A stretch of DNA of 64,000 nt from Candidatus Omnitrophota bacterium (GTDB lineage: Bacteria; Omnitrophota; Gorgyraeia; Gygaellales; Profunditerraquicolaceae), in the NCBI GenBank assembly GCA_025453395.1, contig JALOQK010000002.1, positions 149,625 through 213,624 on the forward strand, in the 5' to 3' direction. Numbering within the stretch: position 1 is the stretch's first letter; every line of letters begins with the position of its first letter. Below are positions 1-64,000 of this stretch, piece after piece. The position numbers and the translations under genes were made by a program. The notes below the pieces were generated by a model that did not search any database, was not told the DNA's origin, and worked only from the letters and a program-made list of their open reading frames with translations.

Positions 1-3
1 GTT

Positions 4-1707
4 TTGAGAAGTTATTGGCATTCTACCGGAGTTTTTAAGAATCAGTTAAAATATATAATTATTGCTTCTATTATATCTTGGCCAGGAGCTGAAGGAGTAT
101 TTTTACCTATATTTAGATTAGATATTTTCTCATTTTCCAATCTTTTGCTGGTATTGTATCCGTTAATAATAGTCTATGTTATTATTAAATACCGCCTTAT
201 GGACATTAGGGTGGCGATTACGAGGGTTGGCGTATTTATTTTTGTTTATACTTTTGTCTTAGGCCTGCCGTTTGTAGTGGCTACAACTTATAAAACTCAT
301 CTAATTGAAATATTAGGTCCGGAATGGTGGTTAATGCCATTAGGGCTTATGGCTGTTTTAGCCACGGTTGGGCCGTTTATCTATATATATGTCCAGCGTA
401 AAGCCGAGGAAACGCTTCTTCGCGAGCAGAGGCAGTATCAGCAAACCCTCAAGCATGCTTCCGTGGGCATGACCCGTATCCGCAGTTTAAAAAGATTGTT
501 GGATCTGATTGTGCATATTATTACCAAGACCGTCAAGATTTCCTACGCCGGAATTTACCTTTATGATTCGCAGAACAATGAGTTTATTTTGCATGTGGCG
601 CGCAACAAAGGCACAGAGCATTTGCGCGCGGTTTCCTATGACAATCCGCTTGTGGCATGGGTGATGGTTAAGCGCGAGCCGCTTGTGTATGAAGAAATCA
701 AGCGCTATATGGAAGATACCCATGACCAGACCTACAAGCATCTGGAAGAAAATATGCGCGTTTTGCAGGCGATAGTGGTGGTGCCGATTTTCCTGGAGAA
801 CCGTTTTATGGGGTTTGTGGTTTTGGGCGAGAAAAATTCCGGCCAGATCTATACCATTGAGGATTTAAACGTCTTCCAGATTTTGGCAAGCCAGGCGGCG
901 CTTGCTATTGAGAACGCCCAGTTTTACGAGGATGCCAAAGAAATGCAGGCGCAGATCGCCCAGGCAGAGAAGATGGCCACCATCGGCACCATGGCCGACG
1001 GATTATCTCATCAGATCAACAACCGTTTTTACGCCTTGTCTTTGATTGCCGGAGACACCATTGACACCATTAAGACTACCGATACCGCGAATTGCTCAAG
1101 CGACATTAAAGAGATGATCAAGAATATTTCTTACGCCCTTGAGCGCATTCAGAATAATGTTATGCAGGGCGGAGAAGTGGTAAAGGGCATCCTTAAATAC
1201 AGCCGCCGCGGAGATGAGAATTTTGGCGCGCTTGCCCTTGATGATATTTTGGATGGGACAATTGATATGGTGCAGTTTAAGATTAAGCTGAAGGAAATTG
1301 ATATTGTGCGCGATTACCCCAAGGATATCCCCAAGATTTACGGCAACCTGGTCCAGCTTCAGGAAGTGTTTTTCAATTTTATTGATAACGCCTATGACGC
1401 CATTGTAGAGCGGCGCACGACTTTGAACGAAAAGGATTATCGCGGCAAGATTGTGATTACGGCTATCCCCAGAGAAAAGACAATTGAAATTATTGTTGAG
1501 GATAACGGTATGGGCATTAAGGATAATAATAATGCTAAGATTTTCACCCCGTTTTTCACCACCAAGATTTCCGCCAGAAAAGGCACCGGCTTAGGCCTGT
1601 ATGTTATCCGCAAGATCATCACCGAGGCGCATAACGGCAGGATCATGTTCCACTCCGTGCACGCCCAAGGCACCCGCTTCACCCTGATCTTACCCATCAT
1701 CTCCTAG
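4..1707 (+). CDS. Sensor histidine kinase with N-terminal multi-TM region, central GAF domain, HisKA and HATPase_c; 5' end truncated by the window edge
   Basis: Translation shows several hydrophobic segments, a GAF-like region, an H-box (GLSHQINNR) and G-boxes (DNGMGI, GTGLGLY). The ORF runs off the window start. Confidence 0.8.
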   Translation: MRSYWHSTGVFKNQLKYIIIASIISWPGAEGVFLPIFRLDIFSFSNLLLVLYPLIIVYVIIKYRLMDIRVAITRVGVFIFVYTFVLGLPFVVATTYKTHLIEILGPEWWLMPLGLMAVLATVGPFIYIYVQRKAEETLLREQRQYQQTLKHASVGMTRIRSLKRLLDLIVHIITKTVKISYAGIYLYDSQNNEFILHVARNKGTEHLRAVSYDNPLVAWVMVKREPLVYEEIKRYMEDTHDQTYKHLEENMRVLQAIVVVPIFLENRFMGFVVLGEKNSGQIYTIEDLNVFQILASQAALAIENAQFYEDAKEMQAQIAQAEKMATIGTMADGLSHQINNRFYALSLIAGDTIDTIKTTDTANCSSDIKEMIKNISYALERIQNNVMQGGEVVKGILKYSRRGDENFGALALDDILDGTIDMVQFKIKLKEIDIVRDYPKDIPKIYGNLVQLQEVFFNFIDNAYDAIVERRTTLNEKDYRGKIVITAIPREKTIEIIVEDNGMGIKDNNNAKIFTPFFTTKISARKGTGLGLYVIRKIITEAHNGRIMFHSVHAQGTRFTLILPIIS

Positions 1708-1708
1708 A

Positions 1709-1733
1709 CCCCTGTAGACGCTTTAGCTAAAAT
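1709..1733. repeat. REP-like element, left copy, inverted relative to the right copy (cccctgtagacgctttagctaaaa)
   Basis: Its reverse complement is found at 2619-2638 and 39521-39538. It contains the palindromic core ttagctaa. Confidence 0.6.
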
Positions 1734-1843
1734 CCTGCAGCACAGAGAATTACAAAACAAATATGGGTAAGGTAAATTTAAGTGTATCTATTTTTGTAAG
1801 ACGCGCGCAGTTGTTTCGTCTAATAGAATAAAAGGAGGATGAC

Positions 1844-2554
1844 ATGCCGTCTTGCGCCCGCAAGTATCAGTTAACCGGATCTTTGTTGTATCACATTTAC
1901 AGCCGCAGCGCCTCGGGCAGGGAAATTTTCCGCTTGCCTCAGGATTACGCGCATTTCGCGCGCCTGGCCAGCAGGTACACCGAGCTTTTTCATGCCAAGC
2001 TTTATCACTGGGCGATTATGCCCAATCATTATCATTTATTGCTTGAAATTGAACAGCCCGAGCAAATTTCGAGCATGATGGCCGGGATAAGCCGCGCCTA
2101 CACGCATTATCATCACAAAGTTTACGAGACTTTCGGATTTCTGTGGCAGGGCAGGTTCAAGATGCAGCCCGTTGAGAAAGAAAGTTATATTTTTGCCTGC
2201 GCGCGGTATATTGAGCGCAATCCGGTTCGCGCCAAGATGGTTTCTTGCGCAGAGCAATATCCGTATAGCAGCGCCGCGTTTTATTGCACGGGCCGGCCCG
2301 ACGCGGTGACTTGCGAGGACCCGATGTTCCACGAATTCGGCGCCGACGCGCGCTCGCGGCAGGCTGCCTATAAAAAATACCTGCGCGAATTTGATTATGA
2401 AGAGGAAAAGTATTATTCCCGCTTAAGCGATCCCGTAGGAGGGGCAAAGTTTATTAATCTGTTGCGCAAAGAGGGCGGCAGGCCTGTGTCATACCGGCGG
2501 GGCAGGGCGCCTGTGCGCAATCGGCGCAAGGTTATACAATTGGGAAAAACATAA
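1844..2554 (+). mobile_element. REP-associated tyrosine transposase (RAYT), IS200/IS605-like Y1 HUH transposase
   Basis: HUH motif (NHYHLLLE), a WQGRF motif and a catalytic Tyr region typical of TnpA-REP/RAYT proteins. An RBS (aaggagg) sits upstream and the gene is flanked by inverted REP-like repeats. Confidence 0.8.
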
Positions 2555-2590
2555 TTATTTTTTACTTTCATATTTATCCTACCCGGAATT

Positions 2591-2638
2591 GTTTTGTAAT
2601 TCATTGCCCCGCAGGAGGTTAGCTAAAGCGTCTACGGG
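2591..2638. repeat. REP-like element, right copy (gttttgtaatt...ttagctaaagcgtctacggg)
   Basis: An inverted copy of the 1709-1733 motif. It shares about 45 bp, including gttttgtaatt and ttagctaaagcgtctacg, with the copy at 39484-39538. Confidence 0.6.
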
Positions 2639-2840
2639 TATAAAAAAGATTTGATTATTTTTTAATTTTGTTGTAATATACTTGCATACTTAACCAAGCG
2701 AGGCGACAGTTGAGGGTGATTATCCAAGATAAATCCGTAGGCAATTCCTTGTGAAAGGGGTTGCCTTTTTTTATAACCTTATATACCCGGCGCTTAATCG
2801 GTATTGCGCCGGTACGCCCTTTCTGGGCAGGGAGGTTGAT

Positions 2841-3161
2841 ATGGATAAACCAATACCGCAAGAGGCCCGCGAAGCCTTAAGAAAATTCGCGGAACAGACT
2901 ACAGGCTGGCAGGTTCAGGACACGCACATTAAAAGGATCCACGTGCATAAATTCAGCAGCCGCATCAGAAAGCTTGTGGAGTCAGAGATACGCGTGGGAG
3001 AAGAAATGGACCTGAATCTGGCTAATGTCCCCCATGAGTCTGTTTTTGCTATTTTTGAATCCAAGGATTACCTGGTTGTTACCCCTGACTATCACAGCAA
3101 AACCGGCGCCACAGTTTATTTGTTTGAGCCTAACGAAGTCACTGAGGTAGAAAAAGAATAA
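2841..3161 (+). CDS. Hypothetical protein
   Basis: ORF with an SD (gggagg) before the ATG at 2841. Its stop overlaps the start of the downstream PilZ gene (taATG). The ORF-track extension upstream to 2751 crosses a small hairpin and was trimmed. Confidence 0.5.
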   Translation: MDKPIPQEAREALRKFAEQTTGWQVQDTHIKRIHVHKFSSRIRKLVESEIRVGEEMDLNLANVPHESVFAIFESKDYLVVTPDYHSKTGATVYLFEPNEVTEVEKE

Positions 3162-3523
3162 TGAATGATGAAAGAAGGTCTTTTCCGCGCTTGCATTTTA
3201 GCGTTGAAGTTATCTGCCAGAAGTTAGATATAAACGCGCCTGAATTCCCAGTTTTAAATTCCCATAGTAAAAATATAAGCGCTACCGGAATTTGTATTGT
3301 CACAAAAGAGCGTTTTGAATCCGGGACTAATCTGGGGATGAATTTCTTCCTGCCGGATTATGATGAGCCTATTTACGCCATAGGGAAAGTGGTCTGGATT
3401 AAAGAAATAAAACTAAGCGATTCTTCCGCGGGCACAGCTTTTGACGCGGGGGTAAGGTTTTTGAAAATAAAACCTGATGACAGGGACAAGATCAACCAGT
3501 ATGTGGTGGCGCGGATTAAATAG
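3161..3523 (+). CDS. PilZ-domain c-di-GMP binding protein
   Basis: RxxxR motif (RRSFPR) and D/NxSxxG motif (NISATG). Confidence 0.7.
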   Translation: MNDERRSFPRLHFSVEVICQKLDINAPEFPVLNSHSKNISATGICIVTKERFESGTNLGMNFFLPDYDEPIYAIGKVVWIKEIKLSDSSAGTAFDAGVRFLKIKPDDRDKINQYVVARIK

Positions 3524-3607
3524 TGTGAGTATCTGCATAAATATGTAACATTCTGCAATACTATTCTTCTATATGTCAATGTATGCCGACAGATGTAAAG
3601 ATTTTCC

Positions 3608-3636
3608 TTGACAGAAAATATTCTTTTTGTTAAAAT
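3608..3636 (+). promoter_or_regulatory. Sigma-70-type promoter (TTGACA-17-TATAAT class), positioned for a leaderless transcript
   Basis: TTGACA at 3608-3613, a 17-bp spacer, TAAAAT at 3631-3636, and an ATG 8 nt downstream of the -10. Confidence 0.45.
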
Positions 3637-3643
3637 CCCAATT

Positions 3644-3847
3644 ATGGTAACAAGTGGTTTAATGACTATTGATGATCTGGCCGGGTATCTTAAAGTCAGC
3701 CGCCGCACTATTTACGAGTGGCTGAAAACTCATAAGATACCGGCGGTGAAACTGATCGGGCAGTGGCGTTTTAAGAGAGATAAAATTGACGCTTGGCTTG
3801 ATAGTTCAAGCGCTTTTAGTACGCCCAATACGCGCCGTAGAAAATAA
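3644..3847 (+). CDS. Helix-turn-helix DNA-binding protein, excisionase/MerR-like family
   Basis: Motif LTIDDLAGYLKVSRRTIYEWLK...IPAVKLIGQWRF is typical of the excisionase-family HTH. The start is chosen as the first ATG after the predicted TSS. An ATG at 3665 is an alternative. Confidence 0.6.
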   Translation: MVTSGLMTIDDLAGYLKVSRRTIYEWLKTHKIPAVKLIGQWRFKRDKIDAWLDSSSAFSTPNTRRRK

Positions 3848-3866
3848 ATTAAAATGGAGATGGACA

Positions 3867-6800
3867 ATGTATTTTAAAAGACTGGAGCTTGTAGGGTTTA
3901 AATCATTTTCAGAAAAGACAGTTTTGAATTTTGAGCCCGGGGTCACCGCTGTGGTTGGTCCAAACGGATGCGGCAAATCTAACATCTTTGATTCTATCCG
4001 CTGGGTATTAGGAGAGCAGTCGGTAAAGGCGATGCGCGGAGCGGATATGCAGGATGTTATTTTTAACGGCACAGACAACAAAGAGCCGCTAAGTATGGCA
4101 GAGGTAAGCGTGGTTTTTGACAACGCCAATCGTTTCTTTAGCGTTGATCACGACGAGGTAATGATCACCCGCCGCCTGTTTCGTTCTGGAGACAGCGAAT
4201 ACCTTTTGAATAAAACCCAGGTGCGGCTTAAAGATATCATGGATATACTTCTGGGCACCGGTATCGGAGCGGAAAGCTATTCCCTGATTCAGCAGGGGAA
4301 AATCGACCTTGTTTTAAGTTCCCGGCCTGAAGACCGCCGTTTAGTTTTTGATGAAGCAAGCGGCATTACCAAATATAAGGCCCAGAAAAAAGAGGCGATC
4401 AGAAAACTTGATGAGACCCAGCAGAACCTTCTTCGCGTAAATGATATTGTTATTGAGGTGAAGCGGCAGATCGGCTCTCTTGAGCGGCAGGCAAGCAAAG
4501 CCCGCCGGTACAAGGAAGTCTTCGAGGAGTTAAAAGAAAAAGAAATAAAAATATCCTGTTTGCAAAAAGATACGCTTCTTAAGAAGCGTGAAGAGCTGGG
4601 CCTGTCTTTGGCTGATAACGAGGCGCGTGAAAAAGAAGTAGCCGCCTCTGTGCAGCAGTTAGAGTCAGAGATATCGCTTCACAAAGATAAGATAAATCAG
4701 TGCCAGCAGCAGATAAGCCTCATAAAAGATCAGATCATGCAGGAAGAAAACAAAAGGTCAGCTGATAGCCAACACATCCTGTTTAATAAGGAAAGAATAG
4801 CCGAGCTTGTAGAGCAGGTGGCCTATTTGAATTCGCAGTCCGCGCAGTTGTCCGCGCGCATAGAGCACGACCAGCAGGAATTTGATAAGTTAAATCAGGA
4901 ATTTGCAAGTTTAAGCAAAAATATAGAAGAAAAGAAGAATCTTCTTTCTGAAAATGAAAGGCAGCTTGAAGAAATAAATAATAAGACCCGCGTATCGCTT
5001 GAGCTTATTGCGCAGTCCAAGAAAGACATACTTGATGTTGCTGCCGGTATTGCGCATCTTAAAAACAGCGTGCACGAATTAACCTCCAAGCAGCATGTGT
5101 TTTTGGCCCGCAAAAAAAGGCTGGATATCGAGAATGCCAAGGTCACCGAAGAAAAGAATACTGCTTTAGCGCAGATGGAAAATACGCGTGTTCAGGTAGA
5201 ACAGCTCCAGCAGGAATTTGCTTTACTAAGCGAAAAGATCTCCGCAGTTAAAAAGCAGATGGATGAGGAATCCTGTTCCATCAAGAATATGGACGCGGAG
5301 ATCGAGGATTTAGAGAAGCAGAGCCTTTCGCTGTTTTCACATAAGGAATTTCTTGAGAAATTACGCAGCGAATATGACGTAATCGGCGAGTCTATGAACG
5401 CGACCATTTACCTTGATAAGCTGCCGCAGGATAAATTGGGGGGCCTTGTCATTAAACTTAACGCTTACCCGCAGCTTAACCCGGAAAATAATTACATCAG
5501 CGAATCAAACGGGACATTCAAGCTTTTGGGAGAGGCAAAGCCGGTGGATCTAAACACCGAGAAGATCAAAGAAAAGATTGAGCAAATCCAGCATAAGCTT
5601 GATTCTTTACAGATGATCAAGCGCATGAAAGAGGCGCATATTTCTGATCTGGGCAGAGACGCGGACCTTTGGCAGGAAAGTTTGCGTTCATCAGAGATCT
5701 CTCTTGCCAATAAAAAAGCGCTTTTTGATAATATAGCATCACAGGTGGATAAAATAAGGTCTGAAGAAGAGGTTATTCTTCTTGAATTAAGCGATGTCCA
5801 GCAGCAGCTTAGCGGTTTTGACGCGGGCATCGTTAAGCTTCAACAGGATTTGGCTTGCGCGGAAAACAAGCAAAAAGAATGTGAAGAGCTTATAACCACA
5901 GAGCAGAATAATATAAGTTTACGCTCTAAGGCAAGGGAGGATTTTCTTGTTGTTATCGCCCAGACCAAAACAGAATTAACCGCCCTGGAAAAACGTTTAA
6001 ACACGGATCAGGATACTTTAAGGCTTCTGGATGAGAATTGCCAAAAAAACAAAAACGCCTTGCTGGGGCTTGAAAAGCAGGTTTTAGACAACCAGGCGCG
6101 TAAACAAAACCTTGAGAAAGAAGTTATTGACCTGCAGCAGGCGGTTAGCATAGCCGTGGAAAACATAACATTAAAACAAGCTGATTTTACCCAGGCCCAG
6201 GAAAAATATGATCTTTGCCTTAAAGACGCGGACGTTTTAACCAACCGCCTCGGAGAAGCCCGTAAATGCATGGAAGACCTGCGGGGTGTTTTGTATGACC
6301 TGCAGATGAGGAATAAGGATCTGGAATTTAAATATCTAAATATCAAGGAAAGAGTCCTTCAGGCGTATAAAGTAGACCTAGAAGCGCTGAGTATGCCTGC
6401 GCAAGAAGATTCGCCTGAAGCCGAAGAAACGCTTTCCGCCTGCATTGATCAGTTAAAAAAGAAAGTTGATTCTTACGGCACCGTTAATTTGGTGGCGATT
6501 GAAGAATACGATGAATTAAAAAAGCGTTACGATTTTCTTGCCCAGCAGCAGCTTGACCTTGATACCGCAAGGCAAGCCTTGCACGATGCCATCAATAAGA
6601 TCAACCGCACCACCAAGAAGATGTTTGTGGAGACCTTTGAGCTTGTGAAGGTGCAGTTTAGGAATTATTTCCGCCTGTTGTTTAACGGAGGCGATGCCCA
6701 GCTTTTCCTGGTTGATGAAAATGATCCTCTGGAATCCGGCATTGAGATTATCTGCCGGCCTCCGGGCAAGAAACTGCAGAATGTGCTTCTTCTTTCTGGT

Positions 6801-7133
6801 GGCGAAAAGTCCATGGCCGCGATAGCTTTAATATTCGCTATCTTTAAAGTCAAGCCCGCGCCGTTTTGCATCCTTGATGAGATTGACGCTGCCCTTGATG
6901 AAGCCAATGTGGATAGGTTTGGCAGGATGCTTCAGGAATTTGCCAAGGGTTCGCAGTTTATTATCATCACCCACAATAAAAAGACTATTGCCAATGCCAA
7001 TGTGATGTACGGCATTACCATGGAGCAGTCCGGGGTTTCTAAGATTGTTTCCGTGAAATTCTCCCAGCAAGCAAATAGCGATGGCTCGGGTATGTCTTCG
7101 GTAAAAACATCTGTCCAGCCGGAACCTGTTTAA
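3867..7133 (+). CDS. smc: Chromosome segregation protein SMC
   Basis: N-terminal Walker A (GPNGCGKSN), long coiled-coil regions, a hinge, C-terminal signature motif (LSGGEKS) and Walker B (ILDEIDAALD). An RBS precedes the ATG at 3867. Confidence 0.9.
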   Translation: MYFKRLELVGFKSFSEKTVLNFEPGVTAVVGPNGCGKSNIFDSIRWVLGEQSVKAMRGADMQDVIFNGTDNKEPLSMAEVSVVFDNANRFFSVDHDEVMITRRLFRSGDSEYLLNKTQVRLKDIMDILLGTGIGAESYSLIQQGKIDLVLSSRPEDRRLVFDEASGITKYKAQKKEAIRKLDETQQNLLRVNDIVIEVKRQIGSLERQASKARRYKEVFEELKEKEIKISCLQKDTLLKKREELGLSLADNEAREKEVAASVQQLESEISLHKDKINQCQQQISLIKDQIMQEENKRSADSQHILFNKERIAELVEQVAYLNSQSAQLSARIEHDQQEFDKLNQEFASLSKNIEEKKNLLSENERQLEEINNKTRVSLELIAQSKKDILDVAAGIAHLKNSVHELTSKQHVFLARKKRLDIENAKVTEEKNTALAQMENTRVQVEQLQQEFALLSEKISAVKKQMDEESCSIKNMDAEIEDLEKQSLSLFSHKEFLEKLRSEYDVIGESMNATIYLDKLPQDKLGGLVIKLNAYPQLNPENNYISESNGTFKLLGEAKPVDLNTEKIKEKIEQIQHKLDSLQMIKRMKEAHISDLGRDADLWQESLRSSEISLANKKALFDNIASQVDKIRSEEEVILLELSDVQQQLSGFDAGIVKLQQDLACAENKQKECEELITTEQNNISLRSKAREDFLVVIAQTKTELTALEKRLNTDQDTLRLLDENCQKNKNALLGLEKQVLDNQARKQNLEKEVIDLQQAVSIAVENITLKQADFTQAQEKYDLCLKDADVLTNRLGEARKCMEDLRGVLYDLQMRNKDLEFKYLNIKERVLQAYKVDLEALSMPAQEDSPEAEETLSACIDQLKKKVDSYGTVNLVAIEEYDELKKRYDFLAQQQLDLDTARQALHDAINKINRTTKKMFVETFELVKVQFRNYFRLLFNGGDAQLFLVDENDPLESGIEIICRPPGKKLQNVLLLSGGEKSMAAIALIFAIFKVKPAPFCILDEIDAALDEANVDRFGRMLQEFAKGSQFIIITHNKKTIANANVMYGITMEQSGVSKIVSVKFSQQANSDGSGMSSVKTSVQPEPV

Positions 7134-8296
7134 CAGGTGGTGTTTTTGCCTTTGTGCTTTGCCTGATAAAGCATTTTATCGGAGTGCAGGATAAGCTCTG
7201 ATGGGTTTTGGGCGTCTTGCGGGAATGTGGCAATACCGATACTGACAGTAAGTTTTTTATTAGGAAGTATCTCTTCGTTAATAAACGGATGCTTGAAAAT
7301 ATCCTGCCTTAGCCTTTCGGCGATTGCATAAGCAGTGTCCTTATCCGTTTGAGGCAAGATCAAAGTAAATTCTTCTCCGCCATAACGGCAGACATAATCC
7401 ATTTTCCGGGAATGATTTTTCAATATACAGCTTAGCTGTTTTAAGATTCCGTCTCCTGCCTGATGCCCGAGTTTATCGTTATAAACCTTAAAATCGTCTA
7501 TATCGATCATAACCAGACTAAGAAGTGTTTTTGTGGCTTTGGCCTTTTCCATTTCCGACTGAAGAAGGTATTGGAAGTGGCCGTGGTTGCACAGGTCGGT
7601 TAAGTAATCTGTGTGCGCGCGCATCACGGTTTTTTCATACAGCTGTGAGTTTTCAATTGCCAGGCCGGCCTGGTTGGCAAGCATGATTAACAGGCGGATA
7701 TCGTCTTTAGTTATAGGTTTTCTGGTGATAAAATTGTCCGCAAGGATGATCCCGTTTACCTTATCTTTGGCTTTTAGCGGCACAACCACGATTTCATTGC
7801 TGTGTAAAGCTTTAATGATTTGGTCGTCTTTATAATTGACAATAGTTTCTTCATTCAGATGCAGCGGCATGCCTTCAGAAACGCTTAACGCCAAAATCCC
7901 TCCCGAATGCTCCCTGAGAGGGACCTTGATCCTTCTTATTTGCTGGTTGAAACTGGATTCTACTATCACCGGCTGGGCGAATTTATAGGCGCTTATTAAG
8001 TCTTCAAGGTCCATCTGCTCCTGTTCAATCCTTTTCCAGACAGTGTGCGCTTCTTCGCCATTCTCCGGGCCGATAGCCATTTTCCCTTCAATTATGCCTT
8101 CGGCGTCATTGACCAGAAAAAGTATGGCGCGGTTAAACCCCAAACCTGTATGCGCGGTGACCCCGGTTAAGATGATGTAGAGGATCTCCTCCAGTTTTAA
8201 GGTCGTGCGCATGGCGTTGGATATCTCGTAAAGGATCGCCAGCTCATTCTTGGTGCGCTCAAGTTCCAGTTTTGCTTTTGTAAGTTCTTCTATCAT
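7130..8296 (-). CDS. GAF-domain diguanylate cyclase (GGDEF)
   Basis: N-terminal GAF-like region and a C-terminal GGDEF domain with the active-site motif RYGGEEF. Confidence 0.85.
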   Translation of the reverse strand: MIEELTKAKLELERTKNELAILYEISNAMRTTLKLEEILYIILTGVTAHTGLGFNRAILFLVNDAEGIIEGKMAIGPENGEEAHTVWKRIEQEQMDLEDLISAYKFAQPVIVESSFNQQIRRIKVPLREHSGGILALSVSEGMPLHLNEETIVNYKDDQIIKALHSNEIVVVPLKAKDKVNGIILADNFITRKPITKDDIRLLIMLANQAGLAIENSQLYEKTVMRAHTDYLTDLCNHGHFQYLLQSEMEKAKATKTLLSLVMIDIDDFKVYNDKLGHQAGDGILKQLSCILKNHSRKMDYVCRYGGEEFTLILPQTDKDTAYAIAERLRQDIFKHPFINEEILPNKKLTVSIGIATFPQDAQNPSELILHSDKMLYQAKHKGKNTTC

Positions 8297-8304
8297 AATT
8301 AGCT

Positions 8305-8333
8305 AATTTAACATATTTTGGCTGTAAAGTCAA
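8305..8333 (-). promoter_or_regulatory. Sigma-70-type promoter for the GGDEF gene, leaderless configuration
   Basis: On the - strand: TTGACT, 17-bp spacer, TAAATT, then 8 nt to the ATG at 8296. Confidence 0.35.
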
Positions 8334-8343
8334 CATAAGAAGA

Positions 8344-8372
8344 TTGACATAAGTTAAAAAGAATGATATATT
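8344..8372 (+). promoter_or_regulatory. Sigma-70-type promoter for rpsU
   Basis: TTGACA at 8344-8349, 17-bp spacer, TATATT at 8367-8372. It is divergent from the GGDEF-gene promoter. Confidence 0.4.
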
Positions 8373-8399
8373 AACAAAAAATATACCATTGGAAGGGGT

Positions 8400-8567
8400 G
8401 TGATTACTTTGTCACAGGTAGAAGTCAGGAAAGATGAGCCGTTCGAAGCCGCTCTTAGGCGTTTCAAAAGGCAGATTGAGCAAGAGGGCATCTTAAGGGA
8501 AGTGCGCGACCGCAAGCATTACGAGAAGCCAAGCGAGAAAAAAAGAAAGAAGCAGAGAAGAAGGTAG
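8400..8567 (+). CDS. rpsU: 30S ribosomal protein S21; not in the ORF track (under 60 aa, GTG start)
   Basis: Translation [55 protein letters not shown] matches the S21 family. SD ggaagggg lies upstream of the GTG. Confidence 0.75.
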
Positions 8568-8573
8568 TTTCAA

Positions 8574-9404
8574 ATGTCCAGCCCCAATTTGAGGCAGGCA
8601 AAGTTCTCCGGAAGATTCTATCCTGCCGACCGGGAAGGCTTAAAAGATCAGATAAACGGTTTTTTAGACGGTTTCTTGGCGGATAAAAAAGAGGCGCTTG
8701 CCTGCATGCTTCCCCACGCGGGATACGCTTATTCAGGTAAGGTTTGCGCTCAGACTCTGGCAAGCATAGATTTAAGCCGGGTAAAAACCGTTGTTTTGCT
8801 GGGGCCAAACCATACCGGCAGAGGCGTTGCTTGGAGCATAATGCCTAAGGGTGCCTGGCAGACTGCGTTAGGGCAGGCCGAAATAGACGAAGAGTTTTCT
8901 GGCCGGCTTATAAAAGAAGCGGATTTCTTGCAGCCGGATTGCTTAGCGCACGAATCAGAGCATTCCATAGAAGTACAGCTTCCTATGCTGCAGTATTTTA
9001 AAAGTGATTTTAGCATTGTTCCTATTTGTATCGGAATTCAGGATATAACTAATTTATTATGTTTGGGTGAAGCCATTGCCCATGCGGCAGAAGAAAGCAA
9101 GCCGCCCGGGTCATTGCTTTTAGCGGTTAGTTCCGACATGACCCATTATGAGCCTCAGGCCCGGGCCAAGGAAAAAGACAAGGCCGCGATAAAAGCAATA
9201 CTTAATATGGATATTGAGGGCCTGATCCAGGCTGTAACCACTCTTGATATTTCTATGTGCGGTTTTGGCCCGGCAGTAGCAATGCTTTCTTACGCTAAGG
9301 CCTCTGGCGCAAAAAGCGCCCAATTGATCAAATATCAGACATCAGGGGATGTTTCCGGCGATAAAGACGCGGTAGTCGGTTATGCCGGCATAACAATTTC
9401 TTAA
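8574..9404 (+). CDS. MEMO1-family protein (AmmeMemoRadiSam system protein B)
   Basis: N-terminal FSGRFYP and the Memo signature HAGYAYSG. Confidence 0.8.
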   Translation: MSSPNLRQAKFSGRFYPADREGLKDQINGFLDGFLADKKEALACMLPHAGYAYSGKVCAQTLASIDLSRVKTVVLLGPNHTGRGVAWSIMPKGAWQTALGQAEIDEEFSGRLIKEADFLQPDCLAHESEHSIEVQLPMLQYFKSDFSIVPICIGIQDITNLLCLGEAIAHAAEESKPPGSLLLAVSSDMTHYEPQARAKEKDKAAIKAILNMDIEGLIQAVTTLDISMCGFGPAVAMLSYAKASGAKSAQLIKYQTSGDVSGDKDAVVGYAGITIS

Positions 9405-9420
9405 AATAAGGCAAAATAAT

Positions 9421-9771
9421 ATGGATAACAATCCGCAAGAAAAAAAAGTGGACGATTCATGGAAAGAAAAGGTAGATAAGGAAAAAGAAGAAACAGCAAG
9501 CAAGCAGGAAGAATTTGCGCCGATTAACCCCGATTTTAAATTTTTTATCACTACCCTGGCTTTACAAGCGGCGATTTCTTTGGGAGATATCCCGAATCCC
9601 GCAACTAATAAGAAAGAGCAGGATCTGGTGCAATCAAAGTTTATGATCGATACCTTGACTATGCTGCAAGAAAAAACAAAAGGCAACCTTAACGAAGAGG
9701 AGAGCAAGCTTTTAGAAAATGTTTTGTATGAATTAAGGATGCAATACGTTTCTAAGGCCAAAAAGGAGTAG
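9421..9771 (+). CDS. DUF1844-family protein
   Basis: Central motif FFITTLALQAAISLGDIPNP...KFMIDTLTMLQEKTKGNL resembles DUF1844. Confidence 0.55.
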   Translation: MDNNPQEKKVDDSWKEKVDKEKEETASKQEEFAPINPDFKFFITTLALQAAISLGDIPNPATNKKEQDLVQSKFMIDTLTMLQEKTKGNLNEEESKLLENVLYELRMQYVSKAKKE

Positions 9772-9773
9772 AA

Positions 9774-9935
9774 ATGCTTGATAAGGAATTGCTGGATATC
9801 TTGGCTTGTCCGGCCTGCAAGGGCGATGTGGAATATGACCAGAAAGACAGTAAGATTATCTGTAAATCCTGTGGGAGGAAATATCCGGTGCGCGAAGGCG
9901 TGCCTGTCATGTTGATCGATGAAGCAGAAAAATAA
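9774..9935 (+). CDS. Trm112-family small zinc-ribbon protein (UPF0434); not in the ORF track
   Basis: 53 aa with paired CxxC motifs (ACPACKG...[18 protein letters not shown]), typical of Trm112/YcaR. Confidence 0.6.
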
Positions 9936-9936
9936 A

Positions 9937-10386
9937 ATGAAAAAAATCTTGGTCATCCACGGTCCCAATCTGGATCTTCTGGGCAAAAGAGAGCCGCAGG
10001 TTTACGGCCGGGTTACTCTGGATCAAATTAACAAAAGCCTGAAGAAAACAGCTAAATCTCTGGGCTTAAGCCTTTCTATTTTCCAGTCTAACCACGAGGG
10101 TAAGCTGGTGGATTTAATCGGCAAGTCAAAAGGAAAATTTAGCGGTATTTTGATAAACCCGGCCGCTTACACGCATACAAGCGTTGCCATCCGTGATGCT
10201 ATCGCCGCCTGTGGCGTTGTGACGGTAGAAGTGCATCTTTCCAATATCCATTGCCGCGAAGAATTCCGCCGTAATTGCCTTATCACCCCTGTTGTCAAGG
10301 GCACGATTTTAGGTTTTGGCGCGGCAAGCTACATTTTAGGCTTAAAAGCTTTAAAACAATGCCTTGATGATACAGCTAATCCATAG
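9937..10386 (+). CDS. aroQ: 3-dehydroquinate dehydratase, type II
   Basis: N-terminal motif [17 protein letters not shown] and overall length about 150 aa. Confidence 0.85.
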
Positions 10387-11419
10387 ACTAAAAGAAAAGA
10401 AGCTTGACGCTATTCTTGTTTCCTGCCAGCAGAATATTTCTTACCTATTAAATTATCCTAGCAGGGATTCTTATTTGATTTTCTCCGGATCAGGGAATTT
10501 CTATTTTACTGATTCGCGTTATACCCACCAAGCGCGAAAAGCGCTTGGCGGTTCATGCATGGTAATTGAATTCAACGGTTCTTTTGCCCAGACGATATCC
10601 TCTTGGATTAAGAAATTAAAGTTCAAAAGCATTGCTTTTGAGGAAAGAAAGCTTTCTTATGCCGAATATCAGCTTATAAGAAAAGGCCTTGATTATTACC
10701 AGGAGATGATCCCTACTTTCGGGATAGTAGAGTCTTTGCGGGCAATAAAGACAGCTTTTGAAATAGCAAAAATACGCCGTGCTGTGGATATCGCAATCGA
10801 AGCCTTTGGTTTTGCCGCGGAAGTGATCAAGCCGGAAGTCAAAGAGATAGAAGTATGTTCTAAACTGGAGTCGTTTATCCGTTGCCGGGGGGCAACTGGC
10901 GCCAGTTTCCAGATTATTGTGGCTTCTGGAGAGAATTCCAGCTTCCCGCACCATATAAGCTCAAGCCGAAAGATAAAGAATAACGAGCCGGTGCTTTTGG
11001 ATATGGGGGCGGATTATCAAGGCTATAAATCCGACTTGACAAGGGTCTTTTTTTTAGGTAAAATTAAAAATTCATTCTCTAATATATATAATGTAGTATT
11101 AGAGGCGCAAAAGAAGGCGATTCAGGCGCTGCAAAATGGGCAGAGGAGGCCTGACAAGATAGATGAAGTTGCCCGGGATCATATCAAAAATAAGGGGTTT
11201 GGCCGTTTTTTCAAGCATAGCCTTGGGCATGGCGTGGGCCTAGAAGTCCATGAATCTCCAAACCTATCCAAATATGAAACTTCTTGCCTTAAGCCGGGCA
11301 TGGTTTTTACCGTTGAGCCGGCAATTTATCTTCCGGGCAAGTTCGGGGTAAGAATAGAAGACATGTGTTTAATAACTAAGAATAAAGTGGAGGTTCTAAG
11401 TGGCGCTCTCAATAAATGA
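10364..11419 (+). CDS. Xaa-Pro aminopeptidase / M24 family metallopeptidase
   Basis: Creatinase/prolidase N-domain plus M24 pita-bread fold with metal ligands ([22 protein letters not shown]). Conserved position upstream of efp. Confidence 0.85.
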
Positions 11420-11963
11420 AGTCAAAGTCGGAGTAACTATATTTGTGGACAGCCAAGTATGGCTTGTAGTAGATACCCAGCATGTAAAGCCGGGCAAGGG
11501 AGCGGCATTTGTGCGCGCGAAACTGCGCAATCTTAAGAATTCCAGTATTCAGGATATGACCTTTCGGGGCGATGAAAAAGTTGAAGAGGCATTTGTGGAG
11601 GAGCGCAAGCTTCAATATCAATATTCAAGCGGCGATACCTTCCATTTTATGGACCAGGAGACATTTGAAGATATCTCTATTCCCGAGGAGGCGTTAGCAG
11701 AGAGAAAGAAATTCCTCAAGGATAACATTGATGTGAGCGCCTATTTCTATAAGGACGATCTTTTAAACGTTAATCTGCCTAATTTCATTGAATGTGTGGT
11801 TAAAAGTTCTGAGCCGGGTATCCGCGGAGATACCGCCAAAAGCGGCACAAAGCCGGCGATGCTGGAAACTGGAGCGGTAATACAGGTGCCGCTTTTTATC
11901 AATGAGGGAGACAAGATCAAAGTTGATACGCGCACTGGCTCATACGTAGAACGGGTACCTTAA
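11400..11963 (+). CDS. efp: Translation elongation factor P
   Basis: GTG start after SD aagtggagg. KPGKGAAFVRAKLRNL motif containing the modified Lys. 187 aa. Confidence 0.9.
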   Translation: MALSINEVKVGVTIFVDSQVWLVVDTQHVKPGKGAAFVRAKLRNLKNSSIQDMTFRGDEKVEEAFVEERKLQYQYSSGDTFHFMDQETFEDISIPEEALAERKKFLKDNIDVSAYFYKDDLLNVNLPNFIECVVKSSEPGIRGDTAKSGTKPAMLETGAVIQVPLFINEGDKIKVDTRTGSYVERVP

Positions 11964-11983
11964 GCCATAAGGGGGGACCAGAT

Positions 11984-12445
11984 ATGAATTTAAAAGAAAT
12001 CAAGGAAATGCTTAATTTGATGAGTGAGAATGACCTGGTTGAGCTTGAGATTGAAAAAGAAGGCATGCGCGTGCGCCTGAAGAAGATGGGCTCTGGCAGT
12101 CTTGAACATCACGCGCCGATTATGATTGAAAGGCAGAATACCGCGCAGCTTTCTTCAAGCGGCCAGCCTGTTGTTAAGCCTCAAGAGCAGGCGGATTCCT
12201 CCCGCTCTGTAGAAATTAAATCTCCCATGGTGGGGACTTTTTATCGCGCTCCTTCTCCGGAGGCGCCTCCTTATATTGAGGTGGGGCAGATAGTTGAACC
12301 GGGCCAGGTTATTTGCATTATTGAAGCCATGAAATTAATGAACGAAATAAAATCAGAGATCAAAGGCCGGGTTGCGGAAGTCTTGGCGGATAATGCCGAA
12401 CCGGTTGAATACGGGCAGTCGTTGTTTCTGGTGGAGCCGGTATAA
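11984..12445 (+). CDS. accB: Acetyl-CoA carboxylase biotin carboxyl carrier protein
   Basis: C-terminal biotinyl domain with EAMKLMNEI (biotinylated Lys). Confidence 0.9.
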   Translation: MNLKEIKEMLNLMSENDLVELEIEKEGMRVRLKKMGSGSLEHHAPIMIERQNTAQLSSSGQPVVKPQEQADSSRSVEIKSPMVGTFYRAPSPEAPPYIEVGQIVEPGQVICIIEAMKLMNEIKSEIKGRVAEVLADNAEPVEYGQSLFLVEPV

Positions 12446-12720
12446 ATTAAGGTTAAATGAGGTTGCATGAAGTTACATGAGGTTAAATGAGGTTGCAAAA
12501 AGCAAAATCAAATAAATATTTTTGAGCAGGTTAAATGAGGTTGCAAAAAGCAAAATCAAATAAATATTTTTGAGCAGGTTAAATGAGGTTACATGAAGTT
12601 AAATAAGGTTAATTGAAGTTGCAGAAAAAAGCGTTAAGATTATAAAAGTAACCTCATGTAACCTCATGTAACGTTATATAACCTCATGTAACTTTGTAAC
12701 TTTATTGAGGGAGTTTTTAT
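12446..12720. repeat. Complex repeat region with a 10-bp phased motif family
   Basis: Units ggttaaatga / ggttgcatga / agttacatga. The 16-bp motif GGTTAAATGAGGTTGC occurs 4 times. A perfect 48-bp tandem duplication lies at 12481-12576. Inverted copies (taacctcatgtaac x3) at 12649-12700 form a large imperfect palindrome. Confidence 0.8.
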
Positions 12721-12721
12721 T

Positions 12722-14083
12722 ATGTTTTCTAAGATTTTGATTGCTAATCGTGGCGAGATCGCCTTAAGAATTATCCGCGCCTGCCATGAAATGGGCATCC
12801 GCACTGTCGCGGTATATTCTGAAGCTGACCGTGAATCGCTGCATGTGCGTTTTGCCGACGAAGCGATTTGCATCGGACAGGCCGCCTCAAGCACAAGCTA
12901 CCTTAATATTCCTTCCATCATAAGCGCTGCAGAGATTACCGATGTTGATGCCATACATCCGGGTTACGGGTTTTTAGCCGAGAATCCGCATTTTGCCGAA
13001 GTCTGCCAGTCTTGTAATATTGCTTTTATTGGGCCTACTGCGGAGAATATACGTTTGATGGGCGATAAGATGACCGCGCGTACTACCATGCAAAAAGCCG
13101 GACTTCCGATTATTCCGGGAAGCCCCGCGGTTATCCGCGACAAGGAAGATGCCTTAAAAATCGCCAAAAAGATCGGTTACCCGGTAATTATTAAAGCTGC
13201 CGCAGGCGGCGGCGGCAAAGGCATGCGTATTTGCCATAATGATATTCGTTTAGTGGCAAGTTTAATGACCGCTAAAAAAGAGGCAGAGGCCAATTTCGGC
13301 AACGCCAATGTGTATATAGAAAAATATCTTGAAAAGCCCCGGCATATCGAGATTCAGCTTTTAGCGGATAAATATGGGCATATTGTGCATCTGGGCGAGC
13401 GTGACTGCAGTATTCAAAGACGCCATCAAAAATTAGTAGAAGAATCTCCTTCGCCGGCCTTGGATGCAAAATCACGCAAGCGCCTGGGAGAAATGGCCGC
13501 GAAAGCAGCCAAGTCCGTGGGGTATTCTAATGTCGGGACAATGGAATTCCTCATGGATGATAAGCAGAATTTCTACTTCATGGAGATGAATACCCGTATT
13601 CAGGTTGAGCACCCGGTTACAGAAATGGTCACCGGAATTGATCTGATTAAAGAGCAGATTAAGTCTGCCGCAGGCGAAAAATTACGCTTACAGCAGGACG
13701 ATATAAAAATAACCGGCGCTTGCATCGAGTGCCGCATTAACGCTGAAGATTACAGCAATAATTTCATGCCTTCTCCCGGGAAGATTGAATTCTTAAACCT
13801 TCCCGGAGGCCCGGGGGTGCGCGTGGACACGCACGTGTATTCCGGGTATCAGATTTCTCCTTATTACGATTCTTTGGCAGCAAAACTTATTTGCTATGGG
13901 AAAAACAGGCAGGAGGCGTTAAAGACGATGCGCCGCGCCCTGGGAGAGTTTATAATTTCCCCAATTAAAACTACTGTAGATTTTCATCAGGCGCTTCTTG
14001 ATAACGAGCTTTTTGTCAAGGGTGACATCTCCACGCATTTTGTGCAGGATAAAATGCTCAAAGAAGAAAAGCAAGAGGAGTAA
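12722..14083 (+). CDS. accC: Acetyl-CoA carboxylase biotin carboxylase subunit
   Basis: Full-length ATP-grasp biotin carboxylase ([21 protein letters not shown]..., GGGGKGMR). Confidence 0.95.
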
Positions 14084-14086
14084 TCT

Positions 14087-14434
14087 ATGAAACAGGAAGA
14101 ACGCTCAGATTTAGGGATGGTCAAGATCCATCGTAATGTTGTGGCGTCCATTGCTTCTTTGGCCGCCCAAGACATAGAGGGGGTAAAGCGGGTGGGGTTT
14201 ATCCGCATGGGTTTTATGGAATTTCTTACTTCTAAGGCGGCATCTTGCATAAAAGTGGAATTTGAGAAAAATGAAGACGTCAAAGTGCAGATACCATTAG
14301 TAGTCAAATATGATTACAATATCGCTGATGTATCGTCTAAGGTGCAGGAAAACGTGCGCTCCAGCTTAGAAAGAATGACCAGTCTTTTTATAAAAGAAAT
14401 AAGCATAAATGTCCAGGGTGTGGAGAGGGGGTAA
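14087..14434 (+). CDS. Asp23/Gls24-family envelope stress protein
   Basis: Motif VKIHRNVVASIASLAAQDIEGV. It sits in the position of B. subtilis yqhY after accC. Confidence 0.8.
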   Translation: MKQEERSDLGMVKIHRNVVASIASLAAQDIEGVKRVGFIRMGFMEFLTSKAASCIKVEFEKNEDVKVQIPLVVKYDYNIADVSSKVQENVRSSLERMTSLFIKEISINVQGVERG

Positions 14435-14437
14435 GAT

Positions 14438-15046
14438 ATGCGCATATTAAGCACTATAGGTATAATCTTTTACGCGGTGGTGTTGATATTTATTGGGTTG
14501 GCTTTAATTATCTTTTCCCTTAATGTTTTCCTGCCGCAGGACATAAACGGGATTTTTACCTCTTTGCAGGAAAATGTTAACAGCCGGGTTATTATCGGCA
14601 CAGCCGGAGTGGTCCTTATTGTAGTTAGCTTCTCGCTGGCCCAGCTTATTTTGGGCAGGTATCAAAGAGAGAAGACAATCGCCTTTGACACTGCATCAGG
14701 AGAGGTGACGGTGGCTCTGGGGGCAGTGGAAGATTTAATCAAGAGACTTGTGGTTTTCTTGCCAGAGATAAAAGAATTAAGGCCGGATGTAGTAGCTAGT
14801 AAAAAAGGCATATCCGTTGATTTAAGGGTGGTGCTTAAATCCGAAACCAATATCCCGGATATGACTATGCGGCTTCAGGAAATTACCAAAAGTAAGATTC
14901 AGGAAGTGTTAGGCCTTGATGAGCCGGTTACCATACGCATACATATAGCCAAGATAAGTTCTATTGAAGATAAAGATAAAGATAGAAGAAAACACGATGC
15001 ACAGCAAATGCCCTCGATACCTTTTAGCGGGTATAACAGGGTTTAA
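14438..15046 (+). CDS. Membrane protein, probably an AmaP-like alkaline shock response membrane anchor
   Basis: Two N-terminal TM helices followed by a soluble domain. Located immediately downstream of the Asp23 gene. Confidence 0.45.
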   Translation: MRILSTIGIIFYAVVLIFIGLALIIFSLNVFLPQDINGIFTSLQENVNSRVIIGTAGVVLIVVSFSLAQLILGRYQREKTIAFDTASGEVTVALGAVEDLIKRLVVFLPEIKELRPDVVASKKGISVDLRVVLKSETNIPDMTMRLQEITKSKIQEVLGLDEPVTIRIHIAKISSIEDKDKDRRKHDAQQMPSIPFSGYNRV

Positions 15047-15062
15047 AAGGAGGAAGTAGAAA

Positions 15063-16091
15063 ATGCACAGGATAGGTATTCTTACCGGAGGAGGAGATTG
15101 TCCGGGTTTAAATCCGGTAATAAGGGCGGTAGTCAGAAAGGCTTTATTAGAGGGCTATGAAATTGTCGGAATCAAAAACGGGTGGAAAGGCATAATTGAG
15201 GCTGATATCATGCCGTTAAATTTAGATGCGGTTTCCGGGATCCTGCCCAAGGGCGGGACAATCTTAGGGACAAGCCGTACCAACCCTTATAAAAAACCCG
15301 AGGACGTGCAGAAGGTAAAAGATAATTTCAAGAAACTGCAATTAGACGCTTTGGTCGCTATTGGCGGAGAAGATACATTAGGGGTGGCTTCAAAGCTTTT
15401 TAAGGAAGGCTTAAACATCGTGGGCGTTCCTAAGACAATAGATAATGATTTGTCTGCCACAGACTATACCTTTGGTTTTGATACCGCGATCAATATCGCT
15501 ACGGAATGCATTGATCGTTTACACTCAACCGCGGAAAGCCATCATCGTATTATTGTCGCCGAGGTAATGGGCAGGCACGCAGGGTGGATCGCCCTTGAGT
15601 CGGGTATTGCCGGAGGAGCGGATGTGATCCTTATCCCTGAAATCCCTATTGATATGGAGCAGGTTTGCCAGATTATTAAAAAACGCCACGCCCGGGGCAA
15701 GACTTTTAGTATTGTGGTTGTAGCTGAAGGCGCGCATTTTAAGCAGTCAGATATGGTTTTGCAGGAGCAGAAACTGGATTCTTTTGGCCATGTGCGTTTA
15801 GGCGGGATAGGCGAGATCTTAGCCGGCGAGATCGAAAAGAGGACCGGCTTCGAAACCCGGGTAAGCGTGTTCGGGCATATCCAGCGCGGCGGCAGCCCCA
15901 CAGCGTTTGACCGTGTTTTAGGCACCCGTTTTGGAGTAAAAGCAGTACAGCTTATTCAGGAAAAGAAATTTGGCAGGATGGTAGCTTTGTCCGGGATTAA
16001 AATAATCGATGTCGCGCTTGAGGACGCGGTAAAGGCCTTAAAGACTGTGGATATGGAACTTTACGATATCGCTAAAGTATTCTTTGGATAA
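15063..16091 (+). CDS. pfp: 6-phosphofructokinase, predicted pyrophosphate-dependent (PPi-PFK)
   Basis: PFK-A family (GILTGGGDCPGLN, PKTIDND). The residues equivalent to E. coli G104 and G124 are Asp (GGEDT) and Lys (PKTIDND), the pair diagnostic of PPi-dependent enzymes. Confidence 0.8.
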   Translation: MHRIGILTGGGDCPGLNPVIRAVVRKALLEGYEIVGIKNGWKGIIEADIMPLNLDAVSGILPKGGTILGTSRTNPYKKPEDVQKVKDNFKKLQLDALVAIGGEDTLGVASKLFKEGLNIVGVPKTIDNDLSATDYTFGFDTAINIATECIDRLHSTAESHHRIIVAEVMGRHAGWIALESGIAGGADVILIPEIPIDMEQVCQIIKKRHARGKTFSIVVVAEGAHFKQSDMVLQEQKLDSFGHVRLGGIGEILAGEIEKRTGFETRVSVFGHIQRGGSPTAFDRVLGTRFGVKAVQLIQEKKFGRMVALSGIKIIDVALEDAVKALKTVDMELYDIAKVFFG

Positions 16092-16117
16092 GAAAACGCA
16101 AAAGAAAGAAGATTAAG

Positions 16118-16690
16118 ATGAGAGATAGAATACAGGACGTGTTATTGGAAAGTATTCATGTAAAAGAAACTATTTTGCGTAATCAGATAAGTGAGATCAA
16201 GGCCATGGCTGAGATTATGATTGAAGCCCTAAGGAAAGGTGGCAAGGTTATTCTTTTTGGCAACGGGGGTTCTGCTGGGGATTGTCAGCATATTGCCGCG
16301 GAGCTAGTAGGCAGGTTTAAAAAAGATAGAGGGGCTTTAGCCGGGATCGCGCTTACCACTAATACCTCTATTATAACTTCTTTGGCTAATGATTACGGAT
16401 ATGATGTTGTTTTCGCCAAGCAGGTTGAGGCCTTAGGCCAGAAAAACGATATTGCCTTGGGCATATCCACAAGCGGCAAAGCCAAGAATGTGGCGTTGGG
16501 TTTAAAACAGGCCAAGAAAATGGGCTTAAAAACCATTGCCTGGAGCGGAGGCGACGGAGGAGAGATCTGCCGTATTGCTGATGTATCCTTTGTGGTCCCG
16601 TCCAGCATTACCGCGCGCGTGCAGGAAGCGCACATTACCGTGGGCCATATCATATGCGAACTGATAGAGCAGGAACTTTGTCAGGCCTGA
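16118..16690 (+). CDS. gmhA: D-sedoheptulose-7-phosphate isomerase (SIS domain)
   Basis: SIS domain with GNGGSAGDCQH and ISTSGKAKN motifs. Confidence 0.85.
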   Translation: MRDRIQDVLLESIHVKETILRNQISEIKAMAEIMIEALRKGGKVILFGNGGSAGDCQHIAAELVGRFKKDRGALAGIALTTNTSIITSLANDYGYDVVFAKQVEALGQKNDIALGISTSGKAKNVALGLKQAKKMGLKTIAWSGGDGGEICRIADVSFVVPSSITARVQEAHITVGHIICELIEQELCQA

Positions 16691-17163
16691 AGATAAAAAC
16701 TCTCTCTGGGCTAAAAAAGAAAATCCTTTTTCTAAAGAGAAAAGGCAAGAGGATAGTATTTACCAATGGCTGTTTTGACATATTGCATTACGGGCATGTG
16801 ATGTACCTTCAAAAGGCTAGAAGCTACGGGGATATTTTAGTGGTTGGCTTGAACAGCGACCTTTCTGTCCGTAAGCTAAAAGGTGAAAACCGGCCCATCG
16901 TCGGTGAAAAAGACCGCGCGCGCGTATTAGCAGCTTTGGCTTGCGTGGATTATGTGGTTTTATTTCAAGAAGATACGCCTATTAAATTAATTCGTTCTCT
17001 TAAGCCTGATGTGCTTGTCAAGGGAGCGGATTGGGAAAATAAATATATCGCCGGCAGCTGCGAAGTGAAAGAGTCAGGCGGCAGGGTTGTTACTGTTAAT
17101 CTGGCGGCTGGCCGCTCAACAACAAACATTATTCAAAAGATCCTTGAGAAAAGCAAAAGCTGA
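16654..17163 (+). CDS. D-glycero-beta-D-manno-heptose 1-phosphate adenylyltransferase (RfaE domain II / HldC-like cytidylyltransferase fold)
   Basis: FTNGCFDILHYGH nucleotidyltransferase motif. Adjacent to gmhA. Confidence 0.8.
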   Translation: MRTDRAGTLSGLKIKTLSGLKKKILFLKRKGKRIVFTNGCFDILHYGHVMYLQKARSYGDILVVGLNSDLSVRKLKGENRPIVGEKDRARVLAALACVDYVVLFQEDTPIKLIRSLKPDVLVKGADWENKYIAGSCEVKESGGRVVTVNLAAGRSTTNIIQKILEKSKS

Positions 17164-17217
17164 TTGCATTAACCGGATACTGGACGCTAACGCTAACCGT
17201 TTAAAAGAGGGCTGGCG

Positions 17218-17602
17218 GGTGTGTGAAGAAGTGTCCCGGTTTATCCTGAATGACCGTCTTTTAAGCGCCGGTTTTAAAAGGATGCGCCACAAGACAGATA
17301 TCCTTTTAAAAGAGCTTTTAAGCTGCGCTTTCTTAGAGTCGCGGGACAGCCTGAAAGACGTGGGCCTAAAATGCAAGCAGCCTTCGGAATTTGCGCGCAA
17401 GAATTGGCAGGATATATTTTTTGCCAATATGCAAAGGGTCAAAGAGTCGTTGCGGGTATTAGAAGAGTTTTCTAAATTAAAAAGCGGCCCGGTTTCATTG
17501 CAATTTAAGCGTATCCGTTATGGCGCCTACGAGTTGGAGAAAAGAACGGTTAAAAAAATCCTTAGTCTGCGTGATATTAGACACAGGGGTGCTGAAAAAT
17601 AA
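17218..17602 (+). CDS. Hypothetical protein upstream of thiE; the 3' end overlaps thiE in another frame
   Basis: ORF with a candidate GTG start after SD agaggg. No family is confidently recognised. The ORF-track version begins inside the upstream gene. Confidence 0.3.
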
Positions 17603-18164
17603 GGATTTGTTTATGGCATCCCGCAGGCTTGCCGGGGGGGCAGCCTGCATGGTCCAGTTCAGGGCCAAAGATAAAACCCCGGATGAGATTTATAGTTTAG
17701 CATCAGAATTAAAAAAGATCTTTGAAGAAAAAGGCGTTATTTTTATTATTAATGATCATCTTGAAATAGCGCATTTGCTGGATGTTGACGGGCTTCACGT
17801 CGGACAAAGCGATACGCACGCGCGTTTGGCAAGAAGTATTTTGGGGCAAGATAAAATAATCGGTGTTTCCTGTTCTAATTTAAAAGAAGCGATTCTTGCC
17901 CAAGAAGCTGGCGCGGATTATTTAGGCGTTGGCGCGGTGTTTGCCACGCCCACCAAATCCGACGCGCAAACGACAAGCCTTAAAACAATAACCGATATTT
18001 CAAGGAAAATAAAGCTGCCATTTTTTGCTATAGGCGGGGTAACCAGGGATAATATATCAAGGGTGGTTTCCTGCGGAGTAAGAAAAGTGGCGGTCTGCAG
18101 AGACGTTCTTGAAGCCAAAGATATGGCAAAAGCAGTAGCCGTTCTAAAGGAAAAACTAAGATGA
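17520..18164 (+). CDS. thiE: Thiamine-phosphate synthase
   Basis: ThiE motifs (LVCVILDTG, VQFRAKDK, IINDHLEIA, DGLHVGQSD, GADYLGVGAVFATPTK, FAIGGV). Confidence 0.8.
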   Translation: MAPTSWRKERLKKSLVCVILDTGVLKNKDLFMASRRLAGGAACMVQFRAKDKTPDEIYSLASELKKIFEEKGVIFIINDHLEIAHLLDVDGLHVGQSDTHARLARSILGQDKIIGVSCSNLKEAILAQEAGADYLGVGAVFATPTKSDAQTTSLKTITDISRKIKLPFFAIGGVTRDNISRVVSCGVRKVAVCRDVLEAKDMAKAVAVLKEKLR

Positions 18165-19444
18165 CTCAATTAGAAGCTGCCAAGAAAAATATCATCACTG
18201 CATTAGTGGAAGAAATAGCCAAGAGTGAATCCATACCCGCAGAAGTTTTATCCTGCCTGATTAAAAAATCCAAAGCCGTAATTCCGCTTAATAAAAACCA
18301 TAGGGTTGCCCGTCCGTTTGCGGTTGGGATGGGCCTTAGGACTAAGGTCAATGCCAATATCGGCACCTCTACAGATCATCCTGACATAGAAGAAGAATTA
18401 AAAAAGCTTGACGCGGCCTGCAGCGCAGGGGCAGACGCGGTTATGGATTTAAGCGTGGGGGCAGATATTGCGCTTATACGAAAAAAAATAATTGATTCTT
18501 CTCCTGTTCCCGTGGGCACCGTGCCGATTTATGAAATCGCGGTAAATTCCGCCAGCAGAAAAAATAAGCCACTTGGTTTTGATATTGAGGACATCCTTGA
18601 GGTCTTGCAGCTTCAGGCAAAACAAGGGGTGGATTTCTTTACGATACACGCGGGAGTTACCATAAAAAGCGTGGAAGCCTTAAACAGATCAAAAAGGATC
18701 ATGGGAGTCGTTTCTCGTGGAGGGGCGATTTTAGCGGCATGGATTAAAACCCATAAGAAAGAAAACCCCTTTTATGAGCATTTTGATAAGATTCTGGATA
18801 TAGCCTATGAGCATGATGTTTGTTTAAGCTTAGGGGATGCCTTAAGGCCGGGTTCGATATTTGACGCTACGGACAAAGCCCAAATCGCGGAATTAAAAAT
18901 TCTAGGAGAGCTTGCCGCAAGGGCAAACAAGAAAAACGTGCAGGTGATGATTGAGGGGCCGGGGCATGTGCCTTTAAATCAGGTGAAGAAGAATATTCTT
19001 TTAGAGAAAAAGATTTGTAAGGGCGCGCCGTTTTATGTCTTGGGCCCTTTGGTCACTGATGTTGCTGCCGGATACGACCATATAAGCGCCAGTATCGGAG
19101 GGGCGCTGGCGGCAAGTTACGGGGCGGATTTCCTCTGTTATGTGACCCCGTCGGAACACCTGCGCCATCCGGATATCAATGATGTAAAAGAGGGGGTAAT
19201 CGCTTCGCGTATTGCCGCTCATGCCGCAGACTTGGTAAAAGGGGTAAAATCAGCCTGGGAGTGGGATAAAAAGATGTCCCTGGCCCGAAGAGCCCGTGAT
19301 TGGAATAAGCAGATAGAGTTATCCATTGACCCTGTTAAAGCAAAAGAATACAGAATGTCATCGCGCCCTGCCGACGAGAAAGTTTGCACTATGTGCGGGA
19401 AATATTGTTCTATAAAATTAACTGAAGAATGCATAGAAGCTTGA
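18161..19444 (+). CDS. thiC: Phosphomethylpyrimidine synthase
   Basis: ThiC radical-SAM family. C-terminal CTMCGKYCS cluster motif. Start overlaps the thiE stop (ATGA). Confidence 0.95.
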   Translation: MTQLEAAKKNIITALVEEIAKSESIPAEVLSCLIKKSKAVIPLNKNHRVARPFAVGMGLRTKVNANIGTSTDHPDIEEELKKLDAACSAGADAVMDLSVGADIALIRKKIIDSSPVPVGTVPIYEIAVNSASRKNKPLGFDIEDILEVLQLQAKQGVDFFTIHAGVTIKSVEALNRSKRIMGVVSRGGAILAAWIKTHKKENPFYEHFDKILDIAYEHDVCLSLGDALRPGSIFDATDKAQIAELKILGELAARANKKNVQVMIEGPGHVPLNQVKKNILLEKKICKGAPFYVLGPLVTDVAAGYDHISASIGGALAASYGADFLCYVTPSEHLRHPDINDVKEGVIASRIAAHAADLVKGVKSAWEWDKKMSLARRARDWNKQIELSIDPVKAKEYRMSSRPADEKVCTMCGKYCSIKLTEECIEA

Positions 19445-19450
19445 TCGCAT

Positions 19451-19521
19451 GCGAGCGTAGTTCAGTGGTAGAACACCAGCTTCCCAAGCTGGATATGTGG
19501 GTTCGATTCCCATCGCTCGCT
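19451..19521 (+). tRNA. tRNA-Gly (anticodon CCC)
   Basis: Cloverleaf: acceptor GCGAGCG/CGCUCGC, D-arm GUUC-AGUGGUA-GAAC, anticodon arm CCAGC-UUCCCAA-GCUGG, T-arm GUGGG-UUCGAUU-CCCAU, discriminator U. No encoded CCA. Confidence 0.9.
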
Positions 19522-19551
19522 TTTAAGCTTAAGCGCGCGTTTTTGTTTTTT

Positions 19552-19962
19552 GTGATTATTTATTTTGCGGCAGGATGTGCCAGCCTGCCGCAGCAGCAGG
19601 ACCAGCCTGAAACGCGCAAGGCAGATATTATTATAGGAGGCTTTATCTGGCCGCTTAAGGGCCAGGTTGTTTCACAGGACAGGGGATTAAATATCCGCGC
19701 ATCTGCGGCAGGGCAGAATGTAGTTTCTTCGCGCTCAGGCAGGGTAGTTTATTTAGATAATGACTTCAGGGGTTATGGCAAGACCATTATTATTGAGCAT
19801 CCGGAAGATTTCTTAACAGTCTATTCCGGCAATTCAGAGATCTTAATTAAGAATGGCGACGAAGTTAAAGCGGGGGACTTGATCGCTAAAAGCGGCAAGC
19901 TGTTGCATTTTCAGATAAGAAAAGGTTACACCGCCGAAGACCCGTTTGTTTATTTACAATAA
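19552..19962 (+). CDS. M23 family peptidase (LytM domain) lipoprotein
   Basis: GTG start with lipobox (FAAGCAS). C-terminal M23 motifs (GYGKTIIIEH..., LHFQIRKG). The ORF-track extension to 19429 overlaps the tRNA. Confidence 0.7.
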   Translation: MIIYFAAGCASLPQQQDQPETRKADIIIGGFIWPLKGQVVSQDRGLNIRASAAGQNVVSSRSGRVVYLDNDFRGYGKTIIIEHPEDFLTVYSGNSEILIKNGDEVKAGDLIAKSGKLLHFQIRKGYTAEDPFVYLQ

Positions 19963-19967
19963 AATAT

Positions 19968-21572
19968 ATGTTAGACGCTAAATTCTTTGGACGTGAAAGT
20001 TACCTGCTTAATTTGCATAAAAGGGTAAGTGACCTTAAGAATGGGTATCGCCATAACATGGCAATTATCGGCGATGAGCTTTTAGGCAAGACTTCGCTTA
20101 TATGCAGGCTTCTCTCCAGCTATTATGACAATAATATAATACCTGTTTATATGCAGGTAAGGCCCGAGAGCTTTTCCGTCTTCGCCCGGAGATTTATCGG
20201 AGCGCTTTTATATAATTTTCTTTCCTGCGGGAATCTTAATCTTAAGGAAGACTTGGATTTCTTGATTAATAAGTCTTCCGGGTACGCCCCCGCCACAACA
20301 GTTAAAATCCGCGAACTTCTCCTCTCTATCCAGAAAAGGAAAAAGATTAATCTTTTCGGCGAATTGATTGCTTTATGCGAGCATCTGCATAAAGAAACAG
20401 GCAAGTACTGTTTGGTTATTTTTGATGAGTTTCATAACCTTGAATCGCTGGGGGTTAATAAAATATATCCTCAGTGGTCCAAGGCGTTGATGTCCCAGAA
20501 GAGCACAATGTTTATTATCACCAGTTCCTTCAAGTTCAGGGCAAAACAGATATTGGCTAAAGACTTGTCTTTGCTTTTCGGGAATTTTGAAGTCTTGGAA
20601 ATCGAGCCGTTTGATACCCGCTTAAGCGCCTTTTATCTTAAGAAGTATTTACCGCAGGCTTCTTCGGGAGCGCTTAGCTTTTTGGTGCATTTTACCGGAG
20701 GGTATCCTTTTTATCTGGATGTAATCTCCGAGGCCCTAAACGCGCGCGCGGATTTAAACGTGGTAGACGCTTTAGAGGAACTTTTATTTGAATCCTCCGG
20801 GATGCTTAACCAGAGGTTTTCTAATTATTTAAAGAGGTTCACCGATTCTTCGGCAAGCCAGGATTTTGTTACCATAATGTACCATATCTGCAACGGACAT
20901 AACCGCGTTAAAGATATCGCGCATCTTATGCATAAGCCGGCCAATGTAATTAATGCACGCGTGAATACCTTAATGGAAATGGACGCGGTGTCTAAGAACG
21001 GCGATTTTGTAAGGATCAATGACCGTGTTTTCGGGTTTTGGCTGAAATTTGTTTATCAGGAGAAACTGAATTCCTTTACCTTTGACGCCAGAAACCAGAA
21101 AAACTTATTTCGCGCTTATGTCGAAGGGATGCTTGATGAGTTTACGCTTATTAATAACCGCCCGCTTTCCGAGAGGATGCAGGAAATACTTAAGCTTTTT
21201 GGCGATGATATTATACAGGTATCAAGCAAGCGCCTGCGCTTGGCAGCCTTTAGGGAGATCAAGCCGCTTGAATTTAACAATAGAAACTTAAAACATGGGC
21301 TTTTAGGCCGCTCAAGCGACGCCTTATGGATCATGGCTTTAAAACAAGACCAGGTCAGCGAAGAATTTGTCGCTGAATTTGCCAAGGAATGCCGCAGATA
21401 CCATCATAAGGCGCAGAAAAAAGTAATTGTAAGCCTTAACGAGGTTGATACTAATGCTCGGCTTAGGGCAATGGAGGAGAAGATCATTACCTGGGATCTA
21501 AACAGTCTTAATCAGATCTTTGATTTATTCTATAAGCCCAGGATCGTGCCTTTATATTCGGAGAAAATATGA
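19968..21572 (+). CDS. AAA+ ATP-binding protein (Arch_ATPase/PF01637-like, probable DUF234 C-terminus)
   Basis: FFGRESYLLNL...AIIGDELLGKTSL P-loop arrangement and a Walker B VIFDEFH. Confidence 0.65.
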   Translation: MLDAKFFGRESYLLNLHKRVSDLKNGYRHNMAIIGDELLGKTSLICRLLSSYYDNNIIPVYMQVRPESFSVFARRFIGALLYNFLSCGNLNLKEDLDFLINKSSGYAPATTVKIRELLLSIQKRKKINLFGELIALCEHLHKETGKYCLVIFDEFHNLESLGVNKIYPQWSKALMSQKSTMFIITSSFKFRAKQILAKDLSLLFGNFEVLEIEPFDTRLSAFYLKKYLPQASSGALSFLVHFTGGYPFYLDVISEALNARADLNVVDALEELLFESSGMLNQRFSNYLKRFTDSSASQDFVTIMYHICNGHNRVKDIAHLMHKPANVINARVNTLMEMDAVSKNGDFVRINDRVFGFWLKFVYQEKLNSFTFDARNQKNLFRAYVEGMLDEFTLINNRPLSERMQEILKLFGDDIIQVSSKRLRLAAFREIKPLEFNNRNLKHGLLGRSSDALWIMALKQDQVSEEFVAEFAKECRRYHHKAQKKVIVSLNEVDTNARLRAMEEKIITWDLNSLNQIFDLFYKPRIVPLYSEKI

Positions 21573-22063
21573 TTAAAATAGGAGTAATCGCGGATACGCA
21601 TATACCGGACAGGGCAAAAGAGATTCCCGCTAAAATCATGGAAGATTTCAAAAATGCGGATATGGTCATTCACGCCGGGGATATTGTTGAAGAGCAGGTC
21701 TTGGTGCAGTTAAGGTCTGTTTGTAAACAGGTTTACGCGGTCGCCGGGAATATGGATTCCGCTAAGCTTCAAGAACAGCTTAAGGCCAAAGAGGTTATTA
21801 AGGCCGGTAAATATTCTATCGGCTTATTGCATGGCGCGGGGCATCCGAATCAGATGATAAAATATATTTCAAGCCAATTTAAGCCGGGCGAAGTGGATGT
21901 GGTGGTTTTTGGCCATTCGCATATTCCGTTTAACGAAAAGATAGGAAAGACGATTTATTTTAATCCCGGAAGCGCCACTGATCAGATCTTTTCTCCGTAT
22001 AATTCTTATGGTATCATAGAATTAGATGATAAAAACATATCGGCGCGTATAATAAAGGTTTAA
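21569..22063 (+). CDS. Metallophosphoesterase (YfcE/MJ0936 family)
   Basis: Calcineurin-like motifs IGVIADTH, HAGD, GNMD, GHSH. Confidence 0.8.
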   Translation: MIKIGVIADTHIPDRAKEIPAKIMEDFKNADMVIHAGDIVEEQVLVQLRSVCKQVYAVAGNMDSAKLQEQLKAKEVIKAGKYSIGLLHGAGHPNQMIKYISSQFKPGEVDVVVFGHSHIPFNEKIGKTIYFNPGSATDQIFSPYNSYGIIELDDKNISARIIKV

Positions 22064-22065
22064 AT

Positions 22066-22548
22066 ATGGATAGGCTTTGGGCACCATGGAGAGGTAAATA
22101 TGTGTCTTGCGCAGGCAAGCATAAAGGTTGTATTTTTTGTAAAGCCTCCAAAAGAAATACCAAAGATTATGTGGTATTTAAAACAAAAAGCAGTTTGTGC
22201 ATGCTTAATATATTTCCTTATAACAACGGGCATTTGATGGTTTCTCCATTGCGCCATACCAAAGATATGGCCAGTTTAACGCAGAAAGAAATATTGGACC
22301 TGTTTTCCTCTTTGAATAAGGCCAAGTCGCTATTGGATAAAATATTAAAGCCGCATGGTTATAATATAGGGATAAACATTTCCCGCGTTGCCGGAGCCGG
22401 CGTTGTGGGGCATTTGCATATTCATATTGTGCCTCGTTGGCCGGGCGACACAAATTTTATGCCTGTGACCGGACAGACAAAAGTTATTTCCCAATCCCTG
22501 CGGGAATTACACAGAAAGCTTAAACATGCTTACGCAAAAAAAATTTAA
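22066..22548 (+). CDS. HIT-family hydrolase
   Basis: Histidine triad HLHIHIV near the C-terminus. About 160 aa. Confidence 0.8.
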   Translation: MDRLWAPWRGKYVSCAGKHKGCIFCKASKRNTKDYVVFKTKSSLCMLNIFPYNNGHLMVSPLRHTKDMASLTQKEILDLFSSLNKAKSLLDKILKPHGYNIGINISRVAGAGVVGHLHIHIVPRWPGDTNFMPVTGQTKVISQSLRELHRKLKHAYAKKI

Positions 22549-23680
22549 AGACTGCGAAGATAATCTTCTTGCCTGTTACGCGATGAAAAGTTATAATACT
22601 CGTGGCAGGATGCATAAAGAGAAAGAGCATCTGTATCGGTCTAGTTATCAGCGCGACCGGGACAGGATCGTGCATTCGGCTGCCTTTCGAAGGCTGGAAT
22701 ATAAAACACAGGTCTTTGTCAATATTGAAGGCGATTATTACCGCACGCGGCTGACTCATACTATAGAGGTAGCTCAGATTGCCCGCACCATAGCGTATTC
22801 TTTGCGTTTGAACATGGATTTAACCGAGGCAATTGCTTTGGCCCATGATCTGGGGCACACGCCTTTTGGGCATGCCGGAGAGGAAATACTCGATGAGCTG
22901 ATGCGAAGAGAGGGAGGGTTTAATCACAACATCCATGGCCTAAGGGTAGTCGATTTCTTGGAAGAAAGATACCCGGATTTCCCGGGGCTTAATTTAAGCT
23001 GGGAGGTTAGAGAGGGCATTGCCAAGCATTCTTCTTGTTTTGATAAGGCCGGCGCGATTAAGGATTTGGCTATTAATGAATCACCGACTTTGGAAGCTCA
23101 GGTAGTGGATATCGCCGATGAGATTGCCTATGATAACCATGATATTGATGACGGTATCACTTCGGGGCTTTTAAAAGATAGTGACCTTGAGGGTGTGGCT
23201 ATCTGGGATAACCTTTGCAGTAAAATCAGCAAAGAGCATCCCAATATAAAATCAGATTTGCGTAAACACCTGCTGGTGCGTTCTTTGATTGACATGGAAG
23301 TAACAGACCTGATCAATTATACTCAAAAACGCCTTGCTGATTTGAAGATCAAGTCTTCCATGGAGGCAAAAAAGCTAAAAGAAAAAGTTGTGTCTTTGAG
23401 CCCTCAGATGCTTTCTTTGAGAAAGCCGCTTCGCGCGCTATTAATGCTTAAGTTGTATAAGCATTACCGCGTGGCGCGCATGAGCATTAAGGCCAAAAGA
23501 TTTATTAGGGAATTATTTAATTTTTATTTAGCATATCCCCAGGCATTGCCGTCTGCTCTGCAGGCAAAAATAAAAGCCCAAGGGGAAAAAAGAGTCATAT
23601 GCGATTATATCGCCGGGATGACGGACAGGTACGCTTTAGATGAATACAAAAAATTATTTGACCCCTACGAAAAGGTATAA
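22526..23680 (+). CDS. dgt: dGTP triphosphohydrolase-like HD-domain protein
   Basis: RDRDRIVHSAAFRRLEYKTQVF and RTRLTHTIEVAQIAR...LAHDLGHTPFGH HD motifs. Confidence 0.85.
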   Translation: MLTQKKFKDCEDNLLACYAMKSYNTRGRMHKEKEHLYRSSYQRDRDRIVHSAAFRRLEYKTQVFVNIEGDYYRTRLTHTIEVAQIARTIAYSLRLNMDLTEAIALAHDLGHTPFGHAGEEILDELMRREGGFNHNIHGLRVVDFLEERYPDFPGLNLSWEVREGIAKHSSCFDKAGAIKDLAINESPTLEAQVVDIADEIAYDNHDIDDGITSGLLKDSDLEGVAIWDNLCSKISKEHPNIKSDLRKHLLVRSLIDMEVTDLINYTQKRLADLKIKSSMEAKKLKEKVVSLSPQMLSLRKPLRALLMLKLYKHYRVARMSIKAKRFIRELFNFYLAYPQALPSALQAKIKAQGEKRVICDYIAGMTDRYALDEYKKLFDPYEKV

Positions 23681-24707
23681 AACCTTAGTATCCGCGATAC
23701 ACAGCGTGTACAGGCTTTTTAATTCTACTTTTGAGCTTACCGAGCTTATCTGCCGGCTGACTAAACTTCTTTGCCAGATTTTCAGCGCTGATTACTGCCA
23801 GATCATACTTTTGGATCCCTCCAAGAAGTATTCAACCTTTAAAAGCGAAGTGTCTCATGGCAGGAGGATAAAATATAATAAAAAGCTGCGCATTGTCGGC
23901 AGGATGGAGAAGAGGATCATTAAGACCCTTTCTTCGGTAAGGTCTGATAGCGCCATCGGGATGCCTTTAGTCTGTGAGGATATTATCGGTTTAATCGTGA
24001 TCAGAAGAAATAAGCAGGTAGGCGGATTTGATAAATTTGATTATGAGCTTCTTACTACCCTGGCGGAACAGGCGATTATCGGCATAAGGAACTTTCAGCT
24101 TTATGAAGAACAGCAAAAGATAGTCTTTGGAAGCATTAAATCGCTTGTGGAGCTTTTGGATATCCGCGTGCCGCAGGAATACACGCATTCACCGTATTTT
24201 AGCCGCCTTGTTACTGCCATAGGCCATCAGATGCACCTTGATGAAAGGCAGATCCAGAGCTTAAAATACGCCAGCCTTCTTCATGATACAGGCAAAGTGG
24301 ATATTCCTCCCGAGATCTTGACTAAGACTTCAAAGCTTACCCCCGAAGAATATAAGATCATCAAGAACCATCCCATGAAGGGAGCGCAGATCTTAAAGCA
24401 TCTGCAGATTTTGCGCCCGGTAATACCGATGATTATGCACCACCATGAAAGATACGACGGTACGGGGTATCCCTCAAGGCTTAAGAAGAAGCAGATCCCC
24501 CAAGGGGCAAGGATTATGGCGGTGGCTGATGCCTTTGAGGCTATGGTTTACGGAAGGCCTTATCGCGAAAGAATGGATACCCAGTCGGCAATCAAGGAGA
24601 TTAAGAAAAAAAGCGGCCAACAGTTTGATCCTAAAGTAGTAGATGCCTTCCTTAAGACCATAAAGAAAATAAACACAAAAAATTACTTGAAATCTATCCC
24701 CAAATAG
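23640..24707 (+). CDS. GAF-domain HD-GYP c-di-GMP phosphodiesterase
   Basis: HD-GYP signature (LLHDTGK ... HHERYDGTGYP) preceded by a GAF-like region. Exact start uncertain. Confidence 0.8.
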   Translation: MNTKNYLTPTKRYKTLVSAIHSVYRLFNSTFELTELICRLTKLLCQIFSADYCQIILLDPSKKYSTFKSEVSHGRRIKYNKKLRIVGRMEKRIIKTLSSVRSDSAIGMPLVCEDIIGLIVIRRNKQVGGFDKFDYELLTTLAEQAIIGIRNFQLYEEQQKIVFGSIKSLVELLDIRVPQEYTHSPYFSRLVTAIGHQMHLDERQIQSLKYASLLHDTGKVDIPPEILTKTSKLTPEEYKIIKNHPMKGAQILKHLQILRPVIPMIMHHHERYDGTGYPSRLKKKQIPQGARIMAVADAFEAMVYGRPYRERMDTQSAIKEIKKKSGQQFDPKVVDAFLKTIKKINTKNYLKSIPK

Positions 24708-24730
24708 TTATATAATAAAGCCCTTTTGCT

Positions 24731-25204
24731 ATGAAAGAAAGCAACCAGCAATTAGAATTATTTTCTCAAAGTTCTCCCCCGCAGGATAATTCCGGCACAA
24801 TGGCGATGCGTTTCTTAAGTTTTGCTGCCGGATATGAAAAGGCCATTGTGTTTATTATTTCTTTGATAGTCACAGGGGTGGTTTGTTTTTCTTTTGGCAT
24901 TGAGCAGGGCAAAAAAAGAATACCGCTTGAAGAAGGCATCACTCAGGCAAGCCTTGCCGCAAGATCATCAACTGATCAGGCATCCTCAGGCGTTTACATT
25001 ATACAAGTAGCTTCTTTCAAGGATAAAACCTTTGCCAAGAAAGAGGCGGATTTTCTTTCCCGCAAAGGATATCCGGCAAGCCTTTGGTCGTCTTCGGGTA
25101 AGTTTGTTTTATGCGTGGGCAATTTCAAGAGTGAAGAAAAGGCACGGGCAGTGCTTTCAAAATTAATAAAAGTTTACAATGACAGTTTCATAAGGAGGTT
25201 ATAA
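24731..25204 (+). CDS. SPOR-domain protein (septal peptidoglycan binding), membrane anchored
   Basis: TM helix, then a C-terminal SPOR-like fold (YIIQVASFKDKTFAKKEADFLSRKGYPA ... FVLCVGNFKSEEKARA). Confidence 0.7.
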   Translation: MKESNQQLELFSQSSPPQDNSGTMAMRFLSFAAGYEKAIVFIISLIVTGVVCFSFGIEQGKKRIPLEEGITQASLAARSSTDQASSGVYIIQVASFKDKTFAKKEADFLSRKGYPASLWSSSGKFVLCVGNFKSEEKARAVLSKLIKVYNDSFIRRL

Positions 25205-25206
25205 AA

Positions 25207-25512
25207 ATGGCTATACATCCGTCTTTACGCATGTCTGATAAAGGCAAAAAACAAAGGTCTGTGTTAAAGCGCACTGAACGGCTTAAGCACATGATAGATC
25301 ATGGTACATGGAAACAGGGCGATGATATCTTCGGCCTTCCCAAGATTAAGACCGTGGCCCTAAAGATCAAAAAAGAAAAAGCCGCAGCCGCGCCTGCCGC
25401 CGGAACTGAAGTCGCAGCAGCAGCTCCCGGGGCCGCCACCGCAGCAGCAGCCGCGCCAGCAGCTAAGGCCGCTGGTAAGCCGGCAGCAACTAAGGCAGCC
25501 GAGAAGAAATAA
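25207..25512 (+). CDS. Small basic protein (Sbp-like) with Ala/Lys-rich C-terminal tail
   Basis: N-terminal MAIHPSLRMSDKGKKQRSVLKRTERLKHMIDHGTW resembles the small basic protein family. The C-terminal 40 aa are poly-Ala/Lys low complexity. RBS aaggagg. Confidence 0.5.
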   Translation: MAIHPSLRMSDKGKKQRSVLKRTERLKHMIDHGTWKQGDDIFGLPKIKTVALKIKKEKAAAAPAAGTEVAAAAPGAATAAAAAPAAKAAGKPAATKAAEKK

Positions 25513-25515
25513 GAG

Positions 25516-26142
25516 ATGACCAGCATCGGCGATCTGATTCTGTCTTTTGGGTTTCTTATTATCGCCATAACTGTGCATGAATTTTCCCATGGGTTTGTTG
25601 CCTATAAATTGGGAGACAATACCGCTAAATATTCCGGCCGGCTAAGCCTTAATCCTTTAGCTCATATTGATCCCTTTGGCACAATAATCTTACCCATTCT
25701 TCTGTATTTCACAACCGGCGGAAGGTTTGTTTTTGGCTATGCCAAGCCGGTGCCGGTTAATACCATGGCTTTAGGGCACCCCAAGAGGGACATCGGTTTT
25801 GTTTCTTTGGCTGGGCCGCTGTCGAATATAACATTCGCCTTTCTTCTAAGCCTCTTAGTGCGCTTTTTGCATCTTCCCGGGGCGTCCAATTATTTCTTGG
25901 TATCTCTAATTAATATCAACGTTATCTTAGGGGTGTTTAATCTATTGCCGATACCGCCTCTGGATGGTTCGGGAATATTGATATCGTTGCTTCCTCAAAG
26001 GCTTGCCATAATATACTCTTCTTTAGAGCGTTATGGATTTATCCTGCTTATAGTGCTTATTTTATTTAATATTACAGACTATTTTGTCTGGCCGTTGGTA
26101 AGATTAATCCTTAATTTTATGTTAGGCGGAGTATCAATATGA
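25516..26142 (+). CDS. Site-2 protease family (M50) zinc metalloprotease
   Basis: HEFSHG (HExxH) in a TM helix, multiple TM segments, and the LLPIPPLDGS motif. Confidence 0.75.
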   Translation: MTSIGDLILSFGFLIIAITVHEFSHGFVAYKLGDNTAKYSGRLSLNPLAHIDPFGTIILPILLYFTTGGRFVFGYAKPVPVNTMALGHPKRDIGFVSLAGPLSNITFAFLLSLLVRFLHLPGASNYFLVSLININVILGVFNLLPIPPLDGSGILISLLPQRLAIIYSSLERYGFILLIVLILFNITDYFVWPLVRLILNFMLGGVSI

Positions 26143-27218
26143 AATCCATAAAAGTAAATTTGGGGAAGAGGTCTTATTCTATTATTGTCGGAAAAGGCGC
26201 GGTTGGTTTATTGGGGCAGAAGGTTAAAAGCCTTAAGCTGGGTGATAGCGCCTACATAGTGACCAATCCTGTTATTAAACGTAAATTTGCTCCGCTGTTA
26301 GTAAAAACTCTTAAAGCAAAAAAGATAGATACTTATTTTAAGCTTATCCCAGAGGGGGAGAGAAGCAAATCGTTTTCTTATTTCCAGGGCCTGCTTGAAG
26401 ACTTAGCGTGTTATGATAAAAACAGGAAAGTGTTTGTTGTTGCTTTGGGTGGAGGGGTTATCGGGGATCTGGCGGGGTTTGTTGCTTCGGTTTACAAACG
26501 CGGGATCGCTTATCTGCAGGTTCCCACGACTTTATTGGCGCAAGTTGACTCTTCTATCGGGGGGAAAACCGGCATAGATGTCTCAAGGGCAAAGAATTTA
26601 GCCGGGGCGATTTATCAGCCCAGGCTAGTTTTAAGTGACCCCTTGTTCTTAAAATCTTTGCATAAGAAGCAGATGGTAAACGCGATGGCGGAAATCGTTA
26701 AATATGCTTTAATTTCCGATTCCATGCTTTTTTCCTATTTGGAGAAAAATTACAAGCGCCTCATCAATAAAGACCCCGCTTGTTTGGAGCATGTGGTTTT
26801 TGTCACAAGCCGCATAAAATCTAAAATAGTAGAAAAAGACGAAGCTGACAAAAAAGGCATCCGGATTATACTTAATTTCGGCCATACCATTGGGCATGCG
26901 ATAGAGGCAGCTTCGGATTTTTCTTACAGCCACGGGCAGGCAGTGGCATTGGGCATGATTTGCGCCTGCCGGATAAGCCAGAGATTGGGATTTCTGGACG
27001 GTAAAGTTGTTTTAAGAGCAGAGAAACTGATCAAGAATATCGGCCTTCCCCGCAGGATTAAAGGAATTTCCTTAGATAAAATAATCAATGCCTATTATAA
27101 AGACAAGAAATTTTCCGGAAAGAAAAACCGCTTTGTGCTTATTCAGGGGATTGGCAGGCCTTTGGTAAAGGAAGAGATCCCTCTGGATTTGGTAAAGCAA
27201 GTGTTAGCTTCTATTTAG
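26139..27218 (+). CDS. aroB: 3-dehydroquinate synthase
   Basis: GGGVIGDLAGFVAS and PTTLLAQVDSSIGGKTGID motifs. Confidence 0.9.
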   Translation: MKSIKVNLGKRSYSIIVGKGAVGLLGQKVKSLKLGDSAYIVTNPVIKRKFAPLLVKTLKAKKIDTYFKLIPEGERSKSFSYFQGLLEDLACYDKNRKVFVVALGGGVIGDLAGFVASVYKRGIAYLQVPTTLLAQVDSSIGGKTGIDVSRAKNLAGAIYQPRLVLSDPLFLKSLHKKQMVNAMAEIVKYALISDSMLFSYLEKNYKRLINKDPACLEHVVFVTSRIKSKIVEKDEADKKGIRIILNFGHTIGHAIEAASDFSYSHGQAVALGMICACRISQRLGFLDGKVVLRAEKLIKNIGLPRRIKGISLDKIINAYYKDKKFSGKKNRFVLIQGIGRPLVKEEIPLDLVKQVLASI

Positions 27219-27687
27219 GTTTACGTATTTTGACCAGCACGCCTTTGTAATCTAATTCTACCCCTTCAAGAGAAATCTTCTGCACTGTCGCCTCATGCAC
27301 TTTATCTAATTTGCGCACTACTTTATTATCTATGATTGCATAGGCGTCATTATCGGCGATAAATATGCCGGATAAAATAAAAGTGGGGGGTATTATCGGT
27401 TCCGGGGCTGCAGCGGGTGTTGGAATAGGCGCAGGCGCTGGTGTTTGTTGCGCCGCAGGCGGTTTTGGGGTGTTTTCAGTTTGCGCGGGCAGAGGTTTTT
27501 TTGGAGCAGGAGTTTTTATTGTAGTTTTCCGGCAGACAGGTTTTGTTATTGGGGCAGGATCGTTTTTTTGTTTGCGCACGTAATTGGAAAAGAAATTAAA
27601 CACGAAATTAGCCAGAATCACCGTGATGATGGCCGCTGAGATATAAATAAGGTATGGGCTTACTTTTTTGTTTTGGCTGCCGCTCAT
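27211..27687 (-). CDS. Membrane-anchored protein with proline-rich linker, possibly GspC/PilP-like
   Basis: N-terminal TM, a Pro/Ala/Thr-rich linker, and a C-terminal 60-aa beta-rich domain. Confidence 0.45.
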   Translation of the reverse strand: MSGSQNKKVSPYLIYISAAIITVILANFVFNFFSNYVRKQKNDPAPITKPVCRKTTIKTPAPKKPLPAQTENTPKPPAAQQTPAPAPIPTPAAAPEPIIPPTFILSGIFIADNDAYAIIDNKVVRKLDKVHEATVQKISLEGVELDYKGVLVKIRKPK

Positions 27688-27737
27688 AAAACATATTATA
27701 ACAAAAAAAATATTATTGTAAAGTGAAGACTCACCGC

Positions 27738-27766
27738 TTGACAGGAAATATCTTCTATGTTATATT
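27738..27766 (+). promoter_or_regulatory. Sigma-70-type promoter for the PilZ cluster
   Basis: TTGACA, 17-bp spacer, TATATT, then 12 nt to the ATG at 27779. Confidence 0.4.
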
Positions 27767-27778
27767 AGGGGCAAATAT

Positions 27779-28132
27779 ATGCTGGAAAAATACCTTAATC
27801 CAAGCAACAAGAGGTGTTTGAACCGTATCAAGGCGCATCAGGCAGTACGCTATCAGATAAGGGGTAATCAGAGCTTCGATAGCGCGGTTACTGATGATCT
27901 AAGCTGCGCAGGACTGTCTTTTACCAACGATAAATTCATCAGTCTTGATACGCTTCTTATGTTTCAGATTAATGTTTTATCCCGCATGATAAGCCCTATC
28001 GGCAGGGTTTGCTGGGTTAATAACGTCCCGTTTTCAGATCGTTTCCGCTACGGAGTGCAATTTGTAGAAGTTGATCCCTCCCAGAAACGCTATCTAAGCG
28101 ATTACGTGGATATGCAAGGCGGTAAATTCTAA
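27779..28132 (+). CDS. PilZ-domain protein
   Basis: KRCLNR (RxxxR) and DLSCAGLSF (DxSxxG). Confidence 0.6.
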   Translation: MLEKYLNPSNKRCLNRIKAHQAVRYQIRGNQSFDSAVTDDLSCAGLSFTNDKFISLDTLLMFQINVLSRMISPIGRVCWVNNVPFSDRFRYGVQFVEVDPSQKRYLSDYVDMQGGKF

Positions 28133-28160
28133 AATTTAAGACACGAAAGGAAAAACAATC

Positions 28161-28319
28161 ATGGCAGATGAAGTAAAGAAACAGGAAAAGCAGACTAATT
28201 GCCCGGCATGCAATAAGCCGATAAAGAAGATACGCCGTTATTACCGTAACGGGATGTATTATTGCACTAAGAAATGCTGGAAAAAGGCCGTAACCTCCAA
28301 GAAGGAAGAGAAAGAATAA
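28161..28319 (+). CDS. Small zinc-ribbon protein (52 aa); not in the ORF track
   Basis: CPACN...YYCTKKC, four Cys in two pairs. SD gaaagg upstream. Its stop overlaps the next start (taATG). Confidence 0.45.
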   Translation: MADEVKKQEKQTNCPACNKPIKKIRRYYRNGMYYCTKKCWKKAVTSKKEEKE

Positions 28320-28699
28320 TGCCTAGTAAAGCGCAAGAACGCCGGCTTCATCCGCGTATTGAGCATGCTTTGCCCCTTAAGATAGCGGCAAACGGCTATG
28401 ATTTTGCCACTACTACTGAGAATGTCAGTTGCCTTGGCGCTTATTGCAATATCGGCAAGTACGTTCCGCCTTTTACGCGCATATCGGTAAAGCTTAATCT
28501 TCCTATCGCCACCAAAAAGGGAGTTAAATCTTCCAAATTGGAATGTAACGGGGTAATCGTGCGTTCCCAGGACGATGCCAAGGGGGGTTTTAACATCGCC
28601 ATATTTTTTAACCGTATCAACCAGGCCCAGAAAAAGTCACTTTCGCGTTATGTGGGGCAGTTCATAAATCCTCCCGTAGTTTCTTCAAAGAAAGCTTGA
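28319..28699 (+). CDS. PilZ-domain protein
   Basis: RRLHPR (RxxxR) and NVSCLGAYC (NxSxxG). Confidence 0.6.
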   Translation: MPSKAQERRLHPRIEHALPLKIAANGYDFATTTENVSCLGAYCNIGKYVPPFTRISVKLNLPIATKKGVKSSKLECNGVIVRSQDDAKGGFNIAIFFNRINQAQKKSLSRYVGQFINPPVVSSKKA

Positions 28700-29226
28700 T
28701 GGGGCAAATAAAGAAACCTTATCCTGCAAAATTATTTTTCGGTTTCATCTATCAAGACGCGTCTTTTTACTCCCAGGCAATAAAAATCATTAACCGAGAT
28801 TTTGGCAGATTTGACTATCAAAGCGTAGAGTTTGGCTTTGATTACACTGATTACTATCAGCCGGAATTCGGGCTTAACTTAAAAAGAAGGTTTGTAAGCT
28901 GTCAGGACTTAATCGATCCCGCCAAGCTTTATAAAATCAAAATATTCTCCAATAGATTAGAGGACAAGTTTTCATCTTTAGGCAAAAGAAAGGTCAATAT
29001 TGACCCCGGCATGCTTGATTTGGCTAAGGTGGTTTTGGCTACTACCAAGGATTTTGCCCATCGGGTTTATCTTAATAAGGGAATTTTTGCTGAAGTAACT
29101 TTATTGTTCAAAGGGAAAACCTATCAGCATTTGCCCTGGACATATCCTGATTACCGCACCCAAAAGTATATTGATCTATTTCTTGAAATGAGAAAATTGT
29201 ATGTGCTTAAGATCAAAGATCTGTAG
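28696..29226 (+). CDS. DUF4416-family protein
   Basis: N-terminal PAKLFFGFIY resembles DUF4416. About 176 aa. Confidence 0.5.
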   Translation: MMGQIKKPYPAKLFFGFIYQDASFYSQAIKIINRDFGRFDYQSVEFGFDYTDYYQPEFGLNLKRRFVSCQDLIDPAKLYKIKIFSNRLEDKFSSLGKRKVNIDPGMLDLAKVVLATTKDFAHRVYLNKGIFAEVTLLFKGKTYQHLPWTYPDYRTQKYIDLFLEMRKLYVLKIKDL

Positions 29227-29944
29227 CTTATTACTGCTTTCTGTTTTATTGGGCGGCTGTGTCACCGTTTATAACCCTGCCACAGGGAAAAACGAGGCCA
29301 TGTTTATTGACACCCCCCTTGAAGTATCCTTTGGGGAAAATATGGATAAGCAAATCAAGAAAGAGATGAAGCTGTCCAATAATCCCCTAATGGTCAGCCG
29401 CCTTGAGAAAATCGGCAACGCTGTAGCTGGCGTTTCTGATAGAAAAGACATAACTTACCGTTTCCGCGTTATTGATGATAAACAGCTCAACGCTTTTACC
29501 ATTCCCGGCGGATATATTTATGTGAATAGCGGTTTGATGGATGCCGCCAATGATGATGAGTTGGCTTGTGTTATTGCCCATGAGCTTGGACATTTGGCAG
29601 CAAGACACCCCGCCAAAAAAATGCAGGCGGCTTTAGGCTATCAGGTAATAGTTGGCATTGCTGCTGGCTTTGATGCCAAAGATTATATGATGCAGGCGAT
29701 GGACGCGGTTTTTAGTATATCAAGCTTAGGTTATAGCCGCAAAGACGAGCTTGCCGCGGATAAGTTATCGGTAAAATACTCCCGCAGGGCCGGATATAGC
29801 CCCTATGGGATGGTGACTATGTTTGCGAAACTTGAGAAAGAAGCTAAGGCTAACGGAAAAAATAATTACCCCGAATTCTTAAGGTCGCATCCTCCCACAG
29901 ACGCAAGAATAAAAGGCATAGAAAATGAGATTAAAGAAGAGTAA
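29201..29944 (+). CDS. M48 family zinc metalloprotease lipoprotein
   Basis: Lipobox LLGGC, HELGH (HExxH) and a downstream Glu. Confidence 0.8.
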   Translation: MCLRSKICSLLLLSVLLGGCVTVYNPATGKNEAMFIDTPLEVSFGENMDKQIKKEMKLSNNPLMVSRLEKIGNAVAGVSDRKDITYRFRVIDDKQLNAFTIPGGYIYVNSGLMDAANDDELACVIAHELGHLAARHPAKKMQAALGYQVIVGIAAGFDAKDYMMQAMDAVFSISSLGYSRKDELAADKLSVKYSRRAGYSPYGMVTMFAKLEKEAKANGKNNYPEFLRSHPPTDARIKGIENEIKEE

Positions 29945-30896
29945 TTATATAGAAGCCTATAGCAGCGGCAGCTTAAAAAAGATAGCTGATAATCTGCTAA
30001 ATAGCCTTAAATCCTGCGCAATTTGCCCGCGCCGCTGCCAGGTAAACCGCCTGGAAGGGGAGAGGGGGTATTGCCGCACAGGCATCCTGCCTAAGATGTA
30101 TAGTTATTTGTCTCACCATGGCGAAGAGCCGCCTGTTTCCGGGGTAAAAGGTTCAGGGGTGATATTTTTTTCAAGTTGTAATATGTCTTGTGCCTACTGC
30201 CAGAATTATCAGTTCAGTCAGTTAGATAGAGGAAATGAAATAACTTTCCGGCAATTGGCTAATATAATGCTGGGCTTGCAGAAACTGGGTTGCCACAATA
30301 TAAATTTTGTCACGCCCACCCATGTTCTGCCCCAGATTTTACAAGGTTTACTGATTGCTATTCCCGAAGGCCTAAAGATACCGTTAGTTTACAATACCAA
30401 TGGCTATGAATTGCCGCAGATCATTAAACTATTAGATGGGATTATTGATGTGTATCTGCCTGACATGCGCTACGCGGATAAAGATGCGTCGGTTAAATAT
30501 TCTGATGCCGCAGATTATCCTTTGTATAATCAGAAAGCAGTAAAAATCATGCATGAGCAGGTAGGCATTGCTAAATTTGATAAAAAGGGATTTATAAGCC
30601 GCGGGCTTATTATCCGGCATTTGGTTTTGCCGCAAGGATTATCCGGCACAGAAAAAATCATGCGTTTTATTGCCAAAGAAATAGGACCGGATACTTATAT
30701 TAGTTTAATGAGCCAGTATTATCCGTATCACAAGGCTTTGCGGGATCCCGGTATCGCGCGAAGAATTACATTAGAAGAATATACCGCAGCGCGAGAAATG
30801 ATGCACAATGCCGGGCTTGGTAATGGCTGGACACAGGATGATAATGGCTTAGAAAGTTTAGCCGGAGCGCATGTGGAAGAAAAATATGAAGCTTAA
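29925..30896 (+). CDS. Radical SAM protein, PflX/COG1313 family (AmmeMemoRadiSam system radical SAM enzyme-like)
   Basis: N-terminal CAICPRRCQVNRLEGERGYCRTG and radical SAM cluster motif CNMSCAYCQN. Confidence 0.8.
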   Translation: MRLKKSNYIEAYSSGSLKKIADNLLNSLKSCAICPRRCQVNRLEGERGYCRTGILPKMYSYLSHHGEEPPVSGVKGSGVIFFSSCNMSCAYCQNYQFSQLDRGNEITFRQLANIMLGLQKLGCHNINFVTPTHVLPQILQGLLIAIPEGLKIPLVYNTNGYELPQIIKLLDGIIDVYLPDMRYADKDASVKYSDAADYPLYNQKAVKIMHEQVGIAKFDKKGFISRGLIIRHLVLPQGLSGTEKIMRFIAKEIGPDTYISLMSQYYPYHKALRDPGIARRITLEEYTAAREMMHNAGLGNGWTQDDNGLESLAGAHVEEKYEA

Positions 30897-31368
30897 CAGA
30901 TTAAGCGCCTTAAGGCTTCTTAAGTTTGTGTATTTAAAATCCCGGAGAATACGCGATAATCCGCACAGGGTGGCCCTGGGATTTGCTTTAGGTATTTTTA
31001 TCGGGGTTATGCCAGCAGTGGGGCCTTTGGCAGCTTGGTTTATTGCCTCGTTTCTAAGAATCAACCGCATAAGCGCTATTTTGGGCAGTCTTATTTCCAA
31101 TACTTGGGTAACATTTATTACTTTTATTTTATCCTTAAAGATAGGATCTTGGATTTTCGGCCTTGATTGGCATAGCCTATACGGAGAAGTAAAAGTTTTG
31201 CTCAAAGATTTTCACTTTAGATATTTATTGGATTCCATTATAATTAGTAAAATTATGCCTTTGATTTTAGGCTATATTGTTATTTCCTTAATTTTCGCTT
31301 TTATAGGATATGTAATTATATTTATTATTTTTAGCCTGCATCGCAAGGGCTCTAAGTTGACAAAATAA
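30871..31368 (+). CDS. DUF2062-family membrane protein
   Basis: PHRVALGFALGIFIGVMPAVG motif followed by TM helices. Confidence 0.6.
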   Translation: MWKKNMKLNRLSALRLLKFVYLKSRRIRDNPHRVALGFALGIFIGVMPAVGPLAAWFIASFLRINRISAILGSLISNTWVTFITFILSLKIGSWIFGLDWHSLYGEVKVLLKDFHFRYLLDSIIISKIMPLILGYIVISLIFAFIGYVIIFIIFSLHRKGSKLTK

Positions 31369-31412
31369 CCCGCTTGTGTTATAGTGCATTTTAAGAAAGA
31401 GGAGGGGATACA

Positions 31413-31874
31413 ATGAAAATAAAGCCCGTTTTAATTTTTGCGGCAATTTTAACTTTTCCTTTAGCAGTTATGGCTTATGAATTCCAGAAAGAATACCCCG
31501 AAGTGCAAACTAAGGTTGAATACTCCAAAAAAGCTATTGATCCGGATGCCGGAAATGTGTACAAGACCCCGTTTAATAAAATGTACCGCGGGCTTATTAA
31601 TATAAGCACTTCTTGGGTAGAAATTCCCGCGGAATGCTTTAAAGTCGGCAGCGAAAAAAACCCGGTTTTGGGCGTGACTTTAGGGGCTATGCAGGGCTGC
31701 GTTTTGGCAGTTTGCAGGATTGTCACAGGCGCCTTTGACGCGGTAACTTTTGTTATCCCGCCTTATGATAAACCGATTATGAAGCCTGAATTTGCCTTAC
31801 AAAGGGCTGACCAGAAATACTGCGAGTATTTTGACCTTTATGATGGCCAACCCAAGCCAGAAAGCCAAAAGTAG
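31413..31874 (+). CDS. Secreted hypothetical protein (possibly TIGR04073-like, exosortase-associated)
   Basis: Signal peptide. Motif RGLINISTSWVEIP. SD aggagg upstream. Confidence 0.45.
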   Translation: MKIKPVLIFAAILTFPLAVMAYEFQKEYPEVQTKVEYSKKAIDPDAGNVYKTPFNKMYRGLINISTSWVEIPAECFKVGSEKNPVLGVTLGAMQGCVLAVCRIVTGAFDAVTFVIPPYDKPIMKPEFALQRADQKYCEYFDLYDGQPKPESQK

Positions 31875-32036
31875 GTCCTAATGGCATAGACCTGTGTTAG
31901 TCTGGCAATCCCTGTTAAGTTTAACTAATCCAAGTAACTCCCAGTAAGTCTGAAATCATAGAAAATCCCCTAAAAACATATCTTTTGTAACTGCTTTAAG
32001 TATAAGGTCTTAGAGGCAGTATTACGTGTATTATGT

Positions 32037-32064
32037 AGTTAACATAAGATATATTATAGGAAGT
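32037..32064 (-). other. dif chromosome dimer resolution site (XerC/XerD) at the replication terminus
   Basis: The - strand reads ACTTCCTATAA-TATATC-TTATGTTAACT, matching 25 of 28 positions of B. subtilis dif (ACTTCCTAGAATATATATTATGTAAACT). It lies in the convergent strand-switch region. Confidence 0.7.
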
Positions 32065-32148
32065 ACAGGTATAGGGCAAATAGGCCTGGCCGACGCTGTT
32101 TGAGTGGGTTTTAATCCTTGGTTTTTTGGGGTTTTGGGCGGGTTTTCC

Positions 32149-32454
32149 TTACTTTGAGCTTAATACGTAGACTCCGCCTTGGATCTTGATTGTCTTTCCG
32201 TTTACTAAACAATCTGCTATTCTTTTGCGCGCTTTCTTAAGTATCCGGCTAAAGGTCTGCTGGGATATATGCATAGACCTGGCAGCTTGTTTCTGGCCTT
32301 CTCCTATAAAGTCTGATAATCTAATGGCCTCAAACTCATCCATGCTTAAATCTGCTTCATCCGGCCTTCCGGGCCTGCCCCTGGGGCTGAATTGGTTGAT
32401 CTTGGGGTCTAATCTTACTATTCGGTATTTTTTAGGGCGTCCGCGGGGTTCCAT
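32149..32454 (-). CDS. DUF134 (UPF0251) family DNA-binding protein
   Basis: MEPRGRPKKYRIV...LSMDEFEAIRLSDFIGEGQKQAARSMHISQQTFSRILKKARKRIADCL matches the DUF134 profile. Confidence 0.7.
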   Translation of the reverse strand: MEPRGRPKKYRIVRLDPKINQFSPRGRPGRPDEADLSMDEFEAIRLSDFIGEGQKQAARSMHISQQTFSRILKKARKRIADCLVNGKTIKIQGGVYVLSSK

Positions 32455-32530
32455 AATAATATTAAATAAGTTTTAAGGAAATTTCTTAACTAAAGTGTTA
32501 CCTATTTTTACCTAAGTTTAACCTGCCGGT

Positions 32531-32554
32531 TATAATGAGTACTTACTCATTATT
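32531..32554. promoter_or_regulatory. Perfect palindrome ATAATGAGTA-ct-TACTCATTAT upstream of the DUF134 gene; candidate operator
   Basis: 10-bp inverted arms with a 2-bp centre, about 80 bp upstream of the DUF134 start. Confidence 0.35.
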
Positions 32555-32619
32555 GATGCCCAAACGCGCGACTGACTCTGGTATTTTATTGCTGTAAATT
32601 ATTGGTAATAAATGGTTTA

Positions 32620-32805
32620 TTAGATTTCCGCGTCTTTGACCAATTTGCGGTAATAATCAATGCATTCCTGGCAAGCCCCTTTATCTACTTTCCACTTGGG
32701 GTGATCCTTCTTAATAAGTTCTAAAATATATTCTTCAGCTTTGATATGGGCAATGCTTACGTAATCGTCTATTTCACGGTTGCAGATCTGGCATTTGTAT
32801 TTCAT
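32620..32805 (-). CDS. Small zinc-ribbon protein (CxxC...CxxC)
   Basis: 61 aa. CQICN ... CQEC. Confidence 0.4.
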   Translation of the reverse strand: MKYKCQICNREIDDYVSIAHIKAEEYILELIKKDHPKWKVDKGACQECIDYYRKLVKDAEI

Positions 32806-32806
32806 C

Positions 32807-32989
32807 TTATTTGATGCAGTCCTCTCTCCAGCAGCAGCTCATCTGAGCGCATGAATGGTTGGCTGTGCCGAAACAGGATGAAAAACCCTCTTTGGCCTGT
32901 ATTTGTTTGATCAAATCTTTTTTAGAATGTTTCCAGGTGTCTTTTAATCCCAGTTGCTTTGCCTTTTTTTCTACTTCGGTCAATCTCAT
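32807..32989 (-). CDS. Small protein with Rho_N/SAP-like helix-extension-helix N-terminus and Cys-rich C-terminus
   Basis: LTEVEKKAKQLGLKD..KKDLIKQIQ, then CFGTANHSCAQMSCCWREDC. SD aggggggaga. Confidence 0.4.
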   Translation of the reverse strand: MRLTEVEKKAKQLGLKDTWKHSKKDLIKQIQAKEGFSSCFGTANHSCAQMSCCWREDCIK

Positions 32990-33012
32990 TTCTCCCCCCT
33001 TTTTTTGTTTTT

Positions 33013-33046
33013 GCTGATAGCTGAAGGCTGATAGCTGATAGCTGAC
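33013..33046. repeat. 10-bp tandem array (CAGCTATCAG on the - strand, x3 plus a fourth copy with one mismatch)
   Basis: gctgatagctgaaggctgatagctgatagctga lies immediately upstream (on the - strand) of the SD of the small Cys-rich gene. Confidence 0.6.
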
Positions 33047-33052
33047 GATTGA

Positions 33053-33772
33053 TTACTCCGGGCTATAAAACGCTTTTTTCAATTTATCCTTGTGCCTTTG
33101 CGCTTGATAGATGTATTCGTAGGTTTCGTCTTGGCTGTAGAGCTTGAATTTCTGGTTTAACGAGCAGGAAGCCAGTTGAATATCTTTTCCTACCTTTCCG
33201 TCCTGTGAAGCAGTTTCAAGTATGGCGTAAGTAGCTAGTTCTAAGGCATGTTTTAAGGTAATTTCCTTGGTGTATAAGGTATTTAATAGATAGGTTGCAA
33301 AAGGCGTAATTCCTATGGACATAAATCCAAGAAGCGTCCAGCGGTGCGGCGCGAAATTGCGTTCGCTGTAAAGAGTGAATATTTCCGGGCAGTTAATAAT
33401 ATTCGCGCCGTTTATATCCTTGCGGTAGCCGCTTATGATAAAATGCAGCGTTGGCCGTTCATCAAAAGTCATCTTGCCGAACCACTCGTTGTATTTATGT
33501 ATCGCGCTTTCCCGGCAGACAGAAAGCATTTCATCTATGCTTAAATTGCGGTAGCCGGGGTTTTTGTGCAGTTGATAATATATAAGGTCAATAATGCTTG
33601 CCCCTAATCCGCCGTCACCGGCAAGGGTGAGGCCGCAGTAATCGCCCAGCTCAAAGACTTTTTTTACCGTGTCGTTTACGGTTGTGGGGCCGCGCGGGTC
33701 GCCGCTTGTAACCCGGCTGTCAGCGGCTAAGGCGATCCCGTCATCGGCGATAATGCTTATGGCAAGGGTCAT
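33053..33772 (-). CDS. Proteasome beta-subunit-like Ntn hydrolase (20S beta/HslV/Anbu superfamily)
   Basis: N-terminus M-TLAISIIADDGIALAADSRVTSG gives Thr immediately after Met (candidate Thr1 nucleophile) and Asp17 in the proteasome-beta pattern. About 239 aa. Confidence 0.6.
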   Translation of the reverse strand: MTLAISIIADDGIALAADSRVTSGDPRGPTTVNDTVKKVFELGDYCGLTLAGDGGLGASIIDLIYYQLHKNPGYRNLSIDEMLSVCRESAIHKYNEWFGKMTFDERPTLHFIISGYRKDINGANIINCPEIFTLYSERNFAPHRWTLLGFMSIGITPFATYLLNTLYTKEITLKHALELATYAILETASQDGKVGKDIQLASCSLNQKFKLYSQDETYEYIYQAQRHKDKLKKAFYSPE

Positions 33773-33773
33773 A

Positions 33774-34157
33774 TTATTTATTTTTATACACTAGATCGTG
33801 CTGCCTTACCCGCGAGATGACCTCTAGGCCTATTTCCTGATTCTTTTTAGCGGTTGATATAGGCGCATGGTCCATCTGCATGGAATTTATGTTTTGGGTA
33901 AAGTCGGTTGTGTGCCCTTTAAAGCGCACTGAATCTCCGGTTGATAACGGCAGTTTTACCTTTATTACGGCTGCGCTTACTTTGGGGAAATAATGCGTGA
34001 CAATCCCCACGATAGTGCCTTCTTGCTTTTTCTTTACGATTTTCTTTTTGGCGGCAGACTTTTTCTTGATTGCTTTTTTTGCCGGCTTTTTTTGGGCTAT
34101 TTTCTTTGCCGGTTTTTTCTTGAGGCGGGTTGTTTTCTTTTTTTTCTTAAGAGGCAT
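33774..34157 (-). CDS. Lysine-rich (histone H1-like) protein with C-terminal EF-Tu domain-2-like beta-barrel
   Basis: The N-terminal 45 aa are K-rich. The C-terminal motif GTIVGIVTHYFPKVSAAVIKV...GDSVRFKG...EIGLEV resembles translation-factor domain II. Confidence 0.5.
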   Translation of the reverse strand: MPLKKKKKTTRLKKKPAKKIAQKKPAKKAIKKKSAAKKKIVKKKQEGTIVGIVTHYFPKVSAAVIKVKLPLSTGDSVRFKGHTTDFTQNINSMQMDHAPISTAKKNQEIGLEVISRVRQHDLVYKNK

Positions 34158-34170
34158 AAGAAACCTCCTT

Positions 34171-34485
34171 TTAAAGGATTATTTTATCTGCGATTTCGGC
34201 AACTACCGGTATACGGGTGTATTTTCCAAGCAAAGCCTGCGTACAGCCCCAAAAGACGAACAGCAAATACAAGAATACAACTATCCTTGATACTATCCAG
34301 CCTAAAAGCGGGATAATATTAATGATCAACCCGGAAACAAGGAGAATGAGAAGCACCAGGCCTTGTTTGCCGTGGAACACAGCGAATTTATTTTCTTTTT
34401 TCAGGATCAAGGGCAGGATGCACAAGAACGGTAAATACCCTGCCATTGCCAGAATTTTAGCTTCCTGAATTTCGTCTTGAGGCAT
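34171..34485 (-). CDS. DUF4870-family small membrane protein
   Basis: KILAMAGYLPFLCILPLIL...FAVFHGKQGLVLLIL pattern and three TM helices. Confidence 0.5.
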   Translation of the reverse strand: MPQDEIQEAKILAMAGYLPFLCILPLILKKENKFAVFHGKQGLVLLILLVSGLIINIIPLLGWIVSRIVVFLYLLFVFWGCTQALLGKYTRIPVVAEIADKIIL

Positions 34486-35582
34486 TATTTAATCTGAAGC
34501 AATGAATTAGTTTGGCCAAAAGGATTTTCTGCTTTTTCCGGATTAGCCGGGTCGTCTGTCCAGGTGCCGTCAATGACAAAGCGGTAATTATATCTTCCCG
34601 GAGAAAGGTTTAATTTTTTCTGCCAGACACCGTTTTCGCGCTGCATAATGCTTGTGTCGTTTAATTCCCAATTGTTGAAATCCCCGACCACATAGACCTC
34701 TTTTGCCTGCGGAGCGCTTAATTCAAATACAAATTCAGCCATTTTGGGAAGCGTTTCTTTAATGGTTTTTTGCATGCGAGTTGCGATTTTTTCCATCTTG
34801 GTTTCTTTTGCGGAATCTTTAGTAGTTGTCGCGCCTGATAAAAGTTCGCGCGATAAGCTGTAATAGTCTTTTGTGCCGCGGCAGTATTTGTCAAAGGCAA
34901 CCACGTGCATACCCTGGGATTGGGCTTCCTTAAGTTTGACGTTGACATGGATAATGGTGTCAAAAAGCCCGCCCTTAAAGTCGGTTTTTATCTTTTCAAG
35001 TATCCTAAAGGAATGCCTAAGCCTTGAATCAAAATTGGTGACCAGTATTTTATGGGTTATCTTATGCCCTAAACGGTCGCGGATAAGCTCTACAATGTCC
35101 ATTAACTGCCCTAAGCCTACTAATGAAAAGCGGCTTGCCTCCACCGGTATAATCACCTCATGGCTGGCGCGAAGCGCGTTAATGGTCAAAATACCTAAAT
35201 TCGGAGGGCAGTCTATTAACATATAATCATAGTTGGATTTAAAATTATTCAGGACTTCCCAAAGGCGCGATTCGCGGCTTATTTCGCCGGCTAATTCCTG
35301 TTCCAGTGTGCTTAGGATAATTCCCGACGGAGCAATGTCAAAATTGGCGGAAACGCTTCTTATGATATCGTCAATGCGTACTTTTTTATTAGTTAATTTG
35401 GAGAGGACATTATAAATATTATATTGGGTATCTATGTTTAACCCAAAAGTCGCGTGCGCCTGCGGATCAAGATCTATTAAAAGGACTTTTTTGCCGTTTA
35501 CTGCCAGGTTTGCCGCCAAGTTGATCGCCGTAGTTGTCTTTCCGCATCCTCCTTTTTGATTCGCCACCGCAATTATGCGCAT
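34485..35582 (-). CDS. ParA/MinD-family P-loop ATPase fused to a C-terminal CBM48 (AMPK-beta-type glycogen-binding) domain
   Basis: Deviant Walker A (IAVANQKGGCGKTTTAINLA) and LIDLDPQ. The C-terminal 80 aa, VYVVGDFNNWELNDTSIMQRENGVWQKKLNLSPGRYNYRFVIDGTWTDDPANP, match the CBM48/AMPK1_CBM consensus. Confidence 0.8.
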   Translation of the reverse strand: MRIIAVANQKGGCGKTTTAINLAANLAVNGKKVLLIDLDPQAHATFGLNIDTQYNIYNVLSKLTNKKVRIDDIIRSVSANFDIAPSGIILSTLEQELAGEISRESRLWEVLNNFKSNYDYMLIDCPPNLGILTINALRASHEVIIPVEASRFSLVGLGQLMDIVELIRDRLGHKITHKILVTNFDSRLRHSFRILEKIKTDFKGGLFDTIIHVNVKLKEAQSQGMHVVAFDKYCRGTKDYYSLSRELLSGATTTKDSAKETKMEKIATRMQKTIKETLPKMAEFVFELSAPQAKEVYVVGDFNNWELNDTSIMQRENGVWQKKLNLSPGRYNYRFVIDGTWTDDPANPEKAENPFGQTNSLLQIK

Positions 35583-35598
35583 AAAGCTCTCCCCCTTT

Positions 35599-36156
35599 TT
35601 ATTTGATAAACCTTACGTTATCCACTAAGACTACGCCTGTTTTAGATTTTGTGTTCCATGCTTCCACGGTAAAATTCAATTTGCTCATTTCTGTCCAGTC
35701 GCTTATATTTTTGAATTCCGAAAGGTTGACGTTGTATTCCTGCCATTTGCGCGGGATGTCCTTTAAATAAACCAAAGAATTCTCCTTGAAAGAATTAGAC
35801 ATCTCTACTTTCATGTTCACGGTGTCGGTGTATTCGTTTTTCTTCAAGGCAAAAGCGATACTTTTATATTTTGTAACATTAAGCCGGTTAAGATTTATAG
35901 TATAAGTTTCTTTTTCCGCCGGGTCAAAATGGAAATTTATTTTGGCGCTTCCCTCTTGAAGGACCAAGGCAATTTGAGTGTTGTTTTTGGCCTTGCGGCT
36001 TCCAAAAGTGAAAAACACCCCCACAATCAATATTATCGCTATGCTAAAGAAAAATATATTCTTTAAGAACGAATAATTCTTTTTCTTCTTGTTTTTCTTC
36101 AGCGACGCGTCAAGGTAGATTTTGGCGAGGTGTTCGTAAATATCCTTTTTTTCCAT
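35599..36156 (-). CDS. Membrane-anchored hypothetical protein (single TM, C-terminal beta-rich domain)
   Basis: K-rich cytoplasmic N-terminus, one TM helix, and a C-terminal domain ending VVLVDNVRFIK (carbohydrate-binding-module-like). Lies in an operon between the GH57 and ParA genes. Confidence 0.45.
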   Translation of the reverse strand: MEKKDIYEHLAKIYLDASLKKNKKKKNYSFLKNIFFFSIAIILIVGVFFTFGSRKAKNNTQIALVLQEGSAKINFHFDPAEKETYTINLNRLNVTKYKSIAFALKKNEYTDTVNMKVEMSNSFKENSLVYLKDIPRKWQEYNVNLSEFKNISDWTEMSKLNFTVEAWNTKSKTGVVLVDNVRFIK

Positions 36157-36189
36157 TTCAAGGATTTATAACACAAAAGTCACTGCCTG

Positions 36190-37743
36190 TCAACAGGTAA
36201 TAGGTGTTTTTAGGTAATCGGGGGGTTGTTTCCCGATGAGTTTATAGAAGTTAGATAAATGCCTTCTAAAAAGCTCATCAAAGGCCTCCGGGCCCTCTCC
36301 GTACCACCAAAACCAGTCGCTTCCTTCGGCAATGTACATTTGCTTCCAGGCCAAATCTGGAATTTTCTCGCCTCTATCTTGCATGTCCTGTAATTCTTTT
36401 CTGGCTATTGCCAGGTATTCCCAGGCGCGCGCCTTGGCAGCGTTTCCGATCCATTTGCCAAATTCCGAATAGATCCAGCTTCCTGCGGCAAGCCGTTTGA
36501 TCTGTTTTTTAGCCGGGAATTTATTCAGGTATTCTTTTACGGTTGTGGTTTGTATATTATCGCTTTCAGAAAGCTTTGTGTAAAGAAGCTCCAAGAAATC
36601 ATGGCCGTCATTTTTATAATATTCCCAGGCGTTTTCTCCGTCCATGGCGATAGTTACCAGGATATCTGTATTTTTAAAAGCGGCGGCGGTATTTTCCAGG
36701 TGCTTCATAAAATCCTCTACCGCGTCTTTGGTGTTCCAGTGGTGGTAAGAAAAGCCGATCATGTCCGAGAGGTTTCGGTCGCGAAATACTACTGCTAACT
36801 CCCCTGCCTCTCTTTTAATTAGATGCGGCTGATAAAGCAATTTAGTGTCTCTTTTTTTGGCGCGCAACGATCTAAAGAGCATAGACTCGTCGGTAACGAT
36901 CCATTTTATGCCCGCGTTCATGATAAAGGGCAAGATATGTTCGCTGACTGCTTCTTCCGAAGGCCACATGCCAACCGGAGAAGCGCCAAATTTATTTTTA
37001 TATAAAGCTACTGCGCTGTCTATTTGGGTTTGGGCGTCTTGGGGATAGGCGAATGCCGGCTTAGGAAGAATAGTTTTGATGTTAGCTTCCTTGGCAACAT
37101 TGGTATTGTATAATAATGGCAGTATGGGGTGATAATAGGGATTGGCAGTAATTTCAATTTGGCCGGTTGCTTGAAACTTGCGGCAGACCGGGATGATCTC
37201 TTCTAAGATATGGGTTTGAGTGTCCAGACAGATGTGCTTATCTTCTTCTGTAAAATCGCGGGCCTTGGCCACAAGCCTGCTTAATTGCGGCAGGTTTTGC
37301 CGGTAATAGGGGTCAATCCAGGCCAGATTAAACCAGACCTGCAGGTCTAGGGTCTCTTGATCGTTGAATTGATGCCCTTGCTTGCGCTTGTAGAAAAGCT
37401 CGTAATAGCGCGGGAAACAGAAGATCACCTTCTCCGGGTTAATCATAAAGAAGTTGTCGCGGATAAAATCGCGTTCTTCCCTTGTTAGTTCAGGCACAGC
37501 CTTATAAGAAAGTTCTAAGAATTTATCTTTAATGGTTCTATTGGTATAATCATCAATTTGCTCTAATAAAGACGGGACAAAATTAAAGGTTTGGTGGATG
37601 CGCGGGAATTTCTCCAGCATCAGGATCATGTCCGCGTAGTCTTTTACCCCATGCAAGCGCACCCAGGGCATGTTGGTTTCCTGTGTCAACAGGTCCTTGT
37701 AATAGGGCTGGTGCATGTGGAAGATAAAAGCCAGATATAACAT
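36190..37743 (-). CDS. Glycoside hydrolase family 57 enzyme (probable 1,4-alpha-glucan branching enzyme / alpha-glucan processing)
   Basis: N-terminal FHMHQPYY (GH57 region I) and a downstream catalytic region. About 517 aa, as for GH57 branching enzymes. Confidence 0.8.
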   Translation of the reverse strand: MLYLAFIFHMHQPYYKDLLTQETNMPWVRLHGVKDYADMILMLEKFPRIHQTFNFVPSLLEQIDDYTNRTIKDKFLELSYKAVPELTREERDFIRDNFFMINPEKVIFCFPRYYELFYKRKQGHQFNDQETLDLQVWFNLAWIDPYYRQNLPQLSRLVAKARDFTEEDKHICLDTQTHILEEIIPVCRKFQATGQIEITANPYYHPILPLLYNTNVAKEANIKTILPKPAFAYPQDAQTQIDSAVALYKNKFGASPVGMWPSEEAVSEHILPFIMNAGIKWIVTDESMLFRSLRAKKRDTKLLYQPHLIKREAGELAVVFRDRNLSDMIGFSYHHWNTKDAVEDFMKHLENTAAAFKNTDILVTIAMDGENAWEYYKNDGHDFLELLYTKLSESDNIQTTTVKEYLNKFPAKKQIKRLAAGSWIYSEFGKWIGNAAKARAWEYLAIARKELQDMQDRGEKIPDLAWKQMYIAEGSDWFWWYGEGPEAFDELFRRHLSNFYKLIGKQPPDYLKTPITC

Positions 37744-37764
37744 TAGGGGGATCCTTAAGGTTAA

Positions 37765-37804
37765 TAAAAAACCCTCGAGGAGTGGCTTCCCCGAGGGTTT
37801 TTTA
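37765..37804. terminator. Bidirectional rho-independent terminator
   Basis: Stem ACCCTCG/CGAGGGT with an A-run upstream and a T-run downstream. It lies between the porin stop and the GH57 start. Confidence 0.6.
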
Positions 37805-37819
37805 TTACATTTTCCGTAA

Positions 37820-39130
37820 TTAGAATGTTACTTTCATTGAACCAACCAATTGATTGGCGTTTTCGCGATAACCATCAGAAAATGCCTTGCCGGGTTTGAA
37901 GAAACCATAGGTAAGCCCTAACTGCACATCTTCAGTGTAATCATAAGCTGCAGTCAAGTCTAAACCATTACCCAGATCTTTACTTTCCATGTTCATTGAA
38001 ACAGCGCTCAAATATACATCTCCGTTAGTATCAAGCTTCTGGCTTGTTAATGAACCAACTCTTTGCGCTAAACGATAATAAGCATAAACAGCTGATAATT
38101 TCAAATCAGCCATAGGCTTAATTGCGCCATTGAGCGAGAATACCTGACAATCCGTAGGAGGTAATATCGCGTTAGCGATATTTGTAGAATTCTGGTCTTC
38201 ATACATATATGTCCATGTTTTGTATTTGTTGTCGCCAGAATTCTTGTCACCCGAAAGGTAAGTATAAGCAAGTCCGATCATGGGTGTCATTTTTACCTTT
38301 GGCATTGCATAATTGGCCATAGCCTGTAATGCCCATGCGCTTATTTTATGCTGTGCAGCATTCGCATTTCCGAATTGATAGGCATATTCCAAAGAAGCAA
38401 GTAAATTTTCAATTTTTGAAGTACTTACAAGGCCGCCTAAGGTGTAGATGTTGGTAGGTTTATTCGCAGTAAAAGTGTGAGCCTTGCTGTCCCAGATATA
38501 ACCTTGAACATTGGTGGTTTTGTCTAAGGCATAGCTAGCGTTGATACCATAAAGATTAGTATCTTGGTTATTTTTAGTTCCTAAAACAGTTTCGTCAATC
38601 TTGGAATAAACTGCGTCAATTACCAATGGGTCATAATTCAAAGTTGCGCGGATAGCATCAAAGGCTTTCCTTAAAGACAGGTCTGAAGGCACGCCATTCA
38701 ATAATGTGCTGCCGGATCCATTTGTATATGTGTTTGATGCGCCGATAATCAGTTTATTGCCAAATGCGATTTCCTGACGTCCGACTTTGACGGTTAAAGG
38801 AGAATATAAAAACTCCTTTAAGGTAACAGAAGCTAAGTCAAGGTTGATGTCAGTGGTGTTTGCTGTTTCTGCGTCCCAGTTTCTTTCGTTAATTAACCTG
38901 ACGGTAGCAGATACCATATCAGTTAGATCAGCATCCACTTTTACGCGGGTCTGGGAAAGAAACATAGATTCAGAAACCTTTGCATTTTCATTTAAATTAA
39001 AGTTATTACGGGCCATTGCAGTAACTGCAAGGTCGCCGCTAACTTTAACATTCTGTACTTCTGCGTATGCCGCGAAGCAAAATCCTACGGCAAACACCAG
39101 CGCCAGAATTACTATTAAGCGTTTATTCAT
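37820..39130 (-). CDS. Outer membrane beta-barrel protein (porin-like)
   Basis: Signal peptide, alternating amphipathic beta-strands, and a C-terminal Phe (VGSMKVTF). Confidence 0.6.
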   Translation of the reverse strand: MNKRLIVILALVFAVGFCFAAYAEVQNVKVSGDLAVTAMARNNFNLNENAKVSESMFLSQTRVKVDADLTDMVSATVRLINERNWDAETANTTDINLDLASVTLKEFLYSPLTVKVGRQEIAFGNKLIIGASNTYTNGSGSTLLNGVPSDLSLRKAFDAIRATLNYDPLVIDAVYSKIDETVLGTKNNQDTNLYGINASYALDKTTNVQGYIWDSKAHTFTANKPTNIYTLGGLVSTSKIENLLASLEYAYQFGNANAAQHKISAWALQAMANYAMPKVKMTPMIGLAYTYLSGDKNSGDNKYKTWTYMYEDQNSTNIANAILPPTDCQVFSLNGAIKPMADLKLSAVYAYYRLAQRVGSLTSQKLDTNGDVYLSAVSMNMESKDLGNGLDLTAAYDYTEDVQLGLTYGFFKPGKAFSDGYRENANQLVGSMKVTF

Positions 39131-39338
39131 TTTTTTAAATCCTCCTTATGAGAATATTCGAGTATGCAAAACTTAATGTTGTGTTCTATTATACTAGGTT
39201 TTTTTAAAAAATATGTACCTAGAGATTTCCATCTATATGTATATCACTGGTATTTGTATGGCTTCAGGCTGCTTTTTTCTTCACCCCCTTTCCCGTCTGG
39301 GATTAAAACCATTACCAATGGTATAGCCTATTTTATCC

Positions 39339-39368
39339 ATTTTTATCACATAACCTCTTTGTTGTCAA
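39339..39368 (-). promoter_or_regulatory. Sigma-70-type promoter candidate for the porin gene, with a long 5' UTR
   Basis: On the - strand: TTGACA, 17-bp spacer, TAAAAA(T). A roughly 200-nt leader contains a 7-bp hairpin (cctggcc...ggccagg). Confidence 0.35.
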
Positions 39369-39483
39369 GAGTTATTTACCTAGAAAAAGGTACACCTGGC
39401 CTTCCGATAGGCCAGGGTGTTAGACTCTAGGGGCACACCGGCGCAATTCAGATAAGCGCGAGGTGCTACACTACCCATATTTG

Positions 39484-39538
39484 TTTTGTAATTATTTATG
39501 CTGGATTGGGTTAGCTAAAGCGTCTACGATTTTTAGAT
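39484..39538. repeat. REP-like element, third copy
   Basis: gttttgtaatt...ggttagctaaagcgtctacg shares about 45 bp with 2591-2638. Confidence 0.55.
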
Positions 39539-40112
39539 TCAATCCAATTTGATTTAGTTCTTCTGGGGCCAAGATGTCATCCGGATGATGGCAGTCCATG
39601 TTAAGCGCAAACTTTGCGCCCAGGGCCAGGCCGCGTTCTGCGACATGGGGGTTGGCTTGATTATGACCTCTTCTGGAAGTGATCTCAAGAAGTACCCCTC
39701 TTTTTATGGCCAAAAGAATATCCTCATCGGTGATTAGGCCGGGATGTGCTAAGATATCTACCCCAGCTTCAATTGCCGCGCGGTTAGTGCCCTTCACTAC
39801 TGGCTCATTGGGAGTTTCTCCGTGTCCAATAATTACCTTTATGCCGGCTTTGCGCGCGTATTTTACCAAAGGTTTAAATTGGCTTGGTGGGATATGGGTT
39901 AATTCTACGCCCGGAAGTACGGTTATCCCTCCACTATGAGGCCATTTATTGCTAAATTTAAGGATTGAGCCAACCACAAAATCAATATTGCTTGTGTCAA
40001 CATGGTCGGTAATGGCCAAGAGTTTATAGCCTTTGGCTTGATGCCGGATGGCTAATTCCGACGGCAAGAGGCATCCGTCGCTTAAAAGTGAGTGCGAATG
40101 TAGATTAACCAT
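39492..40112 (-). CDS. PHP-domain phosphoesterase (histidinol-phosphatase-like)
   Basis: MVNLHSHSLLSDG start and ITDH motif. The ORF-track N-terminal extension overlaps tRNA-Arg and was rejected. Confidence 0.7.
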   Translation of the reverse strand: MVNLHSHSLLSDGCLLPSELAIRHQAKGYKLLAITDHVDTSNIDFVVGSILKFSNKWPHSGGITVLPGVELTHIPPSQFKPLVKYARKAGIKVIIGHGETPNEPVVKGTNRAAIEAGVDILAHPGLITDEDILLAIKRGVLLEITSRRGHNQANPHVAERGLALGAKFALNMDCHHPDDILAPEELNQIGLNLKIVDALANPIQHK

Positions 40113-40188
40113 GGAATTTTTAATTTCTTTAGTTTTGAATTTTGAATTGTAGTTTTGAATTTTTCGCTTTAACTTTTGAATTAATAAG

Positions 40189-40262
40189 TGCCCCTGGCAG
40201 GAATCGAACCTGCCGCACACAGTTTAGGAAACTGTTGCTCTATCCTTATGAGCTACAGGGGC
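40189..40262 (-). tRNA. tRNA-Arg (anticodon CCT)
   Basis: The - strand folds as acceptor GCCCCUG/CAGGGGC, D-arm GCUC-AUAAGGAUA-GAGC, anticodon arm ACAGU-UUCCUAA-ACUGU, T-arm GCAGG-UUCGAUU-CCUGC, discriminator A. Confidence 0.9.
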
Positions 40263-40342
40263 AATTTAGCATAAGAGTGAGTTTTGGGTTGTGGGTAGTG
40301 GGTCTGGGGTGGGGGTGGATTATTCATCCCCACTGCTCATTC

Positions 40343-40870
40343 CTAATATTTTATTATTGAAAATACAGGGTAGCCTTTTAGTTTTTCTTTGCCGTTAAGG
40401 CCTAATAATTCTACTAAAAATAATATGCCTACAATTGTGCCTTGGGCATTGGTGACTAATTTAGTAACTGCCTGGGCTGTGCCTCCTGTAGCAAGAAGGT
40501 CGTCCACAATAAGGACCCGCTCTTTAGGCAAGATAGCATCTTCGTGCATAAAAAGGGTATCGGTGCCGTATTCCAGGTCATAGGTTACTGAAGCGGTCTT
40601 CCAGGGCAGCTTCCCTTTTTTTCTGACCGGCACAAAGCCAGCTCCTATTTTATAGGCTAAGGCCGCTCCAAACATAAATCCGCGCGCTTCCACCGCGATT
40701 ATTTTATCAATTTTCTTGCCTTTGATCTTTTCCGCCAAGCTGTTGACTGCCTGCCTGAAGGTTTTTTTATCGTTAAGAAGGGTGGTAATGTCGCGGAATA
40801 AGATTCCAGGCTTAGGAAAGTCAGGAATATCACGGATAAATTTCTTAAGGTCCATTTTAGACTTTTTCAT
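40343..40870 (-). CDS. apt: Adenine phosphoribosyltransferase
   Basis: PRTase motif VLIVDDLLATGGTA plus a conserved N-terminus. Confidence 0.85.
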   Translation of the reverse strand: MKKSKMDLKKFIRDIPDFPKPGILFRDITTLLNDKKTFRQAVNSLAEKIKGKKIDKIIAVEARGFMFGAALAYKIGAGFVPVRKKGKLPWKTASVTYDLEYGTDTLFMHEDAILPKERVLIVDDLLATGGTAQAVTKLVTNAQGTIVGILFLVELLGLNGKEKLKGYPVFSIIKY

Positions 40871-41692
40871 TTAGAGAAGCTCCTTTTTCTCCTGTTGAAT
40901 TATATATTTGCGGATTTTCTTAAGCGCGTCTTCCTCAATTTGCCTTACTCTTTCCCGGGAAACTTTCAGTTTCTTGGCAACTTCTGCTAAGGTGTAGGTT
41001 TTGCCGTCAGTGAGGCCAAAACGCATCCCTACAACTGTGCGTTCCCGTTCGGGCATATTTTCCATTAGATTTGAAACACGCTCTTTATCCAAAAGTTTCC
41101 TTATGCCGGCGTCGGGGCTGGCGGACGCGGTATCTTCCAAAAGATCATGAATTTGCCCTTCTCCTTCTTCTCCGACGGGCGCTTCCAATGATGATGTGGT
41201 TGTGGCAAGCCAGAAATTTATCTGTTCAGCTTTTGCTTTGGTCAGGCGAAGTTTCTTGGTTATTTCCTGGTCTGTGGGCTGGCGTTTTAATTTGTGAGCA
41301 AGCTGTTCTTTGGCCTTTTTCCATTTAGTGATCAGTTCATTCATATACACCGGAATGCGGATCAGTTTGCCCTGCTCAATGATGGAGCGGGTAATATTCT
41401 GCCTTATCCACCATGCGGCATAGGTGGAGAAACGGTACCCTTTGCGGGGATTGAATTTATCAACCGCCCGCATCAGGCCCAAATTCCCCTCTTCAATTAA
41501 ATCCATAAAGGGAATGCCTAAGTACATATATTTCTTGGCAATGTTAATTACTAACCGCAGGTTGGCGCGGATCATGTTCTTGCGCGCCTGTTCATCTCCA
41601 GCGTGGATGCGATTGCTTAGCTGGATTTCTTCCTGCGCGGTCAATAAGGCTATGCCGCGGATCTCTTTTAGGTAAACCTTTAGGGATTCCAT
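40871..41692 (-). CDS. RNA polymerase sigma factor, sigma-70 family (group 1/2-like, 273 aa)
   Basis: Regions 2 (YAAWWIRQNI), 3 and 4.2 (TLAEVAKKLKVSRERVRQIEEDALKKIR). Confidence 0.85.
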   Translation of the reverse strand: MESLKVYLKEIRGIALLTAQEEIQLSNRIHAGDEQARKNMIRANLRLVINIAKKYMYLGIPFMDLIEEGNLGLMRAVDKFNPRKGYRFSTYAAWWIRQNITRSIIEQGKLIRIPVYMNELITKWKKAKEQLAHKLKRQPTDQEITKKLRLTKAKAEQINFWLATTTSSLEAPVGEEGEGQIHDLLEDTASASPDAGIRKLLDKERVSNLMENMPERERTVVGMRFGLTDGKTYTLAEVAKKLKVSRERVRQIEEDALKKIRKYIIQQEKKELL

Positions 41693-41696
41693 AGTT

Positions 41697-44444
41697 TTAT
41701 TTTTTCTTTGCTTTCTTTTCCTTTAACGCTGCCTGCGCTGCTGCTAAGGTTGCTATCGGGACCCTGAATGGCGAACAGCTGACATAGTTCATGCCTACCT
41801 TATGGCAGAACTCTACGGTCCTAGGGTCTCCCCCATGCTCGCCGCAGATGCCTACTTCAAGGTCTTTGCGTGTCTTGCGGCCGCGCTCAATGCTGATTTT
41901 AATTAATTCTCCAATGCCTTCCTGGTCAATGGTCTGGAACGGGTCTTCGGGCAAGATTCCCTTTTTGATGTAATCCGGCAGGAACCCCCCGATATCATCT
42001 CTTGAGAAACCAAAACCCATTTGGGTTAAGTCATTGGTTCCGAATGAGAAGAATTGCGCGACCTGCGCAATTTTGCCAGATACGAATGCCGCGCGCGGAA
42101 TCTCAATCATGGTTCCGAACATATGTTTGATTTTGGAGAGATTGAATTTCTTTAAAACATCCTCGTAAACCTTTTTGGCAAGCGCCAATTGGTCGTCTAA
42201 TTCTTTGACATCGCAGACAACCGGGATCATGATCTCCGGGTAAGGCTTTTTGCCTTCTTTGAGCAATTCCGCGGATGCCTCAAAGATCGCCTGGATCTGC
42301 ATCATGCTTACTTCCGGATAGGTCACTCCTAAACGCACTCCGCGGTGGCCCATCATCGGGTTTGACTCATGAAGCGCCTCGGCGCGGCTGGTTAGTTCTT
42401 CCATGCTGATATTAAGTTCCTTGGCAAGCGATTCCAGTTTAGCTTGTTCGCGCGGGACAAATTCATGCAATGGCGGATCCAATAAGCGAAAGACAACTGG
42501 GAGCGCGTCCATGGCATCAAGGGTTGCCTTAATATCTTTTTTCACAAACGGGAACAACTCTCCCAGGGCTTTTTTGCGCTCATCCAGAGTTTTAGAAACA
42601 ATCATTTTCCTAAGTAAAAATAGCGGCTGGTCAGAGCCTTTTCCATAGAACATATGTTCGGTGCGGAAAAGCCCTAAACCTTCAGCGCCAAACTGACGCG
42701 CCCTCTTGGAATCTTCTGGGGTGTCAGCGTTGGTGCGGATGCCTAATTTTTTGGATTCCTTGCACATTTTCAGGAATTCAGTTAAGAGCATGTTTTCTTC
42801 AGAAGAATCCATCATGGGAAGTTCGCCTTCATAGACATTGCCTTTGGTGCCATTTAAGGTAATCCATTCGCCTTCCCTTAAGATCTTGTTGTCAATATGC
42901 AGCTCTTTTTTATGGTAGTCTATGTGTATAGAAGAACATCCTACAATGCAGCATTTTCCCCAACCGCGGGCAACTAATGCCGCGTGCGAGGTCATGCCTC
43001 CTCTTGCGGTTAAAATCGCCTGTGCCGCGCGCATGCCCTCAACGTCTTCGGGATTGGTTTCTTCGCGCACCAGGATGACTTTTTTATTCAGTTTTGCCCA
43101 TGCCACAGCTTCTTGGGCGCTAAAGACGATTTGCCCTGTTGCTCCGCCCGGACCAGCGGGAAGGCCTTTGGCTAAAGGTTTGCTGGCAAGCTCTACTTTG
43201 GGGTTGATGATCGGATGCAGTAATTCGTCTAACTGGCTGGGGGTTACGCGCATCACCGCTGTTTCTTTGGTGATAAGTTTTTCTTTGGTCATGTCAACTG
43301 CCATGCGCACTGCTGCCGGGCCGTTACGTTTCCCGACGCGGCACTGCAGCATAAACAGCCTTCCCTTTTCAATAGTAAATTCAATATCCTGCATATCGCG
43401 GTAGTGTTTTTCTAATCTGGCGCGGTATTCAGCTAATTCTTTGTAAAGTTTGGGCATTGCTTTTTCAAGAGTCAACAATGCCTTGTTGTGTTCGGATTTG
43501 GAGTATTCATTTATCGGCGCGGGGGTCCTGATGCCAGCGACCACGTCTTCGCCTTGGGCGTTGATGAGGAATTCGCCGTAGAAATTATTTTCTCCGTTTC
43601 CGGGATTTCTGCTAAAGGCAACTCCGGTTGCCGAATCATTGCCCATATTCCCAAAGACCATGGTTTGCACGTTTACCGCTGTGCCCCATTCATCTGGAAT
43701 GCTTTCGATCCTGCGGTAGCTTATCGCGCGTTTTCCGTTCCATGAAGAAAATACCGCGCTTATCCCGCCCCAAAGCTGCTCAATGGGATCATCAGGGAAT
43801 TCTTTATTTAAAACTTCCTTGATCTTTCCTTTGAATAAAATGCACAGCTGTTTTAAGTCTTCATGGGTAAGGTCAGTATCGGAATTGCAGCCTTTTTCTT
43901 TTTTCATCTGGGCCATGATCTTTTCAAGCTGTTTACGGATGCCTTCTTCATCCTTGGGCTCAACACCAGCTGCCTTTTCCATGACTACGTCGGAGTACAT
44001 CATAATCAGCCTTCTGTAGGCATCATAGACAAAACGCGCGTTGCCGCCGCTTTGCTTGATTAATCCGGGGATCGTCTTCTCGGTTAACCCTACATTAAGC
44101 ACGGTTTCCATCATCCCGGGCATGGATTTTCTGGCTCCAGAGCGCACAGATACAAGAAGCGGATTGTTGGCGTCTCCAAATTTCCTGCCCATGAGTTTTT
44201 CTACCTTTTCCAGCGCCTTTTCCACTTCTTGGCGCAGGCCCTTGGGATAGGTTTTCTTGGCTTTATAATAATAAACACAAACGTCAGTTGTAATAGTGAA
44301 TCCCGGAGGCACAGGAAGTTTTAGATCTTTGTGGCCTGCCATCTCTGCCAAGTTGGCTCCTTTGCCGCCCAGGAGATTTTTCATGCTTTCATTGCCGTCT
44401 GCCTTGCCGCCACCGAAAGAATACACGTTCTTTTTTGTTGCCAT
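41697..44444 (-). CDS. ppdK: Pyruvate, phosphate dikinase
   Basis: 915 aa. PEP-utilising enzyme mobile domain with catalytic His (GGMTSHAALVARGWG) and a C-terminal PEP-binding TIM barrel. Confidence 0.95.
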   Translation of the reverse strand: MATKKNVYSFGGGKADGNESMKNLLGGKGANLAEMAGHKDLKLPVPPGFTITTDVCVYYYKAKKTYPKGLRQEVEKALEKVEKLMGRKFGDANNPLLVSVRSGARKSMPGMMETVLNVGLTEKTIPGLIKQSGGNARFVYDAYRRLIMMYSDVVMEKAAGVEPKDEEGIRKQLEKIMAQMKKEKGCNSDTDLTHEDLKQLCILFKGKIKEVLNKEFPDDPIEQLWGGISAVFSSWNGKRAISYRRIESIPDEWGTAVNVQTMVFGNMGNDSATGVAFSRNPGNGENNFYGEFLINAQGEDVVAGIRTPAPINEYSKSEHNKALLTLEKAMPKLYKELAEYRARLEKHYRDMQDIEFTIEKGRLFMLQCRVGKRNGPAAVRMAVDMTKEKLITKETAVMRVTPSQLDELLHPIINPKVELASKPLAKGLPAGPGGATGQIVFSAQEAVAWAKLNKKVILVREETNPEDVEGMRAAQAILTARGGMTSHAALVARGWGKCCIVGCSSIHIDYHKKELHIDNKILREGEWITLNGTKGNVYEGELPMMDSSEENMLLTEFLKMCKESKKLGIRTNADTPEDSKRARQFGAEGLGLFRTEHMFYGKGSDQPLFLLRKMIVSKTLDERKKALGELFPFVKKDIKATLDAMDALPVVFRLLDPPLHEFVPREQAKLESLAKELNISMEELTSRAEALHESNPMMGHRGVRLGVTYPEVSMMQIQAIFEASAELLKEGKKPYPEIMIPVVCDVKELDDQLALAKKVYEDVLKKFNLSKIKHMFGTMIEIPRAAFVSGKIAQVAQFFSFGTNDLTQMGFGFSRDDIGGFLPDYIKKGILPEDPFQTIDQEGIGELIKISIERGRKTRKDLEVGICGEHGGDPRTVEFCHKVGMNYVSCSPFRVPIATLAAAQAALKEKKAKKK

Positions 44445-44470
44445 TGTCTTTAAAACCCTGCCTTTCTGGT

Positions 44471-44559
44471 TAAGGTTAAATAAGGTTAAATAATGTTACA
44501 TGATGTTAAATGAGGTTGCTTAAAATCTTTTTTTGCAACCTCATGTAACGTCATTTAAC
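44471..44559. repeat. Second locus of the 10-bp phased GTTAAATGAGGTTGC motif family, with hairpin
   Basis: taaggttaaa x2, aatgttacat, gatgttaaat, then gaggttgc-N15-gcaacctc. The glyQS stop codon lies in the right arm. Confidence 0.75.
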
Positions 44560-45854
44560 TTTTCTATTAGGTATTGTTTTAATCTATCCACCTGAATTCT
44601 TTCCTGTAACATTGTGTCGCGGTCGCGCACAGTAACTCGGTTGTCTTCCAAAGATTGCACATCAATAGTTACGCAATAAAGAGTGCCTACTTCGTCCTGC
44701 CTGCGGTAGAGCTTGCCGATGGCCGCGGTATCATCATAAACGGCAGTAAAACTTTTTTTCAAATCTCCGGAGATCTTTTTGGCCAGTTCTACTATCGCGG
44801 GCCGGTTTTTTAAAAGCGGCAAAACCGCTACCTTTACCGCAGAGAGCGCCTTGTTTAATTTCATGACTACGCGGGTATCGTCTTTTACTTTTTCTTCAGC
44901 GTAGGCATCAACCATAAAAGCCAGGGTCGCCCTGTCCACCCCGCCAGAGGGTTCGATAATATAAGGCAAAAACCTTTCCTTAGAAGCTTCGTTAAAATAA
45001 GAAAAATCCTTGCCGCTTGCCTGCGCGTGCTGGCGCAGGTCAAAATCACTTCTATTGGCGATGCCTTCCAGCTCAGACCAGCCAAACGGGAAGTTGTATT
45101 CAATATCCGTGCAGCCTTTAGCGTAGTGGGCTAGTTCGTCCTTGGCGTGCTCTCTTTTGCGCAAGTTTTCCGGTTTGATGCCTAATCCAAGATACCAATT
45201 AAAGCGTTCTTCTACCCATGCTTGGTAAGAGTTTTCGGCTTCTTCCGGGCGCACGAAATACTCAATTTCCATCTGCTCAAATTCACGGGTGCGGAAGGTA
45301 AAATTTCCCGGAGTGATTTCATTGCGGAAAGATTTGCCGATTTGCGCTATGCCAAAAGGCAGTTTCGGATGCTTGGAGTCCATCACATTGATAAAATTGA
45401 CAAAGATTCCCTGGGCTGTTTCCGGGCGAAGATAGATAAGATTAGAGTCGTCTTCTACCGGGCCCTGATGGGTCTTAAACATCAAGTTAAACGCCCTGGC
45501 ATCGGTTAATTGCGAGCCGCATTCCGGGCACTTATTTTTATCTTTCAGGTCCTCGGTCTTAAAACGTTTCTTGCAGGATTTACATTCGCTTTTAAGGTCA
45601 AAGAAATTATCTACGTGGCCTGATGCCTGCCAGACCTTAGGGTTCATCAGAATAGCAGCGTCCATCCCGTAAATATCGTATCTTTGGTGGACGTTTGTCT
45701 TCCACCAGTTTTGCTTCAGGTTGTTCTTTAATTCTACCCCAAACGGCCCGTAATCCCAGGTATTGCTTAAGCCCCCGTATACTTCAGAAGACTGAAAAAT
45801 AAACCCGCGGCGCTTGCAAAGTGACGCAATCTTGTCCATCACGCTGTTATCCAT
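44541..45854 (-). CDS. glyQS: Glycine--tRNA ligase (alpha2 homodimeric type)
   Basis: 437 aa class II aaRS with a conserved N-terminus (FQSSEVYGGLSNTWDYGP). Confidence 0.9.
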   Translation of the reverse strand: MDNSVMDKIASLCKRRGFIFQSSEVYGGLSNTWDYGPFGVELKNNLKQNWWKTNVHQRYDIYGMDAAILMNPKVWQASGHVDNFFDLKSECKSCKKRFKTEDLKDKNKCPECGSQLTDARAFNLMFKTHQGPVEDDSNLIYLRPETAQGIFVNFINVMDSKHPKLPFGIAQIGKSFRNEITPGNFTFRTREFEQMEIEYFVRPEEAENSYQAWVEERFNWYLGLGIKPENLRKREHAKDELAHYAKGCTDIEYNFPFGWSELEGIANRSDFDLRQHAQASGKDFSYFNEASKERFLPYIIEPSGGVDRATLAFMVDAYAEEKVKDDTRVVMKLNKALSAVKVAVLPLLKNRPAIVELAKKISGDLKKSFTAVYDDTAAIGKLYRRQDEVGTLYCVTIDVQSLEDNRVTVRDRDTMLQERIQVDRLKQYLIEKLNDVT

Positions 45855-45863
45855 AGAACTCTA

Positions 45864-45892
45864 TTTTTAGCGCGAAACAGCTTAAAAGTCAA
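45864..45892 (-). promoter_or_regulatory. Sigma-70-type promoter for glyQS, near-leaderless
   Basis: On the - strand: TTGACT, 17-bp spacer, TAAAAA, then 9 nt to the ATG. Confidence 0.35.
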
Positions 45893-45924
45893 GTCTTTTC
45901 AAAATACCTTAAGGCATCCAAATG

Positions 45925-46641
45925 CTAGTTTGTTGATTCAATTGTGGATATGATATCCAATGCTTTATTCAGGTCTAAAGTGGGCGGGATGTCCTTGATA
46001 TAAACACCGAAATAGTCTGCCTTTTCTCCTATAAAATTAAAATTAAAGTATCCGCCTTTTTTGCTCAAATTATAGGTAACAAAGCCCTTTTTGCCTGCAG
46101 AAGCAAACTCCATTATCTTCAAGTTTTCCTGTTCTCCTACGTCAGGGGTGAATATTGTTTTAATGATCAGAAAAAAGGCGTCATGCAGGTTTTTAACCTC
46201 GCTTATTTTTGCCTGCATAGTGCGCCTGATAAACTGGTAGTCGTTTACTACCGCGTCTTTCTTTACTTCCGGATAAAGCCGGATAAAGAAATCTTTAGGT
46301 TGATGCACGACGTAGATGATGGCTTTGTTTTCAGGCTTGTGCCATTTCTTATAATAGCGTTTAGTGGAAGTTTGCTTTACTACGGTAAATTCTTTGGGCA
46401 CGCTTATTTTTACATTTTCGACCTGAAATTGCTTAAGCTGGTCTATATAGCTTTGGTTGGGGACTGGCGCTTGGATCTTGCCTTCTATGGACATAGAAAA
46501 AACCGGTTGATCTTTGCCGTTGCCAAGGCCGGCGCGCACATACATCTGCAATAGCTTTGGCCCGGCGAATATAGCAATAAACCAGCCGCTCAAGCCGATA
46601 AAGATAAGTGTGGAAAATATTTTAAGAGGTTTTATTCTCAT
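45925..46641 (-). CDS. Membrane-anchored hypothetical protein
   Basis: N-terminal TM helix. No recognisable domain. Its start overlaps the panB stop. Confidence 0.5.
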   Translation of the reverse strand: MRIKPLKIFSTLIFIGLSGWFIAIFAGPKLLQMYVRAGLGNGKDQPVFSMSIEGKIQAPVPNQSYIDQLKQFQVENVKISVPKEFTVVKQTSTKRYYKKWHKPENKAIIYVVHQPKDFFIRLYPEVKKDAVVNDYQFIRRTMQAKISEVKNLHDAFFLIIKTIFTPDVGEQENLKIMEFASAGKKGFVTYNLSKKGGYFNFNFIGEKADYFGVYIKDIPPTLDLNKALDIISTIESTN

Positions 46642-47465
46642 GATTGTAATTTTTTCAGTTCCTCTTCTTTTATGGTGAAAGTGTGCTCTTTTCCGGGGAA
46701 TTTTTGCTGGATGACTTCATCTTTATAAAGCTCTACGGCTTTTTGTATTTGCGCGGAGAGATTTACGTATTGTTTGACAAATTTCGGCTTGAACCTGTCG
46801 CATAGGCCTAAAAGGTCGTGGATGACCAGGACCTGTCCGTCGCAATTAACCCCGGCGCCAATGCCGATTACCGGGATTTTTAATTTGTCGGTGATGATTT
46901 TGGCGATTTGTTCCGGCACACATTCAAGAACTAACGCGAAACAGCCTAACTGTTCAAGCTGTTCGGCTTGCTTAATCAGGTTTTCCGCAGCTTGGGCATC
47001 TTTGCCTTGGACTTTAAAGCCGCCGATTTTATCCACGGTTTGGGGGGTCAGCCCAATATGGCCGATAACCGGTATTTTCGCTTTCACGATTTCTTCGGTT
47101 GCCTGAAGGCATTTATCAAACCATTCTAGTTTTACCGCGTCGCAATTAGCTTCATCTATAAAACGCCTGGCATTGTCTTTTGCCTTAAGGTAGTCCAATT
47201 GGTAAGAATCAAAAGGCATGTCCCCCACCACAAGCGCGTGTTTGACTGCCCGCGTTACTGCTTTAGAGTGGTAGAGCATTTCTGTCATGCCTACTTTTGT
47301 CGTAGAGTCAAGCCCTAAAACTACATTGGCCAAGGAATCACCAACCAGGATCATATCTATTCCGGCTTTATCTACAAGCGCGGATGTAGGGTAATCATAG
47401 GCAGTCAACATTGTGATTTTGCGAGAGTGTTTTAGATTAAGAATATCTTGGATAGTGAGTTTCAT
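46638..47465 (-). CDS. panB: 3-methyl-2-oxobutanoate hydroxymethyltransferase
   Basis: Conserved KITMLTAYDY...ILVGDSL motif. Confidence 0.9.
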   Translation of the reverse strand: MKLTIQDILNLKHSRKITMLTAYDYPTSALVDKAGIDMILVGDSLANVVLGLDSTTKVGMTEMLYHSKAVTRAVKHALVVGDMPFDSYQLDYLKAKDNARRFIDEANCDAVKLEWFDKCLQATEEIVKAKIPVIGHIGLTPQTVDKIGGFKVQGKDAQAAENLIKQAEQLEQLGCFALVLECVPEQIAKIITDKLKIPVIGIGAGVNCDGQVLVIHDLLGLCDRFKPKFVKQYVNLSAQIQKAVELYKDEVIQQKFPGKEHTFTIKEEELKKLQS

Positions 47466-47470
47466 ATAAA

Positions 47471-47523
47471 TAAGTAAAAAGTTAAAAGTAAAAAGTCAAA
47501 AGTTCAAGTAAAAAGTCAAAAGT
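47471..47523. repeat. Tandem repeats of GTAAAAAGTCAAAAG (about 3.5 copies) in the panB upstream region
   Basis: gtaaaaagttaaaagtaaaaagtcaaaagttcaagtaaaaagtcaaaagtgg. On the - strand these give repeated TTGACTTTTTACTT units. Confidence 0.6.
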
Positions 47524-47536
47524 GGATCTAAAAAGA

Positions 47537-48901
47537 TCAGAGGTTATGTTTTATATATTTATCGATTTCCTCTGCGGCTTTCTTTCCCGCGCCCATTGCC
47601 GAGATAACTGTGTCAGCTCCGGTAGTGATATCCCCCCCGGCAAAAACGCCTTTAATAGAAGTCATGCAATTTTCATCTACAACAATTGTTCCATTTTTAT
47701 TTATGGCTAGGTCTTTGGTCAAGGCTGGTATAAGCGGGTTAGGATTTTGCCCTATTGCTACAATTAAGGTGTCAGCCTTTATATTAAATTCTGAGCCTTT
47801 AACCGGGACAGGCCTTTTTCTTCCGCTTGCGTCAGCATCGCCTAGTTCCATTTTAATACAAGCTATTTCTTTGATAAAGTTTTTTTCATCGGTAATTATT
47901 TTTACCGGCTGGGTAAGAAGTTTAAGATTTATTTGCTCTTCTTTGGCATGAGTGACTTCTTCGGCGCGCGCCGGCATTTCATTTTCGCTTCTTCGGTAAA
48001 CCAAAGTTACATTTTTATTCAGGCGCTTGGCGATACGGGCGCAGTCAATTGCGACATTGCCTGCTCCCACCACCACGACATTTTCTCCTATGTTTATCGG
48101 AGTTGCGTATTCAGGGAATTGATAGGCCTTCATCAGGTTTACGCGGGTTAAGAATTCATTTGCCGAATAAACTAAATTAGCATTTTCTCCCGGAATGCCC
48201 AATGTTTGCGGCAGGCCTGCCCCGGTTGCGATAAACACAGCCCGAAAGCCTTCTTTAAACAAGCCCTCTATTGTCTGGGTGCGGCCGATAAGCGCGTTAA
48301 GTTTTATATTTACGCCCAAACTTTTTATGTATTCCAATTCCCGGTCTAATATTTTTTTCGGTAAACGGAATTCCGGTATGCCGTAACGCAATACTCCGCC
48401 AGCTTGATGCAGTGATTCAAAGATAACAACCGCGTATCCGGATTTCGCCAGGTCCGCGGCGCAGGTTAATCCTGCCGGGCCGCTTCCCACGACGGCAACC
48501 TTATCTTTTTTGGCTTTGTTTTCGATTATACCCTGTTCCTGGCTTGCATAATCTGAGACATAGCGCTCAAGGGCCCCGATATTAATCGGCATATTCTTTT
48601 TCTGCAAAACACAAGCTTTTTCGCATTGATTTTCCTGCGGGCAGACCCTTCCGCAGACTGCCGGAAGGTTATTTTTTTCCAGAATCTTCTTTAATGCCTC
48701 TTCAGGCCTGTCTTCTTTAATCATTTTTATGAAATCCGGGATCTGAATGTTGACTGGACAGCCACTTATACAAGGTGAGTTTTTGCATTGCAAACAGCGG
48801 CCGGCCTCTTCTTTGGCCTGTTCTTTGGTAAGCCCCAAGGAAACCTCGCTAAAAGAAGAAAGCCGTTTTTGCATTTCTAAAGTAGCAGGATTTTTTCTCA
48901 T
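47537..48901 (-). CDS. nfnB: NADPH-dependent FAD oxidoreductase, GltD-like (NfnB / SudA-type large subunit)
   Basis: N-terminal two [4Fe-4S] Cys clusters, then two nucleotide-binding folds (VAVVGSGPAGL, VVVVGAGNVA). Confidence 0.75.
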   Translation of the reverse strand: MRKNPATLEMQKRLSSFSEVSLGLTKEQAKEEAGRCLQCKNSPCISGCPVNIQIPDFIKMIKEDRPEEALKKILEKNNLPAVCGRVCPQENQCEKACVLQKKNMPINIGALERYVSDYASQEQGIIENKAKKDKVAVVGSGPAGLTCAADLAKSGYAVVIFESLHQAGGVLRYGIPEFRLPKKILDRELEYIKSLGVNIKLNALIGRTQTIEGLFKEGFRAVFIATGAGLPQTLGIPGENANLVYSANEFLTRVNLMKAYQFPEYATPINIGENVVVVGAGNVAIDCARIAKRLNKNVTLVYRRSENEMPARAEEVTHAKEEQINLKLLTQPVKIITDEKNFIKEIACIKMELGDADASGRKRPVPVKGSEFNIKADTLIVAIGQNPNPLIPALTKDLAINKNGTIVVDENCMTSIKGVFAGGDITTGADTVISAMGAGKKAAEEIDKYIKHNL

Positions 48902-48903
48902 TT

Positions 48904-49728
48904 TTACAAAACAGTTTTTTCCTGGGTGTTAAATAATCTTAATCTTTGCGACAATTCGTTAAAATCAACTTTGTGCGCGTCAAAATCCGGCCCATCCACG
49001 CAGGCATATTTAGTTTTTCCGTCCACACTGCAACGGCAAGAGCCGCACATGCCGGTGGCATCTACCATGATCGGATTAAGGCTGGCGATAGTTTTAATGG
49101 AGTATTCTTTGGTCAGATCAGAAACCGCCTTCATCATCACTACCGGCCCGATCACATAAACTAAATCCGGGTATTTGGTGTGGGTGGATTTTTCTATTGA
49201 TGAAAACAATTCTTTTAATGGCTCGGTAACAAGGGATTTTCTCCCTAAAGACCCATCGTCGGTAGTAATGAATAATTCGTCTGAGAATCTTTTTACTTCT
49301 TCCTGGAGAATAAGTAGTTCCTGGGTGCGCGCTCCGATTATAGATAATACGCGGTTTCCCGCTTCTTTAAAAGCCTTTGCCACAGGGTAGATTTCGGCTA
49401 TTCCTACTCCTCCAGCTACGCAAACAACAGTCCCTATTTTTTCTGTTTCGGTGGGGTGCCCCAAAGGCCCCAAGATATGCGCAATAGAATCGCCTGCTTT
49501 AAGTTGTGAAAGTTTTTTGGTAGTTGCGCCGGCTATTTGGGCAATAAGCGTAATTGTCCCTTGCTGTTTATCCCAGTCTGAAAGAGTCAGCGGAATGCGT
49601 TCACCTTTATCGTCTATAAGTATAACTACGAATTGACCGGCCTTGGCGCTTGATGCGATTTGCTCTGCCTTAATAATAAGCTTGTTTACCGCGCTATTTA
49701 AGGGTTTATTTTCCAATATGGTGAACAT
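48904..49728 (-). CDS. nfnA: PyrK-like ferredoxin-NADP reductase subunit with [2Fe-2S] (NfnA / SudB-type small subunit)
   Basis: FAD/NAD-binding fold plus a C-terminal CGSCRC...C cluster. Directly upstream of the GltD-like gene. Confidence 0.75.
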   Translation of the reverse strand: MFTILENKPLNSAVNKLIIKAEQIASSAKAGQFVVILIDDKGERIPLTLSDWDKQQGTITLIAQIAGATTKKLSQLKAGDSIAHILGPLGHPTETEKIGTVVCVAGGVGIAEIYPVAKAFKEAGNRVLSIIGARTQELLILQEEVKRFSDELFITTDDGSLGRKSLVTEPLKELFSSIEKSTHTKYPDLVYVIGPVVMMKAVSDLTKEYSIKTIASLNPIMVDATGMCGSCRCSVDGKTKYACVDGPDFDAHKVDFNELSQRLRLFNTQEKTVL

Positions 49729-50728
49729 CTTTTTCCTCGATGATATTAACCTGCGCGTTTGGGAATTCTTTTAAAAGCTCTGCCGCGGGTTTTTTTCCTA
49801 AAACAAAAATCGCTGTAGAAAGCGCGTCTGCCTCAAGGGCGTTTTCAGAAACTACGCTTACTGATAAAATATTGTTTTGCGCCGGGCGTCCTGTCCGGGG
49901 ATCAAATATGTGCGTATAACGCACACCGTCTAAGATAAAAAACTGCTCGTAATCTCCGGAGGTAGAAATTCCCCGGTCTTTTAATTGCAGCCTCTTGATG
50001 TATTTCTTTGAGCGCGGTTTTTGTATGGCTACTTCCCATGGGATACCAGCTTTATCCCCTAAGCCATAGACCTGCCCGCCTAAATTTATTAGGCAGCTTT
50101 TTATGCCGGCTTCTTTTAATTTCTCTACCGCGCAATCTATAGCGTATCCTTTGGCGATTCCTCCTAAGTCAACGCTTGCTCCGGGAACAGTTAATTTTAC
50201 CACATTATCCTTAAGGTTAAAGATTAATTTTTTGCTGCCCACAAGTTTCAGGGCTTGCTTGATTTCTTCGTTTTTGGGCTTGCGGTATTTTTTGTCGCTA
50301 AAACCCCAAAGCTTAACGATTGGCCCCACGGTAATATCAAACGCGCCGCGGGTTATTTTAGAAAACCAGACTGATTTTTTAAGAAGGTCAAATGTTTCCT
50401 GGGAAACTTTGGCTTGAGAGTTTTTATTAAGCGCGTAGATTTCACTTTGTTCGTCGTATTTACTCATCAGTTTTTCTATGCGCTTTATTTCATCAAAGAC
50501 AATCTTTGCAGCGCGCGGATCATCAGAAGTTACTTCCGCGAAGGTGCCCATCAGTAGTTGAGTATCTTTATGAAAAGGTTCTCCATAACAGCACTGCATC
50601 AAAATTCCAAATCCCAATATCCAAATCCCAAATAAATTCCAAATCCCAATATCCAATCTTCCAAACCATTTTTTAGTTTGGTTATTTGGTGTTTTATGTT
50701 TGGTTATCGGTGTTTGATTATCGGTCAT
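49706..50728 (-). CDS. apbE: FAD:protein FMN transferase (ApbE family); start uncertain
   Basis: ApbE motifs (LMGT, DLGGIAKGYAID). The N-terminal 45 codons are encoded by a 16-bp tandem DNA repeat, so the start may instead be the ATG at about 50598. Confidence 0.75.
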   Translation of the reverse strand: MTDNQTPITKHKTPNNQTKKWFGRLDIGIWNLFGIWILGFGILMQCCYGEPFHKDTQLLMGTFAEVTSDDPRAAKIVFDEIKRIEKLMSKYDEQSEIYALNKNSQAKVSQETFDLLKKSVWFSKITRGAFDITVGPIVKLWGFSDKKYRKPKNEEIKQALKLVGSKKLIFNLKDNVVKLTVPGASVDLGGIAKGYAIDCAVEKLKEAGIKSCLINLGGQVYGLGDKAGIPWEVAIQKPRSKKYIKRLQLKDRGISTSGDYEQFFILDGVRYTHIFDPRTGRPAQNNILSVSVVSENALEADALSTAIFVLGKKPAAELLKEFPNAQVNIIEEKDVHHIGK

Positions 50729-50742
50729 TATTTGATCTTTGG

Positions 50743-52032
50743 TTATTTTCTGATTGTTTTTAGTAATTTCTCTAGTGGTAGCGTATTTAGAACGTCGCTT
50801 GTTTCAAGGCATCCTTTGCGCGCAACCCCAATACCAAGTTCCATAAATTTTAAATGTTCTATGCCGTGTGAATCAGTGTCTATTGATACGCGCACGCCAT
50901 TTTCTTTTGCCAGACGGCAGTGTTCGGGATTTAAGTCAAGACGGTTGGGAAAAGAATTTAGTTCTAAGGTAGTGTTGGTGTCCTTAGCTGTTTTTAATAA
51001 TTCCTTCATATTAATGTCCGAAGGATTACGCGATCCCGCTAATCTTCCGGTGGGGTGCGCGATAATATGCACATATTTATTTTTGCAAGCCAAGATAACG
51101 CGCTTGGTTATTTTCTCTTGTTCCTGCTTAAATCCGCTGTGTATGGCGGCAATGACAATATCAAACTGGGAGAGTATCGCATCGCTATAGTCAAGGCTTC
51201 CATCGCCCTTAATATCGGTTTCAGTTCCAAAAAGAACCTGAATGCCTTTAAGCTTTGCGTTTACTTTATCTATTTCCGCGCGTTTCTTTTTAAGTGCTTC
51301 CTCATCAAGGCCATTGGCAATTCTTAAACCCTGCGAATGGTCGGTAATGGCAATATAACTATATCCTCTCTCTTTGGCGGCAAGCGCCATTTCTTCTATG
51401 GAGCCTGCTCCGTCGGAGAATGTAGAATGCATGTGCAAGTCGCCTTTTATATCTTCAAGCTTGATCAGGTTGGGAAAGTTGCCTTGAGGCTTATAATTTA
51501 TGCTGTAGAGTTCGGTTAATTGCTTAAGGGTGAGTTTATCAAAGGCCTGTTTTTCTTTGGCTAAAAGAATTCCCTCTTTTATATTAAGAATAGTTTTTTC
51601 TTTGAAGCCGGCAACTTCGGAAAGCTTATTTTGCTTGAGCGCTTCTTCTAAAGAAGAAATACTTGTGATATTTAATTTTTGGTATAAGGTTTGCGCGGTT
51701 TTGGGGCCAATGGACGGCACAGAGGTTAATTCTAAGATTCCCGGAGGAAGAGATTTTCTTAGTTCTTCGTAGGTTTTGATGGTTCCGGTTGCGATATATT
51801 CTTTGATTTTCTCGGAGAGATCCGCTCCAATGCCGGGCAATTCACGCAAGGCGCCTTTGTTTGCGACTTCTTCAATTTCTTCTTCTAAGTTTTCTACTGT
51901 GCGGCTGGCGCGTTGATAGGCGCGAATCTTAAAAAAATTCTCACCCTTTATCTCCAATAATTCCGCAATCTGCTGAAATATCTCGGCAATTTCTGAATTT
52001 AACATGTTATTAGGATAAGCTGAATTTGCCAA
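50743..52032 (-). CDS. PolX-family N-terminal HhH region fused to a PHP phosphoesterase domain (no polymerase palm domain)
   Basis: N-terminal helix-hairpin-helix motifs (LPGIGADLSEKI, VPSIGPKTAQ), then PHP motifs (HMHSTFSDG, ITDH). At 429 aa it is too short for a full PolX. Confidence 0.7.
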   Translation of the reverse strand: MANSAYPNNMLNSEIAEIFQQIAELLEIKGENFFKIRAYQRASRTVENLEEEIEEVANKGALRELPGIGADLSEKIKEYIATGTIKTYEELRKSLPPGILELTSVPSIGPKTAQTLYQKLNITSISSLEEALKQNKLSEVAGFKEKTILNIKEGILLAKEKQAFDKLTLKQLTELYSINYKPQGNFPNLIKLEDIKGDLHMHSTFSDGAGSIEEMALAAKERGYSYIAITDHSQGLRIANGLDEEALKKKRAEIDKVNAKLKGIQVLFGTETDIKGDGSLDYSDAILSQFDIVIAAIHSGFKQEQEKITKRVILACKNKYVHIIAHPTGRLAGSRNPSDINMKELLKTAKDTNTTLELNSFPNRLDLNPEHCRLAKENGVRVSIDTDSHGIEHLKFMELGIGVARKGCLETSDVLNTLPLEKLLKTIRK

Positions 52033-52360
52033 TTTTCTCGCTCAGGTCGATTTTGCCCCGCCTTCGGCGTGGCCGGCAAAGGTCTCTCGTATTTTTGGCG
52101 GCTGCTGAACTCGTCGCATTTGCTCTAGCAAATGCTCCTCGGACAGCATCGCCGTCCCAAATTGCCGCGCCCGGTCGGTCGCGGCCTTGGGATTCTCAAA
52201 AATACTCGAGCTGCTTTGCCTAAAATTTCCATTCGCTCGAAAACTGTCAAATTCAGCTTAGTTTCGAGTTCTGAAACTATTTTTTAATTTCTTAATGCGC
52301 CTCCAGCAAAAACCCTTAAGCCACCAATGCTCACTTATATTTAGAACCGTCCCCCTTATT
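52033..52360. other. GC-rich, hairpin-rich intergenic segment; candidate structured ncRNA or decayed foreign fragment
   Basis: By eye GC is clearly higher than in the flanking DNA. It contains perfect hairpins gcatttgc-tcta-gcaaatgc, gccgcg-N10-cgcggc and agtttc-N8-gaaact. No convincing protein-coding signal. Confidence 0.25.
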
Positions 52361-53272
52361 TTAACTTGCTTCAATAGCTTTGACCAAATCTACAAGAAGA
52401 CTATTTACTGGAACTGGTATACCTAATTCCTGTCCTAAGCGTACAATAGTGCCATTTATAAAATCAATTTCGGTTTTTTTGTGACGTAAGATATCTTGAA
52501 GCATGGAGCAGATATTGCAAGCTGTGGTTTCGCAGACCGCCTCTACTTTGGCAAGCGGATCATCATAAATAAGCTTAATTCTTTTTCTCTTGGCTACCTT
52601 TACCGCTTCAATAACTGCCGCGCGCATTATTCTTTTGGTATTCTCAAGCTGCACTAATTTTCCATTCGGTAAACGAGTAATTGCCGCCAAAGGATTGATC
52701 CCGACATTAATGATAAGTTTAGACCAGAGAAGACCTTTAATGTCCCGGCAAAGTTTAGTTTCTATACCTGCTTTATTAAACGCTTCGCGGATATGGCGCA
52801 TTTCAACTGGCATTGAGCCGTCCATCAGGCCGATAGTTGTTTCACCAAGCCCGGCATGGCGGATGTAGCCCGGCTTAAGCCAAGTTGCCCCTAAACTGGT
52901 TGACCCGGCAATAACTTTTTCTTCGCCAAAGGCTTCGGAAATTATCTCAACATTTCCCAAACCATTCTGTAAGGTCAAGATTTTTGTGCGTTCCCCCACT
53001 AACGGGGCTATTTTTTCAATCGCGCTTTTAGTGTCATAGGATTTTACACAGATTATCACCAAGTCTGACGCGCCGATTTCTTTGGCCGATTCATTTACTT
53101 GGGCTTTAACCTGCCACTTTCCAGAAATCCCCTCAACATTTATCCCCTCTTTGTTTAAAGCGGCAGCGCGTGAGCTGTTTTTATCTAAGAAGAAAACTTC
53201 CTGTTTTGATTTGGCCAGTAACCCACCCAAGAGGCATCCTATTGCACCAGCGCCCACAATAGTGATTTTCAT
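52361..53272 (-). CDS. panE: 2-dehydropantoate 2-reductase (ketopantoate reductase)
   Basis: N-terminal Rossmann motif MKITIVGAGAIG and ApbA/PanE C-terminal domain. Confidence 0.8.
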   Translation of the reverse strand: MKITIVGAGAIGCLLGGLLAKSKQEVFFLDKNSSRAAALNKEGINVEGISGKWQVKAQVNESAKEIGASDLVIICVKSYDTKSAIEKIAPLVGERTKILTLQNGLGNVEIISEAFGEEKVIAGSTSLGATWLKPGYIRHAGLGETTIGLMDGSMPVEMRHIREAFNKAGIETKLCRDIKGLLWSKLIINVGINPLAAITRLPNGKLVQLENTKRIMRAAVIEAVKVAKRKRIKLIYDDPLAKVEAVCETTACNICSMLQDILRHKKTEIDFINGTIVRLGQELGIPVPVNSLLVDLVKAIEAS

Positions 53273-53273
53273 T

Positions 53274-54056
53274 TTAAACCTCCTCCACAAGAGCAGTTAA
53301 TTGCGGATCTTCAGTTATTTTTTCCGTTATTTTCTGCGCCTTAAGCTGTTTGTCCAGATGAAAAGTCAAGAAGGCGTTTAATATCGATTCCAGCTCCTTC
53401 TTTATTTCCGGGTTCATGCCTAAAGTTAAATTCGCGCGAAAATCATTTTTCTGAATATGCACAATCGACGCAGTTGTGCCGCGGAATATACTGCGCGCCT
53501 TTAAGTCTTTTTTAAAACACCTTTCGCATAAAAGCCCGCCCATAACAAGGGAGAATTTTGACTGGTCAAAGATCTTGTTGTTGCAGGAAACGCAGGAGTC
53601 AAAATTAGGCTTAAATCCTGACAGGGCAAGCGACTTTATTTTAAAGATGGTCAGGATCTTTTCCGGATTAGGATAGGTTTCCAATTCTTTTAAGCAAATA
53701 AACGCCAGATCAAAAAGCGATTCGTTTTTATCTTCTTCCTGCGTCAGGGCATCCAGAAGCTCTACTATGGAGCTGGCCATGGAGATCTTAGAAAGGTTGG
53801 AGCGGATATTGGTAAAGTTATCCTTTAAGTCGCAGTGTGACACAAGATGCAAAGTGGAATGCCGGCTTTGATAGAAGATGATCTCGTTTAGGGAGAATAT
53901 CTCCACCGTGCTGGCGAATTTCTTAGGGTCCTTGCGGATGCCTTTTAACAGCCCGTGCACTTTGCCAAATTCGCGGGTGTAGAAATGCGCGATTAGCGAT
54001 GTCTCGCGAAAATCAAATTTCCTTAATACGATTGCTTCGTTCTTGAGTATGGCCAT
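53274..54056 (-). CDS. recO: DNA repair protein RecO
   Basis: N-terminal OB fold (EAIVLRKFDFRETSLI) and a C-terminal Cys4 zinc motif (CVSC...CERC). Confidence 0.85.
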   Translation of the reverse strand: MAILKNEAIVLRKFDFRETSLIAHFYTREFGKVHGLLKGIRKDPKKFASTVEIFSLNEIIFYQSRHSTLHLVSHCDLKDNFTNIRSNLSKISMASSIVELLDALTQEEDKNESLFDLAFICLKELETYPNPEKILTIFKIKSLALSGFKPNFDSCVSCNNKIFDQSKFSLVMGGLLCERCFKKDLKARSIFRGTTASIVHIQKNDFRANLTLGMNPEIKKELESILNAFLTFHLDKQLKAQKITEKITEDPQLTALVEEV

Positions 54057-54057
54057 T

Positions 54058-54477
54058 TTAGAGGTTTTGTAGTATTTTTGAAGCTTTGTTTTGCATGAGT
54101 TCCCGCTTCATTGCGGTATTGTCATCATAGCCTAAAAGATGTAAGCATCCGTGGGCCACGTATAGGTACAGCTCATCTAAATCTTCTGTTTTGTAAGCTT
54201 TGGCGTTTATTTTTGCCTGTTGGGCGGATATGGCGATTTCCCCTGTTTCTTCAATGTTAAATGCCAAGACATCAGTGGGATGGTCAGCCTTCAGGTGTTT
54301 TTTGTTAAGCTTTTTTATCTTTTGATTATCCATCAAACAGATATTTATCTTTCGCAATAAGGCATCAGATTGACTTTTAAGCGCCAGTAACACTATCTTC
54401 TTGATGTTTTTTATTTCTTTGGCGCCTAAACGGATATTTTTTTGTAGGTTAAGGATGTTTATTTCTGGTTTTTGCAC
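54058..54477 (-). CDS. ybeY: rRNA maturation endoribonuclease YbeY
   Basis: HGCLHLLGYDD motif. About 139 aa. Confidence 0.9.
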   Translation of the reverse strand: MQKPEINILNLQKNIRLGAKEIKNIKKIVLLALKSQSDALLRKINICLMDNQKIKKLNKKHLKADHPTDVLAFNIEETGEIAISAQQAKINAKAYKTEDLDELYLYVAHGCLHLLGYDDNTAMKRELMQNKASKILQNL

Positions 54478-54486
54478 GTGGCTTTT

Positions 54487-55806
54487 TTAAGCTTTTGGGT
54501 AATTCACTCTTCCGTGGTATATTCCGGATAAGATACGCACGAATACTTTAGCGATTACTTCGATTTCCTTGAGAGTAAGTTCGCATTCGTCAAGTTGTCC
54601 GTCGATGAATTTATTATTAATGATCTTGTGCACCAGTTCTTCTATTTTTGCGGGGGTGGGTTCTTTGAGACAGCGGCTGGCTGCTTCTACTGAATCCGCC
54701 AACATTACTATCGCGGTTTCCTTGGAGCCGGGTTTGGGCCCGGGGTAACGGAATCCGTCTTCTTCTATATTTTTTTCTTCCTCCTGATTTTCAATGGCCC
54801 TGCGGTAGAAATAATATACTAAGCTGGAGCCGTGGTGCTGTTGGATAAAATCAATTATCCGCGGGTTGAGATGATACTTTTGGGCCAATTCTACCCCTTC
54901 CTTCACATGGTTCATGATCACCAGCTTGCTTATGGAGGGGGCAAGATCATCGTGTTTGTTCACGGTTAAAGCTTGATTTTCGCTAAAATAATCCGGCTTG
55001 GAGAGTTTTCCGATGTCATGGTAATAGGCTCCGATGCGCGCTAGAAGCGTGTGCGCTCCCACTGCCTTGGCGGCGGTTTCTGCTAAGTTTCCCACCACAA
55101 GGCTGTGGTGGTAAGTGCCGGGGGCTTCCATGATCATTCTTTGAAGAAGCGGATGATTAAAGTCCGCCAATTCCAGGAGGCTTATGTTGGTAAAGGCGTT
55201 AAATAAGTATTCAAATACCGGCAAGGTCCCTAATATCAAGAAGCTGTAAACTACGGGGTTTAATGCTATAAATATGTAATCCTTGGCCTGGTAATATCCC
55301 GGGCCTTTAATTAAAAAGAGCATCAGCGCCTGCAAGAGCCCTAAGATCACTCCGCTGCGGATGATCACTCCTCTTCTTCTTGCTCCTTTTACAAGCAGCA
55401 CCGCCAGCAATCCGCTTACCAATGACAACAATCCAAAAGATAGGTTGTTGCCATTTATTGCCGCTATAGCCATGGATGATGCCACCACCAGCAATAGCGC
55501 AATTACCAGATTATCAAAGATAAGCATGGATAATATGCCTATGCCAGAAAAAGGGATAAATAACGCCGGCCATCCCTGCTTGGTGATCGTATAGGACAAA
55601 TAAAAAAACAGGGTAAAAAGAAGCGATAAGTTTAAAATCCGGAAATTTTCGTTTTTAAGGTTAGGAAAATATATGCGCGCGTATAATACTAGCGCAAGAA
55701 GCAGAAGCGCAATTAGATTGTTTACCCCTAAGATGTAGCTAAGCGCAAAAAGTATCCCGGAAGCAGATATGAATTTAATGAATATGGAAGTATGCTTGTT
55801 TATCAT
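54487..55806 (-). CDS. 7TM-receptor HD hydrolase (7TMR-HDED / PgpH-like, YqfF family)
   Basis: N-terminal multi-TM region and a C-terminal HD domain (HSLVVGNLAE...YYHDIGK). Conserved phoH-yqfF-ybeY order. Confidence 0.8.
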   Translation of the reverse strand: MINKHTSIFIKFISASGILFALSYILGVNNLIALLLLALVLYARIYFPNLKNENFRILNLSLLFTLFFYLSYTITKQGWPALFIPFSGIGILSMLIFDNLVIALLLVVASSMAIAAINGNNLSFGLLSLVSGLLAVLLVKGARRRGVIIRSGVILGLLQALMLFLIKGPGYYQAKDYIFIALNPVVYSFLILGTLPVFEYLFNAFTNISLLELADFNHPLLQRMIMEAPGTYHHSLVVGNLAETAAKAVGAHTLLARIGAYYHDIGKLSKPDYFSENQALTVNKHDDLAPSISKLVIMNHVKEGVELAQKYHLNPRIIDFIQQHHGSSLVYYFYRRAIENQEEEKNIEEDGFRYPGPKPGSKETAIVMLADSVEAASRCLKEPTPAKIEELVHKIINNKFIDGQLDECELTLKEIEVIAKVFVRILSGIYHGRVNYPKA

Positions 55807-56759
55807 ATGTGTTTTGTTTTATCGTAGGCTTCAATTATCTTTTGCACTAAAGCATGCCTTACTACATCCGACCCGCTTAGTTCTATAAATTTAATCCCTT
55901 CTATTCCCTGCAGTATTTCTCTTGCCTGCAACAGCCCCATGGGCTTGCCGTTAGGAAGGTCGCTTTGGGTAATATCTCCGGTAATAACCGCCTTGGAATC
56001 AAAGCCAAGGCGGGTTAAAAACATCTTCATTTGTTCTATAGTGCAGTTCTGCGCTTCATCAAGCACGATAAACGCGTCGTTTAAGGTCCTCCCGCGCATA
56101 TAGGCTAAGGGCGCTACCTCCACAATGCCGGTTTCCAGATATTTTTCAATGCGTTCCGCGTCCATCATGTCGTAAATGGCGTCGTAGAGCGGCCGCAGGT
56201 ATGGAGAAATCTTTTCGTACATATCCCCAGGAAGAAATCCCAATGATTCTCCAGCTTCAATTGCCGGGCGGGTCAGGATTATTCTTCTTACCTCTTGTTT
56301 GTCAAGCGCCTCTACCGCTGCTGCCATGGCAAGGTAAGTTTTGCCTGTGCCGGCAGGGCCTAAGCCAAATACGATATCGTGCTGTTTAATCGCCTCAAAG
56401 TATTCACGCTGCCCTTGGGTCTTTGGGCCGATGACCCGGTTTTTTCTGTTTGTGTTGCGCAAGATGTTGGCTTCAGGAAGAAAGCTTAAAGCTGTTTTAT
56501 CCGGGTGGCTGTTTCTTAATAAACGATGTATCTGTGTAGAGTCTACCTGGGTTTTATGGTCACCAGTTTGTTCTAAAAGATAGCCGATTATTTCCTGGGC
56601 TTTCTTAAGGCTTTTGGCCGTGCCTTTTATTTTTAAGGTTCCGTCCTGCAGGATGGTTTTTATTTTTAATTCTTTTTCTAAGGCTCGGATATTTTGGTCG
56701 CAGGGCCCAAATATTGCTTGGGCCTGCGCCTGATCACGCAATTTAAAAGACTTTTCCAT
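55803..56759 (-). CDS. ybeZ: PhoH-like ATPase (YbeZ)
   Basis: Walker A GPAGTGKTYLAMA and an N-terminal KH-like region. Confidence 0.9.
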   Translation of the reverse strand: MEKSFKLRDQAQAQAIFGPCDQNIRALEKELKIKTILQDGTLKIKGTAKSLKKAQEIIGYLLEQTGDHKTQVDSTQIHRLLRNSHPDKTALSFLPEANILRNTNRKNRVIGPKTQGQREYFEAIKQHDIVFGLGPAGTGKTYLAMAAAVEALDKQEVRRIILTRPAIEAGESLGFLPGDMYEKISPYLRPLYDAIYDMMDAERIEKYLETGIVEVAPLAYMRGRTLNDAFIVLDEAQNCTIEQMKMFLTRLGFDSKAVITGDITQSDLPNGKPMGLLQAREILQGIEGIKFIELSGSDVVRHALVQKIIEAYDKTKHI

Positions 56760-57337
56760 TACTTGATTTTTTTCATCGCCGGCTCTTTTTTAACTTTCTC
56801 AGCCGGTAGGTCCGGGATCTTTATGGTCTGTCCGGGACGGATCTTGTCTGGTGACTTTAGCACATCCTGATTGGCCTTATATATTTTATACCAGTTTTTG
56901 GTTGTGCCGTATAATTTTTCGGAGATTTTCTGCAATGTGTCACCTTTTTCAACTTTATAGGTACGGAATTGTTCTTCTTTTACAACCGGCTCTGTTATTA
57001 CCGGGGCAATATTGGTATTAACATAGCCCCTGTTGCCGTAGGTTACATCTTCAGGTTCCGGAATGTTGATTACGGGCTCTGGCGCGTTTTCCTGAATCTT
57101 AGGCTTGGTTTCTAAACGGAAAAGCGGGTGCAGCTCTACTTCTACTACTCTTGTGTCGCGGGTAGTTGCGCGGCCCGCAGTTGGTGCCGGAGCATTTCCT
57201 TTTAAATATCCGCGGTTACCCATGGATAGATTCTGGTCTACTCTGTCTCGGGTGTTTTTATAAGTTCTTACCACGCATCCAGAGGCCAGAAATGCCGCGG
57301 CGATTACAAAAGATAAAAACAATTTTTCTTTTTTCAT
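56759..57337 (-). CDS. LysM-domain lipoprotein
   Basis: Lipobox LASGC and a C-terminal LysM (YKVEKGDTLQKISEKLYG...IRPGQTIKIP). Confidence 0.7.
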   Translation of the reverse strand: MKKEKLFLSFVIAAAFLASGCVVRTYKNTRDRVDQNLSMGNRGYLKGNAPAPTAGRATTRDTRVVEVELHPLFRLETKPKIQENAPEPVINIPEPEDVTYGNRGYVNTNIAPVITEPVVKEEQFRTYKVEKGDTLQKISEKLYGTTKNWYKIYKANQDVLKSPDKIRPGQTIKIPDLPAEKVKKEPAMKKIK

Positions 57338-58731
57338 TTGTTCCTCCCTTGGTTTATTGTTAATAGATGCAGCTCTTTTAGTTGTTTATCGTCTACTGTG
57401 GATGGGGCGCTGGTTAACGGACAAAATGCCTTTTGGGTCTTAGGGAAGGCAATTACTTCCCGGATGCTTGACTGGCCAGCTAATATTGCCAAAAGCCGGT
57501 CAATCCCAAAGGCAAACCCTCCGTGAGGCGGCGCTCCATATTCAAACGCCTCCAGAAGGAATCCAAAACGTTTTTGGGCCTCCTCTTTATTTATGCCGAT
57601 GATTTCAAATATTTTTGCTTGCATTTTCGGGTCATGAATCCTGATTGAGCCTGAACCAAGTTCTATGCCGTTAAGCACCAGGTCATAACAGCGGGATTTG
57701 ATTTTATCGGGGTTTTTGCTTAGCGCTTCAAGCTCGCTTGTATCGGGGCAGGTGAAAGGATGATGCTCACTTTCCCAGCGTTTTTCTTCATCATTATATT
57801 TAAAAAGCGGAAAATCCGTGATCCAGCAAAAAGCGTATTCAGCATTAAATTCTTTTCTTAAGTCCGGCTTGTCAGACTGATATTTGCTTTGAGCTTCTTG
57901 ATAGGTTATTCTTTTAAAGGGGATCTGCAGTTCAATGTTTTTTGTTTCTTTAAAAATAAGATACATCAGTTTTTCTATGACATTATAGATGTCTTCTTCA
58001 TCGACAAAAGACATCTCCATGTCAAGCTGGGTGAATTCCGGCTGGCGGTCAGCCCTTAAATCCTCATCGCGGAAACACTTGGCGACCTGGAAATAGCGGT
58101 CAATGCCGGAAACCATCAGTATCTGTTTGAATAATTGCGGTGATTGCGGAAGCGCGTAGAATTCTGCCGGATTAAGCCTTGAAGGCACCAGATAGTCTCT
58201 TGCTCCTTCGGGAGTGGATTTAGTAAGGATCGGGGTTTCCGACTCAATGAAATTTTCTTCGCACAAGGCCTTCCTTATGACCTGGTAAACTTTATGGCGC
58301 AGATAGAAATTATTAAATGCCTTCGGCCTTCTTAGGTCCAGATACCGGTATTTAAGCCGCATCTCTTCGGTAACTTCAAGGTTGTCATCAATCTCAAACG
58401 GCGGAGTAAGGCTTGAATTCAATATTTCCATGTCTTTGGCGATAAGCTCTATCTGACCGGTAGCGAGATTCGGATTGATGTTGTTTGCCGGCCGCTTATT
58501 GACTAACCCGGTTACCTTTAAAACAAATTCGCTTCTTATGCTTTCTGCTTTCTTATAAGATTCTCCGGCGTCTTTAGGCAGGAATGTGACTTGAGTTAAG
58601 CCGTAACGGTCGCGCAAGTCAATAAAAATAAGTTTTCCGTGGTCGCGCCGGGTTTGCACCCAGCCGCAGACGGTAACAGTTTGTCCTGCCAGCGAGGCGT
58701 TTAATTGTCCGCAAGTATGTGTTCTTAACAT
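57334..58731 (-). CDS. aspS: Aspartate--tRNA ligase, short form lacking the GAD insertion
   Basis: N-terminal anticodon-binding OB fold (MLRTHTCGQL...) and class II motifs. At about 465 aa it is shorter than typical bacterial AspRS (about 590 aa). Confidence 0.9.
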   Translation of the reverse strand: MLRTHTCGQLNASLAGQTVTVCGWVQTRRDHGKLIFIDLRDRYGLTQVTFLPKDAGESYKKAESIRSEFVLKVTGLVNKRPANNINPNLATGQIELIAKDMEILNSSLTPPFEIDDNLEVTEEMRLKYRYLDLRRPKAFNNFYLRHKVYQVIRKALCEENFIESETPILTKSTPEGARDYLVPSRLNPAEFYALPQSPQLFKQILMVSGIDRYFQVAKCFRDEDLRADRQPEFTQLDMEMSFVDEEDIYNVIEKLMYLIFKETKNIELQIPFKRITYQEAQSKYQSDKPDLRKEFNAEYAFCWITDFPLFKYNDEEKRWESEHHPFTCPDTSELEALSKNPDKIKSRCYDLVLNGIELGSGSIRIHDPKMQAKIFEIIGINKEEAQKRFGFLLEAFEYGAPPHGGFAFGIDRLLAILAGQSSIREVIAFPKTQKAFCPLTSAPSTVDDKQLKELHLLTINQGRNK

Positions 58732-58840
58732 TTGAAAGCTCCGTTTAAGCGTAAAACGCAAATCGAAAAAGGTAAAACTATAATTTAAAACTTAGAATTT
58801 TTAATTTTGAATTCTGGTTTTACGCTCTACGCTTTTAATT

Positions 58841-60079
58841 TTACATTGATAAATATGTGGCGATTTCTTTTATGCTGATTTCTTTTTGAGTGCTATCCGA
58901 CATGTTTTTTACCGTAATGACATTCTTTTCTAATTCATTGTCGCCTAAGATCAAAACATATTTAGCGGCCTGGTCATTGGCTTGGCGCATGGCAGCTTTT
59001 AGAGACCTGTCTTCCAGATTAGAAACTACTGGTATGGCGTTGTCCCTTAAATTTTCAGTAATTTTTAGAAGCGCTAATCGCGCCTTTTCTCCCATGCCGA
59101 TAGCATAAACTAAATCCTCCGCAAGCTTAGGCGGCGTTTTTTGCGCTGCAAGCATTAACCTTTCTACTCCAAAGGCAAAACCTACCGAGTTCTTATCCGG
59201 CCCCCCGAGTTGCTTGATCAGGTTATCGTATCTTCCTCCTGCTCCTATAGCATCCTGCGCGCCAAGGCCGGAATGCTTGATTTCAAAGACGGTGCGGGTG
59301 TAATAATCAAGCCCGCGCACTAAATACGGTGAAATCTTGAAATTAACCCCGGCATTTTCTAATCCGGCGATGACTTTCTTGAAAAATCCGTCGCATTCAG
59401 CACAGAGGTGCTTATTAGCGATGTCTATGCTTCGGATGATTTTCTGGCAGTTTTCCTCTTTGCAGTCAAGGATCCTTAGCGCGTTGGAATTAAAGCGAAT
59501 GTTGCATTCCGGGCAAAGCTGGTTTAATTTTTCCTGAAGCTTGTCTTTAAGGTTGGCGATTAACTTTTGTTTGTCAGAAGAGCAGCCCAGATTATTAATT
59601 ATTATTTCATATCCCTCTATGCCGTATGCCTTAAGCAGGCGATTGGCAAGCGCGATGGTTTCAACATCAGCTTCGTAACTTGAGCAGCCGATAATTTCTG
59701 TGCCGATATGGTGAAATTGACGCAGTCTTCCTTTTTGCGGCCGCTCCAAGCGAAACATGGGGCCGATGTAAAAGAGTTTAGCCAGGCCGTCTGTCTTATC
59801 AAGGTTATTCTCAATGTACGCCCGGGCGATTGAAGCGGTGCCCTCGGGGCGCAGGACGTAAGATTCATCCTTATTATTTATTACAAACATCTGTTTCTGG
59901 ACGATCTCGGTAAATTCCCCTAAACAGCGGTTAAAAAGCGCTAAATCTTCAATTATGGGAGTGCGGATTTCCTTAAAATTGTATAAGCGGAAAATATCGC
60001 GGCTTATTTCTTCTATTCTTTGCCAATAACAAGATTCACCTGGCAGGATGTCCTTTGTGCCTGAAACTTTTTTAAACAT
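58841..60079 (-). CDS. hisS: Histidine--tRNA ligase
   Basis: Class II motifs and a conserved N-terminus (GTKDILPGES...RPEGTA). Confidence 0.9.
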   Translation of the reverse strand: MFKKVSGTKDILPGESCYWQRIEEISRDIFRLYNFKEIRTPIIEDLALFNRCLGEFTEIVQKQMFVINNKDESYVLRPEGTASIARAYIENNLDKTDGLAKLFYIGPMFRLERPQKGRLRQFHHIGTEIIGCSSYEADVETIALANRLLKAYGIEGYEIIINNLGCSSDKQKLIANLKDKLQEKLNQLCPECNIRFNSNALRILDCKEENCQKIIRSIDIANKHLCAECDGFFKKVIAGLENAGVNFKISPYLVRGLDYYTRTVFEIKHSGLGAQDAIGAGGRYDNLIKQLGGPDKNSVGFAFGVERLMLAAQKTPPKLAEDLVYAIGMGEKARLALLKITENLRDNAIPVVSNLEDRSLKAAMRQANDQAAKYVLILGDNELEKNVITVKNMSDSTQKEISIKEIATYLSM

Positions 60080-60112
60080 GTTTTTCTAAAGAAAGGTGAG
60101 CTTTAAATACGG

Positions 60113-60385
60113 TTATTTTATATCTTGCTTCATTTCTAAGCCGGGCTTGAAGACTACCACTTTGCGGGGCGGGACAGGAACTACTTCTCCCGTGCGGGGA
60201 TTCCGTCCGGTACGGCTTTTTCTTTGTTTTATTTTAAACACGCCAAAATTCCTTAATTCAATCTTTTCTCCGCGAATTAAGGCTTCGGTAATGCATTCGA
60301 ATGTTTTTTGCACTACGCGCTTGACGTCTATTTGCTTTAATTCAGTTTGATCGGAAACTTTTAAAATAATATCTTTTTTTGTCAT
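60113..60385 (-). CDS. hup: HU/IHF-family DNA-binding protein
   Basis: 90 aa. MTKKDII...GEKIELRNFGVFKIKQRKSRTGRNPRTGE..VP..KVVVFKPG. Confidence 0.85.
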   Translation of the reverse strand: MTKKDIILKVSDQTELKQIDVKRVVQKTFECITEALIRGEKIELRNFGVFKIKQRKSRTGRNPRTGEVVPVPPRKVVVFKPGLEMKQDIK

Positions 60386-60459
60386 GAAAAGCCCCCTTTT
60401 TTAAGGCTTAAATATTTGTAACTATAATATAAGCAAAAACTTACGTTGTCAAGGGCTTT

Positions 60460-63400
60460 TTAAAGCACAAGCGACAATCTGTCTTCCCCCACCAGGCTAA
60501 TTGTGTCTTCAATAAGTTTTTCGCTTGGGGAAACGAAAAGGTCTTCTCCTACAAGCATTTGAACCCGGGTCTTGGCAGGAGTATGTATATTAAGGTAAAC
60601 CGGAATGCTGCCGCGGTTAGCGGCAAGAAGCAGTTTTAAAGAGGAAAACAGGCTGTCCGGCATACCGGCAAGGTTTATATTTATCGAAGAGATTAGCTTA
60701 TATGCTGTTTCCATAGGCACAAGGTCGTTGACCAGGACTTTGGGGTTTTCTTCTTTCAGGTTAAGCGTGCCTTTGACTAAGACTACTGTTCCGGGGATAA
60801 GATAACGCGATACTTTTTGAAATGAGCGCGGGAAAACAAGCGCCTCTACCTGCGCCTGCAGGTCTTCTAATTTAAGGATCGCCATTTTTTCCTGTTTGGC
60901 CCTGGTCACAGTTTGTTTTATTTTTGCGATCAATCCCACGAATTTTACCTCTTCCTCGTCTTTGTGCTGGTGCAAAAGGTTTATGGAAGTAGAAGCAAAA
61001 CGTTTTAACTGATTGGCGTAACGCGCTAAGGGGTGGCCGCTGACGTAAAATCCCAGCATTTCTTTTTCAAAGGCCAAAACCTGCGGCTGCGGCCATTCTT
61101 TTACCTCTGTGATCTGGACGTTTCCGGCATCAAAACCAAAAAATGACATCTGTCCGCTTGAGCGGTCTTTTTGCGCCTTGGATGAGGCATCCAGTATTTT
61201 TTCCAGGTTGGCCGCCATTTGAGCCCTGGGCATGCCAAAGGAATTCATCGCTCCGCATTTTATCAGGCTTTCCAAAACCTTTTTATTTACCAGGCGCATA
61301 TCAACTGATGATGTTAATTGCTGCAGCGAAGTAAAGCTGCCGTTATTATTTCTGGAAGCTATAATGGACTCAATCGCCCCTTCTCCTACGTTTTTTACCG
61401 CGATCAAACCGTAACGGATAGTTTTATCGTCTATTACCTTGAACAACAGGTCGCTTTCATTTATGTCAGGGGGAAGAATGGTTATTCCCATGCGGTTTGC
61501 TTCGGTTACATATTCCACCAGCTTATCGGTATTGTTGCGTTCTGAGGTTAAAAGCGCGGTCATGAATTCAACCGGGTAGTTTGCTTTTAAGTATGCCGTG
61601 CGATAGGAAATAAGCGCGTAGGCGGTAGAATGAGATTTATTGAAACCGTAACCGGAAAAATACTCAATCAGGTCAAATATTTTGCTGGCCAAAGATTCCC
61701 GGATATTATTTTTAATGCAACCCTGAATAAAGCCAATGCGTTGTTTTTCCATTACCTCCGGGATCTTCTTGCCCATGGCCTTGCGCAAGACATCTGCTTG
61801 GGCTAAGCTAAAACCAGCTAAGCTAGATGCAATTTGCATGATCTGTTCCTGATAGACCATGATCCCGTAGGTTTCTTTAAGTATCGGCTCAAGTTTCGGG
61901 TGCTCGTATTTTATGGGGATGATATTGTGTTTGCGTTTAATAAAATCATCAAGCATGCCTGAGCCTATGGGGCCGGGCCGGTATAATGCCAGAAGCGCGA
62001 TTAAGTCTTCAAAACGCTGCGGTTCAAGCTTTTTTAAAAGGTCGCGCATGCCGGAACTTTCAACCTGAAAAACTCCCACGGTGTGCGCGTCGCATAACAA
62101 TTTATAAGTATTCGGGTCGTTAAGCGGGAGAGTTTCAATATCCACTTTCTTGCCTTTGGTCTGTTCTATTATGCGCAAAGTCTGGTCTATTACCGTAAGC
62201 GTGCGAAGGCCCAGGAAATCCATTTTTAGTAAACCGATTTTCTCAAGGGCGGACATGCTGTATCCGGTTGTGACCTGGTCGTCGTTAGTCTTAAAAAGCG
62301 GGCTGTAATTATTGAGCGGCTTATCAGCCAGGACTACGCCTGCGGCGTGCACTGAAGCGTGGCGGTTTAGGCCTTCAAGGTCAAGGGCCGTGGTGATAAG
62401 TTCTTTGATTTGAGGGTCGTTTTTATACAGATTATTTAATTCCGGCTCAGAGGAAAGCGCGTCTTTTAAGGTCGTTCCTAATTCAGTAGGGATCATCTTG
62501 GCGATTTTATCCACATCCGCGTAAGGCATGCCCATTACTCTTCCTACGTCACGCACAACCGCTTTGGCCTGCATAGTCCCGAAGGTGATTATCTGCGCGA
62601 CATTTTCCCGGCCGTATTTTTCTGTGACGTAATCAATAACCTGTTGCCTGCCTTCATAACAGAAGTCAATGTCAATATCAGGCATACTCATGCGGTCAGG
62701 GTTTAAGAATCTTTCAAATATCAAGCCGTAGGCAAGAGGATTAATATCAGTAATGCCTAAAAGATAGCTGACTAAGCTGCCGGCGGCGCTTCCTCTTCCG
62801 GGGCCTACCGGGATATTCTTTTCTTTGGCATAGCGTATGAAGTCCCAGACGATAAGGAAATAACTGGTGAATCCCATATTTTTTATGATTCGGGATTCAT
62901 ATTCAAGGCGTTCTTTTATTTCTGGAGTAATTTGTTCGAATCTTTTTTTGATCCCCTCAAGGCACAATTTCTCAAGGTAATTTTCTTTAGTTTGATTTTC
63001 CGGAGGTTCGTATCTGGGTAGATGAAGTTGGTTAAAATCTAATTCTAAGTTGCATCTTGAGGCGATTTCAAGGCTATTAGTGATTGCTTCGGGGTAATCG
63101 TTAAAGAGTTTTTTCATCTCTTGGGGAGATTTAAAATAAAACTCATTAGTTTGCATGCGCATGCGGTTTTGGTCATCAAGGGTGGTCTGGGTCTGGATGC
63201 ATAAAAGGGCCTCGTGGCTTTTGGCATGCTCTTTGTTGATATAATGCACATCGTTTGTGGCGATTAACGGCAGGTTTAGTTCTTTAGCGATTTTTAAAAG
63301 GCCTTCATTGGCTTTTTTCTGGTCGGGGATCATGTTTTCCTGCAGCTCTATGTAAAAATTATTTTTTCCTAAGATGCAGCTTAAATCATCAGCGGCTTTT

Positions 63401-63876
63401 ATGGCATCATTTAAACGCCTCTGCAGGATCAAAGACGGGATTTCTCCTTTTAAGCAGGCGCTTAAAGCTATGAGGCCTTCAGAGTGGCGGCTTAGGGATT
63501 CTTTATCAATTCTTGGGCGGTAATAAAAACCTTCCAGGTAACCCAATGAAACAAGTTTCATCAGGTTTTGGTATCCTTTTTCGTCTCTGGCCAAAAGTAT
63601 CAGGTGGTTGTTTGTCTCTTCCTGGCTGGTTGCGGTTTTATCAAAGCGGCTTTTGGGGGCCACATACACTTCACATCCGATGATCGGTTTTATTCCTGCT
63701 TTTTGCGCTTCAATATAAAAGTCAATCGCCCCGAACATATTACCGTGGTCGGTAATAGCCAGAGAATCCATTTTATAAAGTTTGGCGGTTTGCAAAAGAT
63801 CATGAATTCTGCAGGCACCGTCCAGAAGCGAGTATTGGGTATGTAAGTGTAAATGAATAAACTCGGAATGAGGCAT
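60460..63876 (-). CDS. dnaE: DNA polymerase III alpha subunit
   Basis: 1138 aa. N-terminal PHP domain (HLHLHTQYSLLDGA), polymerase core and a C-terminal OB domain. Confidence 0.95.
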   Translation of the reverse strand: MPHSEFIHLHLHTQYSLLDGACRIHDLLQTAKLYKMDSLAITDHGNMFGAIDFYIEAQKAGIKPIIGCEVYVAPKSRFDKTATSQEETNNHLILLARDEKGYQNLMKLVSLGYLEGFYYRPRIDKESLSRHSEGLIALSACLKGEIPSLILQRRLNDAIKAADDLSCILGKNNFYIELQENMIPDQKKANEGLLKIAKELNLPLIATNDVHYINKEHAKSHEALLCIQTQTTLDDQNRMRMQTNEFYFKSPQEMKKLFNDYPEAITNSLEIASRCNLELDFNQLHLPRYEPPENQTKENYLEKLCLEGIKKRFEQITPEIKERLEYESRIIKNMGFTSYFLIVWDFIRYAKEKNIPVGPGRGSAAGSLVSYLLGITDINPLAYGLIFERFLNPDRMSMPDIDIDFCYEGRQQVIDYVTEKYGRENVAQIITFGTMQAKAVVRDVGRVMGMPYADVDKIAKMIPTELGTTLKDALSSEPELNNLYKNDPQIKELITTALDLEGLNRHASVHAAGVVLADKPLNNYSPLFKTNDDQVTTGYSMSALEKIGLLKMDFLGLRTLTVIDQTLRIIEQTKGKKVDIETLPLNDPNTYKLLCDAHTVGVFQVESSGMRDLLKKLEPQRFEDLIALLALYRPGPIGSGMLDDFIKRKHNIIPIKYEHPKLEPILKETYGIMVYQEQIMQIASSLAGFSLAQADVLRKAMGKKIPEVMEKQRIGFIQGCIKNNIRESLASKIFDLIEYFSGYGFNKSHSTAYALISYRTAYLKANYPVEFMTALLTSERNNTDKLVEYVTEANRMGITILPPDINESDLLFKVIDDKTIRYGLIAVKNVGEGAIESIIASRNNNGSFTSLQQLTSSVDMRLVNKKVLESLIKCGAMNSFGMPRAQMAANLEKILDASSKAQKDRSSGQMSFFGFDAGNVQITEVKEWPQPQVLAFEKEMLGFYVSGHPLARYANQLKRFASTSINLLHQHKDEEEVKFVGLIAKIKQTVTRAKQEKMAILKLEDLQAQVEALVFPRSFQKVSRYLIPGTVVLVKGTLNLKEENPKVLVNDLVPMETAYKLISSININLAGMPDSLFSSLKLLLAANRGSIPVYLNIHTPAKTRVQMLVGEDLFVSPSEKLIEDTISLVGEDRLSLVL

Positions 63877-64000
63877 GGTAAGGATTAAAAATTTAAAATT
63901 AAAAATGCAAAATTATAATTCAAAATCCAAGGCAGTAAAAATTACAATTAAAAATCCCAAAAAAACTTAAATGCAGAAATATTAAGAAAATAATAAATTA

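What the first reader, a model, noticed from the sequence alone, without database searches (positions are those of the whole stretch)
1709..2638. Single-copy RAYT (REP-associated Y1 transposase) flanked by inverted REP-like repeats, with a third REP copy 37 kb away
The 236-aa protein has the HUH (NHYHLLLE) and WQGRF motifs of TnpA-REP/RAYT rather than an ordinary IS200 transposase. It is bracketed by inverted copies of ...tagacgctttagctaa... at 1709-1733 and 2619-2638. A third copy with about 45 bp of shared sequence, including the gttttgtaatt extension, lies at 39484-39538 next to a tRNA-Arg/PHP gene. This fits the domesticated RAYT/REP model in which the transposase disseminates short palindromic elements through the chromosome. 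The element also sits between a histidine kinase and a PilZ operon, and within 30 kb of the terminus.
Basis: partly seen in the sequence, partly recalled or inferred. Interest (0 to 1): 0.55.

Follow-up and report, generated by a model that had tools for sequence, protein, structure and literature searches.

The report
Tyrosine transposase gene with inverted-repeat ends
This is a single-copy gene for a RAYT-like tyrosine transposase in an uncultured Omnitrophota bacterium, bounded by about 62-76-nt inverted repeats that also occur without the gene elsewhere in the genome; it is a new member of the already described "TIRtron" kind, not a classical palindromic-REP system.

Summary
ORF 1844-2554 encodes a 236-aa HUH/Y1 enzyme. 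It is bracketed by inverted copies of GTAGACGCTTTAGCTAA, and a third copy lies at 39467-39527. The arms are longer than reported (62-76 nt, 78-82% alike). A fourth and fifth copy form a 245-bp gene-less inverted doublet 5.5 kb upstream of the window.

The protein belongs to the RAYT class (Y---NP motif). Its best sequence and fold match is E. coli TnpAREP, and the IS200 model gives no hit. It appears single-copy.

The repeats are not REPs. Single arms form no hairpin. The GTAG head varies among relatives (GT/CT/GC/AC/CC + AGACG). The protein scores below the NCBI RAYT cut-off.

Length, motifs (NHYH, WQ, YIERNP) and full-length homology to proteins flanked by GGGGWSAS inverted repeats place it nearest the TIRYT/"TIRtron" group (Quentin subclass 2.1, Bertels Group 1).

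At least 12 related Omnitrophota genes, each in a different gene context, carry lineage-specific versions of the same termini. Dissemination in this genome is modest: 5 copies in 82 kb.

Verdict: a real feature, a new member of a known kind, of moderate-to-low interest. Cleavage site and mobility are inferred, not shown.

The parts
1714..1786 (+). Left terminal inverted repeat (arm). The full unit shared by all copies is about 62 nt (1714-1775).
   Evidence: Inverted repeat I1, 76 nt, 78% complementary to 2563-2638. nhmmer E 2.7e-19.
1714..1730 (+). Head (box A), GTAGACGCTTTAGCTAA. It is invariant in all 5 copies of this genome. The family-wide core is nnAGACG[CT]T.
   Evidence: AGACG is invariant in 9 aligned left ends.
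1748..1772 (+). Box B, AATTACAAAACAAATATGGGTAAGG. This second conserved block of the arm is separated from the head by about 17 variable nt.
   Evidence: Alignment of the 5 copies. The family consensus TTACAAAAC.AAT appears.
1799..1822 (+). 5' leader with AGACG (1799-1803) and CGTCTA (1817-1822). CGTCT, the reverse complement of the head core, is invariant about 20-30 nt before the start codon in all 9 aligned relatives. It is a possible second binding site or translational-control hairpin.
   Evidence: Sequence. Invariant columns C109 G110 T111 C112 T113.
1844..2554 (+). Gene for the 236-aa class-2 Y1 HUH transposase (RAYT/TIRYT type). It has HuH at H62/H64, WQ at 101-102 and the catalytic-Tyr motif Y122-IERNP. 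A Shine-Dalgarno AAGGAGG lies at 1832-1838.
   Evidence: (invariant residues). AF2 model pLDDT 84.7. Best fold match 4ER8.
2563..2635 (-). Right terminal inverted repeat, with its head at 2619-2635 on the minus strand.
   Evidence: nhmmer E 1.5e-19.
39467..39527 (-). Solitary gene-less copy of the 62-nt unit. Its head supplies the last 11 codons and the stop of the PHP hydrolase ORF (39492-40112, minus strand).
   Evidence: nhmmer E 1.1e-18..
20763..20775 (+). Head-only 13-nt match (GTAGACGCTTTAG) inside a 534-aa ORF, with no arm. It is probably coincidental and is listed for completeness.

Best explanation
**What it is.** The 922-bp segment 1714-2635 is a 'TIRtron'. It is a gene for a class-2 Y1 HUH tyrosine transposase of the RAYT/TIRYT type, closest to Quentin subclass 2.1 / Bertels Group 1. 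It is bounded by about 62-76-nt imperfect terminal inverted repeats. Each repeat has an invariant 17-nt outer head, a variable spacer and a second conserved box.

**Shown**
- The enzyme keeps all catalytic residues.
- The same architecture, with lineage-specific variants of the head, surrounds at least 12 related genes in other Omnitrophota, in unrelated gene contexts.
- In this genome the repeat unit also exists without the gene: once alone, and once as a 245-bp inverted doublet that folds into a long hairpin as single-stranded DNA.

**Inferred**
- The enzyme binds the heads and nicks single-stranded DNA at or next to the nnAG^ACG junction through Tyr122.
- It thereby mobilises in trans the short gene-less units, singles and doublets that are MITE/REPIN-like.
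- The gene-bearing unit itself rarely or never copies.
- The conserved CGTCTA in the 5' leader may let the enzyme repress its own gene.

Whether the gene is selfish or domesticated is unresolved.
For: **Protein class**
- Pfam Y1_Tnp is above cut-off.
- The only NCBIfam hit is REP_Tyr_transpos; the IS200 model gives no hit at E<=10.
- The family profile matches 4ER8 TnpAREP at 7.9e-5 and ISDra2 at 0.6.
- The AF2 model (pLDDT 84.7) matches 4ER8 at E 1.2e-8, against about 1e-5 for IS608/ISDra2.
- H62, H64, W101, Y122, N126 and P127 are invariant in 30 homologues, and the C-terminal tail is conserved.

**Subclass**
- It has 236 aa with NHYH / WQ / YIERNP. Subclass 2.1 in Table 1 of PMC6006769 has median 238 aa, NH[YF]H, W[EQ], YIELNP and no REP hairpins.
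- It shares 33% identity over 211 aa (E 1e-36) with L107b, which is flanked by AAAAGGGGTCAGAGT, the GGGGWSAS TIRYT motif.
- It shares 28.6% identity over 87% of its length with a P. aeruginosa plasmid transposase flanked by a 38-nt TIR containing GGGGACAG.

**Termini**
- There are three exact 17-mers in the window and arms of 61-76 nt.
- Five full copies lie in 82 kb, all with a perfect head while the rest of the arm is about 75-84% alike.
- Inverted lineage-specific heads flank homologues in L025, L094, L096, L099, L105, L106, L107a, L108, L112 and L115. L109 shows the right head only, because the contig starts about 200 nt upstream of the gene.
- The same exact 17-mer flanks L025, whose protein is only 55% identical.

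**Gene-less copies**
- The solo copy is at 39467-39527.
- The doublet is at L001 2419-2663. As ssDNA it folds at -48.5 kcal/mol, z = -6.0.

**Single copy**
- tblastn finds no second gene in 82 kb.
- The 90% cluster has one member, and the next relative is 58% identical.
- The locus assembled inside a 346-kb contig.
Against: - No activity, cleavage site or transposition event has been observed.
- Only 82 kb of one genome could be inspected, so genome-wide copy number is unknown. Three gene-less copies could be relics.
- The TIRs lack the GGGGWSAS motif of most described TIRYTs.
- No HTH Pfam domain is detected in the C-terminal tail.
- Formal placement in Quentin's or Bertels's groups was not done, because no reference sequence sets were available.
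- A Y1 enzyme acting on one DNA strand would see different sequences at two non-palindromic inverted ends. The mechanism therefore cannot be simply copied from IS608 or E. coli TnpAREP.
- In the relatives inspected (12-20 kb each), only L108 showed an extra copy of the terminus.
Confidence: 0.6

Rival explanations
1. It is an ordinary, selfish insertion sequence of an uncatalogued type (Y1 transposase plus terminal inverted repeats). It moves as a whole. The solo copy and the doublet are MITE-like deletion derivatives or decayed ends. Nothing is domesticated.
For: - Related genes sit in unrelated contexts in different MAGs.
- One MAG carries two diverged AGACGC-type copies plus a third Y1 paralogue with GGGGWSAS-type ends.
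- Several contigs end within 0.2-1.5 kb of the gene, as expected at repeats.
- Plasmid-borne relatives have 2-3 places per plasmid.
- Short tandem 'stutter' repeats at the termini suggest recent end processing.
- Bertels 2017 describes Group 1 as among the RAYT groups most resembling ISs in distribution, with 6.3% near-identical duplicates and 1.2% on plasmids.
Against: - There is one gene copy in 82 kb and one sequence in its 90% cluster.
- No homologue is above 58% identity in 5.8 billion clusters. A housekeeping PHP protein of the same genome peaks at 68%. This shows no sign of recent horizontal spread.
- Paralogues within one MAG are only 61% identical.
- The gene-less doublet's interior is unrelated to the gene, so it is not a simple internal deletion.
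Confidence: 0.27
2. It is a canonical RAYT/REP system: a domesticated TnpAREP that recognises GTAG-tagged palindromic hairpins and spreads them at high copy number.
For: - The heads in this genome start with GTAG.
- The gene is flanked by inverted copies.
- E. coli TnpAREP is the best sequence and structure match.
- A 31.5%-identical Skermanella plasmid homologue is followed by true GTAG hairpin REPs.
Against: - Single arms form no hairpin.
- The head dinucleotide varies among relatives: GT, CT, GC, AC, CC.
- The protein scores 64.4 bits against an 80-bit cut-off.
- The positions equivalent to E. coli E100, H101 and R104 are not conserved.
- The unit is 62 nt, not 20-40 nt.
- Density is about 1 copy per 16 kb in the sampled region.
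Confidence: 0.08
3. It is an inactive relic: the gene and repeats are leftovers of an old insertion with no present function.
For: - Copy number is low.
- Arms have diverged to 78-82% identity.
- No activity data exist.
Against: - The ORF is intact and has a strong Shine-Dalgarno sequence.
- All catalytic residues and the tail are conserved across 30 homologues at 50-59% identity.
- The 17-nt heads are perfect in all five copies while the neighbouring arm positions diverge.
- The same 17-mer is preserved in a lineage whose protein is 55% identical.
Confidence: 0.05

Closest known systems
TIRYT / TIRtron (Di Nocera et al. 2013, PMC3733652); Quentin et al. 2018 TnpAY1 subclass 2.1; Bertels et al. 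2017 RAYT Group 1
   Same: - The protein is RAYT-like, about 236-238 aa, with NH[YF]H, W[EQ] and Y---NP motifs and a conserved C-terminal tail.
- The gene is flanked by long terminal inverted repeats rather than hairpin REPs.
- The TIRs form a moderately abundant family present as singles and dimers.
- Gene copy number is low, and paralogues are diverged.
- It has full-length homology (29-33% identity) to proteins flanked by GGGGWSAS TIRs.
   Different: - The TIR sequence is unrelated to GGGGWSAS. It starts with GTAG/nnAG + ACG[CT]T and is bipartite.
- No HTH Pfam domain is detected in the tail.
- The Y motif is YIERNP rather than YIELNP.
- The clade is confined to Omnitrophota-type MAGs, which were not sampled in those studies.
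E. coli TnpAREP (RayT/YafM, PDB 4ER8) with REP/BIME; REPtron
   Same: - It is the best sequence-profile and structural match.
- It shares the HUH + Y---NP catalytic core and the WQ motif.
- The gene lies between inverted copies of its cognate repeat.
- It is single-copy.
- The head tetranucleotide in this genome is GTAG.
   Different: - The repeats are not palindromic hairpins.
- The protein is 70 aa longer.
- It scores below the NCBIfam equivalog cut-off.
- The GTAG-contact residues E100/H101/R104 are not conserved.
- GTAG is not conserved in the family.
REPIN (Bertels & Rainey 2011)
   Same: The 245-bp doublet upstream of the window is two inverted units. It folds into a long hairpin as ssDNA (z = -6) and carries no gene.
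   Different: - Its arms are 62 nt with a spacer of about 120 nt, which is larger than typical REPINs.
- Only one doublet was seen.
- No population of REPINs has been demonstrated.
IS200/IS605 TnpA (IS608, ISDra2)
   Same: It shares the HUH/Y1 fold and, presumably, single-strand nicking chemistry.
   Different: - The motif is Y---NP, not Y---Q.
- There is no hit to the IS200 model.
- The ends are inverted repeats rather than dissimilar subterminal hairpins.
- There is no tnpB.
- It is single-copy.

Membership tests
HUH / Y1 transposase superfamily (Pfam PF01797) | Match to Y1_Tnp above the gathering score; HUH motif; catalytic Tyr on the following helix; the HUH fold | tested here: met
   - 43.8 bits against a 23-bit cut-off.
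- H62-Y-H64 and Y122 are invariant in 30 homologues.
- The AF2 model matches 4ER8, 2A6M and 2XMA.
IS200/IS605 TnpA (Quentin subclass 1.1) | Y---Q motif; about 150 aa core-only protein; hit to the transpos_IS200 model | tested here: not met
   - The motif is YIERNP, i.e. Y---NP.
- The protein is 236 aa.
- NF033573 gives no hit at E<=10.
IS200/IS605 TnpA (Quentin subclass 1.1) | Dissimilar, non-inverted ends with subterminal hairpins; multiple near-identical copies | tested here: not met
   - The ends are inverted repeats.
- No hairpins form.
- There is one gene copy in 82 kb.
RAYT / TnpAREP (class 2 TnpAY1) | Y---NP tyrosine motif and an HuH with a hydrophobic middle residue | tested here: met
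   NHYH and Y122-IER-NP. The criteria come from PMC6006769.
RAYT / TnpAREP (NCBIfam NF047646 equivalog) | Score at or above the curated cut-off of 80 bits | tested here: not met
   64.4 bits. Relatives score 64.9-80.5 bits.
REPtron (RAYT + REP) | Flanking repeats are palindromic stem-loops: a basal stem of 7-20 bp and a loop of 2-5 nt, within 0-2 nt of the tag | tested here: not met
   ssDNA folds of all three arms on both strands gave -2 to -7 kcal/mol, z from -0.7 to +1.5. The definition comes from PMC6006769.
REPtron (RAYT + REP) | 5' GT[AG]G tetranucleotide on the repeat | tested here: inconclusive
   GTAG is present on all 5 copies here. In relatives the first two bases vary (CT, GC, AC, CC); only AGACG is invariant.
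REPtron (RAYT + REP) | Conservation of the E. coli GTAG-contact residues W94, Q95, E100, H101, R104 | tested here: not met
   W101 and Q102 are conserved. The equivalents of E100, H101 and R104 are M107, Q108 and E111 (alignments; family columns).
REPtron (RAYT + REP) | High genomic copy number of the repeat (tens to hundreds) | not testable with these tools
   Only 82 kb of the source contig could be read, and it holds 5 copies. The source metagenome is not in the scanned collections.
TIRYT / TIRtron (subclass 2.1, Group 1) | Gene flanked by long terminal inverted repeats that are not stem-loops | tested here: met
   76-nt arms at 78% complementarity. The same holds in 10 related loci with both ends readable.
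TIRYT / TIRtron (subclass 2.1, Group 1) | Protein about 238 aa with NH[YF]H, W[EQ], YIELNP/Y[IV]HLNP | tested here: met
   236 aa with NHYH, WQ and YIERNP, which differs by one residue.
TIRYT / TIRtron (subclass 2.1, Group 1) | GGGGWSAS motif in the TIR (majority of described members) | tested here: not met
   The heads are GTAGACGC.... GGGGTCAG and GGGGACAG are present in the paralogue L107b and in plasmid locus L110.
TIRYT / TIRtron (subclass 2.1, Group 1) | C-terminal HTH-like extension (Bac_DnaA_C, HTH_23 or HTH_28) | tested here: not met
   Residues 131-236 give no Pfam hit at E<=10. The tail is nevertheless conserved, is modelled as helices plus a beta-hairpin, and aligns with the tail of L107b.
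TIRYT / TIRtron (subclass 2.1, Group 1) | Clustering with reference subclass 2.1 / Group 1 sequences (MCL or phylogeny) | not tested
   Reference sets were not available. The only proxy is pairwise homology to GGGGWSAS-flanked proteins.
REPIN | Two repeat units in inverted orientation forming one long hairpin, without a gene | tested here: met
   L001 2419-2663 folds at -48.5 kcal/mol, z -6.0, with 0 of 200 shuffles folding as well.

The most novel reading that the evidence does not exclude
This is an Omnitrophota-wide clade: 2,777 database proteins match at E<=1e-5, and among the best 120 every organism name given is Omnitrophica/Omnitrophota or unclassified. Its Y1 enzymes have cognate ends that carry a GTAG-like tag and an invariant AGACG core but no hairpin. 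That would make it an evolutionary and mechanistic intermediate between TIRtrons and REPtrons. The short tandem 'stutter' repeats outside the termini of several members would then be footprints that map the cleavage/joining point to nnAG^ACG. The mechanism of TIR-associated Y1 enzymes has never been tested and would become directly approachable.
Probability: 0.25. Interest if true: 0.5.

Novelty: new member of a known kind. Interest (0 to 1): 0.3.

Why it matters
RAYT-like enzymes flanked by inverted repeats rather than hairpins (TIRYTs, the largest RAYT group) have been described only by comparative genomics. In the searchable literature nobody has shown what they cut or whether they move their repeats.

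This locus and its relatives offer several things:
- a compact, well-delimited example from a phylum with no cultured models;
- an unusually well-defined candidate recognition site, a 17-nt head that is perfectly conserved across copies and across lineages whose proteins are only 55% identical;
- gene-less singles and a doublet in the same genome;
- in relatives, terminal stutters that suggest where the DNA is cut.

For annotation, it shows that such genes labelled 'transposase' or 'IS200-like' in Omnitrophota MAGs are not IS200 elements.

Tried and rejected
- **Collection scans for the 17-mer.** The genome-contig scan gave 36 stretches and the metagenome-contig scan gave 54. By my own estimate for a 17-mer in about 0.6 Tb, that is roughly chance level. 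One search showed that almost all hits are unrelated coding sequence, several clearly from the same conserved genes. Only L025 (a pair around a homologue) is clearly related. L021 (Omnitrophota) and L033 (Auribacterota) are intergenic, so they may be related. The source metagenome is absent from both collections, so no genome-wide count was possible.\n- **Hairpin in the core or arms.** Rejected by folding.\n- **Known RNA families.** None was found in the element or the doublet. The only hits were far below gathering score.\n- **Long-range pairing of the head with the leader CGTCTA.** Only the 5-6 nt core is complementary. The adjacent position is complementary in 3 of 9 lineages, which is chance level (read). 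The two sites are more likely separate recognition sites.\n- **Empty-site test at the third copy.** No close relative exists; the best PHP homologue is 68% identical. Only the protein-level result was obtained: the conserved C-terminal tail is replaced by element-encoded residues. A possible remnant of the tail downstream (PGLSEGQVY...) coincides with a GC-rich terminator hairpin and was judged coincidental.\n- **Extension of the third copy to about 115 nt.** The idea was that it ends at GAGTCTAAC, mirroring the left end up to CGTCTAA. The intervening sequence is not similar, so this is left as a tentative observation.\n- **Doublet as an internal-deletion derivative of the gene-bearing element.** Rejected, because its interior has no similarity to the element.\n- **Synteny as evidence of vertical descent.** Three relatives lie upstream of a T2SSE operon. 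They are no closer to each other (59-63%) than to non-syntenic members, so this is inconclusive.\n- **Promoter scan.** It found nothing above shuffle expectation.
Full report
**1. What is in the sequence**

ORF 1844-2554 (+) encodes 236 aa. It is preceded by a strong Shine-Dalgarno sequence, AAGGAGG, at 1832-1838. The protein contains MPNHYHLLLE, LWQGRFK and ARYIERNPV.

The 17-mer GTAGACGCTTTAGCTAA occurs exactly at 1714-1730 (+), 2619-2635 (-) and 39511-39527 (-). With up to three mismatches, 0.12 matches are expected by chance.

- Arms 1711-1786 and 2563-2638 are 76 nt and 78% complementary.
- The third copy spans 39467-39527 and is 82% like the left arm.
- Each unit has an invariant 17-nt head, about 17 variable nt, and then a second conserved block, AATTACAAAACAAATATGGGTAG.
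- Similarity stops exactly at the G of GTAG; the bases outside are unrelated in every copy.

**2. More of the same genome**

The protein is encoded on a 346-kb JGI contig (sample 3300037461) and on a Logan contig from run SRR12684589; the sources name the organism Candidatus Omnitrophica. Joining the window with the flanks that could be fetched gave 82 kb.

A profile of the unit finds five full copies, each at E < 1e-16, and all five have a perfect head. The two new copies lie 5.5-5.7 kb upstream of the window, at L001 2419 (+) and 2663 (-). They form a 245-bp inverted doublet with no gene between them.
- As single-stranded DNA the doublet folds at -48.5 kcal/mol, z = -6.0.
- Its interior is unrelated to the transposase element.
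- No second copy of the gene exists in the 82 kb.

A 13-nt head-only match at 20763 lies in frame inside a 534-aa ORF and is probably coincidental.

**3. Single arms are not hairpins**

All three arms, folded on both strands as ssDNA, gave -2 to -7 kcal/mol. Z-scores ranged from -0.7 to +1.5. The TTAGCTAA palindrome does not produce a stem. No Rfam family matches the element or the doublet.

**4. The protein**

- Pfam Y1_Tnp is above cut-off.
- In NCBIfam the only hit is REP_Tyr_transpos, at 64.4 bits against a cut-off of 80. The IS200 model gives nothing even at E<=10.
- A profile of 30 homologues hits E. coli TnpAREP (4ER8) at 7.9e-5 and ISDra2 TnpA at about 0.6.
- An AlphaFold model (pLDDT 84.7, pTM 0.81) matches 4ER8 best, at E 1.2e-8 over 161 of its 165 residues. 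IS608, ISDra2 and IS200 TnpA follow at about 1e-5.
- H62, H64, W101, Y122, N126 and P127, along with many tail residues, are invariant in the 30 homologues.

**5. Which RAYT-like group**

Table 1 of Quentin et al. 2018 (PMC6006769) describes subclass 2.1, which equals Bertels Group 1. Its features are median length 238 aa, NH[YF]H, W[EQ], YIELNP, a C-terminal tail and no REP hairpins. The paper equates this subclass with the TIRYTs of Di Nocera et al. 2013 (PMC3733652). TIRYTs are RAYT-like genes flanked by long terminal inverted repeats, mostly with a GGGGWSAS motif. Some of those TIRs form moderately abundant families of singles and dimers.

The window protein has 236 aa with NHYH, WQ and YIERNP, which fits. 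It is also homologous over its full length to proteins with such ends.
- It shares 33% identity (E 1e-36) with a paralogue in MAG GCA_041643015.1 that is flanked by AAAAGGGGTCAGAGT.
- It shares 28.6% identity with a P. aeruginosa plasmid transposase flanked by a 38-nt TIR containing GGGGACAG.

Three points do not fit.
- Its own TIRs lack GGGGWSAS.
- No HTH domain is detected in the tail.
- Of the five E. coli residues that contact GTAG (listed in PMC6006769), only W and Q are conserved.

**6. The family**

The search returned 2,777 proteins at E<=1e-5. Among the best 120, most carry no source name, and every organism name that is given is Omnitrophica/Omnitrophota or unclassified 'bacterium'. 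Typical length is 228 aa. The best non-self hit is 58% identical, and the window protein's own cluster has one member.

I read the flanks of 12 relatives. In every case where both ends were on the contig, the gene is bracketed by inverted copies of a lineage-specific variant of the head.
- GTAGACGCTTTAGCTAA in L025
- GTAGACGTTGTA in L094
- GCAGACGCTTTCCCCAA in L096
- GTAGACGCTTTA[CC/AT]TAA in L099
- [AC/GC]AGACGTTTTA in L105
- CTAGACGCTGTA / GTAGACGCTATA in L106
- CTAGACGCTTTAG / GTAGACGCTTTAG in L107a
- CCAGACGTTTTAG in L108
- GTAGACGCT[C/T]TA in L112
- GTAGACGCTTTA in L115

AGACG is invariant, while the two bases before it vary. Left and right heads match each other within an element better than they match heads of other elements. 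The exact 17-mer of the window also flanks L025, whose protein is only 55% identical.

In the 228-aa relatives the right arm overlaps the 3' end of the gene. In the window it does not.

All nine aligned left ends also share GTTAGAT and an invariant CGTCT about 20-30 nt before the start codon. CGTCT is the reverse complement of the head core. Pairing does not extend beyond the core; the adjacent position is complementary in 3 of 9 lineages. I therefore read it as a second recognition site, possibly for autoregulation, rather than a stem. This is inference.

**7. Context and mobility**

Gene neighbours differ in almost every lineage.
- Window: histidine kinase and PilZ
- L025: dnaE and comEA
- L094: TPR and gatC
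- L096: methyltransferase and RND
- L099: recA region
- L106, L107 and L108: upstream of T2SSE
- L109: upstream of rpsU

The T2SSE-adjacent members are not closer to each other than to the rest. One MAG has two AGACGC-type paralogues that are 61% identical, plus a GGGGWSAS-type one.

A housekeeping PHP protein of the source genome has its best relative at 68% identity, against 58% for this protein. There is thus no sign of recent horizontal acquisition, but the data cannot decide between vertical descent and old transposition.

Heads often abut or overlap the stop codon of a co-oriented upstream gene.
- Window left: 6 nt after the stop
- Doublet: TAG of GTAG is the stop
- L025, L096, L094 and L105: 0-4 nt from the stop
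- Third copy: it supplies the last 11 codons (VDALANPIQHK) and the stop of the PHP gene, replacing a conserved tail that is about 22 aa long in homologues

**8. Mechanism**

*Shown:* an intact, conserved Y1 enzyme; cognate inverted ends that co-vary with it; gene-less units in singles and a hairpin-forming doublet; and perfect conservation of the head against diverging arms.

*Inferred:* the enzyme recognises the head and nicks ssDNA near it through Tyr122, mobilising gene-less units in trans.

A clue to the site comes from relatives. Immediately outside several termini there are short tandem repeats made of a few flank bases plus the first 2-4 bases of the head.
- L112: AACCGTAG, four copies, one of them imperfect
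- L099: GAATCGTAG x2
- L108: CATCCCAG many times
- L106: AAATCCT x4
- L109: GCAACCAA x5

The last repeat is always followed by (AG)ACG. This places a recombination or slippage point at nnAG^ACG. The window shows only a weak version, TAGAC at 1705 and again at 1715.

Non-palindromic inverted ends look different on one strand. The enzyme must therefore either act on opposite strands at the two ends, or act on the intra-strand stem that the two arms form. The doublet fold shows such a stem is feasible, but this point is open.

**9. Verdict**

The RAYT-class call is right, and the REP call is not. The element is best filed as a TIRtron-type unit with a previously undescribed TIR sequence in Omnitrophota. 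No paper in the searchable library links Omnitrophota with these enzymes, and TIRYTs appear only in the two comparative papers.

It is a new member of a known kind.

Noticed in passing
window 12437-12695 and 44470-44580: Arrays of a 10-nt periodic motif (AGGTTAAATG / AGGTTGCATG / AAGTTACATG) occur at two loci 32 kb apart. They appear in both direct and inverted orientation, and a 48-nt unit is duplicated exactly at 12480 and 12528. They look like iterated protein-binding sites.
   Followed up: no
L001 2419-2663 (= 5.5-5.7 kb upstream of window position 1): A 245-bp gene-less inverted doublet of the same 62-nt unit lies between a biotin-lipoyl gene and an HTH_17 gene. The TAG of its GTAG head is the stop codon of the upstream gene. 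It folds into a long hairpin as ssDNA (z -6.0).
   Followed up: yes
window 39492-40112 (-): The PHP-family hydrolase ORF ends inside the third repeat copy. Its last 11 residues (VDALANPIQHK) are repeat-encoded. The conserved tail of about 22 aa seen in homologues (AGLSxxxIxxIYxxxxxFL) is missing.
   Followed up: partly
L112 ~780-816; L099 ~9875-9893; L108 9800-9880 and 11939-11990; L106 ~265-295; L109 downstream of the gene: Short tandem 'stutter' repeats lie directly outside the element termini. Each is made of a few flank bases plus the first 2-4 bases of the head. L108 also has a partial tandem duplication of the first ~30 nt of the end. They are possible footprints of end processing at nnAG^ACG.
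   Followed up: partly
L107 5123-5836 and 6784-7473; L109 209-895 (MAG GCA_041643015.1): One MAG carries three diverged Y1 paralogues. Two have AGACGC-type ends and are 61% identical. One is a 229-aa protein (NHLH/WE/YIELNP) flanked by AAAAGGGGTCAGAGT, the classical GGGGWSAS TIRYT motif. Two of the three lie only 950 bp apart.
   Followed up: partly
L111 1380-1529 (Skermanella sp. TT6 plasmid pTT6-2): A 31.5%-identical plasmid homologue is followed by three true GTAG-tagged hairpin REPs (CGTAGGTTGCGCCnnnGGCGCAAC). The wider clade therefore includes both REP-flanked and TIR-flanked members.
   Followed up: no
L106, L107, L108 (upstream of T2SSE/T2SSF/pseudopilin operon); L112 (between pilin-like genes): Related genes recur next to type II secretion / pseudopilin operons in several MAGs. 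Their proteins are no closer to each other than to non-syntenic members. This could reflect a hotspot or old synteny and is unresolved.
   Followed up: partly
window ~30000-40000: AT skew flips sign near 30-32 kb. GC skew falls from about +0.1 to about 0 or slightly negative near 36-40 kb, and the ORF strands sampled change from + (1-7 kb) to - (38-41 kb and 60-64 kb). This is consistent with a replication terminus or another strand-switch point.
   Followed up: partly
L021 1368-1384 (Omnitrophota JPNA_metabat.7) and L033 2456-2472 (Auribacterota): Solitary exact copies of the 17-nt head sit in intergenic DNA of other lineages, without the rest of the arm. They may be remnants, or chance hits in a 0.6-Tb scan.
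   Followed up: partly

Follow-up and report, generated by a model that had tools for sequence, protein, structure and literature searches.

Palindromic repeats in two operon spacers of an Omnitrophota bacterium are probably gene-less members of a dispersed element family with PF05635 gene-bearing forms

The 64-kb stretch of Omnitrophota DNA analysed here (the window) contains two blocks of phased 10-nt units, one between accB and accC and one between glyQS and ppdK. We conclude, with a probability of about 0.72, that the two blocks derive by internal deletion from a dispersed palindromic element, the IVP element, have lost its ORF and are comparable to MITEs. In its full-length form, this element comprises about five 10-nt units (consensus GAGGTTACAT), a PF05635 gene encoding ~140 aa, and about five inverted units. 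The element is apparently undescribed and ties the PF05635 family to short tandem-repeat hairpins inside bacterial operons. What the PF05635 protein of 23S rRNA intervening sequences (IVSs) does, and where IVSs come from and how they move, have been open questions since the early 1990s (PMC4990558), and there is no explanation yet for the short tandem heptamer arrays that cyanobacteria and giant sulfur bacteria carry beside start codons (PMC4679880). The PF05635 gene is coupled physically and evolutionarily to inverted arrays of short units, with the unit differing per protein subfamily, and through this coupling both questions become testable.

accB (11984-12445) and accC (12722-14083), both on the plus strand, are separated by a 276-nt block (site 1; 12446-12721, plus strand) that extends from the accB stop to the accC start and is a composite of three copies, partial or complete, of the IVP element. 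Left arm A (12449-12498) consists of the five 10-nt units AAGGTTAAAT GAGGTTGCAT GAAGTTACAT GAGGTTAAAT GAGGTTGCAA, the innermost of which is of the GTTGC type. The two copies of a 48-bp tandem pair (12480-12527 and 12528-12575) are 100% identical, and TRF reports 2.3 repeats of this unit with 100% matches at 12480-12590. In each 48-bp copy, a 30-nt A/T-rich stretch comes after two units and may conceivably be a decayed right arm. Left arm B (12575-12624) again contains five units (CAGGTTAAAT GAGGTTACAT GAAGTTAAAT AAGGTTAATT GAAGTTGCAG) and leads into the loop of the inner hairpin (12625-12645). Within this loop, positions 12626-12640 (AAAAAGCGTTAAGAT) are identical at 14 of 15 positions to the 5' end of the ORF in a full-length element (L135; E 0.037), faintly suggesting that this segment is a leftover of a four-helix-bundle ORF after deletion of the gene. 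The right arm (12646-12706), which comprises five inverted units of the GTAACCTCAT type and ~1.5 degenerate units, can pair with left arm A or left arm B. Finally, a putative Shine-Dalgarno sequence of accC, GAGGGAG (12707-12713), has the ATG 8 nt downstream and thus sits within the inserted DNA; relatives have no space for a separate Shine-Dalgarno sequence at this position. All of these features lie on the plus strand.

The motif GTTAAATGAGGTTGC, allowing up to three mismatches, has 16 matches in the window, 15 of them inside the two blocks, while shuffled sequences gave 2.6 +/- 1.5 matches (maximum 7) and none of 100 shuffles reached 16. The exact 15-mer is present at 12452, 12482, 12530 and 44505, and a copy with one mismatch is present at 12578; accordingly, the four copies of a 16-bp motif previously claimed for site 1 are three exact copies and one near copy. 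TAACCTCATGTAAC occurs exactly and in inverted orientation at 12649, 12659 and 12679, while a fourth exact copy on the opposite strand lies in the forward array at 12472; with up to one mismatch there are eight matches where none is expected. TRF detects period-10 arrays at 12450-12494, 12576-12620 and 12648-12692. The arms 12449-12494 and 12650-12695 are 85% complementary over 46 nt, and the arms 12578-12620 and 12650-12692 are 79% complementary over 43 nt. The predicted fold of site 1 has an energy of -84.5 kcal/mol compared to -46.7 +/- 4.6 kcal/mol for shuffles (z = -8.3), and that of the inner hairpin alone -37.7 kcal/mol (z = -6.5). In total, the description of this spacer in the first-pass annotation stands: phased 10-bp units fill it far above chance, the 48-bp tandem duplication is perfect, three inverted copies lie at its right end, and it can form a long imperfect hairpin. 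The block was also correctly set apart from CRISPR, as the units abut without spacers and the sole 30-nt 'spacer' is itself exactly duplicated.

Site 2 (44445-44562, minus strand) fills the glyQS-ppdK spacer. Its five-unit arm (AAGGTTAAAT AAGGTTAAAT AATGTTACAT GATGTTAAAT GAGGTTGCTT; 44472-44521, plus strand) is separated by an 11-nt loop (44522-44532), to which no strand is assigned, from a short arm of two inverted units (GCAACCTCAT GTAACGTCAT; 44533-44552, plus strand). The junction GTTGCTTAAAA resembles the ORF start (MKLLK) of full-length elements and is identical to that of L168 at 19 of 21 positions (E 0.002). TRF detects period-10 arrays at 44471-44517 and 44537-44559, and the block has a predicted fold of -31.7 kcal/mol (z = -4.4). 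Site 2 provides the final 2-3 codons and the stop of glyQS, a TGA on the minus strand (TCA on the plus strand; 44541-44543) that lies within a unit of the short arm. In this family, every unit contains a TGA (or, on the other arm, a TAA), so that stops recur at 10-nt steps in all three frames; this would be why glyQS ends inside the element. A period of 1 mod 3 does not generally bring such three-frame stops, since GGGAACA units contain no stop and the period at another locus (L178) is 9 nt. The adjoining unit look-alike AAAGTTAAAT (44553-44562, minus strand) lies outside the element: its translation, ...EKLN, is conserved among glyQS homologues, which end in ...YLIEKLNN or ...KLND, and we therefore regard it as native glyQS coding sequence. 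Thus, the second occurrence of the motif family that had been described for 44471-44559 is upheld with respect to the array, the hairpin and the overlap with the glyQS stop, while its outermost unit belongs to the gene. In relatives, the glyQS-ppdK spacers contain palindromes built from other units, and this spacer may be an old site in turnover or an insertion hot spot.

The accB-accC block was absent from three relatives with the shared gene order rpsU...efp-accB-accC-asp23...pfk...thiC (L174, L175 and L176). In these relatives, which are distant (AccB 67-71% identity), the gap between accB stop and accC start is only 1-3 nt, and no phased arrays were detected across 3 x 20 kb. We therefore conclude that the 276-nt block is an insertion, and the comparison of orthologous accBC loci proposed earlier comes out in favour of this. 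An essential and normally translationally coupled gene pair thus tolerates a structured insertion of 276 nt.

Beyond the two unit sites in the window, the same plan of about five units, a loop and about five inverted units with GTTGC innermost is present in other Omnitrophota, in Planctomycetia and in Edwardsbacteria. Arms-loop-arms loci were found in the Omnitrophota SAG AM-311-C11 (L015, L020 and L034) and in metagenomes (L099, L155, L162, L135 and L009/L027); the metagenome loci are those among the matches listed in a pattern scan, to which the source contig of the window does not belong, and such scans also pick up simple decamer microsatellites that are unrelated to the family and dilute the matches (H. 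pylori, Anaerolineae and many Ga0126342 contigs). A contig of the Logan assembly (L002) ends within the repeat, 64 nt past accB. The elements are located in spacers of co-directional genes, directly upstream of the ribosome-binding site of the next gene, and in different genomes the arms precede unrelated genes (ilvB-like, mdh-like, inside the dcw cluster, purE-larC). Most arms contain exactly five units, and GTTGC is the innermost unit in 13 of 24 arms but accounts for only 5 of the 94 units at the four positions next to it. The prevailing arm length and the innermost GTTGC therefore support a defined element rather than a microsatellite. The suggestions of a dispersed repeat family and of a small non-autonomous mobile element made for the window are thus borne out, the former by recurrence in other Omnitrophota and other phyla, the latter by the empty relatives, the wider recurrence and the gene-bearing full-length forms described below. 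Gene-less copies are scattered over housekeeping operons of uncultivated phyla, and the element accounts for broken assemblies and for ORF ends that are over-extended in Omnitrophota MAGs.

Alternatively, such palindromes could arise de novo at each AT-rich spacer through replication slippage and fold-back synthesis, in which case nothing would be copied between sites and their likeness would be convergent. Many spacers in these genomes do contain palindromes of tandem units, the units differing among them; moreover, the perfect 48-bp duplication at site 1 is evidence of recent local slippage, and arm length varies up to the 17 units of L099. However, a local origin does not account for the same decamer consensus, the same innermost GTTGC and the same ORF junctions across many genomes and phyla, or for the physical coupling of the arms to a conserved gene, and we consider it highly unlikely.

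This conserved gene takes the place of the loop at many loci. It encodes a four-helix-bundle protein of ~140 aa (PF05635/TIGR02436; 23S rRNA IVS protein, Avd-like) and is built into the arms: the last left units form its Shine-Dalgarno sequence and ATG, and its stop lies within the right array. The gene enclosed by the arms in L058, L052 and L135 reaches 65.4 bits (E 6e-18) with PF05635 and 56.1 bits with TIGR02436, while L139 contains two remnants, in each of which a left arm is accompanied by ~11-21 codons from the start of the gene. Phased GTTAC/GTAAC arms were present in all six loci that were retrieved solely by protein homology (L168, L171, L172, L179, L180 and L181). In 9 of the 12 loci having controls, the flanks of the gene exceeded all ~90-190 control positions with respect to inverted repeats. 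A 142-aa ORF beside another palindrome on L172 was also considered as an element gene and rejected, as it is a SPOR-domain host gene. Where gene-less and full-length copies occur on one contig, the shared arm is 94% (L135) or 87% (L172) identical, and in general two arms resemble each other more if they come from one genome (0.789) than from different genomes (0.738; p = 6e-5), which supports the derivation of gene-less copies from gene-bearing ones. The window itself contains no PF05635 gene; however, its loops retain the junctions with ORF start and ORF end, in matches that are short (E 1e-5 to 0.04). The gene has a pN of 0.11-0.22 and a pS of 0.70-0.99, i.e. a dN/dS of ~0.1 or below, and its product matches the PDB relative 2GSC (E 2e-6). 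Homologues of the subfamily were absent from a phage collection, and plasmids gave one distant match.

The two blocks could also be classical MITEs that arose by deletion from a transposon (DDE-type or other) whose transposase binds multiple subterminal repeats, with the four-helix-bundle gene as a passenger. Inverted arms of repeated short sites do resemble multi-site transposon ends, and the greater likeness of arms from one genome would fit a MITE too. Moreover, site 1 is bordered by a possible 4-bp direct repeat, ATTA (12446-12449 and 12719-12722). This candidate target-site duplication is, however, short and AT-rich and is the only one, the boundaries of other copies being fuzzy; no clear target-site duplication and no transposase or recombinase linked to the element were found. 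In at least 12 loci, only the PF05635 gene lies between the arms of full-length copies, with no transposase in or beside them, and the start and stop codons of this gene are built into the arms. A classical MITE is therefore improbable.

The sequence of the arms appears to matter more than their pairing. Full-length RNAs are predicted to fold with both arms paired across the ORF; however, arms are no more complementary within an element (0.76) than between elements (0.74; p = 0.19), arm mismatches show no bias towards G.U on the sense strand (33 versus 23, p = 0.23; 92 mismatches are of the transversion type), and the inner hairpin of site 1 folds equally well on either strand. On these grounds, we dropped the idea of a selected RNA stem. 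The consensus of the non-coding unit is kept across loci in which the synonymous sites of the PF05635 gene are saturated, and together with the lacking compensation between arms this points to sequence-specific recognition rather than to a selected stem. Judged from these sequence comparisons, the units are likely sites recognised by the element's own four-helix-bundle protein. Rfam models at gathering thresholds gave no useful match and no rRNA in the whole window, and at E <= 1 site 1 matched only sub-threshold plant miRNA-precursor models, which reflect the hairpin shape alone. A scan for promoters and terminators found nothing notable within the element.

Conserved units with exact one-turn (10-bp) phasing, arms without compensatory pairing and a location directly upstream of ribosome-binding sites would also fit a host regulatory array, in which the decamers are not mobile and serve as operators of a chromosomal DNA-binding protein (a global regulator, an OmpR-like or a nucleoid-associated protein) controlling accC and ppdK. 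For Nostoc, a factor that binds the heptamer arrays near start codons has been proposed (bioRxiv 10.1101/2022.06.06.494920). By contrast, such operators are difficult to reconcile with the empty accBC junction of three relatives, the same arms before unrelated genes in different genomes, full-length arms that enclose a conserved gene, and assemblies that break at the repeat, and we regard this explanation as unlikely. Protein-binding arrays, as already suggested for the window, are thus indirectly favoured by the conserved unit and the lack of compensatory pairing, while a nucleoid-associated protein or an operon regulator is a less likely ligand than the element's own protein.

If the blocks are copies of the IVP element, those in the window would be co-transcribed with accBC and glyQS-ppdK, and their arms would form an imperfect stem of ~45 bp that, by likeness to the IVSs of rRNA, could be a substrate for RNase III. 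The conserved units would be recognised by the element protein; solved relatives of this protein are pentamers, and arms typically contain five units. Since the window copies lack the gene, the protein would have to act on them in trans, and a master copy elsewhere is assumed. We only infer the mechanism of mobility and the RNase III processing of the window copies.

Among the closest known systems are the IVSs of 23S rRNA in Leptospira, Coxiella burnetii and Azospirillum, in which complementary arms also pair across a PF05635 ORF (PMC4990558). In Azospirillum lipoferum 4B (L188), the 23S rRNA gene contains a PF05635 ORF that has inverted arrays of ~7-nt units on either side. Like an IVS, the window copies have a long bounding stem (43-46 nt, 79-85% complementarity; z -8.3, -4.4 and -6.5). 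Unlike IVSs, which are inserted in helix 9, 25 or 45 of 23S rRNA, they are located in operon mRNA between protein-coding genes and are built from 10-nt units (GAGGTTACAT); moreover, they lack the PF05635 ORF, which is present in the related full-length copies. The excision by RNase III of IVSs bounded by a stem is established for Coxiella and others, and IVSs are distributed sporadically, with a mobility that has long been suspected and never explained (PMC4990558).

Short tandem arrays of heptamers are known from Cyanobacteria, Beggiatoaceae and Bacteroidetes. The STRR-type arrays, the TAACTGA direct repeats (PMC4679880) and the TTTTGAA arrays of Nostoc (bioRxiv 10.1101/2022.06.06.494920) are, like the family in the window, intergenic and located just before start codons; some reach into the end of the preceding ORF as site 2 does, TAACTGA gives stop codons in all three frames as GAGGTTACAT does, and horizontal spread is suspected here as well. 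However, these arrays have been described as direct repeats of a 7-nt unit, whereas the window family forms inverted pairs of a 10-nt unit. The papers cited here on heptamer arrays draw no link to PF05635, and the terms 'intervening sequence', 'S23' and 'four helix' do not occur in PMC4679880. PF05635 genes of Nostoc, Calothrix, Geminocystis, Picosynechococcus and Riemerella have inverted heptamer arrays on both sides; these are cyanobacterial and Bacteroidota plasmid genes. In L179, a gene of a second PF05635 subfamily is flanked by arms of a different unit (GTGTAAT).

REP, BIME and REPIN sequences are also dispersed palindromes in operons, are transcribed together with their neighbours and break short-read assemblies. 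The window contains a RAYT-like gene for a Y1 transposase (1844-2554; PF01797 43.8 bits; NF047646 64.4 bits, below the cut-off of 80), which could have mobilised the blocks as REPs or REPINs, the latter being intergenic hairpin formers as well. However, REPs are single palindromes of 20-40 nt that flank a RAYT gene and have GTAG/CGTC heads (PMC3733652), while the units here lack such heads and form five-unit arms of ~50 nt associated with a four-helix-bundle gene. Moreover, the RAYT-like gene is flanked by its own, unrelated inverted repeat of 76 nt (1711-1786 and 2563-2638, containing GTAGACGCTTTAGCTAA), which has a solo copy at 39470-39530, and no decamer units are present near the gene. We therefore reject the link to RAYT and REPs, an explanation that we hold to be the least probable of all. 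With MITEs, the window family shares inverted ends that are common to a longer element (94% identity for L135, 87% for L172); it differs in that the longer element has only the PF05635 gene between its arms, where the autonomous partner of a MITE has a transposase.

Avd of diversity-generating retroelements is a homologous four-helix-bundle protein that forms a positively charged pentameric barrel, and it binds a specific RNA element (bioRxiv 10.1101/2023.10.23.563531; PMC10053308); by contrast, the elements described here have neither a reverse transcriptase nor a template or variable repeat beside them. In the open-access literature on PF05635, TIGR02436 or the IVS protein together with mobile elements, and on repeats of Omnitrophota, we found no description of the architecture reported here. 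Altogether, these comparisons lead us to propose, tentatively and with more doubt than confidence, that PF05635 genes with inverted arrays of 7-10-nt units, about five to an arm, make up one widespread and hitherto unrecognised class of selfish elements, which would include the IVSs of rRNA, the elements that surround many PF05635 genes of cyanobacteria and Bacteroidota, and those of operon spacers in Omnitrophota, Planctomycetota and Edwardsbacteria. In such a class, each subfamily would have its own unit, the pentameric protein would recognise the five-unit array of its own element with one unit per protomer, and many of the orphan hairpins of tandem units, as well as many heptamer arrays (those of STRR type, possibly also TAACTGA ones), would be relics that have lost the ORF or copies dependent on a protein supplied in trans.

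The accB (11984-12445) and accC (12722-14083) genes are separated by 276 nt built of 10-nt units. TRF detected period-10 arrays at 12450-12494, 12576-12620 and 12648-12692 as well as a perfect 48-bp tandem repeat at 12480-12590, and an inverted array (12646-12706) is complementary to the forward arrays over 46 nt (85%) and 43 nt (79%), in agreement with the first-pass annotation, which had described 10-bp phased units, a perfect 48-bp duplication and inverted copies between the two genes. The 15-mer GTTAAATGAGGTTGC has 16 matches with ≤3 mismatches in the window, 15 of which lie inside two blocks, i.e. this block (site 1) and a block between glyQS and ppdK (site 2); shuffled sequences gave 2.6 ± 1.5 matches, and 0/100 shuffles reached 16. 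Similarly, TAACCTCATGTAAC has eight window matches with ≤1 mismatch vs 0 expected. The site 1 fold energy is -84.5 kcal/mol (z = -8.3), and the accC Shine-Dalgarno (SD) sequence GAGGGAG (12707-12713) lies within the 276-nt block. No Rfam family was found for site 1 or site 2. We conclude that three partial copies make up site 1 and that its 48-bp duplication is recent.

The first-pass annotation had suggested a comparison with orthologous accBC loci, and the relatives indeed lack the block. They are the closest available, yet distant (AccB identity 67-71%), and keep the gene order rpsU...efp-accB-accC-asp23...pfk...thiC. Because accB and accC are 1-3 nt apart in these three syntenic relatives, and no phased arrays were detected in their 3 x 20 kb, the whole 276-nt block is an insertion into an ancestrally coupled junction. 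The 4-bp sequence ATTA is present at both ends of site 1 (12446-12449 and 12719-12722), and excision of site 1 with one ATTA would restore TAA-ATT-ATG, which is similar to TAA-TAT-ATG in the relative L176; the ATTA pair is, weakly, a candidate target-site duplication. The accB locus was also assembled independently, in Logan contig L002 (SRR12684589); this contig stops 64 nt past accB, inside the first units (5425-5488), which is the behaviour expected of a multi-copy repeat in short-read assembly.

Site 2 fills the spacer between glyQS (44541-45854) and ppdK (41697-44444), both on the minus strand, and consists of five units separated by an 11-nt loop from two inverted ones (fold z = -4.4). 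As first annotated, the repeat overlaps the glyQS stop codon, which is the TGA of a unit. The window GlyRS C-terminus reads ...YLIEKLNDVT* and homologues end in ...YLIEKLNN or ...KLND; judged from these ends, the element supplies only the final two or three glyQS codons and the stop. AAAGTTAAAT was considered as the outermost site 2 unit and rejected, because the GlyRS homologue ends identify it as native glyQS coding sequence. The decamer element has only these two sites in the window. In two Omnitrophota relatives, the orthologous spacers contain tandem-unit palindromes of other units, i.e. AAATGACA-type then TGTCATTT-type units in L177 (7308-7454), and TCGTTAnnn x6 then TAACGAnnn in L178 (7302-7458), and the ppdK SD region AAAGGnGGGTTTTAAA is kept in all three genomes. 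Two readings fit the glyQS-ppdK spacer: it is a hot spot for insertions, or an old element in it has undergone rapid concerted turnover.

Genome and metagenome collections were scanned with a degenerate two-unit pattern. Most matches listed were unrelated simple decamer microsatellites; among the matches listed, the window-like architecture was found in the Omnitrophota SAG AM-311-C11 (three contigs) and the Planctomycetia MAGs L009 and L027, and it is also present on the metagenome contigs L099, L155, L162 and L135, so that the dispersed repeat family proposed earlier extends beyond the window. Family copies adjoin the start codons of unrelated genes, directly upstream. Most arms, i.e. runs of 10-nt units, contain exactly five units, which is the modal arm length, and the innermost (loop-side) unit is GTTGC in 13/24 arms vs 5/94 at the four positions following it. 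The units have the consensus G72 A97 G59 G T T A84 C57 A55 T88 (%), in which GTTR was a requirement of the detection. The family is a defined element and not a set of microsatellites that arose separately.

In L058, L052 and L135, the 'loop' is ~410 nt long and codes for a ~140-aa protein that matches PF05635 (23S_rRNA_IVP; 65.4 bits, E 6e-18), TIGR02436 (four helix bundle protein; 56.1 bits) and the pentameric PDB entry 2GSC (E 2e-6). The gene starts with an ATG where the last two left units meet (GAGGTTAC-ATG-AAGTTRC...), so that the GAGG ahead of it acts as its SD, while the right arm encodes the C-terminus and stop (...KKQPHVTLGNIK*). At E ≤ 1e-10, the protein subfamily comprises 535 clusters (60-86% identity), most of them on short contigs; Omnitrophota, WOR-1, Edwardsbacteria and Planctomycetes are among the source names. 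Retrieval by protein only gave six loci (L168, L171, L172, L179, L180 and L181), in all of which the gene is preceded by GTTAC-phased and followed by GTAAC-phased arrays. Moreover, the gene is co-oriented with both neighbours in five of these loci (e.g. murB-ftsA, purE-larC), the exception being L171, with a downstream neighbour called on the other strand. In L135 (arms 94% identical) and in L172 (87%), a gene-less copy shares its contig with a full-length one, and L139 contains two remnants, each comprising the left arm and the first ~11-21 codons. No PF05635 gene was found within the 64-kb window; the loops of its blocks have short matches to the ORF-end junctions, i.e. GTTGCTTAAAA at site 2 and AAAAAGCGTTAAGAT and AAAAGTAACCTCATGTAACCT at site 1. 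We conclude that the window blocks are probably ORF-less derivatives of the gene-bearing element.

Comparison of six gene copies gave a pS of 0.70-0.99 (saturated), a pN of 0.11-0.22 and a dN/dS of ~0.1 or less; thus, the PF05635-type protein is functional. The arms are constrained too, because the non-coding unit consensus is kept across loci with saturated synonymous sites. Arm complementarity is 0.76 within elements vs 0.74 between elements (p = 0.19), arm mismatches have no sense-strand G.U excess (33 vs 23, p = 0.23) and are mostly transversion-type, and the site 1 inner hairpin folds as well on one strand as on the other. This constraint does not look like one on base pairing. Rather, the hairpin potential arises because arrays of a conserved unit are inverted, the conserved thing being the unit, and unit conservation favours sequence-specific recognition. 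Arm similarity is 0.789 within genomes vs 0.738 between genomes (p = 6e-5), consistent with copying inside the genome.

Other repeats occur in the window and elsewhere. A RAYT-like Y1 transposase gene (1844-2554; PF01797 43.8 bits; NF047646 64.4 bits, under the cut-off of 80) sits between the arms (1711-1786 and 2563-2638; 78% complementary) of a 76-nt inverted repeat containing GTAGACGCTTTAGCTAA...AATTACAAAACAAATATGGGTAG, and a solo region of this repeat (39470-39530) has an exact 17-mer core at 39511-39527 (minus). This repeat is a second dispersed family, of the REP/RAYT type and unrelated to the decamer element. A palindrome of AAATCCC/CCAAAT units then TTTGGTTAT units (50602-50725) is located between two ORFs, both on the minus strand, and reaches into the called N-terminus of the ORF at 49706-50728; it folds with -31.9 kcal/mol (z = -3.0) on the coding (minus) strand and -25.5 kcal/mol (z = -2.5) on the plus strand. 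A/T-rich intergenic tandem arrays with 7-nt (or 20-21-nt) units, i.e. TAAAAAG, ATTAAAA, TTTTGAA (adjoining a tRNA gene) and GCTGATA, are present at 47467-47535, 63884-63930, 40133-40163 and 33013-33053, and no clear inverted partner was found for them. Many L171 and L172 spacers contain tandem-unit palindromes of still other units (L171, 448-569 and 7739-7876; L172, the Edwardsbacteria dcw cluster, 6740-6900 and 8893-8990), the families in these housekeeping-operon spacers including 10-nt TAGAAATTNN and 7-nt AAAATCA/TGATTTT; no gene tied to these palindromes was seen, and a 142-aa ORF beside one of them was rejected as an element gene, being a SPOR-domain protein. Simple tandem decamers that run in one direction and have a similar consensus, e.g. 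ATGATGTTGA or GAGGTTAAAT, were observed in unrelated bacteria, i.e. L004 (Helicobacter pylori), L011 and L043 (Anaerolineae), L012, L018, L005 and L039; in L018 (Planctomycetota), no inverted partner was visible for a run of about nine GAGGTTAAAT units.

Both the minimum-energy and the centroid structure of the predicted fold have the arms paired over the ORF. None of the copies examined adjoins a gene for a transposase, recombinase or reverse transcriptase. Beyond the architecture, insertion, gene coupling, gene-less derivation, unit conservation and fold topology, all shown here, we propose that the window copies would be co-transcribed with their host operons and that the arm stem may be cut by RNase III, as in 23S rRNA intervening sequences (IVSs), for which RNase III processing has been shown in Coxiella and cited for Salmonella, Leptospira and Alphaproteobacteria (PMC4990558). 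The units might be recognised by a four-helix-bundle pentamer, similarly to the DGR homologue Avd, which forms a positively charged, pentameric barrel and binds a particular RNA element (bioRxiv 10.1101/2023.10.23.563531). Finally, decamer-family units would give TGA or TAA in all three frames and SD-N4/5-ATG, and because of these stops and starts, insertion at a gene end would be tolerated and the element gene translated.

A second, divergent PF05635 gene, between gatA and gatB in L179, has inverted arrays of another unit, GTGTAAT. Plasmid PF05635 genes of cultured bacteria share this arrangement, each having a heptamer of its own, i.e. GGGAAAA, GTCAGGA and GGGAACA in Nostoc (L183, L190 and L191), AGGGTGT in Calothrix (L184), GGGAAAA in Geminocystis (L187), GGAGATA in Picosynechococcus (L192, between cmr2 and cmr3) and AAGGTTY in Riemerella (L185). 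In Pseudanabaena L186, AAAGCTA arrays on both gene sides are direct and not inverted, and Calothrix L189 has an array on a single side. The genes in L183, L184, L185, L186, L187, L190, L191 and L192 are wedged between co-directional genes, and two plasmid genes lie inside CRISPR-Cas operons (cas6-cas4 and cmr2-cmr3). On the Azospirillum lipoferum 4B plasmid AZO_p2 (L188), an unannotated PF05635-like ORF lies inside the 23S rRNA gene (3801-6999; region 4900-5460) and is therefore a genuine IVS; its bounding stem has inverted ~7-nt units (CAGAGGA/CGGAKGA), CAGAGGACGGATGACAGAGGACGGAGGACAG and CCGTCCTCTGTCTTCTGTCATCCGTCTTCTG. With a sliding control of ~90-190 positions per locus, gene flanks beat every control position in 9/12 loci (control mean 7.4, gene scores 14-26). 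This extension to other phyla covers about a dozen loci.

IVSs with inverted-repeat bounds and an S23p ORF are known (PMC4990558), as are intergenic heptamer arrays adjoining start codons (PMC4679880; bioRxiv 10.1101/2022.06.06.494920), and a four-helix-bundle gene appears between gmk and nadD in a published table of Flavobacterium columnare genes (PMC5524665). In the open-access literature, we found no account of PF05635 genes bounded by inverted tandem-unit arrays, of their ORF-less derivatives in operons or of a 10-nt Omnitrophota repeat family. Because they share the plan of a PF05635 gene bounded by inverted unit arrays, the Omnitrophota elements are the same kind of object as 23S rRNA IVSs; unlike these, they reside in mRNA spacers.

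What the first reader, a model, noticed from the sequence alone, without database searches (positions are those of the whole stretch)
31875..32148. Convergent strand switch with a near-consensus dif site: the replication terminus lies inside this window
All 50-plus genes left of about 31.9 kb are on the + strand and all genes right of about 32.1 kb are on the - strand, so transcription converges on this 275-bp gap. On the - strand the gap holds ACTTCCTATAATATATCTTATGTTAACT (32037-32064). This matches the 28-bp XerC-arm / 6-bp spacer / XerD-arm layout and is identical to B. subtilis dif at 25 of 28 positions (XerD arm 10/11). A degenerate inverted copy of the XerD arm (TTATGTAGTTAAC) abuts it, forming a palindrome around GTTAAC.
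Basis: partly seen in the sequence, partly recalled or inferred. Interest (0 to 1): 0.6.

Follow-up and report, generated by a model that had tools for sequence, protein, structure and literature searches.

The report
Conserved dif site in Omnitrophota chromosome
The 28-base sequence is a real, strongly conserved chromosome dimer-resolution (dif) site at the point where the two gene-orientation halves of an Omnitrophota chromosome meet, but base composition at silent sites indicates that replication forks do not actually meet there.

Summary
ACTTCCTATAATATATCTTATGTTAACT lies at 32037-32064 (- strand), once only, in the 274-bp gap between a + strand gene block and a - strand block that together span at least 90 kb. 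The window is a chromosome piece from a 'Candidatus Omnitrophica' MAG.

The site is a canonical 11-6-11 XerC/XerD-type dif. Each arm is identical to an arm of a published dif prediction. Two relatives fetched through a neighbouring protein carry it at 27/28 and 28/28 at the same junction, in otherwise unconserved DNA. At least 120 metagenome contigs carry both arms exactly, and 55 show the same Omnitrophota gene order.

The claim that the replication terminus lies in this window is only partly supported. Total GC skew falls from +0.11 to -0.01 at the site, but this comes from codon positions 1 and 2 changing strand. At third codon positions, four-fold sites and intergenic DNA the + strand stays G-rich on both sides, from -8 kb to +82 kb.

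The best reading is a genuine dif at the structural terminus. The left fork habitually runs at least 50 kb past it. Xer genes and the whole-genome skew could not be checked. New member of a known kind; moderate interest.

The parts
32037..32064 (-). dif site, 28 bp: ACTTCCTATAA-TATATC-TTATGTTAACT
   Evidence: unique in the window, 0 of 100 shuffles; 26/28 to the predicted S. aureus and B. anthracis dif sites; 27/28 and 28/28 in the relatives L009 and L011; at least 120 contigs carry the exact arms, 55 of them with Omnitrophota synteny.
32054..32064 (-). XerC-type arm ACTTCCTATAA
   Evidence: Identical to the XerC arm of the predicted S. aureus dif (Kono 2011 Table S1). 10/11 to B. subtilis.
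32048..32053 (-). 6-bp central region TATATC, the inferred site of strand exchange
   Evidence: The same spacer occurs in 44 of 120 exact-arm contigs and in 34 of 50 aligned Omnitrophota loci. L009 has TATACC.
32037..32047 (-). XerD-type arm TTATGTTAACT
   Evidence: Identical to the XerD arm of the predicted dif sites of B. anthracis, Brachyspira and Acidobacteria Ellin345. 10/11 to the B. subtilis arm and to the gammaproteobacterial arm.
32031..32036 (.). TTATGT, a 6-bp inverted repeat of the inner XerD arm (pairs with 32042-32047).
   Evidence: Not kept in register in L009, L011 or the 50-locus alignment, where only CATA(T) recurs. Probably incidental.
31906..32036 (-). Non-coding flank on the XerD-arm side. 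In relatives it is a conserved module of about 125 nt made of sequence islands. The window keeps CATAA, CTAAG, GTTAC, GACTTACTGGGAGTTACTT and CTTAACA (31906-31950). In relatives the islands are a DnaA-box-like TGTGGATAA at +67, TTTACTTAAACTTACC at +88 and CTTGACA at +116.
   Evidence: agreement with the column majority is 0.61, against 0.51 on the other side of dif. No consensus RNA structure and no Rfam family. Function unknown.
31413..31874 (+). Last gene of the + strand block (TIGR04073-family exosortase-associated protein, 153 aa)
   Evidence: This side is variable in relatives: DinB, LexA and radical-SAM genes sit next to dif there.
32149..32454 (-). DUF134 (UPF0251) HTH protein gene, last gene of the - strand block. 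It is the conserved neighbour of dif.
   Evidence: PF02001, E = 4e-25; a DUF134 gene starts 330-450 nt before the XerC arm in most of the 47 (of 55) Omnitrophota-synteny contigs that carry one (four lie further out), and also in L009 and L011.
1..31874 (+). Left gene-orientation domain, about 42 of 44 genes on the + strand. Its coding strand is G/T-rich at silent sites.
32149..64000 (-). Right gene-orientation domain, all genes on the - strand (including dnaE, hisS, aspS, glyQS, ppdK and a sigma factor). Its coding strand is C/A-rich at silent sites, the composition of lagging-strand genes.

Best explanation
The 28-mer is the chromosomal dif site of an Omnitrophota bacterium.

Inferred mechanism, from established XerCD/FtsK biology:
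- A XerC-type recombinase binds ACTTCCTATAA and a XerD-type recombinase binds TTATGTTAACT.
- They exchange strands across the 6-bp TATATC centre.
- This resolves chromosome dimers at cell division.

The site sits exactly at the chromosome's structural terminus, where the two nearly single-stranded gene-orientation domains converge. It has been kept there, next to a DUF134 gene, throughout a large Omnitrophota clade.

It is not the place where replication forks have usually met. Silent-site composition shows the + strand behaving as the leading strand on both sides. So the fork coming from the left normally runs through dif and on for at least 50 kb, head-on to the - strand genes. The true skew inversion lies outside the window, to the right.

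The apparent GC-skew change at the site is a coding-strand effect.

Sub-probabilities: functional dif about 0.9; fork-meeting point displaced at least 50 kb to the right about 0.6.
For: Shown here:
- The site is unique and non-random.
- It has the 11-6-11 layout, with outer arm halves that differ and inner halves that are palindromic.
- Its arms are identical to those of published dif predictions.
- L009 and L011 were retrieved through ParA-CBM48 orthologues (68% and 64% identical), not through the DNA motif. They carry the site at 27/28 and 28/28 at the same DUF134 junction, while the surrounding spacer is about 50-60% conserved.
- At least 120 metagenome contigs carry the exact arms, and 55 of them show Omnitrophota synteny.
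- In 12-14 exact-arm contigs from other bacteria, a full-length XerD-like gene lies within a few kb of the site. This shows that the motif marks Xer loci.
- 24 viral contigs carry the arms with divergent spacers, some with the site within about 100 nt of a contig end.
- Complete Omnitrophota genomes have one-strand replichores.

Evidence on skew:
- Coding-strand GC3 is +0.067 (window) and +0.086 (flank) on the left, against -0.151, -0.160 and -0.166 on the right.
- AT3 is about -0.2 on the left against +0.10 to +0.17 on the right.
- The Mann-Whitney test on per-gene GC3 gives p = 9e-10.
- Four-fold sites and intergenic DNA agree for GC skew.
- The two - strand genes on the left have the right-block composition.
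- The same orthologous block has the opposite sign in other lineages (L130, L115, L065), and L059 is canonical. So the effect belongs to the genome, not to the genes.
- The method does detect inversion at dif in 5 control loci.
- Published offsets between dif and the skew shift point are 0 to 1.39% of the genome at 1 sigma, with outliers below 3%.
Against: - No xerC, xerD or ftsK gene was seen in the 90 kb around the site or in any Omnitrophota locus (Pfam lists). The rest of the genome could not be read.
- Uniqueness in the genome is untested.
- For the 120 metagenome contigs the arms were fixed by the search pattern, so only L009 and L011 are unbiased evidence that the arms are conserved.
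- The KOPS-type polarity test was confounded by coding strand.
- A long-term head-on state for about 45 housekeeping genes (groESL, dnaE, six tRNA synthetases) is hard to reconcile with a phylum whose genes are almost all co-oriented.
- An offset of at least 50 kb is at or beyond the upper end of published dif-to-skew offsets for a 1.6-2.1 Mb genome.
- No skew inversion was actually found.
Confidence: 0.75

Rival explanations
1. One reading: forks converge and terminate at or very near this dif site, so the replication terminus in the strict sense is inside the window. The silent-site asymmetry would then have some non-replicative cause.
For: - The gene-orientation switch lies within about 100-170 bp of dif.
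- Complete Omnitrophota genomes have one-strand replichores and ordinary cumulative GC-skew plots.
- The naive cumulative G-C here peaks at 40.3 kb.
- One Omnitrophota locus (L059) and 5 loci from other bacteria show a clean inversion at the same 28-mer.
Against: - With forks converging at dif and co-oriented genes, coding strands on the two sides must have the same composition. They differ by 0.22 in GC3 and by about 0.3-0.4 in AT3, uniformly across about 50 and 45 genes.
- The drop in total skew is explained by codon positions 1 and 2 changing strand.
- No known process other than replication direction gives block-wide silent-site strand bias that also changes sign between lineages for the same orthologues.
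Confidence: 0.2
2. The 28-mer is not the host's dimer-resolution site. It would be an attachment or resolution site left by, or used by, a Xer-exploiting mobile element (IMEX, phage or plasmid-type site).
For: - 24 IMG/VR viral contigs carry the same arms, some with the site within about 100 nt of a contig end.
- Gene content on the XerD-arm side varies between relatives, with LexA/DinB cassettes and other genes.
Against: - No integrase, phage or plasmid genes flank the site here.
- The site is single, not paired.
- It occupies the same junction next to DUF134 in 47 or more contigs from different lineages.
- The viral copies mostly have other spacers, and none shows Omnitrophota synteny.
Confidence: 0.04
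3. The sequence is a conserved operator or other protein-binding palindrome, for example for the adjacent DUF134 HTH protein, and resembles dif only by convergence.
For: - It is tightly linked to the DUF134 gene.
- Further conserved islands lie next to it.
Against: - It is 25-26/28 identical to Firmicutes dif sites, with both arms matching exactly in other phyla.
- The same 28-mer sits beside XerD-like genes in unrelated low-GC bacteria that lack a detectable homologue of the Omnitrophota DUF134 protein.
- It lies downstream of DUF134, not at its promoter.
Confidence: 0.02

Closest known systems
Firmicutes dif: B. subtilis dif (CodV/RipX) and the predicted S. aureus and B. anthracis dif sites (Kono et al. 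2011, PMC3025954)
   Same: 28 bp in an 11-6-11 layout. 25/28 identical to B. subtilis and 26/28 to S. aureus and to B. anthracis. The XerC arm equals the S. aureus arm and the XerD arm equals the B. anthracis arm. It lies in the terminus region of a chromosome with strong gene-strand bias.
   Different: The host is an Omnitrophota bacterium. The spacer is TATATC. No xer gene is nearby. There is a conserved non-coding flank of about 125 nt on the XerD side and a conserved DUF134 neighbour. Silent-site skew does not invert at the site.
E. coli / gammaproteobacterial dif with XerC, XerD, FtsK and KOPS
   Same: Same architecture. The XerD arm is 10/11 identical to TTATGTTAAAT (the Dickeya entry in Kono Table S1). 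The presumed mechanism is the same.
   Different: The XerC arm diverges, giving about 21/28 overall. GGGNAGGG is rare and unskewed here, and no KOPS-like motif could be separated from coding bias. There is no Tus/Ter-type fork trap among the annotated genes.
Known offsets between dif and the replication terminus or GC-skew shift point. Sources: Kono et al. 2011; and, from memory, B. subtilis dif lying tens of kb from the RTP/Ter sites, and the debate opened by Hendrickson and Lawrence 2007.
   Same: dif and the compositional switch need not coincide. Published offsets are 0 to 1.39% of the genome at 1 sigma, with outliers below 3%. Three of the 15 scorable exact-arm dif loci from other bacteria also show uniform skew across dif.
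   Different: Here the offset is at least 50 kb, which is at least 2.4-3% of a 1.6-2.1 Mb genome. It occurs although gene orientation flips exactly at dif, so about 45 genes would be head-on.
Single-recombinase systems (difSL/XerS, difH/XerH) and plasmid or IMEX Xer sites (cer, psi, CTX-phi attP)
   Same: They are sites for tyrosine recombinases of the Xer type. Plasmid sites have accessory sequences next to the core.
   Different: In XerS and XerH systems the recombinase gene adjoins the site and the core geometry differs. Here the spacer is 6 bp and no recombinase gene lies within 50 kb. The cer and psi accessory DNA lies on the XerC side (from memory), whereas the conserved flank here is on the XerD side.

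Membership tests
XerC/XerD-type chromosomal dif site | 28-bp core: two 11-bp arms around a 6-bp central region, with the inner arm halves palindromic and the outer halves different | tested here: met
   ACTTCCTATAA / TATATC / TTATGTTAACT. The left arm matches the reverse complement of the right arm at 7 of 11 positions, all of the inner ATAA included.
XerC/XerD-type chromosomal dif site | Sequence match to experimentally defined or predicted dif sites | tested here: met
   25/28 to B. subtilis. 26/28 to the S. aureus and B. anthracis predictions. Each arm is identical to a published arm.
XerC/XerD-type chromosomal dif site | Purifying selection on the site relative to the surrounding non-coding DNA | tested here: met
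   L009 is 27/28 and L011 is 28/28. Both were fetched via a protein, not via the motif, and the flanking spacer is about 50-60% conserved.
XerC/XerD-type chromosomal dif site | One copy per chromosome | tested here: inconclusive
   The site is unique in the roughly 90 kb that could be read. The rest of the 346-kb/542-kb contig and of the MAG could not be fetched.
XerC/XerD-type chromosomal dif site | Location in the terminus region: convergence of gene orientation | tested here: met
   At least 40 kb of + strand genes and at least 50 kb of - strand genes converge on the gap. The same holds in L009, L011 and many metagenome loci. Literature on Omnitrophota replichores.
XerC/XerD-type chromosomal dif site | Location at or near the GC-skew shift point | tested here: not met
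   Total skew only falls to about 0. Silent-site GC skew keeps the same sign from -8 kb to +82 kb. Published dif sites can lie up to about 3% of the genome from the shift point, so this lowers the 'terminus here' claim, not the dif assignment.
XerC/XerD-type chromosomal dif site | Cognate XerC and XerD recombinases and FtsK encoded in the genome | not testable with these tools
   None lies within 90 kb of the site or in any Omnitrophota locus (tblastn with E. coli XerD; Pfam lists). No paper in the held library links Omnitrophota and Xer.
XerC/XerD-type chromosomal dif site | FtsK-orienting polar sequences converging on the site | tested here: inconclusive
   All strongly skewed 6- to 8-mers are purine-rich coding motifs. 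GGGNAGGG and GAGAAGGG are nearly absent. Near-total gene-strand bias confounds the test.
XerC/XerD-type chromosomal dif site | Recombination activity (dimer resolution) | not testable with these tools
   This needs biochemistry or genetics.
Single-recombinase dif (difSL/XerS, difH/XerH) | Recombinase gene adjacent to the site, with atypical core geometry | tested here: not met
   The spacer is 6 bp, the arms are canonical, and no tyrosine recombinase gene lies within 50 kb.
Replication fork trap (Tus/Ter or RTP/Ter) | Terminator protein gene next to polar Ter sites at the fork-meeting point | tested here: not met
   No Tus or RTP family appears in the Pfam lists of the 90 kb. Skew indicates that forks pass the site. 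The DUF134 protein plus the conserved flank is an untested candidate for some terminus-linked role.
IMEX / plasmid Xer site | Site flanked by mobile-element genes or duplicated as attL/attR | tested here: not met
   There is a single site, housekeeping or conserved neighbours, and the same junction in 47 or more contigs.

The most novel reading that the evidence does not exclude
In this Omnitrophota clade the structural terminus is uncoupled from where replication ends. The structural terminus is dif plus the flip of a near-absolute gene-strand bias.

One fork habitually runs tens of kb past dif, head-on through about 45 housekeeping genes. Which fork does so differs between lineages. Gene polarity in these genomes would then be organised around dif (segregation and FtsK-type polarity) rather than around fork direction.

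In addition, dif comes with a conserved flank of about 125 nt made of protein-binding-like islands (a DnaA-box-like 9-mer, TTAC repeats and a TTGACA element). It also has a DUF134 HTH gene as immediate neighbour in most syntenic contigs. Together these might form a new Xer-accessory or terminus-organising module.
Probability: 0.25. Interest if true: 0.6.

Novelty: new member of a known kind. Interest (0 to 1): 0.35.

Why it matters
Every circular bacterial chromosome is expected to have a dif site, so finding one is ordinary. The useful points are these:

- It gives Omnitrophota, an uncultured phylum, a defined dif consensus (ACTTCCTATAA-N6-TTATGTTAACT). This is a ready marker for the terminus when closing or checking MAGs.
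- In genomes whose genes nearly all follow one strand per replichore, the usual cumulative GC-skew plot mostly reports gene orientation. It can mislocate the true point of fork convergence, and third-position skew separates the two signals.
- If the fork really runs at least 50 kb past dif against about 45 essential genes, it questions whether the extreme strand bias of this phylum is maintained by avoidance of replication-transcription conflict.

Tried and rejected
1. Prophage idea. My first impression was that the compact + strand block with a 388-aa - strand gene at 7130-8296 was a prophage with attR at the site. I rejected this: the genes are SMC, EF-P, AccBC, PfkA, ThiC and the like, and the 388-aa protein is a GGDEF protein.

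2. My error. The genome-contig scan used ACTTCCTATAAT+N6+TTATGTTAACT, which is 29 nt with a 7-nt spacer. That pattern does not match the window's own site (noticed). Its single hit (L003, a Bacillaceae MAG) is irrelevant.

3. Sampling the source contig through its REP-like repeat. I scanned metagenome contigs with TTGTTTTGTAAT-N19-TAGCTAAAGCGTCTAC and found nothing, although the pattern matches the window three times. That collection does not hold the source contig.

4. Walking the contig was possible only by about 8-10 kb per step. One step was bought with the last homologue search and reached +82 kb without finding an inversion.

5. Homologues of the 153-aa flank protein. There were only 4. 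One contig (L008) ends before any strand switch, and one had no DNA.

6. Three further ParA-orthologue loci (L133-L135), plus L010, run on into polysaccharide and toxin-antitoxin genes. They have no strand switch within 10 kb.

7. A de novo KOPS search gave only coding-type purine-rich k-mers.

8. The conserved flank is not an RNA. RNAalifold predicts no pairs and there is no Rfam hit.

9. A promoter and terminator scan of the gap found nothing above shuffled expectation.

10. A literature search on DUF134 returned only unrelated DUF134x families.

Full report
WHAT IS THERE

The - strand of 32037-32064 reads ACTTCCTATAA-TATATC-TTATGTTAACT. It is the only match in the window within 3 mismatches of B. 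subtilis dif. None of 100 dinucleotide shuffles produced a match. The B. subtilis sequence itself was checked against Kono et al. 2011, PMC3025954. No other site with up to 5 arm mismatches exists in the roughly 90 kb of this genome that I could read.

The site lies in a 274-bp gap. On one side is a 153-aa TIGR04073-family gene ending at 31874 (+). On the other is a DUF134 gene at 32149-32454 (-).

The window is chromosomal, not phage. The left side holds SMC, S21, EF-P, AccB/C, PfkA, ThiC and DHQ synthase. The right side holds a ParA-CBM48 fusion, GH57, PPDK, GlyRS, AspRS, HisRS, RecO, YbeY, PhoH and DnaE.

The window comes from a 346-kb JGI metagenome contig. NCBI holds the same proteins on a 542-kb contig named 'Candidatus Omnitrophica bacterium'.

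Gene orientation:
- About 42 of 44 genes on the left are on the + strand. The exceptions are 7130-8296 and 27211-27687.
- All 31 or so genes on the right are on the - strand.
- The blocks continue to -8 kb and to +82 kb.

IS IT A DIF SITE? YES, WITH HIGH CONFIDENCE

The layout is the canonical 11-6-11. The XerC-type arm equals that of the predicted S. aureus dif. The XerD-type arm equals that of the predicted B. anthracis, Brachyspira and Acidobacteria dif sites. Overall identity is 26/28 to the first two (Kono Table S1).

The strongest evidence is comparative. I fetched relatives through orthologues of the ParA-CBM48 protein, 2.4 kb from the site, and not through the DNA motif.
- Two contigs from another sample keep the same convergent junction. 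Their ParA proteins are 68% and 64% identical to the window's.
- In the spacer after their DUF134 gene, the 28-mer is 27/28 (L009) and 28/28 (L011) identical.
- The rest of the spacer is poorly conserved.

- 55 of the 120 contigs carry Omnitrophota synteny.
- In 47 of those, a DUF134 gene lies just before the XerC arm, starting 330-450 nt before it in most.
- RadSAM, DUF2062, DUF4416, PilZ and DHQS genes converge from the other side.
- In the 50-locus alignment, agreement with the column majority is 0.98 in dif, against 0.51 upstream and 0.61 downstream. The arms of these 120 contigs were fixed by the pattern, so only L009 and L011 are unbiased evidence for the arms.

The same 28-mer in low-GC contigs from other bacteria lies within a few kb of full-length XerD-like genes, 37-42% identical to E. 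coli XerD, in 12-14 loci. The motif therefore does mark Xer loci.

Twenty-four viral contigs carry the arms with other spacers, some with the site within about 100 nt of a contig end. This is what Xer-exploiting elements would look like.

IS THE REPLICATION TERMINUS HERE? ONLY IN THE ARCHITECTURAL SENSE

[quoted passage not shown] A convergent switch is therefore the expected mark of the terminus region.

Total GC skew is +0.112 on the left and -0.010 on the right. The cumulative G-C peaks at 40.3 kb and then stays almost flat. Splitting by codon position shows why. Coding-strand GC skew is:

| Codon position | Left block | Right block |
|---|---|---|
| 1 | +0.29 | +0.26 |
| 2 | -0.10 | -0.17 |
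| 3 | +0.067 | -0.151 |

Read on the + strand, third positions are G-rich on both sides: +0.07 on the left and +0.15 on the right.

Further results point the same way:
- The flanks agree. Coding GC3/AT3 is +0.086/-0.227 on the left, against -0.160/+0.170 and -0.166/+0.119 on the right.
- Per-gene GC3 differs between the blocks with Mann-Whitney p = 9e-10.
- Four-fold sites give GC4 of -0.06 against -0.20 and AT4 of -0.31 against -0.06. Intergenic GC skew is +0.22 against -0.02. Both point the same way.
- The two - strand genes inside the left block have right-block composition, with GC3 of -0.119.
- A simple model fits all three gene groups. It has a constant replication term R of about +0.11 for the + strand and a coding term T of about -0.04.
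- A model with R inverting at 32 kb predicts +0.07 for the right block, where -0.15 is observed.

The + strand is thus G- and T-rich at silent sites, the classical leading-strand signature. This holds over the whole stretch from -8 kb to +82 kb. The step in total skew at the site is produced by positions 1 and 2 changing strand.

WHY THE SKEW DOES NOT INVERT

I compared the coding strands on the two sides of dif in every Omnitrophota locus with enough sequence, using third-position 'keto' skew (G+T against A+C).
- The XerD-arm side minus the DUF134 side is +0.25 in the window (z = 19).
- It is +0.15 in L009, +0.24 in L011, +0.20 in L027, +0.15 in L114 and +0.13 in L034.
- It is -0.41 in L130, -0.16 in L115 and -0.11 in L065.
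- In L059 both sides are G/T-rich, the canonical pattern.

The same orthologous genes therefore carry opposite silent-site skews in different lineages. The effect is positional and specific to each genome. It is not a property of the genes or of the orientation of dif.

As a control, the method finds a clean inversion at the 28-mer in 5 loci from other bacteria. It finds uniform skew in 3 and weak signal in 7.

Kono et al. found dif 0 to 1.39% of the genome (1 sigma; outliers below 3%) from the skew shift point. They concluded that termination is not tied to dif.

The most economical reading is that these organisms lack a fork trap at dif, and that forks meet wherever replichore lengths dictate. 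In this genome the left-arm fork has long crossed dif and continued for at least 50 kb. That would be at least 2.4-3% of a 1.6-2.1 Mb genome, if this genome is that size.

This is inference. I did not see the inversion and could not read further along the contig.

The uncomfortable consequence is that about 45 housekeeping genes would be transcribed head-on. They include groESL, dnaE and six tRNA synthetases. This would occur in a phylum noted for near-total co-orientation.

WHAT COULD NOT BE SHOWN
- No Xer or FtsK gene lies in the 90 kb or in any Omnitrophota locus.
- The rest of the genome is out of reach, so the presence of Xer genes and the uniqueness of dif remain untested.
- KOPS-like polarity cannot be separated from coding-strand bias when all genes point the same way.
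- My first genome-contig scan used a mistyped 29-nt pattern and is void.

EXTRAS AROUND THE SITE

On the XerD-arm side, relatives share about 125 nt of conserved sequence islands:
- CATAT at +6, CTAA at +25 and GTTA at +46;
- a DnaA-box-like TGTGGATAA at +67, perfect at that position in 8 of 50 loci and within 1 mismatch somewhere in the flank in 36 of 50;
- TTTACTTAAACTTACC at +88;
- CTTGACA at +116.

The window keeps a degenerate version at 31906-32036. The flank has no consensus RNA structure and no Rfam match. It looks like an array of protein-binding sites, and its role is unknown.

VERDICT

This is a genuine, phylum-level conserved XerCD-type dif at the structural terminus. The compositional terminus is elsewhere. 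It is a new member of a known kind, with a modestly interesting twist.

Noticed in passing
window 31906-32036; L009 13446-13575; L011 14050-14175; 50 aligned metagenome loci: About 125 nt of non-coding DNA on the XerD-arm side of dif is conserved as discrete islands spaced roughly 10-20 nt apart. The islands include a consensus DnaA box (TGTGGATAA, perfect at +67/68 in 8 of 50 loci), two TTAC-containing direct repeats and a TTGACA element. The flank is tied to dif and not to the neighbouring gene, which differs between lineages. There is no RNA structure and no Rfam hit.
   Followed up: partly
window 32149-32454 (-); 47 of 55 syntenic metagenome loci: A DUF134/UPF0251 HTH protein gene is the gene next to dif on the XerC-arm side across the clade, ending a few tens to about 100 nt from dif in most contigs. 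Gene content on the other side of dif varies. This could be plain synteny or a functional link such as a terminus- or Xer-associated DNA-binding protein.
   Followed up: partly
window 1711-1786, 1844-2554, 2563-2638, 39467-39527; left flank about -5.7/-5.5 kb: A Y1 (REP-associated tyrosine) transposase gene is flanked by 76-nt inverted REP-like repeats. Further copies of the repeat (core TTGTTTTGTAAT-N19-TAGCTAAAGCGTCTAC) lie elsewhere, and the 13-mer CTAAAGCGTCTAC also occurs inside a gene at 20763-20775. The pattern has no match in the metagenome collection.
   Followed up: partly
window 12437-12700 and 44470-44562: Arrays of 10-nt periodic repeats (AGGTTAAATG / AGGTTGCATG / AAGTTACATG) occur in direct and inverted orientation around a duplicated 48-nt unit. 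One array lies in the accB-accC spacer and a second lies between ppdK and glyQS. They resemble iteron or operator arrays.
   Followed up: no
window 34485-35582 (-), with 35599-36156 and 36190-37743: A ParA/MinD-type ATPase is fused to a CBM48/AMPK glycogen-binding domain, next to a GH57 enzyme. Full-length orthologues (63-69% identical) are very common in Omnitrophota. It may be a positioning system for glycogen granules.
   Followed up: no
L008, L009, L018, L030, L034, L042, L048, L062, L114 (XerD-arm side of dif): In many relatives a LexA / small protein / DinB-type Y-family polymerase cassette, or other cargo, sits between dif and the conserved RadSAM-DUF2062 block. In another subgroup (L010, L133-L135) polysaccharide and toxin-antitoxin genes extend the ParA block. 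The dif neighbourhood appears to be an insertion hot spot.
   Followed up: partly
L137-L160 (IMG/VR contigs): 24 viral contigs carry both exact dif arms with varied spacers, some with the site within about 100 nt of a contig end. L137 and L148 have the Omnitrophota spacer TATATC but unrelated flanks. These are candidate Xer-exploiting integrative elements.
   Followed up: partly
L014, L022, L024, L031, L047, L050, L054, L056, L073, L089, L113, L122: In low-GC contigs from other bacteria (24-30% GC) with the same dif arms, a XerD-like gene lies within a few kb of dif. In the Omnitrophota loci no recombinase gene is nearby.
   Followed up: no
window 19451-19521 (+) and 40188-40262 (-): tRNA-Gly(CCC) and tRNA-Arg(CCT) each follow the strand of their block. 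The mechanical ORF at 19429-19962 overlaps the tRNA-Gly, so the M23-peptidase-like gene there must start later.
   Followed up: no
window 33053-33772 (-), 32620-32805 and 32807-32989 (-): A proteasome/HslV-like 239-aa protein and two tiny ORFs (61 and 60 aa) are conserved in this order next to DUF134 in many Omnitrophota contigs.
   Followed up: no
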